Assembly: GCA_036785375.1 (NCBI GenBank)
Contig: JAWMAR010000008.1
Location: 12,586,001-12,650,000 of the forward strand
DNA length: 64,000 nt
Direction of reading: 5' to 3'
From: Leucoraja ocellata
Lineage: Eukaryota
Part shown: piece after piece, positions 1-64,000 of the stretch
How positions within the stretch are numbered: position 1 is the first letter of the stretch
Layout: each line of letters opens with the position of its first letter
The notes under the pieces: generated by a model
Seen by the model: only the letters and a program-made list of their open reading frames with translations
What the model was told of the DNA's origin: nothing
Database searches by the model: none
Position numbers and translations under genes: made by a program

Positions 1-192
1 GTCATTTGAACCTCATTGAGGTTCAAACGAAATGTTGTTTCTGCAGATACACACAAGTAGAAGAACCAAGACACAACACAATTTACACAAACATCCATCA
101 CAGCGAATCTCCTCCTCACTGTGATGGAAGGCAATATCTTATCTCTCCCCTGCACTCCCCATTCTCCTCCCGATGTCAAAGTCAAAGCCGCA

Positions 193-605
193 AAAAGCTG
201 GAGTAAACCGGCGGGTCAGGCAGCATCTCTGGGGAAAAGGAATAGGTGATGTTTTGGGTCGAGGCCCTTCTTCAGACTGAGAGTCACGAGAAAGGGAAAC
301 GAGAAATATAGACGGTGATATCGAGAGATATAGAACAAATGAATTAAAGATTTGCAGAAAAGTAACGATGATCAAGGAAAGGTGGAGCCCACAATGGTCC
401 ATTGTTGGCTGCGGGCTCGGTGATTGCGAGTTATACAGACAATGAAATTGAACAGGACGACAGTGAAACTAGTACAACGACTAGGGTGGGGGAGGGATAG
501 AGAGAGAGGGGATGGAAGGGTCACATGAAGTTATGGAAATCATATTCATACTGCTGGGTTGTAAGCTGCCCAAACGAAATATGAGGTGCTGTTCCTCCAA
601 TTTGC
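193..605 (-). mobile_element. Penelope-like element 3' end (GIY-YIG C-terminus + UTR + degenerate hammerhead pLTR)
   Basis: Minus strand encodes KLEEQHLIFRLGSLQPSSMN(I)DF, typical of the PLE endonuclease C-terminus. It is followed by a CTGAAGAAGGG..CCC(A)AAACATC core at 248-275. Confidence 0.7.
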
Positions 606-1794
606 ATTTGTATGACGACTAAGGTGGGGTTTCCCTTTCAGGTGAGGCAGATTTTGCTCTGAACGCTGCCTGCCGGGGGTTGTACATGCCTCAACACAGC
701 GTGTATTTACATATCGATGGCCGGGAGCAACTCTGCCATCTTCCTTACTCACTAATAACAAAAAGATTGAGTTGAATGAGCCAAGTAACTGAGTTACTAA
801 TGTGTCATCTTGAGAAACAGCATTTTAACGTAACTCATAATGATTGATCTGTTTTATATTTCAAAGGATTCATTTTGCAGGTGTGTCCATGGTCAGGAGT
901 TGGAGGACAGGAACATTGCATTTCAAAGAAACATTTGTCTGTCAATAGTGAAATAACACTTTAAATGCTGAAAATTAACCCTAGAATTGTTATCGTGCAT
1001 GTTTTCTTTCTGAGGGAGGATTTCGTACAGATTTAAACATCTAATTTTGAACTCAGCCACCTGTGCCAAGCTGCTGAAATCACATCTTATTTCTTTCTAT
1101 GTGAAGCATTGATTTCAGCATGAAATAACTTGTTATACAGGCACAAGAGGCAGGCACTTTTTTTACAGACAAATCACACATTTGCACCAAGCTCTTTGAC
1201 CAGTTCATGTATTGTAGGTGGAATTGGTCGGGGGAAAGAACATTGGCCAGGACTTGCCTGCATTTTCATAATGGGGATGGAAAGTGAATCCAGAGAAGTC
1301 TTCCTATCTTTGAGAGGAGGTCCAGATAATTGCAAAGGAAGGTCGTGACTGTGGCTGTGGCTAGGGGTGCCTGTGCATGGTATTTCCCAGCACTCGGTAC
1401 TGAGACCACTGTCGCTAATGCCAAGAGGTCATATATATTGACAATTAAAACAATTAAACTCTTACCTGCTGCAGCTTAACAGGCCTGTGAACACAATATA
1501 CATAGATAATGTAAAGTAAACACAAAAAATAATAAATTAATAACCCCAATAATACTGATACAAAGTCCGTAGAGCAATTAAAGACAGTCCATAGTTCATA
1601 GTTGAGGTTAGTGTTGTGGAATGTTCATCAGCTGGCTGGTTGTTGGGAAGAAGTTATTTTTAAACCTGGTATTGAATGCATTAATAGCCTGCACCTGTAA
1701 ATACAGAGCATTATCCCACTCAGGTGAGAGAAAAATCTCAGATGTAGTAAAGAAAGAGTACAACACTCTTCAGAAAGAATGAAATGGCAGACAA

Positions 1795-2025
1795 GAAACT
1801 CAGTAGTGCAGCGGTAGAGCAGCCTTTCATCACCAGAGACCCAAGTTCGAGCCTGACTACAAATGCTGTCTGTGCGGAGTTTGCACGTTCTCCCTGTGAC
1901 CACATAGTTTTTTTCCGGGAGCTCTGATTTCCTCCCACATTCGCAAGACGTACAGGTTTGTAGGTTGTGGTTTCTATAAATTGTCCCTAGTGTGTGTGTG
2001 TGATAGAATGAGTGTACGGGTCGGC
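1795..2025 (+). mobile_element. V-SINE
   Basis: Same SINE head and V-domain. Confidence 0.6.
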
Positions 2026-3296
2026 TTGCAGTGTTCTGTGTCGTTGCCCATGGTGAGATAACTCCAACCGAAGATAGACACAAAATTCTGGAGTAACTCA
2101 GCGGGACAGACAGCATCTCTGGAGAGAAGGATTGGGTGACGTTTCGGGATGAGTCTGAAGGAGGGTCTCCTTCACACCACCGCACAACAAATGTTTACAC
2201 AGGTACTGTTTAAAGGGCAGTCATTCTTGCCGTAAACTTACAATAACACCAAAGGAGGCCCTTCAGCCAAAAAGAGCCATGCTGGCCCGAAGGGGGTGAA
2301 GCCCCATCAGTTTCATTCCCTTCTCTCTCAACTTCTCCCTGGCTCATTTTGCCATTCACTTTTTCCCAGTGGAAATGTCAATTACACGGAGGCCATAGCT
2401 TCAATGTGAGGGGGGGGGGGGGGGGGAGCTCAGAGCGGATCCATGAAACCAGATTCTTACACAAAAAGTGGAAACACACATGCAGGGGAAGAAAGTGGTG
2501 GAAGCTGATACTATAGCAAAGTTTAAGAGTTATTTAGACAGGTCCATGAACAGGCAGGGAACAGTTAGATCATGTGCAGGCAGATGGGATTGGTTTAGAT
2601 TGGCATCATAGTCGGTGAAGACACGGAGGATGTTCTGTGTTGATTTATTTTCTATGCAGAGAAGATTACAGTCAGGATTAAGGACCAGTGAGTCGTACAG
2701 TACATAAACTGGCCCTTCACCCCGACTCATCCATGCCAAGCATGAGGTCGGGCGATGTTAATCCCATTTACCTGCAATAGATCCTGTATCCTTCCATGGC
2801 TTTCCTATCAAAATATATGTCCAAATATCCTTTAAACCTTATAACGAACAGTCTGCTGGAGGAACGCAATGGGTCAAGCAGCATTTGTGGGGGAAGGAGG
2901 TGTTGACGTCTCAACGCCCTGATGCAGGGTTTAGACTCAATACGTTGGCAGTTTCTACAGTAGGCTGTAGGAATATTTACTAACTCCCATTTGGAAACAG
3001 CACTAAGACATAAGAATGCAAAGCTTCCTGAATACTGCATTGTATATTTTTAGGCCATTTGAAAATAGTTGAGTAGTTTCTGTGTTAATATTAGAGGAAT
3101 TGGAGGCTAATTCACTGAACACTCATTGTGAATGCCTGGGCAATGTTAGTGCCACTGCTAATCTTATGCAATGTCATTTTTGGTCTACATCTTTAAGAAA
3201 GATTAGTCATTAGCAAAATTTTGAGTCATAAAATCGCATAGTATGGAAATAGGCCCTTCGGCCCAACTGGTCCATGCCGACCAAGATAATCTAAGT

Positions 3297-3388
3297 TACA
3301 CAGAAAAGCTGGAGAAACTCAGCGGGTGCAGCAGCATCTATGGAGCGAAGGAAATAGGCAACGTTTCGGGCCGAAACCCTTCTTCAGA
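3297..3388 (-). mobile_element. Short PLE-derived insertion with intact hammerhead-like core
   Basis: Flanking direct repeat AGATAATCTAAGT (3284-3296, 3386-3398); minus core CTGAAGA-AGGGTTTCGGCCC-GAAACGTT at 3360-3387. Confidence 0.75.
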
Positions 3389-3795
3389 TAATCTAAGTGT
3401 CTAAGTGTCTAAATGTCCAAGTGTCTTTTTAATTGCTGGCTGGAACGTTAATCTGACACCAGTGACATGTAGTAGTAACAACACCCTCTGTGTAGAATGC
3501 CAGTTTACCGCGTCCAGTTACTGATCCTACATATGTTAGACGATGCTTAAATGATGTCAGTAGCTGGCTGCCCGTTGAATCTGTTCCCTGATTCACTCTG
3601 CCCTTTGAATTCACTTGGCTGCATTTGTAAGGCAGCTGGCTACATTAAACGGCAGCTGGGCTTTTTTCCAACTAAATGACGTGATGGCAGAGTTGATACG
3701 CAGAGGGGAGTGATTGAGGATCAATTGGTACAGCATTCTCTCCCAGCGACCAGCCACAGATTCGCATTGGCTGCACCTGCCATGATTGTATAACC

Positions 3796-3894
3796 AGTCT
3801 GAAGAAAGGTCTTGACCCGAAACGTCATCCATTCCTTCTCTCCAGAGATGCTGCCTTTCATGCTGAGTTACTCCAGCTTTTTGTGTCTATCTTG
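3796..3894 (+). mobile_element. PLE-derived short insertion with hammerhead-like core
   Basis: CTGAAGA...GAAACGTC at 3799-3826; flanking TGTATAACC direct repeat (3787-3795, 3895-3903). Confidence 0.65.
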
Positions 3895-5199
3895 TGTATA
3901 ACCGTTTTTATTAGTTTACTGTGAATGTTCGAACAGCGTCACCACCTCTACAGGCTGCACGTGTAAAAGAGCAGCCACAACAGATTCACACCCATTTTTA
4001 ATCAACATGACAACATAAAACGGATGCGCCGGCACATGGCGCAGGGCAGAATAGCCAGGGAATTATGTTAAACCCGTAGAAAACATGGATTCAGCCCACA
4101 CCTGGAAAAATGCCAAGTCCTCAGAGCAGTTGGAGTAAATACATCAGAACGCCTCTGAGAGTGCAAGATTGCAGTTCTGGAGTGGCAACCCAGAATGGGA
4201 CTGTTACCCACCGAGCAGCGAGGCTTAGAGAAATCTATCAGGATAAAAAGCAAAGCAGGCCGTGTTCAGCTTGACAACGACAGCACTCAAAAAGGAACAG
4301 CTGGTGCCTCATCCGGACCTCGGGCGCTGTCTGTGTGGAGCTTGCACGTTCTCGCTGTGACCGTGTGGCACCATGCGCCCCACTTTCCTCCCACATCCCA
4401 AAGAAGTGCGGGTTCGTAGATTAATTGACCTCTGTAAATCACTCCCTAATGTGTAGGGAATAGTTGTAAAAGTGGCATGACGTAAAACTAGTTCTATATA
4501 GTTCTTGTAGAACTAGCGGTCGGTGTGAGCTCGGTGTTCAGAAAGGCCTGTTTCCACACTGTGTACCTTGCAATCAATTAAAAATAAAACGTTTTGAAAT
4601 TAGAGTTATTAGTGACATTTTTGTGCCAGGGTTGGGGGAAGAGGATTGAGGTCAGACTGTAAATCAAGCTTTTTATGCAGCGTGGATAGGAGTAGGGCTG
4701 CATTTCTGAATGGAGTCAAGGAAGCCTTTATTGCAGAAATAGTGGGGGAAAGGGGAAATTGCACGATTAAATTGCAGGATTGCAGACTGGAAATGTTGCA
4801 TTAACTAGATTGTTCTTCAGAAAATCTGGCACAGATATAATGGGTAGAATAGCTTCCTGCCTGCACTGGAACAAGATCTTGTGTTCTGAAATGAGCAATG
4901 TGAAGCTATAATTTGAAGAGATCTAACTTCTCTGCAGTTGTTTCTGCCTGTGACGAGGGAAACGTTGGGAGATTGCTGTGTTAGTTCCCTTGATGGGAAA
5001 GCCAAAAGAACTGACATCAAGCAAATAGCATATCATGGTGAAATTAATTAACGCCTAAGGCTTGCATTACAAGTTGGTCTCAAGTCAAAAGCTCAGAAAG
5101 ACAACACCTTGCGCCTGACAGCAAGTTCCATCACCGTCGGCCTGAAATGAGCTTGCTGTTTGGTTAGGTTGGCTGCGAACGGTTTATCAAGTGTTTGTC

Positions 5200-5311
5200 A
5201 GTTTGCATAATATCGGATGACGGCAGACAGCAGTGCGGAAGCCACTGCCCTGTCTCGCCTGGCGCAGCCCCAGAGGACGATCAAGTGTTGGCAGTCGGGC
5301 AACACTGATGG
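5200..5311 (+). promoter_or_regulatory. Candidate FOXN1 promoter / first exon (copy 1; copy 2 ends at 16661)
   Basis: Non-repetitive CpG-containing stretch with TTTGCATAAT, ending in ATG G|GTGAGA. The ATG splices in frame to the exon starting at 6600. Confidence 0.4.
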
Positions 5312-5341
5312 GTGAGAGAAACAGTGTAGACTCTTGCCCAG

Positions 5342-5952
5342 AGTAAGGGAATCGAGAACCAGAGGACACAGGTTTGAGGTGAAGGGGGAGAGATTTAATA
5401 GGAGTCTGAGGGGTAACCTTTTCACAATGGGTGGTGGGTGTATGGAACGAGCTGTTGGAGGAGGTAATTGAGGCAGGGACTATTGCAGAGATAATTAGAC
5501 ATGTATATGGATAGAAACATAGAAAATAGGTGCAGGAGTAGACCACTCGGCCCTTCGAGCCTGCACCGCCATTCAATATGATCATGGCTGATCATCCAAC
5601 TCAGTATCCTGTACCTGCCTTCTCTCCATACCCCCCTGATCCCTTTAGCCACAAGGGCCACATCTAACTCCCTCTTAAATATAGCCAATGAACTGGCCTC
5701 AACTACCTTCAGTGGCAGAGAATTCCAGAGATTCACCACTCTCTGTGTGAAAAATGTTTTTCTCATCTCAGTCATAAAAGATACCCCCCTTATCCTTAAA
5801 CTGTGACCCCTTGTTAGAAACATAGAAACATAGGACAGGTTTGGAGAGATATGGGCCAAAGGCAGGCAGGTGGGACTAGTGTATATGGGACATATTGGTC
5901 GGTGTGGGCAAGTTGGGCCGAAGGGCCTGTTTCCACGCTGTGAGACTCTATG
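5342..5952. mobile_element. Nested CR1 LINE 3' fragments (plus-strand copy interrupted by a minus-strand copy 5511-5813)
   Basis: TRGHSLRIRG...FFTQRVVNLWNSLP CR1 ORF2 C-terminus; (CATAGAAA)n tails. Confidence 0.8.
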
Positions 5953-6178
5953 ACTCGATGACTTTGTAAAGCACGGCTCGCCCTCCCACCCACCGTGGCA
6001 ATCCTCCCCCCCCCCCCCCCCCCCCCCCTCCCCCTCCCCTCGGGCTGGCCACTGTCCTCTCCCGCCCTATCCAAGAGGCCAAGCTTTACAATGAGCAGTG
6101 GGATGTTTGAATTCAGGGAGAATATTGATCCAGGTGCCCACCAACACACAGTGTGTGGAATTCAGCATAGGACAGGAG

Positions 6179-6443
6179 TTTTAGTTTAGTTTACAGATAC
6201 AGAGTGGAAACAGGCCCTTTGGCCCACCGAGTCCGAGCCGACCAGCACTACACTAGTCCTATCCTATGTACTAGGAACAATTTACAGAAGCCAATTAACC
6301 TACAAACCTGCACGTCTTTGGATTGTGGAACCGGCCACCCGGAGAAAACCCACACGGTCACGGGGAGAACGTACAAACTCTCTACAGACAAGCACCCGTG
6401 GTCCTGATCGAACCCGGGTCTCTGGCGCTGTAAGGTAGCAACT
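6179..6443 (-). mobile_element. HE1-like V-SINE (duplicate ~17391-17655)
   Basis: Same head, V-domain and tail motifs. Confidence 0.7.
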
Positions 6444-6625
6444 CTTGTTCACAGGATACACGTGAGGGAGCTCACCCCATGGGCTGGGGGCCAGTGGTAA
6501 CTCCAGGGGTCTGGTGCCCAGCAGGAATGTGTGTCGAGCACGGGGAGAAAGTTTGGTCCATGGTACTTTTGGCCATGATGGATTGCTTGTTTTCCACAGG
6601 TTTCCTGGCGAGCGGGGTGCCCCAG

Positions 6626-6748
6626 ATGTCAGCACACAGAGCAACGTGCCCCGCTCCAGCAGACGCGAGTTACCTGTCCGCACTGCTGGACGGCAAACCG
6701 ACCGTGTGCCGGCGGCAGGGTGACCCGCAGCGGCAGCTTCTACACACC
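6626..6748 (+). CDS. FOXN1: FOXN1 first major coding exon, duplicate copy 1
   Basis: Same peptide and splice sites as 17838-17960 (offset 11212). Confidence 0.7.
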
Positions 6749-7168
6749 GTGAGTATTTCTAATCTGCACACAACTGCATTCCCAGTCGCGCCCAGCACTG
6801 CAGGAGCAGCCCTGCATCCTGCACCCTCGCACCCCCTCTCCCAAATGACCATCTCCATCCGCCGACATCCCCAACCAGCAACTCGTTTCTCTCCCCGTCA
6901 CCTGGGCTCCTGCATTGAGGCTTTCAGGAGCAACGCAACGCGAGCACCAAATGCTCAGACATTTAGCCAGGGCTGTAGTACATCTGGTGCAGTCCATCCG
7001 ATGTTCGGGACTCTACGATGCTTGCAGTTGATAACAGTTATTCAAACTAATCATTCACGTGAGCAGAAGCAGTCCAAGGGGGCAGAGTCTTGCCCGAGTC
7101 AGAATGTTGTGGAGGTAACATTCACCAGGGGGACCTGAACATGTGTTGAAACCACGAAGCCAGTGTGA

Positions 7169-7708
7169 GGGGCACACCTGAGAGGGCATGCACTCTCCCA
7201 GGGCACACCTGAGGATGTACACTAATGAAGGGCACACCTGAGTGAGTGCACACTGTCACAGGGCACACCTGAAGATGCACACTAACGCAGGGCACACTTG
7301 AGGATGCACACTATTGCAGGGCACGCCTGAGGAAGCGTGCACTATCGCAGGGAATGCCCGAGGGACTGCACTAATAAAGGGCTCACCTGTAGGAGTTCAC
7401 ATAGAAACATAGAAAATAGGTGCAGGAGTAGGCCATTCGGCCCTTCGAGCCTGCACCGCCATTCAATATGATCATGGCTGATCATCCAACCCAGTATCCT
7501 GTACCTGCCTTCTCTCCATACCCCTTATCCCTTTAGCCACAAGGGTCACATCTAACTCCCTCCTAAAACATTGTCACACGGCACACCTGAGGGTGTGCTC
7601 GCTATTGCAAGGCACACCTCAAAATGCACACTAACGCAGGGCACAATTGAGAATGCACACTAACGCAGGGCACACTTGAGGATGCACACTACCCCTGGGT
7701 ACACCTAT
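7169..7708 (+). repeat. ~30-bp minisatellite (GGGCACACCTGAGGATGCACACTAACGCA) split by a CR1 3' insertion at ~7399-7563; duplicate ~18381-18890
   Basis: Repeating GGGCACAC(C/T)TGAG units at ~30-nt period. Confidence 0.85.
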
Positions 7709-8146
7709 ACAGTGATTTTACGTAAGAGTAATTGCTCCTCTCACAGTGTGGTGACCTGTACATATCACAATGATGTGACGGCTCACTACTTGGTTCTAAT
7801 CAATTGGATTAAGAATGTAATATGCAGAGGCTTCTCTGTCAACAGCCTCACAATGAGCTGATGATAGAATGCATCCTTTGCAACACAGGGGCACAATGTA
7901 CAGTACAAATTACACCTGCCGCTGCATTTAAAGTGCTGCAGGAATAGTTCAGCAAGTTCAAATACTTGGGGAAGCAAATCAGATAATCCAGTAAAAGAGA
8001 AAGAATCAAACACAGGTTCAGTGAAGGTAATTGCCCTCGGTGCCAGGGAGCCAGTGCAAGGCCACTGCTGGTCAACACACACACCTTTAGCCAATGATGC
8101 TGTAAATCATATTATATTAAATCCTACAGATAGACACTGATAGATT

Positions 8147-8280
8147 GAGTCTGAAAAAGGGTTCCAACCCAAAACCTCACCCATCCTTTTTCTCCAGAGA
8201 TGCTGCCTGACCCGCTGGGTTATTCCAGCACTTTGAGTCTATCTTCGGTGTAAACCAGCATCTGCAGTTCCTTTCTACAC
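8147..8280 (+). mobile_element. Degenerate PLE pLTR copy (duplicate near 19336-19470)
   Basis: GAGTCTGAAAAAGGG..CCCAAAACCTCACCC plus the shared CCAGAGATGCTGCCTGACCCGCTG tail. Confidence 0.6.
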
Positions 8281-8811
8281 ACTTAATGTCAATCCTTCTG
8301 CTTTAAAAGTTGGAGTGCAGAGGGAAGCGATGAGAATTCAAGTTGCAGACACAACTGCAGGAGACGTTGGCTGGAAAGTGAATTGTAAACGTCTAGGGTG
8401 ACCTGTGACACCTAATCTCCAGGGATAGATTTCCGCAAGTGGTTCCAGGCCATCAAAGGATAAGGTTGCTCGACTTGGAATGCAGTATTCCCAAGGGGCA
8501 GATGAGTGACAATCAATTTACTTCCTCAATTACAGCCTGGATAAGATGACACATCATTGGGAGGTCTCTGTTACCCTCTCTCTCTCTCATTGTTTACTAA
8601 TGTCTTGTAAACCTCTTCTGCACCTTATCCGGCCGCTTCATCCTTCTATGGTGTACTGACCAGAACTCTACACAATACTCCAAACGTGGCGTGTTCACAA
8701 TGTGTATAAAGCTTCACCATGACTTCCTGACTCTTGTACTCTGTGCCCCGACCGATGAAGGGAAGCTCTCCGTACGCCTTGTTTTCCACTCTATCTGTGC
8801 TTCTATTCCAG

Positions 8812-8949
8812 GGCCAGAACTGCAAGGATGAGAGTGAAGCGCTGGTGGGCTGTGGGTTTGAGCAGACTGCCCTGAGCTGCCCCGAGCTGCTGCACTACCG
8901 CTCTCCAGCAATGCACGATTACTGCCCCGCTCCTGCTCTGCTGCAGCAG
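8812..8949 (+). CDS. FOXN1: FOXN1 138-nt exon, duplicate copy 1
   Basis: Near-identical to 20024-20161 (DESEA vs DENEA). Confidence 0.7.
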
Positions 8950-9344
8950 GTATGCCCACTGCAGGGGACCAGCACCAATGCAGCCATCTCGGCCCATCGC
9001 ACGAGCACCAAATGATCAGATAAAAGCTGCAGCCTTGCCTGTGGCTGGGAATGGCAGTGCTCAATTGTTAAACATTAGAGCAGACACAACATTTTCTAGT
9101 CAAATATCAGGTGCAATACTGGGAAAAAGTGTACAATTACTGCAGGCAAAATATGCCCAACACCAGAGGGATCATGTAACTATCTGTACACTGTAATTGG
9201 CTCAATTGTAATCATGTATAATCATTTTGCTGACTAGTTAGCAAGCATCAAAGGCTTTTCACTGTACCTCGGTACACGTGACAATAAACTAAACTGAATG
9301 AATTAAGGTGTTAATCAGTTCTCCCTTCTGAAACAGGTGCAGAA

Positions 9345-9628
9345 TTTAGTTTAGTTTTGAGATACAGCGTGGAAACAGGCACTTCAGGCCACCTAATCTG
9401 CACCGATCTCCACACACTAACACTATCCTACACACTAGGGCCAATTTACAATTTTTACCCAAGCCAATTAATCTACCAACCTGTACGTCTTTGGAGTGTG
9501 AGAGGAAGCCACTTAGGTCACGGGGAGAACATACAAACTCCATACAGACGGCACCCGTAGTCAGGATCGAACCCGGGTCTCTGGCGCTGTAAGGCAGCAT
9601 CTCTATCGCTGCGCCACCGTGCCGACCC
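9345..9628 (-). mobile_element. HE1-like V-SINE (duplicate ~20556-20858)
   Basis: Reverse complement of the same SINE family with a (CTAAA)n tail. Confidence 0.75.
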
Positions 9629-10653
9629 TACTGCTTGGACATATATTGAGGGGCTGACATCTGGCTAAAGACCCCTGCCTGAGATCCGTCAGCAACCAGG
9701 CAAGCTCCAACTAGTTCTTCGAGCTCTATCGCAACCCAACGCCTCCGGTCCTAACAGCAATGGCCGGAGACTGTCTAGTGACAAAGTAACATTTGCCACT
9801 TGCCTTAATGTGAAGCACCTGCCTCTGCCTCCCACTCCCCAGTACCCAGGCTGAGAGCCCTGGTGTCTTGTTCTGAGTCTAACAGGTGAGGTGAATCCCA
9901 ACCAGTATATACCCAGAGCTTACATGGATGAGATGAGGTGACCCAATTTTAGATGCCATCCCAGTCTGCTGATCAATAGGTGGCCATCTGGGTTCCAATG
10001 CTTCCCCCATGGGTGTAGGACTGGAGGCCCAGTGTGTTGTGCACAGAGCTACAGGTGTGAATTACATGATGGATGTCATTAAGCTGAAAAGAATGCAGAG
10101 GGCGCTGCCAAGACTGGAGGGCGTGAGCTATAGGGAAAGGTTTTGCACACAATGACTTTATTCCTTGGAGCACGGGAGGCCGAGGTGCAACCTTATATAA
10201 TCATGAGGACATTGGCAGGGTGAATGCAGAGGAAAATCAGGAACTAGATGGCATGGGTTTAAACTGTGAGGGGAGAGATTTAATAATAAGCTGAAGGGCA
10301 ACATTTTCACACAGAAGGTGGTGGGTATATGGAATGAGCTGCCAGAGGAGGTAGTAAGGCATTTGGACCACTACATAGATAGGAAAGGTCTAGAGGGCTA
10401 TGGGCCAAACACAGGAAAATGTGACTGGCTTAGATGGGGCACCTTGGTCTTCATGGCTGAGTTGAGCTCAAGGCTCTGTTTCCGTGCTGTATGACTCTAT
10501 ATCTCCTTGAGAGTGTGTTCCACTGACAAATAGAAACACAGAAACATAGAAACATAGAAAATAGGTGCAGGAGTAGGCCATTCGGCCCTTCAAGCAGAAT
10601 GGAATACTATCATGCTGGCATGAACCTGCCACTGAACTAGGAATCAGCAGAAC

Positions 10654-10980
10654 ACAGTGATGGAGCTGCTTGAGCTGCTGCCTCACAGCACCAAGAATCC
10701 GGGATCGATCCTGACCTTAGGTCCTGTTTGTGTGGAGTTTGCACATTCTTACTGTGACTGCATGAGTTTCCTTTGGGTGCTCCGGTTACCTCCCACATCC
10801 CAAAGACCTGTGGGTTTTGTATGTTCATTGGCCTCAGTAAAATTGCCCTTGGTGTGTAGGGATTAGATGCAAAAGTGGAAGCGTGTAGAAAAAGTGTGAA
10901 CATGATTGATTGTCAGCATGACTCGGTGGGTTCAAAGGCCTGTTTCCTTGCTGTATCATTCAATGCAATTCAATTCAATC
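10654..10980 (+). mobile_element. V-SINE (duplicate ~21855-22180)
   Basis: GCTGCTGCCTCACAGC...TGTGTGGAGTTTGCAC...CTCCCACATCCCAAAG. Confidence 0.7.
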
Positions 10981-11584
10981 CAATACTGTGTTTTCTCTCA
11001 GATACATGTTTAGACTCTGGGTTTATAGGAGCAGAAATAAGTTGCTTTTATGTATTGCCTTCCTGAGGAGAGTTATCAAACAAGATTTGACCAACCCATG
11101 TAAAAAGTATCAGGATATATGGCCGACCAAACCAACGTGCAAATGTTTACAGAGGATCATAAATGAACACGATGGAATCTGGATATACCAGAGTCAAGGA
11201 CAGAGGACAGGTCTTGGGGGATATGGGGCCAGATCAGTTTACAGACATAGGAAGAGGTCACGGAGGGAATTGAAAACAAGAATGAGAACTGTACAAGTAT
11301 TGGTTTTACAGGTTTGGGAGCTGGAGAAGATCAGGAAACTGGGGAATACAAGATATACGGGAGCTGGATAGCTCAGACACAAGCAGCGGAGGTGGATGTG
11401 GTTGGGGAAGATGTAAAAGCTGGGTTATTGAGTGTGAGCTTTGCAAGATGAGAACAACTTTACATTTCAAATTAGCTTTACATGTGAGGATGTTGAAATG
11501 AGAGACACTGTGGTCTATGCAGATCCAAGTTAGTCTTTGATTTCAGTCCAGACTTTAACTGTTGAACTTGTCTTTGTTTATCAG

Positions 11585-11712
11585 TACCCTGCTATGACGG
11601 GTTACTCTGGGGGTATCCCACCGACTGTCCCGTACTCTTACCAAAGGATTGCACCTCACGTTAACCAGGATATGCATCACCTGCTCTACCCCAAGCCCAT
11701 CTACTCATACAG
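11585..11712 (+). CDS. FOXN1: FOXN1 128-nt exon (PKPIYSY), duplicate copy 1
   Basis: Same peptide and splice sites as 22794-22921. Confidence 0.85.
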
Positions 11713-12504
11713 GTAAAGTCAGCCCCAGTGATCGGCCTACCCTTGTAACTGTCACCCTGTTCAAACTGGTACTGATGCTAATCTGAGGCAAGAAGCTGAC
11801 CGTCACGAGTCTGCGTAGGAAAAGTGGGCCGAGCGGCCTGCCTCCCTGGTGGATATTCAGTAGAACTTGTGCCTGTGTAAGGAATGAAAAGGAGGCGGCA
11901 TTGAAGCAGGGCTCAAAAATACAGGACTGAGGTCTGCGTGTAACTTTTAAGAAAACTCTTTGAAATCCATAATTTTGAACAAATCTTTGTTCATGTATTA
12001 ATATCGGAGGTTTTGTAACTGGGCGGGGTTGATGCTGTACAGGGATTTGAACAGATTAATCATCACTTAAAATCTAAATATTGCTGTATCAGGAGCCAGC
12101 AAAGGTCAACAACAAGGGGTGTTGGGGGAGTGGGCTAGTGGTGGGGGAGTGGGCTCGTGGTGGGGGAGTGGGCTAGTGGTGGGGAGTGGACTGATCCTGG
12201 GGGAAGTGGTGTTGTGGAGTGGGTTGGTTTTGGGTAGTGGGATAGCGATGTGGAGCTGGTTGGTGTTGGGGGAATGGGTAAGTGTTGGTGGGGTGGGCTG
12301 AGGGGGGGGGGGGTGATCTGGTCCTGGGGCAACTGGCAATGGGGGAGGGGGGGATGGTGTAGGGGTGGGTTTCTAAAATACCTTCAAGTTAGTCTCTGGG
12401 TCAAATCAGACGGAGATTGTGTGAGGGACCAAGGAGCTGGGAAGGGATTTGTTTTGTGTCAATAACAAGCACATTACCCTCAGTGTGTCCCTGCTTCCTC
12501 TCAG

Positions 12505-12600
12505 CATTCTGATCTTCATGGCTCTGAAGAACAGTAAAACAGGAGCTTGCCTGTCAGCGACATCTACAACTTCATGACGGAGCATTTCCCTTACTTTAAG
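12505..12600 (+). pseudogene. FOXN1: FOXN1 forkhead exon copy 1, 96 nt, frameshifted
   Basis: ACAGGAGC here vs ACAGGGAGC in copy 2. The frame reads ...[13 protein letters not shown] with TGA at 12575-12577. Confidence 0.8.
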
Positions 12601-14351
12601 GTAAGATTCCACCCCTGCATCTTGATCGGACAAAACAGCTTTAACTAACTACATGTCTCATTGAGCAAAGCACTGAGCTAGTCAGGACCTGCTACCACCG
12701 GCAGCTCTGTGTAGCACTTCCAAGGACTCAAGCAGTGAGAGTGGGTGCAACAACCACAAACACCTTATAATTGTGAACGACATTGAAATCCAAGCTATTT
12801 ACTTACAAAAGATAGACACAAAAAGCGAAACGAAAAACGAAAGCCAAAAAACAGAAACGTTACCCATTCCTTCTCTTCAGAGATGCTGCCTGTTCCGCTG
12901 AGTTACTACAGCTTTTTGTGTCGATCTTCGGTTTAAAACAGCATCTGCAGTTCCTTCCCGCACATTTTATTTACTTACAAAAACAGTTCCGCTGAGTGAA
13001 TTGTGGTAGTTTACATGGAGGGAATGAAAGCTCCGGGGAGTTCCTGTGTCTGGACAACCTGTCATGGGACGATGCGAAGAGCTGGGAGGAGATGAGTGAG
13101 ATTAACCCCCCCACCCCCCACATACCAATAACAACCACTGTTGATGATGTTATACATATTATTGTGGATCCAAAAGCATAGATCAGACAAAAAGAAGTAA
13201 TTAATTATCATGTTCAGGGAATTAAGAAATCCGATCCCATACAACTGCAGTTATATCCACTATATGGGCCACAGATAGGGAGAATTCATAATCTTTTCCC
13301 CAGAGTAGGGGAATCGAGAACAAGCAGTCAAAGGTTACAGGTGAGAGAGGAAAGGTAAGAACCTGAGAGATAACTGCTTCACACACAGAGAGTGGTGGGT
13401 ATATGTGAGGAGCTGGCAGATACAGTGGTTGAGGCAGGTACTTTAACATTTAAAATACTTTTAATTTGTGTACCATGAATAGGAAAGGTTTAGTGAGTCA
13501 AGTATAGGCAAATGGGACTAGCTTTAATGGGCATCCTGGTCGGCATGGACGTGTTGGGCCGAAGGGCCTTTGCCCATGCTGTAAGACTCTATGACTCAAT
13601 CTGATGCATCATCGTACATCTAACTGTCAGGTGGGCAGGTACAATACAGTCATATTCCTTGCCTTTATATTGCAAACCTGTTCCACAACAGATGCTTCTA
13701 GTCAATAGTTTATGTTGAGTTCCCGTCATTCCACGCCCCCACCCCCAGCCCTCACCCCCCTGTATCATTGCACGATCCTGCTGCAGAAACCCCCTTGAGT
13801 GTTTAGCTCTGCAGCCTCGCATTACACCATCAACAAGCTGCAGTGACCCTGTGTGACCAGCAGGTAGTGCTCAATCACCACACGCAGCACGGAGAACGTC
13901 AGCCCCAAACCCCTCACAGCGCCCGAGAACTGGGTTCGATCCTGACCTCAGGTGCTGTCTGTGTGGAGTTTGCACGTCCCCCTTGTGATCATGGATGATC
14001 CTGTTTCCTCCCACATCCTGAAGACGTGCAGGTTAATTGGCTGCTGTAAATTTTCCCTGATGTAAAGGGAGTGGGTGAGAAAGTGGGATAACATGGAACT
14101 GGTATGAACGGGTAATGTGAACAGGCCCTGTCTCCATGCCGTATCTTGCAATCAAATCAATCACTCAATCTTTGCCAAGGGCAACATGAAACTGCAGAAT
14201 TTTTATCTCCTGGGGTCTCCTGAATCTACACCAGAGCGCTGACCCCCCTGTACCCAGGCCACTGCACAATTATTAATTAATGCTGTGCTGACCACATGTC
14301 TTCTGATTCCCTTAATACCCTGGTCGGTACGGACTTGACACGGTGTTATTA

Positions 14352-14650
14352 GCCCCTGTCCCACTTTCCCGAGTTACTCACGAATTCTCCCGAGTTTTCC
14401 TCTTGATTCAAACTTGGAGATGCCAGCCGGAGGTACTCGGGGCTAGTTTTTTTACTCGTGGACATTTTCTAACATGCTGAAAAAATGTCCCGACTAAATG
14501 CCCCTAGTACCTACGGCTGGCATTACGAGTCGCTACGAAATATCTACGGACTCCTACGACCTACGGACTCGCTACGGACATTCTCCGAGTTTGAATCAAG
14601 TGGAAAACCCGGGAGAATTCGTGAGTAACTCGGGAAAGTGTGACAGGGGC
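14352..14650. mobile_element. MITE with long TIRs (GCCCCTGTCCCACT...), possibly PIF/Harbinger-like; duplicate 25805-26103
   Basis: ~65-bp imperfect terminal inverted repeats; flanks TTA / TGA. Confidence 0.75.
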
Positions 14651-14900
14651 TGACTATGAGTTCCATGTGTACGGAGTTTGTACGTTCTTCCCGTGACATG
14701 CGTGGGTTTTCTCTGAGATCTTCGGTTCCCTCCCACACTCCATGATTGTCCCTAGTGGGTGTAGGATAGTGTTAACGTGTGGGGGTCGCTGGCCGGTGCG
14801 GACTCGGTGGGCCGAAGGGCCTGTTTCCGTGATGTATCTCTATACTAAACTAAACTAAAAAGCCTGCAAACTATCAATTGCTGCATTAAGCAACTGTGAC

Positions 14901-14928
14901 CACAGATCCTATAGCGATGGGATCTTTG
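14901..14928. mobile_element. 28-bp hairpin micro-element with 8-bp TSD (duplicate 26389-26416)
   Basis: ACTGTGAC [CACAGATCCTATAGCGATGGGATCTTTG] ACTGTGAC. Confidence 0.7.
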
Positions 14929-14977
14929 ACTGTGACCGAGGATCCACTGCCCTCTGGGGATGAGAATTCCAAAAATT

Positions 14978-15177
14978 NNNNNNNNNNNNNNNNNNNNNNN
15001 NNNNNNNNNNNNNNNNNNNNNNNNNNNNNNNNNNNNNNNNNNNNNNNNNNNNNNNNNNNNNNNNNNNNNNNNNNNNNNNNNNNNNNNNNNNNNNNNNNNN
15101 NNNNNNNNNNNNNNNNNNNNNNNNNNNNNNNNNNNNNNNNNNNNNNNNNNNNNNNNNNNNNNNNNNNNNNNNNNNNN
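14978..15177. other. Assembly gap (200 N)
   Basis: Run of exactly 200 N. Confidence 1.
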
Positions 15178-17837
15178 CCCTTCCTTCCCCCCCCCGTCCA
15201 GAGATGCTGCCTTTCCTGCTGAGTTACTCCAGCTTTTTGTGTCTATCTTGTGTATAACCGTTCGTATTAGTTTACTGTGAATGTTCGAACAGCGTCACCA
15301 CCTCTACAGGCTGCATGTGTAAAAGAGCAGCCACAACAGATTCACACCCATTTTCAATCAACATGACAAAATAAAACGGATGCGCCGGCACATGGCGCAG
15401 GGCAGAATAACCAGGGAATTATGTTAAACCCGTAGAAAGCGTGGATTCAGCCCACAACTGGAAAAATGCCAAGTCCTCAGAGCAGTTGGAGTAAATACAT
15501 CAGAACGCCTCTGAGAGTGCAAGATTGCAGTTCTGGAGTGGCAACCCAGAATGGGGCTGTTACCCACCGAGCAGCGAGGCTTAGAGAAAATCTATCAGGA
15601 TAAAAAGCAAAGCAGGCCGTGTTCAGCTTGACAACGACAGCACTCAAAAAGGAACAGCTGGTGCCTCATCCGGACCTCGGGTGCTGTCTGTGTGGAGCTT
15701 GCACGTTCTCGCTGTGACCGTGTGGCACCATGCGTCCCACTTTCCTCCCACATCCCAAAGAAGTGCGGGTTCGTAAATTAATTGACCTCTGTAAATCACT
15801 CCCTAGTGTGTAAGGAATAGTTGTAAAAGTGGCATGACGTAAAACTAGTTCTATATAGTTCTTGTAGAACTAGCGGTCGGTGTGAGCTCGGTGTTCAGAA
15901 AGACCTGTTTCCACACTGTACCTTGCAATCAATTAAAAATAAAACGTTTTGAAATTAGAGTTATTAGTGACATTTTTGTGCCAGGGTTGGGGAAAGAGGA
16001 TTGAGGTCAGACTGTAAATGTAGCGTGGATAGGAGTAGGGCTGCATTTCTGAATGGAGTCAAGGAAGCCTTTATTGCAGAAATAGTGGGGAAAAACGAAA
16101 ATTGCAGGATTAAATTGCAGGATTGCAGACTGGAAATGTTGCATTAACTAGATTGTTCTTCAGAAAATCTGGCACAGATATAATGGGTAGAATAGCTTCC
16201 TGCCTGCACTGGAACAAGATCTTGTGTTCTGAAATGAGCAAGGTGAAGCTATAATTTGAAGAGATCTAACTTCTCTGCAGTTTTTCTGCCTTTGACGAGG
16301 GAAACGTTGGGAGATTGCTGTGTTAGTTCCCTTGATGGGAAAGCCAAAAGAACTGACATCAAGCAAATAGCATATCATGGTGAAATTAATTAACGCCTAA
16401 GGCTTGCATTACAAGTTGGTCTCAAGTCAAAAGCTCAGAAAGACAACACCTTGCGCCTGACAGCAAGTTCCATCACCGTCCGGCCTGAAATGAGCTTGCT
16501 GTTTGGTTAGGTTGGGGAGGGGCTGCGAACGGCTTATGAAGTGTTTGTCAGTTTGCATAATATCGGATGACGGCAGACAGCAGTGCGGAAGCCACTGCCC
16601 TGTCTCGCCTGGCGCAGCCCCAGAGGACGATCAAGTGTTGGCAGTCAGGCAACACTGATGGGTGAGACAGTGTAGACTCTTGCCAGAGTAAGGGAATCGA
16701 GAACCAGAGGACACAGGTTTGAGGTGAAGGGGGAGAGATTTAATAGGAGTCTGAGGGGTAACCTTTTCACAATGGGGTGGTGGGTGTATGGAACGAGCTG
16801 TTGGAGAGGTAGTTGAGGCAGGGACTATTGCAGAGATAATTAGACATGTATATGGATAGAAACATAGAAAATAGGTGCAGGAGTAGACCACTCGGCCCTT
16901 CGAGCCTGCACCGCATTCAATATGATCATGGCTGATCATCCAACTCAGTATCTTGTACGTGCCTTCTCTCCATACCCCCCTGATCCCTTTAGCCACAAGG
17001 GCCACATCTAACTCCCTCTTAAATATAGCCAATGAACTGGCCTCAACTACCTTCAGTGGCAGAGAATTCCAGAGATTCACCACTCTCTGTGTGAAAAATG
17101 TTTTTCTCATCTCGGTCATAAAAGATATCCCCCTTATCCTTAAACTGTGACCCCTTGTTAGAAACATAGGACAGGTTTGGAGAGATATGGGCCAAAGGCA
17201 AGCAGGTGGGACTAGTGTATATGGGACATATTGGTCGGTGTGGGCAAGTTGGGCCGAAGGGCCTGTTTCCACGCTGTGAGACTCTATGACTCGATGACTT
17301 TGTAAAGCACGGCTCACCCTCCCACCCACCGTGGCAATCCTACCCTCCCCCCCCCCCCCAACCCCCCACCCTCTCAGCATGGGACAGGAGTTTTAGTTTA
17401 GTTTACAGATACAGAGTGGAAACAGGCCCTTTGGCCCACCGAGTCCGAGCCGACCAGCACTACACTAGTCCTATCCTATGTACTAGGAACAATTTACAGA
17501 AGCCAATTAACCTACAAACCTGCACGTCTTTGGATTGTGGAACCGGTCACCCGGAGAAAACCCACACGGTCACGGGGAGAACGTACAAACTCTCTACAGA
17601 CAAGCACCCGTGGTCCTGATCGAACCCGGGTCTCTGGCGCTGTAAGGTAGCAACTCTTGTTCACAGGATACACGTGAGGGAGCTCACCCCATGGGCTGGG
17701 GGCCAGTGGTCACTCCAAGGGTCTGGTGCCCAGCAGGGATGTGTGTCGAGCACGGGGAGAAAGTTTGGTCCATGGTACTTTTGGCCATGATGGATTGCTT
17801 GTTTTCCACAGGTTTCCTGACGAGCGGGGTGCCCCAG

Positions 17838-17960
17838 ATGTCAGCACACAGAGCAACGTGCCCCGCTCCAGCAGACGCGAGTTACCTGTCCGCACTGCTG
17901 GACGGCAAACCGACCGTGTGCCGGCGGCAGGGTGACCCGCAGCGGCAGCTTCTACACACC
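17838..17960 (+). CDS. FOXN1: FOXN1 first major coding exon (copy 2; acceptor gives exon start 17812)
   Basis: tttccacag acceptor; ATG 17838; 41 codons MSAHRATCPAP...RRQGDPQRQLLHT; donor CC|GTGAGT. Same 123-nt coding length and phase 0 as the first human FOXN1 coding exon as recalled, with a shared RQGD motif. Confidence 0.75.
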
Positions 17961-19761
17961 GTGAGTATTTCTAATCTGCACACAACTGCATTCCCAGTCG
18001 CGCCCAGCACTGCAGGAGCAGCCCTGCATCCTGCACCCTCGCACCCCCTCTCCCAAATGACCATCTCCATCCGCCGACATCCCCAACCAGCAACTCGTTT
18101 CTCTCCCCGACACCTGGGCTCCTGCATTGAGGCTTTCAGGAGCAACGCAACGCGAGCACCAAATGCTCAGACATTTAGCCAGGGCTGTAATACATCTGGT
18201 GCAGTTCATCCGATGTTCGGGACTCTACGATGCTTGCAGTTGACAACAGTTATTCAAACTAATCATTCACGTGAGCAGAAGCAGTCCAAGGGGGCAGAGT
18301 CTTGCCCGAGTCAGAATGTTGTGGAGGTAACATTCACCAGGGGGACCTGAACATATGTTGAAACCACGAAGCCAGTGTGAGGGGCACACCTGAGAGGGCA
18401 TGCACTCTCCCAGGGCACACCTGAGGATGTACACTAATGAAGGGCACACCTGAGTGAGTGCACACTGTCACAGGGCACACCTGAAGATGCACACTAACGC
18501 AGGGCACACTTGAGGATGCACACTATTGCAGGGCACGCCTGAGGAAGCGTGCACTATCGCAGGGAATGCTCGAGGGACTGCACTAATAAAGGGCTCACCT
18601 GTAGGAGTTCCCATAGAAACATAGAAAATAGGTGCAGGAGTAGGCCATTCGGCCCTTCGAGCCTGCACCACCATTCAATATGATCATGGTTGATCATCCA
18701 ACTCAGTATCCTGTACCTGCCTTCTCTCCATGCCCCCTGATCCCTTTAGCCACAAGGGCCACATCTAACTCCCTCCTAAAACATTGTCACACGGCACACC
18801 TGAGGGTGTGCTCACTATTGCAAGGCACACCTCAAAATGCACACTAACGCAGGGCACACTTGAGGATGCACACTACCCCTGGGTACACCACTATAGTGGT
18901 TTTACGTAAGAGTAATTGCTCCTAAATCGGCCTCTCACAGTGTGGTGACCTGTACATATCACAATGATGTGACGGCTCACTACTTGGTTCTAATCAATTG
19001 GATTAAGAATGTAATATGCAGAGTCTTCTCTGTCAACAGCCTCACAATGAGCTGATGATAGAATGCATCCTTTGCAACACAGGGGCACAATGTACAGTAC
19101 AAATTACACCTGCCGCTGCATTTAAAGTGCTGCAGGAATAGTTCAGCAAGTTCAAATACTTGGGGAAGCAAATCAGATAATCCAGTAAAAGAGAATCAAA
19201 CAGGTTCAGTGAAGGTAATTGCCCTCGGAGCCAGGGAGCCAGTGCAAGGCCACTGCTGGTCAACACACACACCTTTAGCCAATGAAGCTGTAAATCATAT
19301 TATATTAAATCCTACAGATAGACACTGATAGATTGAGTCTGAAAAAGGGTTCCGACCCAAAACCTCACCCATCCTTTTCCTCCAGAGATGCTGCCTGACC
19401 CGCTGGATTATTCCAGCACTTTGAGTCTACCTTCGGTGTAAACCAGCATCTGCAGTTCCTTTCTACACACTTAATGTCAATCTTTCTGCTTTAAAAGTTG
19501 GAGTGCAGAGGGAAGCGATGAGAATTCAAGTTGCAGACACAACTGCAGGAGACGTTGGCTGGAAAGTGAATTGTAGATGTCTAGGGTGACCTGTGACACC
19601 TAATCTCCAGGGATAGATTTCCACAAGTGGTTCCAGGCCATCAAAGGATAAGGTTGCTCGACTTGGAATGCAGTATTCCCAAGGGGCAGATGACTGACAA
19701 TCAATTTACTTCCTCAATTACAGCCTGGATAAGATGACACATCATTGGGAGGTCCCTGTGT

Positions 19762-19801
<40 letters not shown>

Positions 19802-20023
19802 GTTTACTAATGTCTTGTAAACCTCTTCTGCACCTTATCCGAAGCCGCTACATCCTTCTATGATGTACTGACCAGAACTCTACACAATACTCCAAACGTG
19901 GCCTGTCCACAATGTGTATAAAGCTTCACCATGACTTCCTGACTCTTGTACTCTGTGCCCCGACCGATGAAGGGAAGCTCTCCGTACGCCTTGTTTTCCA
20001 CTCTATCTGTGCTTCTATTCCAG

Positions 20024-20161
20024 GGCCAGAACTGCAAGGATGAGAATGAAGCGCTGGTGGGCTGTGGGTTTGAGCAGACTGCCCTGAGCTGCCCTGAGCT
20101 GCTGCACTACCGCTCTCCAGCAATGCATGATTACTGCCCCGCTCCTGCTCTGCTGCAGCAG
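20024..20161 (+). CDS. FOXN1: FOXN1 N-terminal region exon (copy 2), 138 nt
   Basis: ctattccag acceptor, CAG|GTATGC donor, phase 0/0. GQNCKDENEALV...LLHYRSPAMHDYCPAPALLQQ resembles the YQPPLQHMYC..HQ exon that precedes the pre-forkhead exon in mammalian FOXN1. Confidence 0.75.
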
Positions 20162-22793
20162 GTATGCCCACTGCAGGGACCAGCACCAATGCAGCCATCT
20201 CGGCCCATCGCACGGGCACCAAATGATCAGATAAAAGTTGCAGCCTTGCCTGTGGCTGGTAATGGCAGTGCCCAATTGTTAAACATTAGAGCAGACACAA
20301 CAATTTCTAGTCAAATATCAGGTGCAATACTGGGAAAAAGTGTACAATTACTGCAGGCAAAATATGCCCAACACCAGAGGGATCATGTAACTATCTGTAC
20401 ACTGTAATTGGCTCAATTGTAATCATGTATAGTCATTTTGCTGACTAGTTAGCAAGCGTCAAAAGCTTTTCACTGTACCTCGGTACACGTGACAATAAAC
20501 TAAACTGAATGAATTAAGGTGTTAATCAGTTCTCCCTTCTGAAACGGGTGCAGAATTTAGTTTAGTTTTGAGATACAGCGTGGAAACAGGCACTTCAGGC
20601 CACCTAATCTGCACCGATCTCCGCACACTAACACTATCCTACACACTAGGGCCAATTTACAATTTTTACCCAAGCCAATTAATCTACCAACCTGTACGTC
20701 TTTGGAGTGTGAGAGGAAGCCAGAGCATCTGGAGAAAACCATTTAGGTCACGGGGAGAATATACAAACTCCATAGAGACGGCACCCGTAGTCAGGATCGA
20801 ACCCGGGTCTCTGGCGCTGTAAGGCAACATCTCTATCGCTGCACCACCGTGCCGACCCTACTGCTTGGACATATATTGAGGGGCTGACATCTGGCTAAAG
20901 ACCCCTGCCTGAGATCCGTCAGCAACCAGGCAAGCTCCAACTAGTACTTCGAGCTCTACCGCAACCCAACGCCTCCGGTCCTAACAGCAATGGCCGGACA
21001 CTGTCTAGTGACAAAGTAACATTTGCCACTTGCCTTAATGTGAAGCACCTCCCTCTGCCTCCCACTCCCCAGTACCCTGGCTGAGAGCCCTGGTGTCTTG
21101 TTCTGAATCTAACAGGTGAAGTGAATCCCAACCAGTATATACCCAGAGCTTACATGGATGAGATGAGATGACCCATCCCAGTCTGCTGATCAATAGGTGG
21201 CCATCTGGGTTCCAATGCTTCCCCCATGGGTGTAGGACTGGAGACCCAGTGTGTTGTACACAGAGCTACAGGTGTGAATTACATGATAGATGTCATTAAG
21301 CTGAAAAGAATGCAGAGGGCGCTGCCAAGACTGGAGGGCGTGAGCTATAGGGAAAGGTTTTGCACACAAGGCCTTTATTCCTTGGAGCACAGGAGGCCGA
21401 GGTGCAATCTTATATAATCATGAGGACATTGGCAGGGTGAATGCAGAGGAAAATCAGGAACTAGAGGGCACGGATTTAAACTGTGAGGGGAGAGATTTAA
21501 TAATAAGCTGAAGGGCAACATTTTCACACACAAGGTGGTGGGTATATGGAATGAGCTGCCAGAGGAGGTAGTAAGGCATTTGGACCACTACATAGATGGG
21601 AAAGGTCTAGAGGGCTATGGGCCAAACACAGGAAAATGTGACTAGCTTAGATGGGGCACCTTGGTCTTCATGGCTGAGTTGGGCTCAAGGTTCTGTTTCC
21701 GTGCTGTATGACTCTATATCTCCTTGAGAGTGTGTTCCACTGACAAATAGAAACATGGAAAATAGGTGCAGGAGTAGGCCATTCGGCCCTTCAAGCCGAA
21801 TGGAATACTATCATGCTGGCATGAACCTGCCACTGAACTAGGAATCAGCAGAACACAGCGATGGAGCTGCTTGAGCTGCTGCCTCACAGCACCAAGAATC
21901 CGGGATCGATCCTGACCTTAGGTCCTGTTTGTGTGGAGTTTGCACATTCTTACTGTGACTGCATGAGTTTCCTTTGGGTGCTCCGGTTTCCTCCCACATC
22001 CCAAAGACCTGCGGGTTTTGTATGTTCATTGGCCTCAGTAAAATTGCCCTTGGTGTGTAGGGATTAGACGCAAAAGTGGAAGCGTGTAGAAAAAGTGTGA
22101 ATATGATCGATTGTCAGCATGACTCGGTGGGTTCAAAGGCCTGTTTCCTTGCTGTATCATTCAATGCAATTCAATCCAATACTGTGTTTTCTCTCAGATA
22201 CATGTTTAGACTCTGGGTTTATAGGAGCAGAAACAAGTTGCTTTTATGTATTGCCTTCCTGAGGAGAGTTATCAAATAAGATTTGACCAACCCATGTAAA
22301 AAGTATCAGGATATATGGCCGACCAAACCAACGTGCAAACGTTTACGGAGGATCATAAATGAACACGATGGAATCTGGATATACCAGAGTCAAGGACAGA
22401 GGACAGGTCTTGGGGGATATGGGGCCAGATCAGTTTACAGACATAGGGAGTGAAGAGGTCACTGAGGGAATTGAAAACAAGAATGAGAACTGTACAAGTA
22501 TTGATTTTACAAGTTTGGGAGCTAGAGAAGATCAGGAAACTGGGGAATACAAGATATACGGGAGCTGGATAGCTCAGACACAAGCAGCGGAGGTGGTTGT
22601 GGTTGGGGAAGATGTAAAGGCTGGGTTATTGAGTGTGAGCTTTGCAAGATGAGAACAACTTTACATTTCAAATTAGCTTTACATGTGAGGATGTTGAAAT
22701 GATAGTTCCAGAGACATACTGGTCTATGCAGATCCAAGTTAGTCTTTGATTTCAGTCCAGACTTTAACTGTTGAACTTGTCTTTGTTTATCAG

Positions 22794-22921
22794 TACCCTG
22801 CTATGACGGGTTACTCTGGGGGTATCCCACCGACTGTCCCGTACTCTTACCAAAGGATTGCACCTCACGTTAACCAGGATATGCATCACCTGCTCTACCC
22901 CAAGCCCATCTACTCATACAG
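22794..22921 (+). CDS. FOXN1: FOXN1 exon entering the forkhead domain (copy 2), 128 nt
   Basis: tttatcag acceptor, AG|GTAAAG donor. YPAMTGYSGG...YSYQRIAP...LLYPKPIYSY(S), the characteristic FoxN1/4 forkhead start. Confidence 0.93.
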
Positions 22922-23329
22922 GTAAAGTCAGCCCCAGTGATCGGCCTACCCTTGTAACTGTCGCCCTGTTCAAACTGGTACTGATGCTAATCTGAGGCAA
23001 GAAGCTGACCGTCACGAGGCTGCGTAGGAAAGGTGGGCCGAGCGGCCTGCCCCCCTGGTGGATATTCAGTAGAACTTGTGCCTGTGTAAGGAATGAAAAG
23101 GAGGCAGCATTGAAGCAGGGCTCAAAAATACAGGACTGAGGTCTGCGTGTAACTTTTAAGAAAACGCTTTGAAATCCATAATTTTGAACAAATCTTTGTT
23201 CATGTATTAATATCGGAGGTTTTGTAACTGGGCGGGGTTGATGCTGTACAGGGATTTGAACAGATTAATCATCACTTAAAATCGAAATATTGCTGTATCA
23301 GGAGCCAGCAAAGGTCAACAACAGGGGGT

Positions 23330-23655
23330 GTTGGGGGAGTGGGCTCGTGGTGGGGGAGTGGGCTAGTATTAGAGGAGTGGATGGTGGTGGGGGAGTGGGC
23401 TAGTGGTGGGGAGTGGGCTAGTATTAGAGGAGTGGGTGGTGTTGGGGGAGTGGGCTAGTGGTGGGGAGTGGGCTAGTGGTGGGGAATGGGCTAGTATTAG
23501 AGGAGTGGGCTAGTGGTGGGGAGTGGGCTAGTGGTGGGGAGTGGGCTAGTGGTGGGGAGTGGGCTAGTGGTGGGGGAGTGGGCTAGTATTAGAGGAGTGG
23601 GCTAGTGGTGGGGAGTGGGCTAGTGGTGGGGAGTGGGCTAGTGGTGGGGAGTGGA
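23330..23655 (+). repeat. G-rich 17-18 bp VNTR (GGGGAGTGGGCTAGTGGT)
   Basis: Many tandem units; only ~4 units at the matching site 12123-12190. Confidence 0.9.
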
Positions 23656-23965
23656 CTGATCCTGGGGGAAGTGGTGTTGTGGAGTGGGTTGGTTTTGGGT
23701 AGTGGGATAGTGATGTGGAGCTGGTTGGTGTTGGGGGAATGGGTAAGTGTTGGTGGGGTGGGCTGGGGGGAGGTGATCTGGTCCTGGGGCAACTGGCAAT
23801 GGGGGGGGGGGGGGGATGGTGTAGGGGTGGGTTTCTAAAATACCTTCAAGTTGGTCCCTGGGTCAAATCAGACGGAGATTGTGTGAGGGACCAAGGAGTT
23901 GGGAAGAGATTTGTTTTGTGTCAATAACAAGCACATTCCCTCAGTGTGTCCCTGCTTCCTCTCAG

Positions 23966-24062
23966 CATTCTGATCTTCATGGCTCTGAAGAACAGTAAAA
24001 CAGGGAGCTTGCCTGTCAGCGACATCTACAACTTCATGACGGAGCATTTCCCTTACTTTAAG
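23966..24062 (+). CDS. FOXN1: FOXN1 forkhead exon, 97 nt, intact (copy 2)
   Basis: ctctcag acceptor, AAG|GTAAGA donor; [32 protein letters not shown]. Confidence 0.96.
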
Positions 24063-26950
24063 GTAAGATTCCACCCCTGCATCTTGATCGGACAAAACAG
24101 CTTTAACTAACTACATGTCTCATTGAGCAAAGCACTGAGCTAGTCAGGACCTGCTACCACCGGCAGCTCTGTGTAGCACTTCCAAGGACTCAAGCAGTGA
24201 GAGTGGGTGCAACATCCACAACCACCTTATAATTGTGAACGACATTGAAATCCAAGCTATTTACTTACAAAAGATAGACACAAAAAGCGAAACGAAAAAC
24301 GAAAGCCAAAAAACAGAAACGTTACCCATTCCTTCTCTTCAGAGATGCTGCCTGTTCCGCTGAGTTACTCCAGCTTTTTGTGTCGATCTTCGGTTTAAAA
24401 CAGCATCTGCAGTTCCTTCCCGCACATTTTATTTACTTACAAAAACAGTTCCGCTGAGTGAATTGTGGTAGTTTACATGGAGGGAATGAAAGCTCCGGGG
24501 AGTTCCTGTGTCTGGACAACCTGTCATGGGACGATGCGAAGAGCTGGGAGGAGATGAGTGAGATTAACCCCCCACCCCCCACACACCAATAACAACCACT
24601 GTTGACGATGTTATACATCTTATTGTGGATCCAAAAGCATAGATCAGACAAAAAGAAGTAATTAATGATCATGTTCAGGGAATTAAGAAATCCGATCCCA
24701 TACAACTGCAGTTATATCCACTATATGGGCCACAGATAGGGAGAATTCATAGTCTTTTCCCCAGAGTAGGGGAATCGAGAACAAGCAGTCAAAGGTTACA
24801 GGTGAGAGAGGAAAGATAAGAACCTGAGAGATAACTGCTTCACACAGAGAGTGGTGGGTATATGCGAGGAGCTGGCAGATACAGTGGTTGAGGCAGGTAC
24901 TTTAACATTTAAAATACTTTTAATTTGTGTACCATGAATAGGAAAGGTTTAGTAAGTCAAGTATAGGCAAATGGGACTAGCTTTAATGGGCATCCTGGTC
25001 GGCATGGACGTGTTGGGCCGAAGGGCCTTTGTCCATGCTGTAAGACTCTATGACTCAATCTGATGCATCATCGTACATCTAACTGTCAGGTGGGCAGGTA
25101 CAATACAGTCATATTCCTTGCCTTTATATTGCAAACCTGTTCCACAAAAGATGCTTCTAGTCAATAGTTTATGCTGAGTTCCCGTCATTCCACGCCCCCC
25201 CCCCCACCCCCCTGTATCATTGCACGATCCTGCTGCAGGAACCCCCTTGAGTGTTTAGCTCTGCAGCCTCGCATTACACTATCAACAAGCTGCAGTGACC
25301 CTGTGTGACCAGCAGGTAGTGCTCAATCACCACACGCAGCACGGAGAACGTCCAGCCCCAAACCCCTCACAGCGCCTGAGAACTGGGTTCGATCCTGACC
25401 TCAGGTGCTGTCTGTGTGGAGTTTGCACGTCCCCCTTGTGATCATGGGTGATCCTGTTTCCTCCCACATCCTGAAGACGTGCAGGTTAATTGGCTGCTGT
25501 AAATTTTCCCTGTTGTAAAGGGAGTGGGTGAGAAAGTGGGATAACATGGAACTGGTATGAACGGGTAATGTGAACAGGCCCTGTCTCCATGCCGTATCTT
25601 GCAATCAAATCAATCACTCAATCTTTGCCAAGGGCAACATGAAACTGCAGAATATTTATCTCCTGGGGTCTCCTGAATCTACACCTGAGCGCTGACCCCC
25701 CTGTACCCAGGCCACTGCACAATTATTAATGAATGCTGTGCTGACCACATGTCTTCTGATTCCCTTAATACCCTGGTCGGTACGGACTTGACACGGTGTT
25801 ATTAGCCCCTGTCCCACTTTCCCGAGTTACTCACGAATTCTCCCGAGTTTTCCTCTTGATTCAAACTTGGAGATGCCAGCCGGAGGTACTCGGGGCTAGT
25901 TTTTTTACTCGTGGACATTTTCCAACATGCTGAAAAAATATCCCGACTAAATGCCCCTAGTACCTACGGCTGGCATTACGAGTCGCTACGAAATATCTAC
26001 GGACTCCTACGACCTACGGACTCGCTACGGACATTCTCCGAGTTTGAATCAAGTGGAAAACCCGGGAGAATTCGTGAGTAACTCGGGAAAGTGTGACAGG
26101 GGCTGACTATGAGTTCCATGTGTACGGAGTTTGTACGTTCTTCCCGTGACATGCGTGGGTTTTCTCTGAGATCTTCGGTTCCTTCCCACACTCCAAAGAC
26201 GGACTGATCTGTAGGTTAATTGGCTTGGTATGATTGTCCCTAGTGGGTGTAGGGTAGTGTTAACGTGTGGGGATCGCTGGCCGGTGCGGACTCGGTGGGC
26301 CGAAGGGCCTGTTTCCGTGCTGTATCTCTATACTAAACTAAACTAAAAAGCCTGCAAACTATCAATTGCTGCATTAAGCAACTGTGACCACAGATCCTAT
26401 AGCGATAGGATCTTTGACTGTGACCGAGGATCCACTGCCCTCTGGGGATGAGAATTCCAAAAATTCTGAGTGATAACATTTATCCCATCACAATCTCAAA
26501 CAGCTGACGCCTTCTGCCGAGAATGATGCCTAATCCTAGACCTCGCTGGAAGCATCCTCCGTGTATCTGGCCGGCCTGTCGAGAAAACCCTGGAAGAAAT
26601 GAGATCTCCGGTTTTGCAAAGCTCCAGAGAACACACACAATCTTTCCTCATGGAGCCTGCTATCCCTGGGACCAGAAGATGGACACAAAATGCTGGGGTA
26701 ACTCGGGGGGGGGGGGGGGGGGGGGGGTCAGGCAGCATCTCTGGAGAAAAGGACTAGGGTCGGAACCCTTCATCAGCCCCACGGCACGTCCCAACCCGAA
26801 ACGTCACCTCTTCCTTTTCTCCAGAGATGCTGCCTGACCCGCCGAGTTACTCCAGCATTTCGTGCCTATCTTCAGTATAAACCAGCATCTGATGTTCCTT
26901 CCTACGCATTTCCCCTGGCACCAGTCCAGGGAACCTGCACGCCCTCTGTG

Positions 26951-27133
26951 TTTAAGAAGGAACTGCAGATGCTGGAAAATCGAAGGTACACAAAAATGCT
27001 GGAGAAACTCGGCGGGTGCAGCAGCATCTATGGAGCGAAGGAAATAGGCAACGTTTCGGAATCGAAACGTTGCCTATTTCCTTCGCTCCATAGATGCTGC
27101 TGCACCCGCTGAGTTTCTCCAGCATTTTTGTGT
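26951..27133. mobile_element. Palindromic PLE-derived insertion
   Basis: ~75-bp inverted arms; 18-bp direct repeat ACCTGCACGCCCTCTGTG at 26933-26950 and 27134-27151. Confidence 0.8.
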
Positions 27134-28842
27134 ACCTGCACGCCCTCTGTGGCAGCTGCACCTTTTTAAGATTAGGAGCCCCAAACTGAATTTAGTGTTC
27201 CAGGTGTAGTCTCACCAAAGCCTGCAGTTACATGCCCAGGCAACTCCAACATCGCCTCCAACCACCTGACACTAGCCACAGGCGCATGAGGGTGTGAATG
27301 AGTATTTTCCACCTAGAGTCATCGTGGAGAATTCAGGTTGGGGGATGGTACAATCCTGCAGCAAAATATAAAATGAGATCTCCGGTTTTGAGACGGTATT
27401 AGATATCTTAGTGAGTTTATATGTGGATTAGAGCCAAAAAGCCCATCGGCCCATCACATCTATGCCAACTATCTTCATCAGCCCATGTACCAACCTTCAA
27501 TGCGTTGGCAAGACTATTGGGAGTCACCTCTTAATATCTAAACACCTCTGAACCATTGTGTGAGAGTCTGCCTTCACCACCACCTACTAGAAGGGCCGAG
27601 ATGGCCTGTTTCCGTGCTGTAATTGTTATATGGTTATATGGTTACATTCCAGATTCCAACTATCCTCTGGGTGAAAAGATTCTTTCTCAGATCCTGTTTA
27701 ACCCACTTACATCGTTTCCTGCATCCATGCCATCTAGTCTTAGATACCTCTGATTTGGAGAAATGTTTCTAACTGATCACGCTCTCCACATGTCTCTCAT
27801 CGCGATGTATATCAACCTCCACCTCAAGCTTTCTCTACTTCATGGAAAACGAACCCAGACACAGTGGGTGGAAGGGTCGGTTACTGCGCTGTTTGTCTCC
27901 TTGACCACCCAGCACATTCTCCCTCGAGTCACTCACGGTCCTATGTCGAAGTTTATCGCTGGTCGTATATCGTAGTCACTGGATGTAATTCCCGATCTGC
28001 ATTCCCAACCTTGGTGTGGGAGATCTTCATCAGAAACACTGCAGCGGTTCCATGGGCAGGTCACGCCCATCTTCACTAGGGCAGTAAGGAGTGGGCAATG
28101 ACTGCCAGCAACACCCAGATCCCCAGAAAGGAATGTATAAGACCATCTATCTATGAATAATAAGACCATCTATCTTAATGGGAGCCCATCTCCAAGCCTG
28201 ACTACCAGCATTAACCCACAGCCCATAAACCACAGCCCAAAATGTGGGGGGGTTGCAGGTTAATTGGCCTCTACAAATTGCCCCGTGTGTGTTGGGAGTG
28301 GATGATAAAGTGGGATAACATGGAACTAATGTGAATGGATGATCAGCATGGACTGGGTGGGCTGAAGGTCCTGCTTCCATGCTGTATCAATCAAACTAAA
28401 ATCTCCATCACTGGCCCCCATTTTCATGACATGGCATCAGTGCCAAAATACAGAGCCAGCCCTCACCCAGACTAGATGAAGGCAGTGTGGAGGTGGTGAC
28501 TGAGGACTTGTTGGCCGGCAGTCATGATGCCTGAGTCTGTGGAATTCTCTGCCTCAGAGGGCGGTGGAGGCTGGTTCTCTGGATGCTTTCAAGAGAGAGC
28601 TAGACAGAGCTCTTAAAGATAGCAGAGTCAGGGGAGAAGGCAGGAATGGGATACTGATTGTGGATGATCAGCCATGATCTCATTGAATGGCGGTGCTGGC
28701 TCGAGGGGCTGAATGGCCTACTCCTGCACCTATTGTCTATTACTGACCGTCACTTTGAGCCCCGGGTTCTGCCGACAATGGCTCGGGGGATAGGCAGAGC
28801 CTGGTGAAGTAAAGACCACGGTGTGTGCCCTCGTTGTTGCAG

Positions 28843-29050
28843 ACCGCACCGGACGGCTGGAAGAACTCCGTGCGACACAACCTCTCCCTGAACAAGTGCT
28901 TTGAGAAAGTGGAGAACAAGTTTGGGGGCAACTCGAGGAAGGGCTGTTTGTGGGCCCTCAACCCCAGCAAGGTGCAGAAGATGCAGGAGGAGCTGCAGAA
29001 GTGGAGGAGGAAAGACCCCGCAGCAGTCAGGAAGAGCATGGCCAAGCCAG
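28843..29050 (+). CDS. FOXN1: FOXN1 forkhead exon, 208 nt
   Basis: ttgcag acceptor, CAG|GTGAGT donor; [26 protein letters not shown]...[10 protein letters not shown]...[17 protein letters not shown]. Confidence 0.97.
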
Positions 29051-29195
29051 GTGAGTGGGGAGCCCACGGTTGCCAGCCTTGCCAGTGTTGCTGCTGGGCT
29101 CCATCTCCTCAGGAAGTCCCTCAGGTCGAGGGTGACCTGCTCCAACTCCAGTCCGTGGGCTCCAAGGCTGCTGATTAATTCATGTTATTATTAGA

Positions 29196-29500
29196 GGGTG
29201 GCACAGTGGCTCAGCGATAGAGTTGTTGCCTTACAGAGCCAGAGACCCAGGTTTGATTCTCACTACCGGTGTTTGTCTGTATGGAGTTTGTACTTTCTCC
29301 CCATGACCTGGTGGGTTTTCTCCGCGATCTCCGGTTTCCTCCCACACTCCAAAGTTGTGTAGGTTTGTAGGTGAATTGGCTTGGTATCATTGTAATTTGT
29401 CCCTATTTGCGTGTGTAGGATAGTGTAAGTGTGTGGGGGTCGCTGGTTGATGCAGACTCGGTGGGCCAAGGGCCTGCCTCCATGCTGTATCTCTAAAACT
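29196..29500 (+). mobile_element. tRNA-derived V-SINE (HE1-like), near full length
   Basis: tRNA-like head (A/B-box-like), V-domain GTATGGAGTTTGTAC...CCGGTTTCCTCCCACA, CR1-like tail GGGCC.AAGGGCCTG...CTGTATCTCTAAAAC. Confidence 0.75.
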
Positions 29501-30014
29501 ACAAAAAAAATTATAGGAGCAGAATTAGGCCATTTGGACCATCAAGTCTACTCCGCCATTCATTCATGGCTGATCTATCTTTCCCTCTCAACCCCATTCT
29601 CCTGCCTTCTTCCCATAACCCCTGACAGACACCCTGACTATTCAAGAGCACTGATGTGGGAACCACAGACAAATGGGCAGGATGTCCCCAAGGGATGGGC
29701 GGGTGGGTAGTTTTGTTCATAGAATAGGCCCTTCGGCCCACAACATCTGTGTGACCATGCTGCCAACTTAAACTAATCTCCTCTGCCTACACCTGATCTG
29801 TATCCCTCTATTCCTGTAATCATAATTGTGTCTGCCTCCACTATAACCTCCGGCACAGAAATTAAATTGCTAATTTCTCTAATTAACGTGTGGCTTTAAA
29901 GGATAATATCTAAGAATTCTGCCTTCCTGCATCTTAGTAACCAGACGGCACACAATACTCCAAGTGTGATCTCTCCAGTGTCTTCTACAGTTGTAACATG
30001 ACATCCTAACTCTT

Positions 30015-30190
30015 AGGGGAGAGACAAGACTTTGCCTTCCATCACAGTGAAGAGCAGATTCACTGTGATGGATGTTTATGTGGATTGTGTTGGTGTGCGT
30101 CTTGGTTCTTTTCTTGTATGACTGCGGAAACCAAATTTTGTTTGAACTTCATGTGAGGTTCAGATGACAAATAAACGGTATTGTATTGTA
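30015..30190 (+). mobile_element. LINE 3'-end fragment; an inverted copy lies at 1-150
   Basis: TGACAAATAAA(TATTG)n tail; reverse-complement match to the window start. Confidence 0.55.
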
Positions 30191-30224
30191 GACTCAATGC
30201 CTTCTCCGGTGAAGGCAATTGTGC

Positions 30225-31200
30225 CAAATGCCACCTTTGCCACCCTGTCTGCACATGCCACCACTTTCAGGGAATCCTTGTATCTCCAGGCCTCTCTGGC
30301 CTCCAACATTCTCCAGTCCTCTGCTACTCACTATGTTTACCCTCGCCTGGATTAACTTCTCAAATGCCTCACTTTGTGCTTGTCTGATTTGCTCTTTGTT
30401 TTTCCATTCGATCTAGATGCTGTTATAACCTTCCTCGCTGTTCCACCTCAACACCAATTTTTAAGTCAACCATAACATTACTAATTATGTCACCTCAATT
30501 CTCATACAAATCATTAATATTGACAAACAACAGATCTAGCTTTGATTAACCACTGGTCGCTGGCCTCCAGTATGAAAAACATCCCTACACTATCACCCTC
30601 CGATTCCTTCCACCAAATCAATTTTATATCCAAATAGCTAGCTCACCCTGGATCCCATGAGAGCTCAATTTTCCAGAGCAGCCTGGCGAAAGGCCATGTA
30701 ATCAACATCTACCACCCTGCCCTTGTCAATCCTGTTGGTCGCTTGTTCAAAAAACTCTCTCAAATCATTGAGGCATGATTTCCCACGCACAAAGCCATGC
30801 TGACTATCCCTCATCAGTCCTTGCCTTTCCAAATGCAGGTAGATCCTGTTCCTCAGAATCCCCTCTCGTAACCTTCCCGCCACTGATGTTAGGCTCACCA
30901 ACCTGAGGTTTATTGGTGCATCCTTGCCTTCTCAAACAAAGAGCATCTTGGCGGCTAGCCACCCTCCAGTCTTCAGGTACCCCACCCACAGCGAAGAGAG
31001 GTACAGAAGTCTCTTCCAACACCCCTGAAGATGGGGATTATTATACCCATATTTCCCATAGTCAGGTTTGGGGATTCATCCACCATCAACTGCCACAAGA
31101 GTGCCAACACCTCCTCTTTTGTAACATTGATGTTTCGGGACATCTCCATTCTCTTCCGTGAATTCCCAGCTTCCATGTCCTTCTTCATTGTAAATACAGA
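30225..31200 (-). mobile_element. CR1 LINE RT-region relic
   Basis: VPEDWRVA; VSLTSVAGRL...SQHGFVRGKSCL...VDVDYMAF. Confidence 0.8.
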
Positions 31201-31644
31201 TATCTATGACCACCCCTATCTCCTGCAGCTCCTCTGGACTCCTCAGTCAGCAGGAACACCCTCCCTGGATCCAGTCTGTTGATCCCACCACGTATTTTAC
31301 ATGCTCCAAGTGTGGTTTATTCAAAGTTCAACATTAGTTACCTACTTTTCAAATTCCATTCCTCTAGAAATAAAGCCTGCTTAATCCGCTTCATTTTTTA
31401 ATAATCTTGCTCACAGATATGCAGGGACTAGAGAGATATTGGGTCACGTGCAGTCGGGCAGAGGAGATTAGTTGATCCAATCATCATGTTTGACTCGGTC
31501 ATTGGGCCTGTTCCTGTGCTGTACTGTTCAATCTATGTTCATTGAAATCTACGGGAGAAGTCAGATTAACCAGTGGGGGTGAGGATTCCTGTAGAATATT
31601 CCTGTGTATGATAATATCATTATATTCAACTGTTTTTCTAACAG

Positions 31645-32097
31645 ATCAACTGGATAGATTAATTGGAACAAAGCCTGATAATAGCAGGTCTCCAGTGATG
31701 GTGCCACCTCCCGTACACCTTGAAGCTGGATTGTGTTCCTGGGACACTCCCTACTCCCAGTATCTGGGCCAGGTTCAGTCTCAGTGCCCACCGGCCCACC
31801 CTCGACTTCACCGACACGGCCGGGGCAGAGTTCGGGCAAACGCCCGCCTGGACCTCTCCAAACGTAGATCCCTGCCTCAACCTCATCGGCCTGGGCAGAG
31901 CAGAGCCCCAGACGAGGGCGTGCTGGAACCATGCCGGTCAGGTCAGAGCCTGGCGACCCACAGCATTGCTCACAGCAGCAGCCAACTGCACAGCCAGCAG
32001 CTGGCAGCCAAGGATGCACGGGACATCCTCGTGGAAGGAGATCCCAGCACGGACATCGACGCCCTTAATCCCAGTCTCATGGACTTCGAACTTCAAG
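31645..32097 (+). CDS. FOXN1: FOXN1 penultimate exon (start of acidic activation domain), 453 nt
   Basis: ttctaacag acceptor, AAG|GTAAAC donor, phase 1/1. DQLDRLIG...EGDPSTDIDALNPSLMDFELQ(G) matches the FOXN1 D(I/L)DA(I/L)NPSL.DF..QG motif. Confidence 0.92.
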
Positions 32098-32826
32098 GTA
32101 AACCCCAGCCTCAGGCTGATCACACTCCTGGATGAAAAAGGCTTGGGTTCAAATGTTGAGAGAGATGTGGTCACTGTGGGTTAACAGTTTCAAGCTGAGG
32201 ACAGCCTTCCTCTGATGCTTCAGTTGATGATTATATGCACACGCACATATACACACATTTACATGCACACACATACAAGCACACACATACACATATACGC
32301 ATGTACACATACACACACCAGGTGTTGAGTTCAGATCCTGCCCTTTGTTGTTATCCAATGTTTATCTCAACGTGAATCTAAATCGCCCTGGTATACAAGC
32401 GAGTTCTTGCTCTTCATCATTGGGATTCAAGCTCGTATATGAATAACTCCAATGAATAAGGTTGCTGACAATGCCAAAATGGGAGGAGTGCAGTGAGGAA
32501 GGCTGCCAGAAGATACAGTGGCGTGTAGACCAGTTGCTGAGACTGGTGGAAAAATGGCAGATGAAGTTTAATGCAAGTAAATGTGAGGTGTTGCACTCGA
32601 GGAGTGGAGTCAAGGGATATGGGGAGAAGGCAGGCACGGGTTATTGATAGGGGATGATCAGCCATGATCACAATGAATGGCGGTGCTGGCTCGAAGGGCC
32701 GAATGGCCTCCTCCTGCACCTATTTTCTATGTTTCTATGTTAGGAGGTTGAATGCAAGGGGAGATTTTACAGTTAATGGCAAGACCCTCAACAGCATTGA
32801 TGTGCAGAGGGATCTTGAAATACAGA

Positions 32827-33160
32827 TTTTGCTTGGGCAGCTTACAACCCAGCGGTATGAATATTGATTTCTCTCATTTCAATTAACCCCTGTATTCCCT
32901 TTCTCTCCGTCCCTCCCTCACCCTCGTTGCCTTGCCAGTTTCACTGTTGCCCCTCATTATCACCTCTTCCACAGCCACCAATGGACCATTGTGGGCTCCA
33001 CCTTTCCTTGGTCACCAGGGCCAGTTCTGATTTGTTCTGTACTTTTTCCAAACCTCTAATTTCCCTCTCCCAACTGTGTCTGATGAAGGGCTACCTATTC
33101 ATTTGCTCCAGAGATTCTGCCTGACCCACTGAGTTACTCCAGCACTTTTTGTCTACTTTG
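32827..33160 (+). mobile_element. Penelope-like element 3' end (second copy)
   Basis: FCLGSLQPSGMNIDFSHFN*, then the same UTR as 193-605, GTCTGATGAAGGG and the shared tail CCAGAGAT.CTGCCTGACCC.CTGAGTTACTCCAGC. Confidence 0.7.
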
Positions 33161-34668
33161 GGCTCATGGAGTTGGTGGTAATGTACCAACATACATTAAG
33201 AATCGGTTATCGGACAGAAAGCATAGAGTGGGAGTAGCGGTTGCTTCCTAGGCTGTCAGACTGTGACCAGTGGCCCATCACAGGGGTCGCTGCTCAGACC
33301 CCAGCCACTCAAAACCTAGAAGATCAACGAGTTGGCTGAGAGACCATATGGCTTATTTCGAGCTTTACTGACAACAATTGTGGGATTGTGGGGGGGAGAG
33401 GAGGAAGTGAAGAGACTTGAGGGGGATATGGAGAAGCTGAGTGAGGTCAGAGCAGGTGGAACACAGTATTGCCAACTGGGATGGCCAACACCCACTATAG
33501 TGCACTCAACAGAGGCGAGATCGGGTGGTGTTGATGTTGACAGGGGCCTGGGTGCCATTATACAGGACAACAAGCAGCCATATAACCAGCAGTCAAAAGG
33601 CAAATGGTACGATAACCTTTATTATGAGGGAGTTTGATTACAGGATGAGAAAATCTTATCAGAATTGTACAGGGCCTTAGAGAGGCCACACTTAGCTACT
33701 GTGCTATCGGTCTCCTTACTTAAGAAAGGGTAGAGTTGCCACAGAGTGAGTGCAGTGAAGCTTCATCAGACTGCTTCCATGGAAGGTGGGGAGATCTTCG
33801 AGGAGATTGAGCAGAGTGGAGGTTTATTGCCTAGAGTTTAGACAACTGGGAGGAGACCTCATTGAAACATACATCCCTCCCTCCCTCCCTCCTGTAGCCC
33901 TATTTTCCCGGGTCCTCTATGTACATCACATGTGCTCTGAAGACGACCTGCAGCTTCTCAGTGCACCAGGGCATTGGAAAGCAGCAGAAGACCTCTGTCT
34001 GAGAGGCAGTGGGGACATTGGCTTCACTGACAATGCCCGTACCCCCGACAAACCAATAAACAGTAGACAACTTTATCAAGCACCTAAACATTTCACTTCA
34101 ACTCTCCAGCACGTTGGCGCGCTGGTTAGCAGACAACTCTCATCAACAGGTGAATCAAACAGAACTTGAAAAAATACAATTCATAAACTATCACAGTCAC
34201 TTTAGGAATGTTGACTAATTATCGAAGAACTAGGTGCACAAACAGTAGTTACATCCTTTGGATTTTGATATTAAAAAGCAGAGTTCACACATGATATCAA
34301 TGCATTGAAGATCGGGGCTAGCAGTATTAATTGATGCGTGCAGATAATTTGACCTCAAAAGATCATTCCAATCAGAGCATTGTTCAATTTGCCCGACAGG
34401 ACAGATGAAAGGTCCCGGTGTAAAACAGTTGTGAACTGTTTTCCTTTCCACACATGCTGCCCGACCTGCTGGGGGTTTCCAACATGTTCTGCTTTTCATT
34501 CAGATTTCTAGCATCTCAGTTGTCACCAGTTGACACAGATCGGGCTCCTTGTCTGTCTTTAAGTTGCTGTTGATTCTTTACTAATATTAATTTGAATCCT
34601 TTGCAACATTAGAATTTGTGGATTTGACCTCCCAGTGTGCCACTGATTTTGCTGATTTAATCTCTGTT

Positions 34669-34676
34669 CCCCCCCC

Positions 34677-34734
<58 letters not shown>

Positions 34735-34758
34735 ACCCCCCCCCCCCCCCCCCCCCCC
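34669..34758 (+). repeat. ~90-bp poly-C tract at the FOXN1 last acceptor
   Basis: Seen directly. Confidence 0.95.
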
Positions 34759-34766
34759 ACTGACAG

Positions 34767-35000
34767 GTAACTTGTGGAAGTGCTGACCGATGAGAGTTTA
34801 ACCCTCGACCGCTGGTCTCCATGGTGATGTCACCACAAAGCACCTCGCTGGTTCCATTCTGCTGGGCAGAGGTGACCGGGCTGAGCCAGGCCTGGAGCTC
34901 GGAGGGCAGCCTGGCTGAGCCTGGGCTGCTGGAGATGTGTGGGGGCAGTCCAGGCTCCAGGCCCTGCCCCATGGAAGGAGGCACCAGCCCCACACACTGA
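34767..35000 (+). CDS. FOXN1: FOXN1 last coding exon with apparent 1-bp deletions (as written, TGA at 34784)
   Basis: After the poly-C tract: tgacag|GT AAC TTG TGG. Restoring one G (~34777) and one C (~34810) gives GNLWEVLTDESLTLDPLV..., matching FOXN1 GNLWEQLKDDSLALDPLV. Stop TGA at 34998-35000, or TAA at 35003-35005 if there is a further indel. Confidence 0.8.
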
Positions 35001-35058
35001 TGTAATCAGCCAGGGATTGTGGCCCAACAACTGCTGAGAAACAACACAACCTCAAGCG

Positions 35059-35180
35059 CCTCACATTTCGCTTGGACAGCTTGCAACCCAGCGGTATGGG
35101 GTCTCCACCCAAAATGTCACCCATTCCTTCTCTCCACAGATGCTGCCTGACCCACTGAGTCACTCCAGCTTCTTGTGCCT
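35059..35180 (+). mobile_element. Internally deleted Penelope-like fragment in the FOXN1 3' UTR
   Basis: LTFRLDSLQPSGM-coding piece fused directly to the 3' half of the pLTR. Confidence 0.55.
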
Positions 35181-35606
35181 GTCCCAGATTGGACAACCAC
35201 CACTTTGCCAAAACCCACTGAAGCTGCTCCCATGGAGAGGTGCTGGACACACACACATATTCAGCCAATCACAATGCAGGACAATGCTTCGCTACAACAA
35301 ATTATAGCACAAGACACGGACACACGGCCAATCACGGTGCTGAACATGGTTTGGACACAGCCAATGGCGGTGCAGGAGAATGACGTTACTTACAGCAAAT
35401 CAAAGGCGTTGATACTTTTGTTTGTGAGATACCTCTGGGAAGGATGTCTGGATGAAAGACTCCTTCCCCGGGCACAACTGCTGCCAAAGAGCAGGCCATA
35501 AGCTCCCTGGTGTTCCACGCTCCACATTGGTGAAGTGGTGGGCTCCCTCTGAAATAACATCATCGGCCACAAATTTCAGAGGCAATGACAATTAATTCAA
35601 ACATTA

Positions 35607-36120
35607 AGCTAATCTCTTCTGCCTACACGTAATCCATATCCCTCCACTCCCTGTATATCCATGTGCCTGGTAAATGCCACCATTGTATCTCCTTCCATTG
35701 CCAAGCAATTTGTTCTAGACACCCACCTCTCTGTGTAAACAAAAACATCCCTTTTAATCTCTTCCCCTCGAATCTTAAACTTATGCATTTGGTCTTTAAT
35801 ATTTCTACGTTGGGGGAAAAAGGTTTGGCCAGTCTACCCAATCTTTATTTTATATACTTTCATCAGGTCACCGCTCAACCTCCGACGCTCCGGAGAAAAC
35901 AATACAGGGTTGTCCAACCTTTCCGTGTAGTTAATACCCTGCATTCCAGGCATCATTCCGGTAAATCGCATCCGCACCCTCTGCAAAGCCTCCACATCCT
36001 TCCTGTAAAGGGGTGACCAGCACCGCACACAATATTCCACAACCAAAGACCCACAAAGCTGCAACATGACTTCCTGATTGTTATCGGTGCCCCAACTGGT
36101 GAAGGCAAACAGACCAGAGG
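35607..36120 (-). mobile_element. CR1 LINE fragment in the FOXN1 3' UTR region
   Basis: EYCVRCWSPLYRKDVEALQRVRMRFTGMMPG...RRLSGDLMKVYKI. Confidence 0.8.
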
Positions 36121-36335
36121 CTTTTTCTAGAGTCAGTGTGAGAGGGTGTCAGTGGGTGACTATGTGGCACGCGTGTACTAGTGTGACTGTTCACCACATC
36201 TGTCCCTCGGTCCAAAGGGAGACCAGTCTCGTGGGGAACAGCATCGCTGAACCCACCCACCACGGAGGCGCCGATAAATGCAGAACTGTTTCAAATTACG
36301 TGCCTTTTACTGACGGAAACCTGTACATATTTTAT

Positions 36336-36341
36336 ATTAAA
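36336..36341 (+). terminator. Candidate FOXN1 polyadenylation signal (ATTAAA)
   Basis: ATTAAA with an upstream TGTA and downstream GT-rich sequence, just before the convergent UNC119 signal. Confidence 0.4.
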
Positions 36342-36458
36342 TGGTTTGAAGTGGCCACTGTGTTCTAGTCTGCTGCCTCTGGAAACATTCAGCAGATCGG
36401 GCAGCGACAGTGGAGGAGGGAGTGGACCTCAGGCTCAATTGTAACAGCGTGCACTGTC

Positions 36459-36464
36459 TTTATT
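36459..36464 (-). terminator. Candidate UNC119 polyadenylation signal (AATAAA on minus)
   Basis: TTTATT on the plus strand ~1.55 kb beyond the UNC119 stop. Confidence 0.5.
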
Positions 36465-37016
36465 TATAACTCACAATCAACTATGTCTATGTCCACACCC
36501 ACAACAGGAACTGTTTGTGACAGAGGCGAGGGGGGCACTGGTGATTACAGTGGCCCCAACATCAATGACAAGCACACACAACTTCACTCACCCCATCACT
36601 TCCACACCCACACCCCTTCCACACCCACACCCCTTCTCTCATCCCACATCTCCCAACCCATCCTCTCTCATTACCACCCTCTTTCAACACACCCCCTCTC
36701 TCCATGCCCCTCCACACACCCTCCACCCTTTCTCTCACCCGACAACTCCCACCCCATTCCCACCCTCACCTCCCACAGCCCATCACCCCATCCCCTCTCT
36801 CATTTTACCCTCTTCCCACCCCTCCTCCCTCACTCCCCCCTCAGTCTCTCAGCACCACCACCCATTCGTAACATCCCCAGCTGATGTGCATCTCCACTCT
36901 TACCCCACCCCTCATGGCACTGCCCACCCCCATGGATCAAGGATGCCCTCCTGGGTATAATCTCCATCCCCAACAGACTCTGGGAACCAGGGACGTCACT
37001 GGCCTCAGGCAGAGAG

Positions 37017-37058
<42 letters not shown>
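37017..37058 (+). repeat. (TG)n(CG)n microsatellite in the UNC119 3' UTR
   Basis: Seen directly. Confidence 0.9.
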
Positions 37059-38014
37059 GCAGGTGTGTGTGAGGGAGTGTGCATGTGTACGGACCCAGGC
37101 TCTGGTGAGAATGAACGGCGTCCCACTGCCAATTCATTCACTAAGCCCAGGGTCACAACTGCAACCCACCCACCCCACTTGTGTGCGAGGGATGGAGGGG
37201 ACCACGTGCGTGTGCGTGTGGGAGGGGAGTAGATATGTCCGTGTAGAGGGGGAGGGGCAAGTGTGTCAGAAGACGAGTGGTCCCAATGGATGATGAAAGA
37301 TGAACCCATAGAGGGGGAATTGCTGCCCGCGATGTCCGAGCAACTGTGGGGAGGGTGGGGCAGTGGGCACCGATGCCGGGGGGGGAGGGGGGGGGGGGGG
37401 ATGAGGGCCGGGGCAGCGGAAACACACATCCCCTACCCAGCACCGGCCACAAACAAGCTGCTCCACTAAGCCCACCGCAGAGTGATAGGTGGGTGGGTGG
37501 GGTGGGTGGGTGGGGTGGGCTTAGGGGAGCAGCATGTTTGTGTCCAGCCGCCACTCCCTCCCCTCACCTCCCACTGGGCTGCCGCCCCTAGGCAGGAGGG
37601 AGGAGAGGGAGCAGCATCGCCCGGCCCTGACTCACACTGCGAGGTGCCCACACCCCCACCCCCACCCCCACCGGGACCTTGGGATCCTGCACACCTTCTG
37701 CCGGGCAGTCAACGGGTGGGAGCAGCACCCATGGGTGGCCCTGACCATGTGCGAGGTGCCTTGTCTGGGATCCATCCCCCTGGGGGAGGGGTGGGGGGGA
37801 GAAGAGCACAGACTCGGGTCCGCAAGTTAACCACCCTACACTACCAGTACATCACCCAGTTACCGGTCCCCAGTAGACAGGCAGCACCCCTGGGTGCCAC
37901 GGGAATAATCCCCTGGGGAGACAGCCCGGAATGAGGGGGAGGGGGTGTGTTCTGAGAGTGCTGAGGAGAGGTCCTGGCGACGTCGTGGCTCCAGGGGTCC
38001 GGGGTCCGGGGGGC

Positions 38015-38127
38015 TCAGGGGCCGCTCCCGTAGGCGTAGTCGGCCTTGTTGTGCATCACCAGCTTGTTGTCCACAAAGTAGAAGCTATCGGAGCGGGTGT
38101 GGTAGGGCCGGGCGGACATCTCCTGGA
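38015..38127 (-). CDS. UNC119: UNC119 exon 5, terminal (113 nt incl. TGA)
   Basis: [37 protein letters not shown]. The five exons total 675 nt = 224 aa. Confidence 0.96.
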
Positions 38128-39144
38128 CTGGGGCACGAGGGAGGAGTGCAGTTAGAGCGTGCCTTGGACCAGCAGCAGGCAACCCGCGTGCGGGGCACAG
38201 GAGGCCAATCGGCCCATCGAGTCCCTGCTGTGCCCTCTGCAGACAAGCTGGTTAAATACCCCTAGAGATGGCCTCCCCTGCACGTCTACCCTCAGCATCT
38301 TTACCCCATGCCCCCGCTGATCCAGCTGTGTACAGCTGCAGCACCAACACCTGTGAAACTTAAGGGGCAACTCTTTCACACAGAGGGGGGTGGGTATATG
38401 GAACGAGTCGCCAGAGGAAATGACGGAGGCAGTTGCTATAACTATATGCAGGTTAAGATAATCGTACAGCACAGGTTTTTGAGGGTTATGGCTTTGCCTT
38501 TAGAAAGGAGATGAGGAGGAATTTCTTTAGCCACAGGCTGGTGAATTTGTGGAATCCATTACCACAGATGGCTGTGGAGGACAAGTCAATGGATATTTTT
38601 AAAGCGGAGGCTGATAGGTCGATTAATAAAGGTGTCAAAGGTTACGGGGAGAAGGCAGAGAATGGGATTGAGAGGGAAAGATAGAACGGCCATGATTGAA
38701 TGGGGGAGTGGATCGATGGGCTGAATGGCCTAATATTTGCTCCTATGCTTGATGAACATGCAACAAAGGGAAATGGGATTTGATCTAGACGGGCATCCTG
38801 GGCAGCACAGACGAGTTGGGCCGAAGGGCCTTACGGTGTGCTGTACTGCTCGGACTCTATGCTGAGGTTCAGGAACATCGGAGATTTCAGGATATTGTGG
38901 GAACTGCCGACGGAGAGGCTGCGGTCAGTCCGTGGACCCGAGCTGAGCGAAGGGGCAAGAGGAGCATCAAAGGGGGTTGAAACACAGACTGAGCTCAACT
39001 CTGTGATGGTAGGGCAGGAGAGGGGCCGAACGGCCTCTCACTGCTGCTGTCCAAGCCGGAGGGGCCGGCAGGACGAGGGGTGGTGAGGGTGGGCAGAGTG
39101 AGGGGTGGTGAGCGTGAGGGGGGGGGGGGCATGAACATACTCAC

Positions 39145-39317
39145 TCAGCTCCTCGGACAACTGGGGAAAGTCGTAGATGTGCTCGCAGGTGTTCTTGCTG
39201 CCGGGGATGCAGAAACCAAACTCAAAGTCAAAGCTCTTGAGCAGCTGCTCCCGGAAGTAGTGCCTCTCGATCATCCGGAAATTGTTGATGGGTTTGTCAC
39301 CCACAGTGAACTCCACC
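39145..39317 (-). CDS. UNC119: UNC119 exon 4 (173 nt)
   Basis: [57 protein letters not shown]; AG/GT boundaries. Confidence 0.97.
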
Positions 39318-39405
39318 CTGCCGGGGAGAAGGGGAAATGACCATGACTGGGCACAATATCATGGGGTCAGCACCCCCACCCCGACCCCCACCCTGGCCTG
39401 AACTA

Positions 39406-39905
39406 CATAGAAACATAGAAAATATGTGCAGGAGTAGGCCATTCGGCTCTTCAAGCCTGCACCGCCATTCAATATGATCATGGCTGATCATTCAACTCAG
39501 TATCCCATCCCTGCCTTCTCTCCATACCCCCTGATCCCTTTAGCCACAAGGGCCGCATATAACTCCCTCTTAAATATAGCCAATGAACTGGCCTCAACTA
39601 CCTTCTGCGGCAGAGAATTCCACAGATTCACCACTCTCTGTGTAAAAAATTATTTTCTCATCTCGGTCCTAAAAGACTTCCCTCTTATCCTTAAACTGTG
39701 ACCCCTAGTTCTGGACTTCCCTAACATCGGGAATAATCTTCCTGCATCTAGCCTGTCCAACCGCTTAAGAATTTTGTAAGTTTCTATAAGATCCCCCCTC
39801 AATCTTCTAAATTCTAGCAAGTACAAGCCGAGTTTATCCAGTCTTTTTTTCATATGAAAGTCCTGCCATCCCTGGAATCAGTCTGGTGAACCTTCTCTGT
39901 TCTCC
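39406..39905 (-). mobile_element. CR1 LINE 3' fragment
   Basis: RLDKLGLYLLEFRRLRGDLIETYKIL...TRGHSLRIRG. Confidence 0.85.
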
Positions 39906-40377
39906 CTCGACATCCCCCCCCTTCCCCCGCCCCCACTCCCCACCTGACCCAGAGACCCCCCCCCCCCCACACACACTCGACCTAGACACCACCCTCCATC
40001 AGGCCCAGAGACCCCCTCCCACCCCCCACCTGGTCTTGAAACCCCCCACCCCGAGTAACACCCACCCAACACAGGCCCAGAAACCCCCTCCCACACCCGG
40101 CCCAGGGCCCACCCGCTACCTGGCAAAGAGACCACTCCCCACCCCAAACTACACTCACCCCTCTCTTTGGCCAGAGACCCCCCCCCCCCTCCACCACCCA
40201 CCAAACAAAGAACCCCCCCCCCCCCCCCCCACCCACACTCACCCACCCCACCCCCAACCCCCTCTCGGCCCAGAGACCCCCACCCCAGGGGAAACCCCTA
40301 CAGAGAAGTGGAGGAAGGAGTGAGTGATTCTGCGGGGGTCCCCTTCCCCCTCCCTCCCCGGGGTCAGGGGGACTCAC

Positions 40378-40480
40378 GTGGCGCCGACCTGACGCAGACG
40401 CAGGAAGGCGGGCGTGAACTGGTAGCGCACGAACCGTCCGGCATTGGCATCGGTCTCCTTGCGGTCACACTGATCCCGCT
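40378..40480 (-). CDS. UNC119: UNC119 exon 3 (103 nt)
   Basis: [35 protein letters not shown]; ttgcag acceptor, AC|GTGAGT donor. Confidence 0.96.
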
Positions 40481-40689
40481 CTGCAACAACATGGAGACCA
40501 GTTAGCGGGAACGCCGGGATCGGGAGCACAGCCGGGGGGGAGGCGGGGTGGGGGGGGGGTCAGATCATCTGCTCCACCCTAGGGAGAGCACCATGCACGC
40601 TGGGGTGGGGGGAGTTCAGGTCCTGGGGTGATCCCGAGCGATCTAACGGGTTGCTTGTGCTCTGGGTCTTTTATTTATTTACCTGGCAT

Positions 40690-41530
40690 CAAGGGCAAGG
40701 TGAGCAGTTATTGCCCTCCCCTTGATACCCGTCAGCAGGTGGGCATGTGGGGGAGAGACTCCTAGCGAGGATGAAGGAATGGAGGTATTTCCAGGCCACG
40801 GTGGGAAAGCCACCGGATGTGAGGGTAGGTGTTGGATGGAGAGGGTTGTTCACTGGGACTGACGTGGCACAGATGGTGCCTTTCATGTACCAGCCGGTGC
40901 CTGGACGTTGCCCGGGTCTTGCTGCCTTCAGGCAACAGGCAGCTTCACCCACTGAGGGGATGTGAATAGAGATGAACCCTATGCCACTAGTGGCCATGCC
41001 CACCCCTGACCTTCGGATGGAGGGACGGTCACTGATGGAGCAGCAGAAGGTGGCTGGGTCCAGGACCCTGCCCTGAGCAACTCCCACACTGATGGCCTGG
41101 GGCTGGCGCGAGTGACTCCGACCATCATCTGACCCCGGTGCCCACTGACCAGTTTACCCGGGCTCCCACACTGGGCCATCGCCCCCCTTGTGGTGAGGTC
41201 TGGAGCCGAGGGTCCCGGTGGAACTCGAAACGGCCGGTTGCTGGTGAGCACCCCCCCCCCCCTCCGCCCCCCACATTGATGGCTGGGATTATCCTGCTGT
41301 TGGTGAACAGGACTTCCCTGGGCAGTGTCCCGATCATCGGACAAATGTTGGAACTGGGTTGGAGCAGCTGGCCAGAGGTGTACGTCGAGGAGCGCAGGCT
41401 CTCAGTGCCACAGCGGGGGTGGGGGTCGAGTCTTGTGCTCACTGGCATCCAGGGGTGTCACAGTTCCGTGATATTGGTGAATTGGAGCGGCTGGAGACAG
41501 GCTCTGGGGAGGTGGGAACTCGAAAGGGTC
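40690..41530 (-). mobile_element. Old non-LTR reverse-transcriptase relic in UNC119 intron 2
   Basis: GVAQGRVLDPATFCCSISDRPS resembles the GVPQGSVLGP.LF..FINDLPS RT motif; heavily degenerate. Confidence 0.55.
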
Positions 41531-41716
41531 GACATGTCGAAGGGAAAGTACTCAGAGACTGGCCCTGTAAGGGGCAGCAACCCACTCTGCCCTTTGACCC
41601 ACTATCCCACCCACCCCTCGGCCCACTCAGCTGTGCCCATCCTCGGGAGGGTCCCCGGCAGTGCGGTCAGTGCCAGTGTGGGGGGACGTTCATCACGGAG
41701 CACGGCCATGACTCAC

Positions 41717-41830
41717 CCGCCGCGGGGGGCTTGGTGATCTCAAACAGCACGGCCCCCGACTCCATGTCCCGGATCTTGAACCTCGTGAAGTCAATGTTGT
41801 AGACGTTGTCCTCGGGGGCGCACAGGTACC
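41717..41830 (-). CDS. UNC119: UNC119 exon 2 (114 nt)
   Basis: [38 protein letters not shown]; AG/GT boundaries. Confidence 0.96.
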
Positions 41831-41889
41831 CTGGGGGGCGGGGAGAGACGGGCGTCAATCATCACTGAGGCTAAACATCAACATCAATG

Positions 41890-42400
41890 CAGATACCCAG
41901 CCCCAGAGTCCCAGGACCTCGCCCCAACCCTGCACCCACGGACATCAGCCCCTGCCCCAGGACCTTCCACATACACCATTGACCCCTGCACAAGACCCCC
42001 TCCCCCCCCCACCCCTGATACTGACTGGGACCTCCCCCTAACCCTGGAACCACCCACTCCTGACCCTGACCCTAGGACCCACCCTCTCCTGACCCCTGTC
42101 CCTGAGCCTAAGACTCCCCTTCCCACCCCTGACCCCAACCCTGGGACTCCTGACATCGACCCTGAGAGCCCCCGACCCTGACCCTGACCCTGGGATTGAC
42201 CCCCACCTCTGACCCTGGGTTCCCCCACCCCTAACCCAGGCCCAGGGACCCCCACCCCTGACCCCACCCCCACCCTTGACCCCAACCCTGGGATCCCCCC
42301 ACCTCTGACCCTGGGATCCCCGACCTCGAACCTGGGACCTCCTGATTGCGACTCTGGGACTCCCCCTCCCCCTCCCAGCCCAATGACCTCCCACCTCCGA
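41890..42400 (+). repeat. Degenerate C-rich repeat (CCCTGACCCC / CCCTGGGA)
   Basis: Low-complexity tandem array in UNC119 intron 1. Confidence 0.7.
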
Positions 42401-43488
42401 CACTAATCCCTGTACAGGATCTCCCCAATCCCTCACCCTCTGCTCACAAATACACCAACAAAACAGCCCCTTCGGCCCATCATATCTGTGCCAACCATCA
42501 ACCAACCGTGGACATTAATCTAATTCTATTCTTCCCACATTCCCGTAACCCCAACTCTACCACTCACCTACACGGGGGGGAGGGGGAGGGTCATTACAGC
42601 AGCTGATTAACCTACCACCCCACACGTCTTAAGGATGCGAGATGACTCTGGAGCACCCTGGAGAAACAGGGAGAACATGCAGACTCCACACAGGCAGCAC
42701 CCAGGTCAGGATTGCACAGCAGCCACTGGACAAGGTGCCCAGACTGGTCTGGTCACTGCAATGCCAGAGGCACAGCGAGGGTAAGGGGGGAGGGGGGGGT
42801 CTCATCATGCACAGCACAACTCCCGTGTGGGACTACAAGCAGGAATAGCGGGTAAAGCATAGAACTGATGAACAGGCCATTCTGCCCACAAAGTCCATGA
42901 TGAACATGATGCAATATAGAACAGTACAGCACAGGAACAGACCCTTTGGCCCACATTACCTATGGGGACAATATACCAAGTTAAACTAATCCCCTCTGCC
43001 TGCATGAGATCCATATCCCTCCATTACCTGCTTATCCATGTGCCTATCTAATGGCCTCCACCACCATCTTGGCAGTATGTTCCAGGCACCCCCTTACATC
43101 TCTTTTAAACTTTGTCCCACTCGCCGTAAAGCTGTGCCGTCTAGTCTTTGTGTAGTCAAGGGTTATTAATAGCCAGTGCTTATCTGTGAGATTTCCATCC
43201 AGGGGAAAAGATTCCGACTGTCCACCTCTCTGGGTCTCCCATCATTTTACAAACTTCTACCAGGTCTCCCCTCAGCCTCTGATGCTCCAGAGAAAACAAT
43301 CCACGTTTGCCTAACCTCTCCTTATACCTAATACTCCTTAATCCAGGCAGAATTCTGGTAAATCTACTCTGCACCCTTTCCGAAGCCTCTAACCTTCCTG
43401 TGATGGGGTGACCAGAACTGCCAACAATACTCCAAATACAGCGTAGCCAGAAGTCTTGTAGACATGCAACACGACTTACTGACCCTTT

Positions 43489-43712
43489 GCCCCTGTCCCA
43501 CTTAGGAAACCTGAACGGAAACCTCTGGAGACTTTGCGCCCCACCCAAGGTTTCCGTGCGGTTCCCGGAGGTTTTTGTCAGTCTCCCTACCTGCTTCCAC
43601 TACCTGTAACCTCCGGCAACCACCTGCAACCTCCGGGAACCGCACGGAAACCTTGGGTGGGGGGCAAAGTCTCCAGAGGTTTCCGTTCAGGTTTCCTAAG
43701 TGGGACAGGGGC
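43489..43712. mobile_element. MITE with ~85-bp TIRs and the same 14-bp terminus GCCCCTGTCCCACT
   Basis: Near-perfect inverted arms; inserted in a CR1 fragment. Confidence 0.8.
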
Positions 43713-43835
43713 ATTATTACTCAATGCTGCAAATAATCCAAGCATGCCACACACCTCCTCTACCACTTGTGTTGCCACTTTCTGTGAGCTGCAGAATTGG
43801 ACCCCAAGTTCCCTCTGTACATCAATACTAGGAAG

Positions 43836-43857
43836 CAAAGATCCTATAGCATCTTTG
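43836..43857. mobile_element. 22-bp hairpin micro-element with 8-bp TSD
   Basis: CTAGGAAG [CAAAGATCCTATAGCATCTTTG] CTAGGAAG. Confidence 0.75.
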
Positions 43858-44689
43858 CTAGGAAGGGTCTTGTCACTAGACACTTCCGAGTGAGTTAAGG
43901 CTTTGAGCAGGAGGATGCTGGTCTTGGTTCGACTACTGCTTGTGGGCAGAGTTCCCATTTCACCCTCTGAGTGCTGATGTGACAGCAGCAGAGAGGGGGT
44001 GCAGACAGGTTTGCACCCCGAGTCTTTGAGTTACAAACAGGTAGGTTTTTCTTCAGCAGAAATCTGGCAGGCAGCATTCACAACCAGCGATGGGAGAGCT
44101 GCAGAATGTCGATCAGCCAGATTAGAGTGGTAGCAGGGCACAAGGCATCACTCTCACTGCCCGCCCGGCCTTGCTGCAACAGTCGAGTGCAGCCTAATCT
44201 CACAGATAAGCACTGGCTATTAATAACCCTTGACTACACACAGCTTCACCCAGCCTCTCTCCCCTGTGCCTGCCCACTCCCTGCGTCTGATTGACCACTG
44301 ATTCAACTACCAGCCGGGGACTAGTGCGGGCTGCATCCATCCCCCCCCCCCCCCTCACCTCCTCACGAGGAGGGGGCTCCCTCCGCCCTCGGCTAGGGGG
44401 AGATCCCCTCCCTTCACAACCCATTACAAAAACCACGCCGGTATTGGCCCTGCTGTTAACCCCTTCCCTTCTGACACCACTGAAATCACAAAGACTATGC
44501 TCTGGCATGCTAACGTTTAGTTTACCAAACCAGACACCAGTGATGAGTGCACTCCGGTCATGATGTAAATACATTCTGAAGAAAGGTCCTGACCCAAAAT
44601 ACATGCTATCTATCCCTTTCCCTCCACAGATGCTGCCTGACCTGCTGAGTTTATAGACACAACATGTAAATAGATCTTCAGCCACCAAA

Positions 44690-44941
44690 TCTATGCCAAC
44701 CATTAATCACCGATTCACACACTAGTTCCATGTTATCCCACTTTCCCATCCACATTAGGGGCAATTTACAGAGGCTAATTGACCTAAAAATCCACACATC
44801 ATTGGGATGTGGGAGAAAACTGGAGCACCAGTCACAGGGAAAACATGCAAACTCCGTACAGACAGCCCTCGAGATCAGGATCAAATGCAGGTCTCTGGTG
44901 CAGTGGGGAAGCAGCTCTACCCGCTGCGACACTGTGCCCCC
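44690..44941 (-). mobile_element. V-SINE
   Basis: Reverse-complement SINE motifs. Confidence 0.65.
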
Positions 44942-45484
44942 ACAATGAAGAACAGTGTCGTCTGGCATGTTTTGTTTTACTCACTACTTTCCAGCATCTA
45001 CAGTCTCTTGTCTCTATAAACACAGTCTGCCTTGTGTAGTTGGGAGGTCGATGAGCATTAGTATTCCAGTGGCCACACTTGGAAAAGCAGCTCCTGCACC
45101 AATCCTGACACAAGGAGCCTGCGTTTGCCCGAGCAGTGAAGGCCTCCATTCAGTGGTTCCACTTCCACTGAGGCAGAGGCACAACCAGAGGGACCCAACC
45201 ACAAAATACTGCAGATGCTGGAAATCCAAAATAAAGCCACGAACACTCAGCAGGTCAGGCAGCCTCTGCGCAGGTGGAATCATAACCAACATCTCATATC
45301 AACAAGCTGTCACCAGGTTCAGGACAAATTAGAAACTGATTACTTTTTCAGTTGCCCAGAAGAGGGAGAAGTGGAGAGGAAAAGGGAATGTTTGTGAAAG
45401 GGCAGAGATCATGCAAGGCAGGAATGCCCAAGTGATGCTGGCTCAGAGAGGGCAGTGCAGGCTAGTGGAAATCCAAACTCCTTC

Positions 45485-45757
45485 AGCGGTAGAGTTGCTG
45501 CCTTACAGCGCCACAGACCCAGGTTTGATCCTGACCACGGGTGCTTTCTCCACAGAGTTTGCACGCTCGCCTGTGGCTGTGAGTTTTCTCTTGGTGATCT
45601 GATTTCCACCCATGTTCCAAAGATGTGCAGGTTTGTTGGGTAACTGGCATCTGTGAGTTATCCCCAGAGTGTAGCACAGAACTAGTGTATGGGTGATCCC
45701 TGGGTGACGTAGACTCGGTGGGTCAAAGGGCCTGTTTCCACCCTGTATTGCTAAAAC
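45485..45757 (+). mobile_element. V-SINE
   Basis: CAGCGGTAGAGTTGCTGCCTTACAGCGCC head and AAGGGCCTGTTTCC tail. Confidence 0.65.
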
Positions 45758-45997
45758 AAAACCTTTTTTGGTAAAATCAGATTACTCCATTACCTGGTTG
45801 CTCATAGAACACCACTACCATTGGGATGAAGATGGAGCTTCCCAGGGTCACCACCAGCAGTGGTGATTCCGGTAACTCCATGCCTTCTGTTATCCCAAGT
45901 TGTGTGCCGTGGGACCCCTCCGTTAATTAACATCAGACTCTCCAACATGACACAACACTTACCTCAACTGTGACCTATAGACTCCCTTTGACATGTT

Positions 45998-46326
45998 ATA
46001 GGAGTAAAATTAGGCCATTCAGCACATTAAGTCTACTCTGCCTCCTAATCCCATTCTCCTGCCTTCTGCCCCTAACCCTTGACACCCGTTCTTATCAAGA
46101 ATTTGTCTATCTCTGCCTTAAAAATATCCACTGACTTGGCCTCCACAGCCCTCTGTGGCAATGAGTTCCACAGATTAACTACCCTCAGACTAAAGAAATT
46201 CTTACTCACCTCCTTTCTAAAAGAGTGCCCTTTAATTCTGAGTTCATGACCTCTGGTCCTAGACTCTCCCACCAGTGGAAACATCCTTTCCACATCCTCT
46301 CTATCTATGCCTTTCATTATTCTGTA
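45998..46326 (-). mobile_element. CR1 LINE 3' fragment
   Basis: ESRTRGHELRIKG...RVVNLWNSLPQRAVEA. Confidence 0.8.
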
Positions 46327-46489
46327 ATAATTGGTTACAATAATTAACTACAGGTTTACTTGTACGAGTATTGTGCTTATTGATTTTGTAATCCACCAGT
46401 ATAGACCTGTCCCCACCAGAACTGTACCCCAGTGTTATAGAGACAGACCCATCCCCACCAGTACTGTATTCCAGTGTTATACAGTGAAC

Positions 46490-47445
46490 TGCTGGCCAAA
46501 TGGGCTGAGGAATAGCAAATAGAGTTTAGTGCAGATAAGTGCAAGGTGTTGGATCTTGGTAAGTCAAAGCAGGGCAGGACTTTCAGAATAGATGACAGGT
46601 GAGTGTTGTAGAGCAGTGAGATCTAAGAGTACAGGTACATAACTCCCTGAATGTCGCCTCAAACTTAAGGCAGCTTTCGGTGCATTGGCTTTCGTTAGTC
46701 GAGTATAGGAGTGGGCAGTTATGTTGCAGTTGTACAATATATTGGTGGGGCCACATGTGGAGTATTGTGTTCAGTTTTGGTCACACTGCTATAACAAGGA
46801 TGGCATTAAGCTGGGAAAGGGCAGAGAAGATTTACGAGGATGTTGCAAGGTAACACAAGAGCCTGAGCTATGGGGAGAGAATGGGCAGACTTGGACTTTA
46901 TCCCTTGGAGCGCACAAGGCTGTGGGGTGATCTTATAGAGGTGTATAAGATCATGAGGGCAATAGAAAGGGTGAACGCATTGTCTTCTACACAGGATAGA
47001 GGAATGAAGAACCAGAGAACAGAGGTTTAAAGTTAGAAGGGAAACATTTAATAGGAACCTGAGGGGTAACTTTCTCCACACAGAGGGTGGTGGGATATGG
47101 ATTCAGCTGCCAGAGGAAGTAGTTGAGGCAGGTGCAACATCATCATTTAAAAAAACATTTGGACAAGTACATGGATAGGAAGAGATAGACACATTCCTGA
47201 TTACAACGGGCGTCAAGCCTTATGGGGAGAAGGCAGTAAAATGGGGTTAGGAGGCAGAGATCAGCCATGATTGAATGGTGGAGTAGACTCGATTGGCCAA
47301 ATGACCTAATTCAACCCCTATAACTTGTGAAGGTTTAGAGGGAAATGGGCCAAAGGTGAAGGTGAGATTACTGTAGGACGTATTGGTGGGCATGGACTAG
47401 TAGGGCCAAAGGGCCTGAATCCACACGGTATGATTCCATGACTAT
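46490..47445 (+). mobile_element. CR1 LINE fragment(s)
   Basis: MLQLYNILVGPHVEYCVQFWS and CR1 3' UTR motifs. Confidence 0.8.
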
Positions 47446-47599
47446 ACTGTACCCCAGTATACAGTGACAGACATGTCCCCACCAGTACTGTACCTCAGTG
47501 TTATTCAGTCAGGGGGCGTCTGTGCTTTAGTATTATTTTTTTTTTGCCCTACAATCTTACACCTGGTTCTTTCGAGTTGTTCCTTAGCCTCGTCCCACC

Positions 47600-48560
47600 A
47601 GTGCCGCCCTGAGCTGACCCGCTTGAGCCCGAGCCCGAGCCCGTGCCCAGCACGGTTGGACTAACCCTGGTCTCCCCACCGAGTGACGGCCCCCGTTCGC
47701 CCTGTGTCCCGGGGGCCAGTCCCCGGCCCGCACTCCTCACCCTGGGTGATTCTCTGTAGCCCCAGCACGTCGTCCGGGGTCACGCTCTCCTTCTTCAGCA
47801 GCTCCTCCTCGGTGGTCGCCCACACACCCTCCGGCGCCGACTTCACCTTCATCACGACCGCCTCGGCTTTCTGGGCGGCGCTGCTCAGGGTCCTGGTGCC
47901 CGAGAAACTCATGTCCGAGAGCCGGCCCGGAGCAGAGCCTCAGCCGCTGCCTTCGCTCCGGACTCCGAGCTCTTCAGCTCCGGGCTCCGCTGCCCGGGAC
48001 CCGCTCCTTCAGCCCAGGCTTCGCTGCTTCCCGCAGTTCTCCCTCCGTCCTCAACACCGCTCCCGGCTCTGGACTCCGCTCCCCCGGTTCCAGTCTCTGC
48101 TCCTTCGCTCCCGGCCCCGCTCCACCCGGTGCGGGCTCCTCCGCTCCCCCTGTCCCGGTGCCGGCGCCGCCGCCGCTTCTCTCCGGAGCGGCTGAATGTA
48201 TCCAGCGCGGAGCGCAACACTGCAGCGGGAGGGGGAGTCACGCACCTTTCCATGTCAATACCACCCTCCTCCCTCCACAAAAAAATATCCATTCAAGCTG
48301 CCGCCGCTCGGTTCTCGTACACTGGGCGAGGGAGGAGGGGGTCGCAATTGCCGGCTCCCCGCCGATAAGGCGCCGCAGTTTTTTCCCCTCTTTTTGGCCC
48401 CACTCCCACAAACCCCGAGCTGGGCCAGGATGGTGCAGCCCGCGGGCAGCCGCTTCATTCACAAATAGGGCTTGGCGGGACCGGGGCCACGGTTCCAGCG
48501 CGGTGGGTGCAGGGTGCCCAGTGCGTGTAGGGTGCTGTGGGTGCAGGGTGCCCGGTGCTG
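47600..48560. promoter_or_regulatory. CpG island over UNC119 exon 1 and promoter
   Basis: Visibly high GC and dense CpG compared with the flanks; spans the UNC119 ATG and upstream region. Confidence 0.8.
47741..47912 (-). CDS. UNC119: UNC119 exon 1 (172 nt)
   Basis: MSFSGTRTLSS...MKVK...TTEEELLKKESVTPDDVLGLQRITQ; donor G|GTGAGG; lies in a CpG island. Confidence 0.92.
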
Positions 48561-48923
48561 TGGGTGCAGGTGTAGGATCTAGCCCCTTGATCCATGCCCA
48601 CATTTGACGGGCACAATCTGCCAGCATCGATGGGAATGTGCGGATAATTAAATGGGATAAATGTGGGATCGGTGCAAAGGGTTAGCACGGATTCGGTGGG
48701 ATGAATGGCCTATCTCAATCATCTCATTAACAGTAAGCTGCCAATTCGGAAGAAAAAAATAGAATATACATGGACGAAGGAAGTAATTAAAATTCACACC
48801 ACGATTACAACCTCCTCTTGCCCAGCCATTTGCCTGAAAACAGTTTCCAATTAATCTCGGTGCAGATATAATCACTGTATCTCCGTGCTCCCCAGTTCCG
48901 GTTGCATGGCCAGGGATTAGCAC

Positions 48924-48968
48924 CAAAGATCCTATAGCGGAGATCTTTGATAAGATATAAGATCTTTG
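48924..48968. mobile_element. 45-bp hairpin micro-element with 8-bp TSD
   Basis: ATTAGCAC [CAAAGATCCTATAGCGGAGATCTTTGATAAGATATAAGATCTTTG] ATTAGCAC. Confidence 0.75.
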
Positions 48969-49226
48969 ATTAGCACTACCATGGCCCTCCGCTTTGGGAT
49001 TGACTCCCTCAACCTTTCCACCCCCTCTCGCTTGTTTCTTCCTTTACGGTGCTCCTGAGTCCCCGTCTCTTTGACCAGGCTGGTCTGGATTTCCACTGGA
49101 ACATGAATGTTAAACTCCAGTGCAGTTTAGGAAACGCTGCCTTGCCATTAGTATCTGGGTTCCAGTCAAGATGTTACCCTGAAGTCCTGATAACTATTGT
49201 ATCCAAAGGTCATTCTACCTTACGTG

Positions 49227-49400
49227 AAGCTAGACAAAAATGCTGGAGAATCTCAGCGGGTGAGGCAACATCTATGGAGCGAAGGAAATAGGCGACGTTT
49301 CGAGTCTCGACTTCGCTCCATAGATGCTGCCTCATCCGCTGATTTTTTCCCTGCATTTTTGTCTACCTTCCATTTTCCAGCATCTGCAGTTCCTTCTTAA
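49227..49400. mobile_element. Palindromic PLE-derived insertion
   Basis: Same arms (GCTGGAGAA.CTCAGCGGGTG...CTATGGAGCGAAGG) and tail CCAGCATCTGCAGTTCCTTCTTAAAC. Confidence 0.7.
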
Positions 49401-49479
49401 ACATTTCGTCTACCTTATTTGACATAACTTCTAACAAAATCTACTCTCAACCTAAGTGGACTCGAAACTAGACACTACA

Positions 49480-50145
49480 CTAAGTTTAATGCAGATAAAT
49501 GTTGCATTTGGGAACCAGGGCAGGACCTTCACATAAAATGGCAGGGCTCCGCGGTAGTGTTGAAGAGCAAAGATATCTAACTGCAGGTACATAGTTCCTT
49601 GAAAGTGGGTAGATAGGGCGGTTAAGAAGGTTTTCAGCACATTGGTCTTCGTCAGTCAGAGTATTGAGTACAGAAGTTGAAATATTATCTTGTGTTACAG
49701 CTGTACAAAGCGCTGGTGAGGCCACAGTTGGAGTATTGTGTTCAATGGTGGTCACCGTGGTATTGGACATATATTGTAGATATAGATAGGAAGGATGTTG
49801 TTAAGCTGGAAAGAGTGCAGAGAGGTTGCCAGGAGTTGTGGCCCTGGACCACAGGGAGAGGTTGGGCAGACTGGGACTATAAATATTTCATTGAAATGCA
49901 GGAGGCTGAGAGATGGTCTTATCATGATTAAAATCATGGTTAAAATCATGAAGGGGAAGGATAAATGTACTGGGTCGGGGAGTCAAAAACCAGAGGACAT
50001 AGGGTTAAAATAGGAACCTGGGGGGCAATTTTATCACCCAGAGGGTGGTGGGTGTATGGAATGAGCTGACAGAGCGGGTTGCTGAGGCAGCATTTACAAA
50101 TCTCTTGGACATGTACATTGATCGGAGAGGTTTAGCAGGATATGA
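49480..50145 (+). mobile_element. CR1 LINE fragment
   Basis: LQLYKALVRPQLEYCVQWWSP...KDVVKLERVQR. Confidence 0.8.
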
Positions 50146-50506
50146 ACATGCCCCATCTCTCAGATACATGAGTCACTCAGTGTCCTACTGCCCAGTCAAG
50201 GGTCTTAAGAAGGGTCCAGACCCGAAATGTAACCTGTCCATTTCCCTCCGCAGATGCTGCCCGACTCGCTGAGATCCTCCAGCACTTGTGTGTTTTGCTC
50301 AGGATTCCAGCCTCTGCAGTTTATTGCATCTTTTGTGTTCTCAGCGACCACTGTTTGCAGCTGGGATTAGTGCGAGGTAAAATCATTTCAATTGCACACA
50401 CCCCTGGAAGATGACAAAATGTAGGAAGCTGCAATGGCACAACAGGGGCTGTTTTGTCCTCCTTTCTAACGCCGTCTCTGCAATGAGCTCACCAGTCCCC
50501 ACTAAT

Positions 50507-50531
50507 GCGCCATCTACTGCCCCCTGCTGGC
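50507..50531 (-). promoter_or_regulatory. CTCF-like motif(s)
   Basis: Minus strand GCCAGCAGGGGGCAG fits the CTCF core CCASYAGRKGGCRS and overlaps a second near-match, CAGTAGATGGCGC. Confidence 0.45.
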
Positions 50532-50603
50532 AAGTGCTCTGGTGGGATAACTGACTGGAGACACAAGGTGCTGGAATCTTGAACAAACCACAAAGTGCTG
50601 GAG

Positions 50604-50788
50604 GTACACAAAAATGCTGGAGAAACTCAGCGGGCGCAGCAGCATCTATGGTGCGAAGGAGATAGGCAACGTTTCGGCCCCCGAAACGTTGCCTATCTCC
50701 TTCGCTCCATAGATGCTGCTGCACCCGCTGAGTTTCTCCAGCATTTTTGTGTACCTTCGATTTTCCAGCATCTGCAGTTCCTTCTTAA
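50604..50788. mobile_element. Palindromic PLE-derived insertion
   Basis: Long inverted arms; 14-bp TSD ACAAAGTGCTGGAG (50590-50603, 50789-50802). Confidence 0.8.
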
Positions 50789-51195
50789 ACAAAGTGCTGG
50801 AGACTGTAAGAAGTATCCCAACCTGAAACATCATCTATCTATTCCCTACAGAGATGCTGCCTGACCCAGCGAGTTCCCTCCAGAGATGCTGCCTGACCCA
50901 GTGAGTTCCTCCGGCACCTTGTGTTCTGTTTGAGGGAGAAATGGCTGTCTGAAGAAACCAAACAAAATCCACTCTTTGTACAGGATCAGGTCTCCCCTGG
51001 GGATACAGTGCAATGAAACATGCACAACCTGCTTAGCCCAGGCAATGTACAAGGAGGAGTGGCAGAAAATAATGAATGGAATATATGCCAAGTGACGTGC
51101 AGGTTAGTAGTTTAATTAGCTTCTGTAAATTGTCCCTAGGATATACGATGCAGAAATGGGCTAACATAGAAGAACCAGTGTATGGATGATCGATG

Positions 51196-51346
51196 GTTAC
51201 ACAAAAAAGCTGGAGAAACTCAGCGGGTGCAGCAGCATCTATGGAGCAGCATCTATGCTCCAAAGATGCTGCTGCACCCGCTGAGTTTCTCCAGCTTTTT
51301 TGTGTAACCTTCGATTCTCCAGCATCTGAACTTCCCTCTTAAACAC
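51196..51346. mobile_element. Palindromic PLE-derived insertion inside a SINE
   Basis: 15-bp TSD TATGGATGATCGATG (51181-51195, 51347-51361). Confidence 0.8.
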
Positions 51347-52355
51347 TATGGATGATCGATGATCGGCATGGGCTCGCTGGGCCGAAGGGCCTGTTTCCAC
51401 TCTGTATCTCCGAAGTAAACTGCTTTATCCGTGATCACTATTTTCACAGCACGGTTCATAACTTAAAATAAAATTTTACGGCCACTGTGCTTTTGAAGTG
51501 GTTATAGTTAAGCAGGAAATGTTGCGGCCAAATTACTCACAACAAGCTCGTACTCTTGAGGGTGAATGAGCAGATCACCGGAGACAGTGATCTTTGTTGA
51601 GGGATAAATGGGGCTGTCCAGAATGATCAAGGGCCTGTTTGAGTCAGAGTTCATGCAGGAGCTTGTTTAGCCTATATCCAACACAGCAGCAGAACCAGAT
51701 GCAGCAGGCAGCATCCACCTCCCTTCCCTCCACACAGGCATACAGCGGCAGTTATTCCAGTACTCCCAGCTCGGATGACCAATTTTTCAATCATCTTGTA
51801 AACAAAAATTTGATTAAATGGTATGGCATTGAAACAGGCCCTTTGGCCCACCGAGTCCATGCCAACAGCTGTTCATGCTCGTTCTGTTGCATCCACTCCC
51901 TGCACACTAGGGTTAATATAAAGATGCCCTTAACCAGCAAACTCAAAACCGGAGCAATCAGAGGAAACCCATGCGGTCACTGGGAAACATGCAAACTCCA
52001 CAGAGACAGCACCTGAGGTCCAGGTTGATCCTGGGTCTCTGGTGCTGTGAGACTGCAGTTCTACCACCCACTGTGCCATCCAAGGTGAGAAATCCCAGTC
52101 CAGAATTCCTTATGCATTTGGGGATTACAATATGTGATGTTCCTTCCTGCCAATCACTCCCACCCTCCACCCCTTCCCCCATGCATGGTAATCAAGGATA
52201 AATCATTCTGGTTCTTTGCCTACAATGCAGGGCCACGTCACCCGGGTCAGAAATAACCAACCTTAAGCAATTCAGGGATCCAGCACATCCACTATCGCCC
52301 CAGGGAAAGAACATGAGGAATCGACAGCATGTAAGATGGGCCAAATGGGCCCGTC

Positions 52356-52361
52356 TTTATT
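52356..52361 (-). terminator. Candidate PIGS polyadenylation signal (an alternative lies at 53482-53487)
   Basis: TTTATT on the plus strand downstream of the PIGS stop. Confidence 0.35.
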
Positions 52362-52959
52362 TGTAGTCAATGCTCAGCTCCCGGCTCAAATAACCTGGTC
52401 TACCTCAACACAATTTAGTCCTTTGGTTATTTTATAAACTTTGATCAGACTGGACAAATTGACACATTCTGAACATAGCCAGCTCCCTGAAGCTGCTGGG
52501 AAACGTGCCTCAGACTGGGATACAGTCCAGTGGCGGCCCTGTGCACACTTCCCACAGCCCCTACACCTCCCACTGCACGAGGACAGCAACGCTGCAAGTA
52601 AAATCCCAACAAGGTCTTTGTGCAAGGACAACATGAGAACGCCGTTTCATAAATCTTAATTAACAGCTCCGTCATTATAAACTAATTATTGTGCTCGAGT
52701 CTACAAAGCTACCCCATACAGCAGGAGTGCATTAATAATGGGCTGATTAAACACAGCAATACAAGGTAGTATTTACAAGGTAAAACATAACATTTACTAC
52801 AGAGCAGCTCCACTTAATTAAAGAGCTCACATCGGGGAGTTGGACAATTGCGGACAAAGGGTGAAGACTGAGGAAGCGAGGAGGAGACAGGCGGAGGGGG
52901 AGAGAAGGCAGGGGAAGTAGAACAAGTGGCTCAGCGGCAAGAGGCCGAGTTGGGATGTG

Positions 52960-53113
52960 TAGGAAGGAACTGCAGATGCTGGTTATACACCCAAGATAGA
53001 CACAAAATGCTGGAGTAACTCAGCGGGACAGGCGAGCATCTCTGGTCTTGACACGAAACCTCTCCAGAGATGCTGCCTGTCCTGCTGAGTTACTCCAGCA
53101 TTTTGTGTCTATC
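52960..53113. mobile_element. Palindromic PLE-derived element
   Basis: GATAGACACAAAATGCTGGAGTAACTCAGC arm and its inverted copy. Confidence 0.7.
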
Positions 53114-53816
53114 TGAGGTGGGATGGATGGACAGAAGAAAGTAACAGAGGGAGGTTAGGAGAGAGAGACAAGGGTGGAAGAAAGAGTCGACTAGAAGTGA
53201 ATGACAGTTGCCAACACGAACTCATGCACCAGCCATGTTTGCAAAGGGTATGAGGATCGCAAGTTTTGATACTTAGCAGACCTCTGTCCCCAGTGTAACA
53301 CGGCATTTACTGCAGGATGCTGGGCTTCTGTCTGCTGTGCATACAGTCCAAGCACTGCCACAGCTCTCGACATTAGTTTGGTTCAGTGCCAACACCACAG
53401 AAGGCCAAGTTTAGCAGCCTGCTGGCCAATGGGAGCAGAAGACTCCAGTACCACACAACACACAAGGCAGAGGGAGTCCAGTTTATTCGGACACTCCTGG
53501 TCCTGTCTCACGTGCCTGACATGACTGCACCGAGCCCTGACCTTTGGCTGTGCTTTGGGAGAGAGGGAACTGTACAGATTGAGCTTACAACATCTAATTT
53601 GGTGGTGTCACTTGCTGCAGTTCAGTAGCCCACCCGTCTAGTGAAGAGCATGCCTCAGTTAACGGAAAGCTGCATGCAGTCTAGTCCAGCATGATTCCAT
53701 TGCATTCAGGAGAGGGGACACCCTCCCAATAAATTAAAATCTATCAAACCCTTTCACCACTATCATTCACCATTCTTCCATAATTCTATGAGGAACACCC
53801 TCAGAGTGCCTCCTCC

Positions 53817-54080
53817 TCAATCCACCTTCCGCCTCCACTTCAGGTCCTTCCCTGACTTCAGCAAGGACAGCACGATGGGGACACACACGGGGAGGAACAG
53901 GGGGATGTAAATGGCAAACTTCTGATCGTCCGGGAAGTACAGGAGGTGGAGGAGCGACGGGTCGAAGAAGGCTTTCTCCGACGAGGTGATGGCGTTTTTG
54001 CTGGCTTGGAAGGCGAGCAGGAGCCTCCCAGCCTCCAGCTCCTCCAGTGACAGCTGAACGGAAGCCACGGCTCTGTACAC
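53817..54080 (-). CDS. PIGS: PIGS last exon (GPI transamidase subunit PIG-S)
   Basis: VYRAVASVQ...[32 protein letters not shown]...RRKVD*; ctgcag acceptor. Confidence 0.96.
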
Positions 54081-54782
54081 CTGCAGTTACAGGGAGAGAG
54101 ACAAGCATTACCCGAGGAAACATAGAAAATAGGTGCAGGAGTAGGCCATTTGGCCCTTTGAGCCTGCACCGCCATTCAATATGATCATGGCTGATCATCC
54201 AACTCAGTACCCTGTACCTGCCTTCTTTCCATACCCCCTGATCCCTTTGGCCACAAGGGCCACATCTCACTCCCTCTTAAATATAGCCTGGCCTCAACTA
54301 CCTTCTGTGGCAGAGAATTCCAGAGATTCACCACTGTCTGTGTGAAATTTGTCCGTGTGGTGGGGTTTGTCCGTGTGGTGGAGTTTGCTCGTGTGCAGTT
54401 TGCCCGTGAGGAGACAAAGCTCAAGTGCTAACACGGAGTAAACATACAACTGGCTTTCAGTGGACTACAGAATGAGACCATGCTCCCTGTGTCCAATTCC
54501 CACTTGACCTGCTATTTCTTGTTGTGCTTTTTTCCCTTTTAGTTTAGTTTAAAGATACAGTGCGGAAACAGGCCCTTTGGTCCATCGAGTCCGAGTCTCT
54601 GGCACTGTGAGGGAGCAACCACCCACGGTCCTGTGACCTGCCAGGGGATCTGTCTGTACCTACTGACAATCGCAGGAACCGGGTGTGGGTGGGAGAGACA
54701 GGCAAGGTAGTGTGACACCTTTACAACCGCACTCCAACACACAGCCACATACATGAGGAAGAAAGAGAGCAGCTAAACCCAC

Positions 54783-54993
54783 CTCAGAGGCGATGTTGTC
54801 GTTGATCACGATGTTGCCAATTTTATCGATGAGCTGTGCCAGGGAGGTGAGCGTGTTGGTGGCCGTGGCAATGTTCTCCACTGTCCTCACCCACAAGAGC
54901 CGGTCCATCTCCCAGTCCGTCACCACCATGTTCCCCGGGCTTTGGGTGACGGTCTCGGGAAGGTGCTGCACCTTCTGTATGCCCATCAACAAC
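54783..54993 (-). CDS. PIGS: PIGS exon (211 nt)
   Basis: LLMGIQK...TDWEMDRLLWVRTVENIATATNTLTSLAQLIDKIGNIVINDNIASE; AG/GT boundaries. Confidence 0.95.
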
Positions 54994-55528
54994 CTAGCAG
55001 TGGGAAGGGACAAGAGCAGGAATGGGAGTGTGCATCGGAGAAGGAGGGAGATGGAGAGATGGGGGAGAGAGGGGAGCGTGGGGAGGAAGACCTGAGGGGA
55101 AGGGGTCGCGGGGGGAGGTGGACGCGGGAGGGGGGAGGGAAGAAAGGTGGGGACGGAATGAAGGTGGGGAGAGAGGGGAGACGGGAGGGAGGGAGAAGTG
55201 CCCCTCATTTCTCCTCTGCTATTTAAAACGATTCCCGGCTGATGTTCTACTCAGCTTGACTCTCACGTACTAACCCTTAATATTAAAAATACTATCTATC
55301 TACCCACATCCTAAAAGTACTCTGACTCAGCCCCCATGGCAAACAACTCCAAAGTCTCCTCTTCTCAGCTCCTTACAGATGAGCCCTTATTTGGAGGCTG
55401 ACCCCTGAGTCGGCATTTCCCAGACAGGGGAATCCCTTCCCTGCCAGACTCCACACGGATTTTGAGCATTTCAACAGGGTCACCCTCTCCTCCGCTGTGA
55501 TCTGTGCTTCATTCCTACTTTTCCTTAC

Positions 55529-55629
55529 CGCATCTGAGGCAGGAACACCTCCATCACACGAGCCATGTCCACCTGAACGGAGACTGGGAAAAGCGTCTCG
55601 TTGGTCTGTTTGTGGTCCACGTTGTAAAT
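55529..55629 (-). CDS. PIGS: PIGS exon (101 nt)
   Basis: IYNVDHKQTNETLFPVSVQVDMARVMEVFLPQM(R); CG|GTAAGG donor. Confidence 0.93.
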
Positions 55630-55952
55630 CTGACCAGGAAACAGGTTCAACGTAAGAGTGAACATCTCAACCGTGTATTGGGAAACAGGAGCACACTTAG
55701 AGATTTGTATTACATGGCTGATATGGTTAAACACTATGCATAATGTATACAACATGTATTTATAACATCCTTTATAGTCTCTGCAACAAAGAAGAGCTAT
55801 TGAGGCGCAGTCACTAACATAAAGGAAACATGGCAACCTGTCTGTGTAACACAAACTCTCAAGATAGCAATAACACATTTATTAAGTGATGCCGGGAGAG
55901 TGAAGTTATACCTGTTGTTTAACATCTTGTTGGATAGAGGACATTCAAGAGT

Positions 55953-56217
55953 GTGGCACTCTCACCCCCCCACATCGCAGCGCCCCATCACTGCCCCTCC
56001 CACAGTGCGGCGCTCCCCCACCGCCCTTCCCACAGCATGATGCTCCCTCACTGCCCCTCCCACTGCAACACTCCCTCAGCACTGCCCCTGCATCAGTGCA
56101 GCACAACCTTCAGCACCTTCCCTAGCCTCAGCACTATCCCTCTCCCTCAGCACCGCCCCTGCAACAGTGCAGTGCACCCTCAGCACTGCAGCGCTCCCTC
56201 AGCAGTGTCCCTCCAAC
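55953..56217 (+). repeat. Degenerate minisatellite (CAGCACTGCCCCTCCCACAGTGC-like)
   Basis: Recurring units of ~28-30 nt. Confidence 0.65.
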
Positions 56218-56230
56218 AGTGCAGCAATGC

Positions 56231-56539
56231 GGCCATCCGTGAGGCACGGTGCCAGGCGGTGGAAGGCTTCACCCGAGCCGGCTGCATGAACCCTTTTCCT
56301 GGGTTACGTCCGTGCCCGGGTGGGGTTAGAAAGGGAATACGCCCTGTCCACGAGGAGTTCTGGGACCACTGGGCTCCGCAGGCGTTGAATGCATCCTTGA
56401 CAAGGAGTGTAAGATAATTGTACAGTAGTTTATTAAGGATATTTGTTTGTATTGTATTATGGTAGTGGGATCTGGTTTGTTTTATTGTAGTGTAATATTA
56501 TTTTTTAATAATTGAATAAATTTTTTGAATTAAAAAAAA
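56231..56539 (+). mobile_element. 5'-truncated Tx1/L1-clade LINE with poly(A) tail
   Basis: 13-bp TSD AGTGCAGCAATGC (56218-56230, 56540-56552); AATAAA plus A-tail; frame fragments like FLGYVRARVGLEREYA...FWDHWAPQ resemble a Tx1-type ORF2 C-terminus. Confidence 0.7.
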
Positions 56540-58650
56540 AGTGCAGCAATGCAAGGCTGGAATCAGGGCTCAAGTTTTGGGAGTGTGATCTGAACCTATA
56601 ACAATTTTACTCTTTGCAGTGTGGGTGGCAGCAGGCCTCACAGCCCCAGTGACCCAGGATCAATTCCGACCTTTGCCGCTGTCTATGTGACCGCGTGGGT
56701 TTCCTCTGGGTACTCCGCTTCCCCCACCGCCCCATATCCCACAAACTGTGAGGGTCAGTGGGTTAATTGATCGTTTTAAGTTACCCTTGGTGTCGTGTGG
56801 CTGGCAGGATTAAAGGGAATGTGCAGAGAATAGGAGCAGGGAAAATTAGCAGGGAGAATGGGAGCACTCTGTGACTTGACATGGACTTGATGCACTTGAA
56901 TAGTGTGGAAATGCCGAATGTTTAAATATAGAGTGCTTGCCACTGTACAGCGGCTGATGCTGACTAAAATGGTTCCATCTGTACAACACAATGTACATTC
57001 AATTTAATTAACATTGTGCATTTTATGAATGAGCACCTTATTTTCAGATATTTGTAACTCTGCAAATATCTGAGGAAGTAAGGACATTTCTGATGCCCCC
57101 ACCTGCCACCCCTCTCCCTCCCACTCCCTTGTCAATGATCTCATTCCCAATTCTGGCTACCATCTAACCCTCAACACGAAGAGGTCCATTTGGTCGCTAT
57201 CACTTTGTTGTTTTGTGGGATCTTTCTGTGCACGGCGGCTGCACCGACCGATACAGTACAAAGATGACGTTGCTTCAAGGCAGTATTACACTGAGCCTAG
57301 AGTGTGCTGGGCTAAAACACGCCATGGAAATCTAGCTGCCTTTCACCAGTTCAAACATTCTGCTGGCCTTCCACACACTGGCACACAAGATTAACCGGGC
57401 CCTTGTTGCACCCTGATTCTAGGCAGAGGTAACTTTCAATTACTGTAAAACCATGCTTTGTGGTATTAGTGCTCTGTTCACTCAGTCTGTTAATATTTCT
57501 CCAAAGTGAAGCAACCACTGCCTGACCCGCTGAGTTACTCCAGTATGTTGTGTCCATCCTCACATGGTGCTTTCAATGGGCTGACCGTAGCTACAATGGC
57601 TTCCTGTCTGACCTCCACCATTCTCTCCGAAACACCTGCCACAACCAGACCGACGAGGACAAAGGAGGATCTCAACCCGAAACGTCACCTTCCATGTCCT
57701 CCAGAGATGTTGCCCGACATGCTGACCTACTTCAGCACCTTTGTGTGTTTTCAGTAAACCAGCATCTTCTTGTTCCCCGCTGCTACAGATATGGATTTAC
57801 TCTGCTTTGTAAAGAATAAGAGCTCATTTATTGGAGACCTGAGACACAAAGTTAATGCTTGTGTTAACAGTCAAGGCTTTCAGTTTCTGATACAAATGAA
57901 TTATTGAGTAGTACTGCATGGAAACAGGCCCTTCTGCCCAACTTGTCCATGCCGACCAAGATCAGATGTGGGTCAGTATAGACATGCAGCTTTATGGCCG
58001 AACTATCCAATTAATTCCACCTATTAATTGGAGTTTTAACTTTATCTATCAAATTAATAAATAATCTATTGAATTAATAACTATCCAATTAATTTGAGCC
58101 ATTTTTTTTTTAAACCCCTTTCAGAGGATGGTATGTCTTTCTCAAATGACAGTGGCAGAAGAATTTTGGTAAACCAGCAATAACATAGACTCTTGATAAG
58201 GAATGAAAGATTACAGGTTGATCAATAAAGGGTTACAAGCAACACAAGAGGCACACAGCCTTCATCAGAGTGAGGGTCACAAATGCTCACGGGCAGGCCA
58301 AATGAGCAAGAGTGCTTGTTAGAATAATTTTCTCTGACACCATTCATTTAAAACAAAATGTAAGGGGACATTTTTAGAGCTACTTATTTTGGTGCAGCTT
58401 GTAATAATAGGGCAGGAAATGTACACATCCACTTTTGTTATCAATGCTGTTGGTTACAAATTCAGAGATTAAATGTCGGAAGCAGCAATCACCCTGGATT
58501 TATGGATTTTGCCTACGTGGAGTCTCCTCGGAAAAAACAGGAAATTAAAATGTGTGCTATTTTCAGCTGTGATGCACACAGACGGGTGCAGGGGAGAGGC
58601 TGAGGGAGCGCTGTTGCTATGGCCACTGTTGCTAGAACAACCAGCCACAG

Positions 58651-58657
58651 GTGCTGC

Positions 58658-58691
<34 letters not shown>
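58651..58691 (+). repeat. (GCT)n trinucleotide microsatellite in a PIGS intron
   Basis: Seen directly. Confidence 0.9.
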
Positions 58692-60699
58692 TCAAGGTTA
58701 CAATCCAAGGGGCTGAGGAAATGGTGTCCCTGCAACAAATGCTTTGCCCCAGTGCTGTCAGTAGGAATACTAGCCACCATCTTCAGGGCATTTTACCCTG
58801 GGCTGTTGTGGTGTGGGGTGTTGTCTTCACCAACTGCACCACTAGAGTACATAACCACATTAAAGCAGTTGCCAGAGACGGCAGCATCCCAAAATGGATG
58901 TTGCTGGCAATGAATAGTTGTAGTTTACAGCGTGGAAACAGTCCCTTCAGCCTGTCGAGTCCACTCCGACCATCGTTCACCCATTTACATTAGCTCCATG
59001 TTATCCCACTTTTGCATCCACTCCCTACATCCTAGGGGCAATTTACAGAGGCCAATTAACCTATAAACCTGCACACCTCTGGGATGTGGGAGGACACCAG
59101 AGCACCTGGAGAGAACCACAGGGCGAACTGTTCATTCTACACCTAGAGGTTATATCCTCAGACGGTGCAGTGGGTGAAGGCATCGCCCACACACAAAAGT
59201 CCAGGGTTAAATACTCACTCTGTGACAAGCTATTGTGAACTGCGGGAAGAGATGGGAAGCTCACTGCAGACAGGAAGGAGTGGGAGGGGATAAATAATTC
59301 AGTGTCTCTTAAAAAAACACTCAAAAGAGCAATGACCAGTAGTTTAGAGACTGTTAACGATCATCGTAGATTTAGGAAGCCATTGCTTTTCATTCTGAAA
59401 AGATAAATTGTGGAGATTGAACTTAAGTACGTATGAATGGACTAGCCAGCCAGACCATCTGCAGCGGAGGCTGTCTTAGGTTCGGGATAATGAGCAGACA
59501 AGTGTATAACTAGGTTAGGAGTCAGGTGGCTTTCCATGGTGAGAGCTGATCGACTCTGACAGTAGCAAAAGGGGACTGGATAAGTGCCGTGCTGTGGCTG
59601 CAGATGTAACATCCCTATTGAAGAAATGAGGGAAGCACAAAGGTTGGAAGTTATAGAAAAATTAGCTTGCCATCTGTCATTGGGTAAATGCTGCCAGTGT
59701 AAGACTTACAATGCGGTTATAAACACAGTCACTATTGCTTCACTAAGGGGGCGCATTCATTTGCGTTGTTTGAGGATGTAAGGAACTTTGCGACATGAAA
59801 ATGGACAGGTTTTTGGGTTTACAGGGGAGCCACTAGTTCTGAAGAACATGCAGGAAAATGGAGCCAAGCCAAACCCAGATCAGATGTACCCGTACAAATC
59901 CAAGGGACCCTACAGCCGACTCTGCTCCTGTTCACTGTGTTCTATAACTTTGTAGAGAAAGGAGGTGGGACATGATCTTGCAACTGAGAGCCTGGTTTTG
60001 ATCACCGTGGTGGGAAAGAAATAATTTTTCCAGAGGAGTTATTAATCTCTGGAGAAGATGATCTAATCCAACCTCGACACTGCGACACTCCTCTTGAAAT
60101 AACATGGACCTGCCTTATTTCTAATTGTGTTTTTGCATTAATCTCTTTTTTTTTTGCACGTATTCTTCCTTTTTGTATATTCTGGATAAGTTATGTATAA
60201 TTTGTTTGTGTATGTGTGTGTATGTGTGCGTCCATGTGCCTGTGATTCGGATGCAAGTAAGATTTCCATTGCGCCTGTTACTCGCCACATTCATGCACGG
60301 GGCAACAAACAAACTTAACCTGAATGACCACCCGTCAGAGAGAACCCGGGAAGCTGGATGTTTTACTGAGGGTTTGTGGAGCAGCCTCCTCCTACCTTTT
60401 TTGTGGGTTCCGTAATTCTCCAAACCCAGCAGAAGCAGGAATACAATGAGCTCAAACAAGGTTAAGGAGATTATGGTGTGTGGACAACACAGGACAAACC
60501 TCTCCTTGCGATCCAGAATGTGAGACTACATTGAAGCTGCATCTTTGGGTGCAGGGCCAGGGCAGATGAGTCTGCTTGGGAGCCGGCATGGGTTTAATGA
60601 GCCAGGCGCCCTCCCTCTATTATATGAATAAATCCCCCGCTTGCTTGTAGTTCTAGAACCGCTAGCATTTCTTATTTAAGAGCGATTTCTCCTACTTAC

Positions 60700-60845
60700 C
60701 ATGATTCCTCCCCAGCGGGAGCTGTGAAAGGCGTTGGATTCGAGGGGAGATCCACTGCTGTCACGGATGTACAGAGGAGAGTGAGAGTATTCAGGTACGT
60801 ACAGAAGAAAATTTAAAACCGGATAGGATGAAGCAACATTGGACC
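60700..60845 (-). CDS. PIGS: PIGS exon (146 nt)
   Basis: [19 protein letters not shown]...SPLYIRD...[12 protein letters not shown]; ATG|GTAAGT donor. Confidence 0.95.
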
Positions 60846-60957
60846 CTGGAGACAAACAGAAAGAAGGGTCATTCAGGCTTCTTGTCCACTGGCAGCTTCT
60901 CCCTGCCCCCCCCCCCCCCCCCCCTGCAATCATCTTGACCCACAGTATAAATCCCAG

Positions 60958-61980
60958 ATAGAAACATAGAAAATAAGTGCAGGAGTAGGCCATTCGGCCC
61001 TTCGAGCCAGCAATATGATCATGTCTGATCATCTAAAATCAGTACCCCATTCCTGCTATCTCTTGATTCCATTAGCCCTAAGAGCTAAATCTAACTCTTT
61101 CTTGAAAACATCCAGTGAATTGGCCTCCACTACCTTCTGTGGCAGAGAATTCCACAAATTCACAGCTCTCTGGGTGAAAATGTTTTTCCTTGTCTCAGTC
61201 CTAAATGGCCTACCCCTTATTCTGAAACTGTGACCCCTGGTTCTGGACTCCCCCAACATTAGAAACATTTTTCCTGCATCTAGCCTGTCCAATCCCTGAA
61301 GAATTTTATGTTTCTATAAAAACCCCTTATCCTTCTAAATTCCAGTGAATACAACACATTTCTCATCATATGTCAGTCCCGCCATCCTGGGAATTAACCT
61401 GCTGCACTCCCTCAATAGCAATAATGTCCTTCCTCAAATCAAGATACCAAAACTGCACACAATACTCCAGGTGAAGTCTCACCAGGGCCCTGTACAACTG
61501 CAGTAGAAGCTCCTTGCTCCTAAACTCAAATCCTCTCAACATGAAGGCCAACATGCTATTAGCTTTCTTCACTGCCTGCTGTACCTGCATGCTTACTTTC
61601 AGTACACAAAATTGCTGGAGAAACTCAGCAGGTGCAGCAGCATCTATGGAGCGAAGGAAATAGGCGACGTTTCGGGCCGAAACCCTTCTTCAGACTGAAG
61701 ATCGAAGGTACACAAAATTGCTGGAGAAAGTCAGCGGGTGCAGCAGCATCTATGGAGCGAAGGAAATAGGCGACGTTTCGGGCCGAAACCCTTCTTCAGA
61801 CTGAAGAAGGGTTTCGGCCCGAAACGTCGCCTATTTCCTTTTCAACTTCGATCTTCCAGCATCTGCAGTTCCCTCTTGAACACTCTGCTTACTTTCAGTG
61901 ACTGATCTACAAGGACATCAGGTCTCGTTGCACCTCCCGTTTTACCAATCTGACACCATTCAGATAATAATCTGCCTTCT
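60958..61980 (-). mobile_element. CR1 LINE fragment (hosts the PLE-derived insertion)
   Basis: QVQQAVKKANSMLAF...LYRALVRLHLEYCVQFW; TRGHSFRIRG. Confidence 0.85.
61604..61885. mobile_element. Tandem + inverted PLE-derived insertion with three hammerhead-like cores
   Basis: 14-bp TSD TGCTTACTTTCAGT (61590-61603, 61886-61899). Minus cores at 61666-61693 and 61772-61799; plus core at 61801-61828. Confidence 0.8.
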
Positions 61981-62718
61981 GATGATTGTTTGTTTTGTTA
62001 ACAATGTGCAGACTGAGCATTCAAAAATTACCATCTCACACGCAACCCATTCTTTTCCAACTACAGTCAATGTGCCAATAACTAGAATTAAGAGAATTGA
62101 TTTCACCAAAGACATCAGCCATGTGTAAGAACAGGTTTACCAGGTTGCCTCTGGTTCTCTTCCCACTAATACCGCCTGACCAGCTGAAAATTTCCAGCAT
62201 TTTCCTAAACAGTTCTGTGCTCACTAAGGAGATGGAGAATAGTGATTCAGGGAGGGGTTCACAATGGGAACTGGCATTATTTAACCCGTCAGAGATCGAC
62301 AATGAATGAAACCGTACAGAGGCTGAGCTAATTTCATTCATGCTGCAACCGTGGTTAAAACAACTTCAGCCAATACTGGAGTAAAAAAGTAAAACAATCA
62401 AATACTGGAAAACTGGAATAAAAAATAAGAAAAATATATTATTAAGTAAATATTAAACACTGATAACACGAGAATCTGAAGATCGGGTCATTCACGTCAC
62501 CGCCTCTTTGACAAACTGTATCAGTCTGATTCGCTTGTTGTTTCCCCAGAGCCTGGCAACTTCTCCTCTTCATGCGCCTATTTAATCTGAAGCTAGTACC
62601 GAATCCAGCTCCCAGATCCACTTCCAGCTCCCTTGCACTAGCTCATTCCGATCAGCCTGCGAAGACTGAAATGCTTATATCCATTAAGTTTATTGAGCGA
62701 GCAGACTAACATTCTTAC

Positions 62719-62833
62719 CGAGTTTGGCTTCAACTGGATTGATCACATGGGGTAAGCTCTCCTCAGTCAATGAGAAGCTGGACGAGGACTTGTCGAAGCG
62801 CGGTGTCACGCCGAGAACTGCATAATACAGTAT
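62719..62833 (-). CDS. PIGS: PIGS exon (115 nt)
   Basis: [38 protein letters not shown]; tttgcag acceptor, G|GTAAGA donor. Confidence 0.94.
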
Positions 62834-63524
62834 CTGCAAAAGGAAGGGCATGAGTCACAAAGAGTCAGGATACCTTAGTGCACACAAAACTGAAAATCTT
62901 GTAACCATACTGAAGACCATGGAAGTGAGAGATCATCTTTAAAAGCCCATCTCATTTCCCCAACTCCTACGTAATCCTAAGGCTTAGATATTGTGCTTTC
63001 AGTTGAAGGATAGTAACCCTGCACCTGGCAGTCTAATATTGTGCTGAATTACAAGATCTTATTACATGATATAATCATCATCTGTACTGCATATGTAGCC
63101 CCAGTGGACAGCTGTTAAAGAAGTGAAGATAGACAAAAAAAAGCTGGAGAAACTCAGCATATCTGGAGAGAAGGAATGGGTGACTTTGGGTCGAGAGTCT
63201 TCTTCAGACTGACGTTTCAGGTCAAGACCCTTCTTCAAAAAGAAGTGATCTGATTATTAATTTATCTGTTGTTTAATGATGATGGATGGTTGTCAAATTC
63301 CCTCCATTACAACTGTGTCTGCTCTTCATCGATTGCCAAGTGCTTTGCGACAATATGAGGCTGAGGGAGGATGATTATATCAATCAAAAGGTATCTATGG
63401 TGTTGATTTGCTGTGGTTCCCTCTTCTCCCGCCACCCCTGACAGGCAGCACTGCAGTCCTGCACGTGTCCAACCCCACACTGCCTGATGCAGGGTTACAG
63501 GAGGTGCAGCCAACTCAGTCCTAC

Positions 63525-63667
63525 CTGAGAGTCCACGGAAAAGTTGGCAACAAAGGACAGCTTGTCCAGGAAGGGCTGCACGTAATTCTCCACAGCTCGC
63601 TTGATATCCCAGCAAACATCGTGGAACTTGGGATCAGGATTCAACAGACTGAAGGTGATTTCATAGC
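63525..63667 (-). CDS. PIGS: PIGS exon (143 nt); the gene continues beyond the window
   Basis: [48 protein letters not shown]; ttttcag acceptor, CAG|GTAGGA donor. Confidence 0.94.
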
Positions 63668-64000
63668 CTGAAAAAGAGTAGAAACCCCCCCCAGAAATTC
63701 AAGCGACCTCCAATAAATAAATATACAGACAAACCAATGACCATCACGGCACTTGCTGCATCTGACCATGGTTACTGTTTAAATAGTAATTAATAATGTA
63801 ATTGATAAAGTTAAATAACATGTTTACTTTACTATGGGCAGCACACTCTAAATACCTAACAGATAGAATGCATCAGACCCCTACGGTAAGATGAGCCCAA
63901 GGATAACAGTCCGATATCCCCCCCCCCCCCCCCCCCCGCTTGTTGCTTTGAAGTGTTAGCCAAGAGGATTAAAATCAGCAATGACGATCCCCAGTTTAAT

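Follow-up and report, generated by a model that had tools for sequence, protein, structure and literature searches.

A total of four short hairpins, located at three independent sites within a 64,000-nucleotide stretch of the Leucoraja ocellata genome (the window), look like the scars of an excised transposon that left both of its tips behind, in the manner of the fruit-fly P element. The copies are 22, 28, or 45 bp long and each is surrounded by exact 8-bp direct repeats. They are probably immobile footprints left on excision of what we infer to be a transposon of the P type whose staggered cut is long. The feature is real, and most likely P-type footprints, a product already known in kind, are seen here in a natural setting that is new for them, a skate genome.

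Copies in the window and their surroundings

The coordinates and sequences given in a preliminary description of the window were confirmed at all copies (table 1), and the DNA transposon origin with target site duplications (TSDs) of 8 bp proposed there is supported by abutting direct repeats of exactly 8 bp in 4/4 copies. A motif-blind scan (8-bp direct repeat, 6/7 inverted end bases, 14-60 bp) recovered these four copies and nothing else from the window; 60 Markov shuffles returned 0.12 on average and never more than 1. A family-guided scan (2-80 bp, one repeat mismatch allowed) returned the same four copies and one 4-bp match at chance level, with zero matches of at least 14 bp on 40 shuffles. 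The copies at 14901 and 26389 display a single-base difference and, because both sit in an ~11.3-kb duplication, the loci are counted as three and not four, in agreement with the earlier count.

Table 1. Positions of the short copies and of surrounding features in the window
Feature	Position	Strand	Details
Locus B, left 8-bp TSD	43828..43835	+	repeat CTAGGAAG
Locus B, remnant (22 bp)	43836..43857	.	15 nt left end + 7 nt right end
Locus B, right 8-bp TSD	43858..43865	+	repeat CTAGGAAG
Locus A including both TSDs	26381..26424	.	28-bp remnant 26389-26416; 16 nt left + 12 nt right; repeat ACTGTGAC
Duplicate of locus A including TSDs	14893..14936	.	28-bp remnant 14901-14928; repeat ACTGTGAC; not independent
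Locus C including both TSDs	48916..48976	.	45-bp remnant 48924-48968; repeat ATTAGCAC
FOXN1-like gene of little skate	6593-34997		exons mapped by tblastn
~11.3-kb tandem duplication	3841-14977 and 15197-26433		200-N gap between; 95-98% identity

An exon product of 152 residues in the window shows 100% identity to FOXN1-like from Leucoraja erinacea (53% in Pristis and 45% in Mustelus). Locus A is intronic in this gene, between the exons at 23973-24065 and 28837-29058, and loci B and C are located past the last matched exon. The duplication carries four FOXN1-like exons and is probably an uncollapsed haplotype or an assembly artefact; an assembly duplicate is likely because an exon is frameshifted in the first copy (near 12544). 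An 18-nt G-rich minisatellite occupies 23353-23682; its counterpart near 12144, in the duplicate, is far shorter.

Several other repeats were observed in the window. A MITE-like element of 226 bp (43488-43713) with 86-nt inverted arms of 99% complementarity and no clear TSD is located 122 bp upstream of locus B. A common dispersed repeat forms fold-back hairpins at 26984-27137, 50602-50756, 49230-49375, and 51197-51305, with arms of at most 75 nt and short centres that are all different, and its direct form is found at 3296, 61602, and 61708. These fold-backs may be Penelope-like termini.

Target site duplications and sequencing runs

The 8-bp TSDs were produced on insertion of a cut-and-paste transposon, as shown by the repeats themselves and, for locus B, by the register of an empty site. 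A related repeat at 32681-32900 on the reverse strand contains 8 nt where locus B contains 38 (8 + 22 + 8), and only 4/8 letters of this 8-mer are the same as in the TSD of locus B. Four of the 24 listed runs (X1, X3, X17, and X19) were compared over positions 43720-49200, with the number of missing letters computed from the contig piece table. Across locus B, X19 is short by 30 letters, X3 by 37, and X17 by none, and X1 has no listed piece; the 30 letters missing from X19 equal the element plus one TSD by arithmetic, a figure that does not place the gap within the contig. Across locus C, X17, X1, and X3 are short by no letters and X19 by 15, and since an empty site would require a deficit of 53, locus C is regarded as common to 4/4 runs. 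Locus B appears to be absent from two runs. An empty site is supported for locus B (related repeat and, by arithmetic, the gap of 30 letters in X19). Because locus C is common to all four runs and locus B apparently absent from two, scar formation would have been repeated over time.

One X3 contig fuses a different repeat to exactly position 48924 and, because this joint coincides with the first base of locus C, a further copy elsewhere is suggested. Read depth exceeds the background in both bins that contain elements, a value that is not at base level and does not give a copy count, the bin of locus B also containing a host repeat. Run X1 contains 25 extra letters somewhere within 48679-49200 and differs at base 48958, inside locus C.

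The TSDs of the three skate loci carry T at position 2 and A at position 7 in 5/6 positions (P = 0.005), which corresponds to the NTNNNNAN target preference. This preference is common to hobo, a hAT element, and P, and TSD length is 8 bp in P and 7 bp in 1360 (PMC3276498, Table 4). The CA...TG termini with terminal inverted repeats are present in the skate copies as in the P superfamily. The hAT label of the preliminary description does not follow from 8-bp TSDs and CA...TG ends, since P elements have both (PMC3276498, PMC2895639).

Junctions and probable excision products

In each copy, one end contributes no more than 17-19 nt and is fused to no more than 12-15 nt from the opposite end; the joint shows microhomology or filler of templated type, and the hairpin shape arises because two inverted ends are joined. 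Scored against the longest end seen, none of the six skate arms is longer than 19 nt, and five of them do not exceed 16 nt. With respect to a limit of 17 nt, the left arm of locus C measures 17-19 nt and that of a copy outside skates (see below) 18-20 nt, both depending on the assignment of shared bases. A search of the window with a 15-nt end query (at most 3 mismatches) identified eight ends, all of which (8/8) belong to the short copies; no longer copy of this end and no intermediate copy was found in the window at this threshold. Scars thus outnumber full elements by 3:0, an imbalance that counts against the footprint reading. No full-length parent was found in the window or at the matches in viral, prokaryote, and metagenome sequences described below. 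A Pfam scan of 13 frames (12 of the 57 long frames in the window and one of the copy outside skates) identified a transposase in 0/13. A family search of one bacterial genome and 14 controls for the RNase H domain of P-type transposases was negative and carries no information on the parent.

The lengths of loci A (28 bp) and B (22 bp) fit self-complementary registers of the end (2 and 6 nt, respectively), the length of B being the register of a 6-nt self-complementary word. Both can be read as palindromes with one mismatch each, which is the next left-end base. The register match is weak because 7/14 even lengths between 12 and 38 are self-complementary registers. Locus C is composed of 17-19 nt of the left end, filler, and 12 nt of the right end. 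The filler repeats the right end together with two bases from the start of the right TSD, and a 9-nt word across the right end and the start of the TSD occurs twice in the locus. Because the filler includes bases of its own flank, formation in place is indicated.

The preliminary description offered two options, a micro-MITE or the recurrent collapse of a larger element to its fused termini, and the second fits these junctions. A micro-MITE of 22-45 bp that is mobile as a unit would account for the inverted pair of ends and the perfect TSD seen in each copy, and it is highly improbable because all three centres differ. No centre is shared between independent copies (3/3, or 4/4 if the copy outside skates is counted), and MITEs are recognized by many copies of the same interior and size, whereas centres and lengths differ in 3/3 loci here, a small sample. 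The own-flank bases in locus C point to formation in place rather than mobility, and the fly P element requires internal binding sites beyond its terminal repeat (PMC7776569).

The layout, size, and junction type of the skate copies fit the repair products of the fly P element. The Drosophila P transposase makes a 17-nt staggered cut, an unusual length that distinguishes P among characterized cut-and-paste transposases (PMC7776569), and when flies deficient in recombination repair the donor site, the product reads TSD, a portion of the first tail, a portion of the second tail, and TSD (PMC2895639). Among the P{wa} excision isolates in Table 1 of that study, our hand count gives both 8-bp copies kept in 63/66 and 20-44 bp between the TSDs in 39/66; the junctions display 1-3-nt microhomologies and templated insertions. 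The skate copies share with these footprints the 8-bp TSD on both sides, the CA...TG termini, short remnants of both ends, a size of 20-45 bp, microhomologies, and templated filler (PMC2895639). Unlike the fly footprints, which are laboratory repair products, they are natural, found in a vertebrate, and common to several runs; in addition their end sequence is different, their left arm could be as long as 18-20 nt, and their parent transposase is putative. The skate copies work like a P footprint, and their membership in the P superfamily is putative; transposases of that superfamily combine a THAP domain with an RNase H-like domain that carries a GTP-binding insertion, and its elements have subterminal repeats and internal sites for the transposase.

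In the mechanism that we propose, a cut-and-paste transposon would first insert and generate the 8-bp TSD. Its later excision by a long staggered cut like that of the Drosophila P transposase would leave 3' tails on the chromosome, each made of ~17-20 nt from a terminal repeat. In the germline these tails would then be trimmed and end-joined where short words are self-complementary, in some cases with the kind of templated filler that polymerase theta produces, to give the junctions described above. The left arm is possibly longer than 17 nt, and therefore either the cut would be unlike that of the fly enzyme or one or two bases would be filler.

An alternative that we judge unlikely starts from a hAT element, or another one with 8-bp TSDs, that underwent internal deletion or aborted gap repair: clean excision is followed by the copying back of a few terminal bases from the sister chromatid and by end-joining. 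The hAT terminal motif YARNG fits 6/8 ends, the exceptions being the left ends of locus A and its duplicate, which carry a cytosine at position 3. For P elements, Yuan and Wessler are said to have provided a finer five-letter terminal motif in 2011. The alternative draws on the YARNG fit (PMC3014272), on TSDs that agree with the NTNNNNAN motif, which suits hobo equally well as P (PMC3276498), and on the acceptance of aborted gap repair with microhomology joining as a source of MITEs (PMC3814204). Such repair can shrink any element of this kind (PMC3814204) but does not account for the fact that none of the six arms is longer than 19 nt: it predicts broad lengths, and under a crude uniform-breakpoint model six arms this short have a probability of 4e-6 for a 300-bp parent and 3e-3 for a 100-bp parent. 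The window is also without the intermediate copies expected from it. With respect to excision residues, mariner leaves 2-3 nt, piggyBac leaves nothing, and hAT excision forms hairpins on the flanks (PMC3878927), whereas the element ends are kept and the TSDs intact in the skate copies, an argument valid only for direct excision products. Overall, the skate copies resemble non-autonomous hAT elements and MITEs in their 8-bp TSDs, a start compatible with YARNG in 6/8 ends, and NTNNNNAN targets and differ from them in that the listed hAT families are at least 288 bp long with similar copies (PMC3014272, PMC3878927).

Other superfamilies, such as Zisupton and Novosib, also generate 8-bp TSDs. The same footprint mechanism might be driven by a non-P transposase from one of these, with an uncharacterized cut and tails of 18-20 nt, a variant that we hold to be quite improbable. 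Past its first two bases, the skate end does not resemble the P ends of fly and zebrafish, and the arms in locus C and in the copy outside skates may exceed 17 nt, both of which suit this variant; the former is no evidence against P because P ends vary among families. Against it, the review consulted describes such a cut for no characterized group other than P (PMC7776569).

For the reading as P-type footprints, vertebrate precedents are found in zebrafish, where mobility was shown for P-like elements that have 8-bp TSDs (PMC7776569, PMC10983969). The zebrafish Pdre elements are like the skate copies in their vertebrate host, 8-bp TSD, and CA...TG ends; the 13-bp terminal repeat of Pdre2 differs, and the deleted Pdre copies described are not footprints (PMC7776569, PMC10983969). 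Zebrafish THAP9 excises in cell assays with flanking deletions that are larger than those of the fly enzyme (PMC10983969), which counts against the P-footprint reading. The Mutator-like element Muta1 has TSDs of 8-9 bp and is unlike the skate copies in its long terminal repeats and mostly precise excision, for which its authors infer cutting outside the repeat (PMC5225508).

Copy number, earlier reports, and a copy outside skates

Three loci per ~52.5 kb scale to ~1e5 copies in a skate genome of 2.2 Gb (PMC10115646) if the window is typical (Poisson range ~3e4 to 4e5), an estimate that is biased upward because the window was chosen for containing these elements. The high copy number suggested in the preliminary description is plausible. 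No published description of this end sequence was found, nor any of fixed P-type footprints in a vertebrate, in a literature search that lay outside most subscription journals and Repbase, and an earlier description of the end is possible. Passages retrieved from two skate genome papers make no mention of P elements or such scars (PMC12361510, PMC10115646); their supplements may list DNA transposon classes.

The skate scars may record how such transposons cut and how the vertebrate germline repairs the break. If arm length is capped, natural footprints would be in-genome vertebrate evidence for the long staggered cut, so far shown with the fly enzyme (PMC7776569), and they would offer a large set of independent junctions, all formed by germline end-joining at one defined break. 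In annotation, short TSD-flanked hairpins would be better read as scars than as tiny MITEs.

Matches to the end in viral contigs (12, 2, and 0 matches) and in prokaryote genomes (2 matches) were treated as chance, with a TSD in 0/16 and, for the first 12 viral contig matches, also no inverted partner. Among the metagenome matches, 3/4 had neither a TSD nor an inverted partner. The remaining one, in contig L015, contains the same 19-nt end followed by a 13/14 inverted copy that forms a short hairpin (chance occurrence of the inverted copy ~1e-5 per match), then a 3-nt stretch complementary to the left flank, followed by a 7/8 copy of the left 8-mer. The direct repeat is only 7/8 and displaced by 3 nt, which counts against the footprint reading, and because of the extra 3 nt, fold-back synthesis from one end may have been involved. 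The contig carries an immunoglobulin-domain stretch (Pfam E 3e-4, under the curated cut-off; eukaryote clusters), and the element is the sole repeat that it shares with the window, whereas 12/12 3-kb pieces of the window do share repeats. For these two reasons, L015 is probably non-skate animal DNA.

It can be tentatively suggested that natural excision scars number in the tens of thousands in skates, that they come from a transposon of the P type or of a class yet to be described, and that its 19-nt end is shared with an invertebrate through horizontal transfer or strong conservation. The tails would perhaps be 18-20 nt rather than 17 nt long, and the scars would constitute an unannotated class of repeats and a fossil record of cleavage geometry and of end-joining in the vertebrate germline. 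In L015, the element copy is abutted on its left by a tandem 9-mer duplication (2944-2961), and a related word lies past its right end.

Follow-up and report, generated by a model that had tools for sequence, protein, structure and literature searches.

The insertions that Penelope-like elements (PLEs) leave behind show a characteristic structure. A typical PLE insertion comprises a partial tandem, an inverted 5′ copy and an optional tail of 30-40 bp at one end only, and this fold-back layout is general in PLEs, being also present in Naiads, which are without hammerheads (PMC8557442). Two direct copies and one inverted copy of the end repeat (pLTR), flanked by a TSD, have likewise been described, and the palindromes at their junctions were put down to self-priming (PMC3846280). 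The optional tail has been tied to two internal starts of reverse transcription (Frangieh et al. 2024, PMC11167929). According to the same work, the PLE ribozyme of the anole cleaves only with its protein, and RNA ends were not found at the ribozyme site.

Dimers of minimal hammerhead ribozymes (min-HHRs) cleave weakly in vitro (PMC4209133; review PMC6765202). Metazoan retrozymes are built of 150-450 bp units with canonical ribozymes, and their circles are highly self-paired (PMC7229834). Under the rule applied by Li et al. (2026, bioRxiv 10.64898/2026.07.22.740005), an array counts as a retrozyme if it contains two or more TRF units and each of them carries a hammerhead motif that folds below -5 kcal/mol; one of nine such dimers from Xenopus cleaved in vitro in that study.

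We analyzed a stretch of 64,000 nucleotides of Leucoraja ocellata (contig JAWMAR010000008.1, positions 12,586,001 to 12,650,000; hereafter the window), in which a preliminary description had recognized a TSD-flanked insertion with two direct hammerhead cores and one inverted core, and had taken it for a retrozyme-like unit. The arrangement itself was confirmed by a check of the window sequence: the 310-bp feature (61590-61899) contains two minus-strand cores spaced 106 nt and one inverted core (Table 1), and the two copies of the 14-bp TSD are identical and enclose 282 nt. The direct repeats (61602-61701 and 61708-61807) are 100 nt each and show 98% identity, and TRF run on the insertion reports a period of 106 with 1.9 copies. 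A perfect palindrome with arms of 40 bp (61760-61799 and 61801-61840) is centred on position 61800. Read along the PIGS strand, the insertion runs from the inverted tail (+130 to +92) through a filler of 5 nt to the inverted stretch +39 to 0, passes the apex, and continues with one direct stretch from 0 to +102 and another from about -5 to +91. Five nucleotides of microhomology (61697-61701) are common to copy 2 and the tail piece of copy 1.

Table 1. Coordinates of the insertion and of its host features in the window. Element positions are numbered with the C of CUGA as 0; a dot marks features to which no strand is assigned.
Feature	Position	Strand	Remarks
TSD, left copy	61590-61603	.	14 bp; last 2 nt common with the element end
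Direct pLTR copy 2 (3′ end of the insertion)	61602-61701	-	Stops at +91; core 61693-61666; predicted cleavage between 61666 and 61665
Direct pLTR copy 1	61697-61799	-	+0 to +102, last 11 nt being tail; core 61799-61772; predicted cleavage between 61772 and 61771
Fold-back apex	61800-61800	.	Inside the element's TCAG-T-CTGA mini-palindrome
Inverted pLTR arm	61801-61840	+	+0 to +39, with inverted core 61801-61828; palindromic to core 1
Filler	61841-61845	.	5 nt, where the inverted copy is without +40 to +91
Inverted PLE tail	61846-61884	+	38-39 nt, element +92 to +130; family comparison
TSD, right copy	61886-61899	.	14 bp
Older host repeat receiving the element	61380-61975	-	Sequence comparison
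PIGS exon upstream of the host intron	62720-62833	-	PIG-S profile positions 244-286

We consider it highly probable (approximately 0.88) that the feature is a young, heavily 5′-truncated pLTR insertion of a Neptune-type PLE, whose tandem and inverted copies likely arose by template jumps and fold-back within one event of reverse transcription, and which, as a passenger, is predicted to form a long hairpin and not an active dimer.

The genomic context agrees with that first described. Minus-strand exons matching the Pfam PIG-S family lie on both sides of the insert, at 63498-63698 (E 4e-16) and 53820-54086 (E 6e-33), together with the exon of Table 1, whose limits are approximate (E 1e-7); the insert is therefore intronic and lies on the sense strand of PIGS. 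The repeat that received the element presumably represents the end of ORF2 of a CR1-type LINE, which it resembles; Pfam gave no clear family for it. Among the fetched sequences, three other copies of this repeat are contiguous across the insertion site, which confirms a true insertion. In a comparison with other individuals for presence or absence of the insertion, the unique contigs ended at 61952 and none spanned the site.

On sequence evidence, the cores are part of the pLTR of a PLE encoding RT and GIY-YIG. A search of the 3.44-Gb assembly for the exact 28-nt core gave 7,762 matches and for its reversed control none, which shows that the motif is not due to chance; 47,899 matches were obtained with a pattern that crosses the predicted cleavage site and leaves two positions free. 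Both figures count matches and not events, as the assembly contains near-duplicate loci. In 8 of the first 30 translated loci the core lies 3′ of the end of a GIY-YIG frame. Protein searches revealed frames of up to 763 aa; the locus with this frame (L078) matches RVT_1 at E 4.5e-7 and GIY-YIG at E 1e-3, the latter below the curated cut-off, and its core is placed 117 nt past the stop of the frame. In 7 of the 29 loci fetched with the element 5′ region, the repeat also extends beyond its tail into the body of the element, and the pLTR copies that do so have an AUG at +50. Its presence at both ends of the element, after the frame and continuing into the body, identifies the repeat as the pLTR. 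Copies of the family terminate at +91, the main 3′ end, or at about +130, and at least 22 of the 90 copies sampled have the tail; two 3′ ends about 38 nt apart, corresponding to internal starts of reverse transcription, are also known from the Poseidon PLE of Anolis (PMC11167929).

A CX4CX2C linker is located between RT and GIY-YIG in L077, L078, L080 and L081 and is degenerate in L079, frame and linker having been read in these relatives and not at the PIGS locus. A CX2-5CxxC linker before the endonuclease marks Neptune and Nematis (PMC8557442), and Li et al. (2026) found vertebrate PLEs to belong to either Neptune or Poseidon. The linker motif and the host group together point to an element that is likely of the Neptune type.

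In its structure, the insertion resembles those of Neptune-clade EN+ PLEs (PMC8557442, PMC3846280), with which it has in common the 5′ truncation, the partial tandem, the inverted 5′-truncated copy, the TSD, the one-ended tail of 30-40 bp and the hammerhead within the pLTR; a pLTR with the first codons of the frame and a Zn-finger-like linker before GIY-YIG are further likenesses, visible in full-length relatives. It differs from them in that each copy comprises only ~100 nt of the pLTR and a coding body is absent, in the inverted copy being without +40 to +91, and in the two-core 106-nt tandem, which is rare (2 events).

The cores carry the CUGANGA and GAAA boxes with an NUH triplet, in this case GUC, and both direct cores are intact. 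As the preliminary description had proposed, they are of the minimal, PLE type: in common with metazoan PLE min-HHRs (PMC4209133) they have an extra base after A9 (before G10.1), a G10.1-C11.1 pair, and a palindromic ACGU (15.1-16.1) for helix III. Another likeness to that group lies in the thousands of solo copies derived from truncated PLEs and in opposite-strand pairs within 100-700 bp. The helices are shorter, with 4 bp in helix II and 2 bp in helix I, versus 7-8 and 4-5 bp in the min-HHRs of Schistosoma (PMC4209133). The weakness of helix I (about 2 bp) had been predicted and was borne out by pair counts in 119 copies, in which pairs 1 and 2 form in 106 and 109, respectively, and pairs 3 and 4 in only 11 and 20. 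Unlike in PLE min-HHRs, the cleavage triplet is GUU in 81 of the first 100 family copies listed, the GUC of this locus being a minority form, and compensatory changes among the copies do not exceed shuffles. GUU is a poorer cleavage triplet than GUC.

An Rfam scan of the feature returned no hammerhead model at E<=10. Its 12 matches were all sub-threshold and mostly concerned hairpin and miRNA models; the miRNA matches, below the gathering scores, result from the perfect hairpin and were rejected. Covariation across genomic copies, to which the preliminary description had also appealed, was not apparent: in 80 distinct variants 89% of cells were paired and one two-sided change was seen, which is not above shuffles (460/500), together with two one-sided U-G/U-A swaps, one of them explicable by CpG decay. 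This test has little power, as the copies are young and drift neutrally. Taken as sequence motifs, the cores are supported as known minimal type I hammerheads in a PLE remnant, their cleavage being a prediction.

Exact-match searches of the genome, the counts of which are lower bounds for junctions, revealed how common each part of the arrangement is. A fold-back apex like that at 61800 occurs at 737 loci, and in 15 of 15 apex loci examined, inverted and direct arms were accompanied by a tail on exactly one arm. The exact 106-nt junction has a single match, the PIGS locus itself. A pLTR end followed by a core within 30 nt was found in 13 matches with mixed spacers, and two whole cores stand in tandem at three of these, which represent two events with spacings of 106 and 113 nt. 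The second event (L104/L105, one duplicated locus) is a separate insertion of the inverted, direct, direct type with a 113-nt period. Given a junction with one match and two-core tandems from two events, the 106-nt unit was rejected as a multiplied family, and the description of a retrozyme-like unit is not supported. The feature adds to the PLE remnants of an arrangement already described, and tens of thousands of such short remains exist in this genome. Caution is due with tandem hammerhead pairs recognized in the sequence only, since such pairs can arise as accidents of copying.

The whole arrangement could have arisen in four steps, whose order is reconstructed from one locus. The element protein would nick the host repeat and the cDNA would begin at the main internal start (+91). 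About 95 nt would then be copied, up to the probable 5′ end of the RNA just upstream of CUGA. The cDNA end would fold back by a few bases at TCAG-T-CTGA and re-prime on the pLTR tail via the 5-nt microhomology, giving the second copy, 106 nt on. Finally, the next 5′ end would fold back again and copy 40 nt of itself, followed by a jump to the tail and joining to the target.

The second direct copy might instead have been added later, by DNA slippage or unequal recombination, to a plain hairpin insertion. The microhomology of 5 nt at the junction and the 98% likeness of the copies would suit such a duplication, but the 6-nt spacer between the direct copies, joined by that microhomology to a few fold-back bases, is the start of the tail, which is absent after copy 2; there is no template for it on that strand, and a simple later duplication cannot explain it. 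The independent L104/L105 insertion, with its own period, also argues against this history, which we regard as improbable. A jump of the reverse transcriptase would fit better.

The 5′ ends of the family suggest where its RNA begins. In 90 copies anchored 3′ of the cleavage site (both hairpin arms and duplicates being counted), 25 ends reach -12 or beyond, 39 fall at -8 to 0, 16 at +1 to +27, 5 at +28 and 5 further in. Most copies begin 5′ of the site and most templates were therefore uncut, and the 47,899 copies that read through the cleavage site were transposed uncut; in the Poseidon PLE of Anolis, too, most templates seem uncleaved (PMC11167929). Four near-full-length loci likewise begin at -9 to 0. 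The pile-up of ends at -8 to 0 falls on an initiator-like TCAGT directly before the core. We take the sequence near -3 to fit the initiator consensus. On the basis of the 5′ ends and this consensus, transcription probably starts near -3, right before the ribozyme core, which would account for the short helix I.

Of the five copies beginning at +28, one has a mutated upstream core and the remaining four loci represent three events. Genome-wide, apparent junctions (three upstream mismatches) numbered 273, 301, 528, 150 and 81 at +26, +27, +28, +29 and +30, respectively. The corresponding filter-corrected estimates of the flank type were 195, 251, 503, 200 and 173, from 20, 20, 30, 20 and 20 junctions classed among the first listed, with obvious duplicates partly skipped for the four controls. 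An enrichment of about 2-3-fold exactly at +28, the predicted cleavage site, is a lead only, since the samples are small and confounded. Several points speak against a real spike: +27 shows a smaller carry-over than would be expected from a spike, the +28 filter is favoured by purine-rich fillers, and a fold-back palindrome there inflates the count. In L110 and L113, the base at +28 directly adjoins a segment of the element body (about +158 to +200), a joint that could reflect a jump off the end of a template that had been cleaved.

It is doubtful, although conceivable, that this genomic record reflects a vertebrate PLE minimal hammerhead that cleaves in vivo, clipping a leader of ~31 nt just upstream of the AUG, with cut templates (a few percent) fixed at GUH^. 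The first AUG is placed 22 nt past the cleavage site and not in stem II, unlike in the Anolis Poseidon element, which belongs to a different clade. If the lead were true, this family of ~50,000 copies would allow ribozyme-cut and uncut templates to be counted from the genome; the matter bears on whether PLE hammerheads cleave in vivo and to what end. The literature searched yielded no account of 5′ junctions truncated at the site of cleavage and no chondrichthyan PLE hammerhead; the supplements of Li et al. (2026) may list the family among chondrichthyan retrozymes.

The fate of the cores in RNA was approached by nearest-neighbour folding, which leaves out tertiary contacts and protein help. 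On the PIGS strand, core 1 is predicted to be wholly paired with the inverted arm, its positions 2-27 being unpaired with p<=0.01. The inverted arm is transcribed ahead of cores 1 and 2 in the PIGS pre-mRNA and would thus pair with core 1 at a time when core 2 has yet to be made. The penalty for forcing the dimer fold is +27 kcal/mol if the arm is left out and +80 if it is included. These predictions place core 1 in a locked 40-bp hairpin and make the dimer fold very unfavourable, and a released 106-nt circle, as first proposed, finds no support in such costs (27-80 kcal/mol). The 106-nt unit is folded no better than shuffles (linear z +0.78; circle -14.8 kcal/mol), and windows of 51 nt fold at -11 and -17 kcal/mol, not as hammerheads.

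The inverted copy had been suggested to act as a built-in silencer. The sequestering of core 1 is upheld by the folding model; the regulatory role is not, since the dimer is removed rather than regulated. We rejected the silencer as an evolved adaptation because the apex is common (737 loci) and is reported in PLEs without hammerheads (PMC8557442).

RNA was examined in four raw-read runs (oligo-dT, single-cell), of which 1-5% each was read and mapped to one natural copy of the family. The species label of these runs differs from the best DNA matches, the reads being mostly 90-95% alike, and the runs probably come from a related species. Depth over the pLTR is in the thousands, with about 17,000-26,000 family reads per run. 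In these libraries, of a probable relative and poorly suited to the purpose, no pile-up of ends was listed at the predicted cleavage site; a joint closing a pLTR circle was absent from the 15 joints shown of 162, in libraries that show small circles poorly. In one run, coverage of the PIGS exon was about 24-44-fold in each direction, against none for the unique intron. No RNA record was listed as containing the window stretch.

According to the fold prediction, core 2 is intact, lies outside the hairpin and has no stable pairing, and it might occasionally cleave the PIGS pre-mRNA with the help of the PLE protein or of a core in another transcript. Family RNA is abundant enough to supply a partner, protein-assisted cleavage is known for the anole PLE (PMC11167929), and a modest excess of 5′ junctions is seen at the cleavage site. 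However, in the tandem the pairs of stem II have a probability of 0.00-0.03, the upstream TCTTCAG is predicted to pair with the CUGAAGA box, tens of thousands of copies (47,899) were transposed uncut through the site, and introns are usually removed faster than slow ribozymes would act. Cleavage by core 2 is accordingly rated slightly below the later duplication, and the reading of a PLE remnant carried as a hairpin is retained.

Tandem units, each with a type I hammerhead motif, and a long TSD are also found in non-LTR retrozymes (PMC7229834; Li et al. 2026), and a derivation from a PLE pLTR is what Li et al. (2026) proposed for retrozymes. Unlike in retrozymes, a canonical ribozyme in which loop 1 and loop 2 make contact is absent, the 106-nt unit is not multiplied, no self-paired circle fold is predicted, and the inverted arm is predicted to block one core. 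A 106-nt circle, were it real, would represent a retrozyme of very small size at the moment of its origin. A tandem that cleaves as a dimer and releases a circularising 106-nt RNA under regulation by the inverted copy is the least probable reading and a very remote one: the intact cores with GUC and palindromic ACGU, the 106-nt TRF tandem, which comes close to the dimer-retrozyme rule of Li et al. (2026), and the weak in vitro cleavage of minimal hammerhead dimers (PMC4209133) are outweighed by the unique junction, the routine inversion (737 loci), the lack of a canonical helix I (2 bp) and of an Rfam hammerhead match, a unit length below the described 150-450 bp with folding no better than shuffles (z +0.78), a predicted cost of 27-80 kcal/mol for the dimer fold, cleavage of 1/9 comparable dimers in vitro (Li et al. 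2026), and the absence of a circle joint (15 shown of 162) or an end pile-up in libraries that are unsuited and from another species.

Several further observations concern the family as a whole. A pyrimidine tract of about 110 nt, ending in CAG directly 5′ of the core (e.g. L082:4530-4649), resembles a 3′ splice site; such a tract and CAG before the core, in the element 3′ untranslated region, may be compared with Penelope of Drosophila virilis. Splicing at this tract as a means of lengthening helix I was considered and dropped, as no such joint was present among those shown and truncated copies are without a common upstream exon. The frame that starts at the pLTR AUG meets the same in-frame TGA after about 40 codons in 6/6 translated copies (L266, L275, L279, L280, L284 and L285), in each case directly after a good match to a splice donor; this TGA in the element 5′ region likely reflects a retained intron, as known for PLEs, or read-through.

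The 737 apex loci, if transcribed, would give long double-stranded RNA, a possible substrate for Dicer or ADAR. The window itself holds many related matches to the core repeat, and further copies of the pLTR family were found in it at 3289-3388, 26948-27137, 49226-49403, 50602-50791 and 51185-51350, several of them being fold-back pairs. Another PLE copy (L080:1690-2200) contains a long array of 27-nt tandem repeats 5′ of the RT region.
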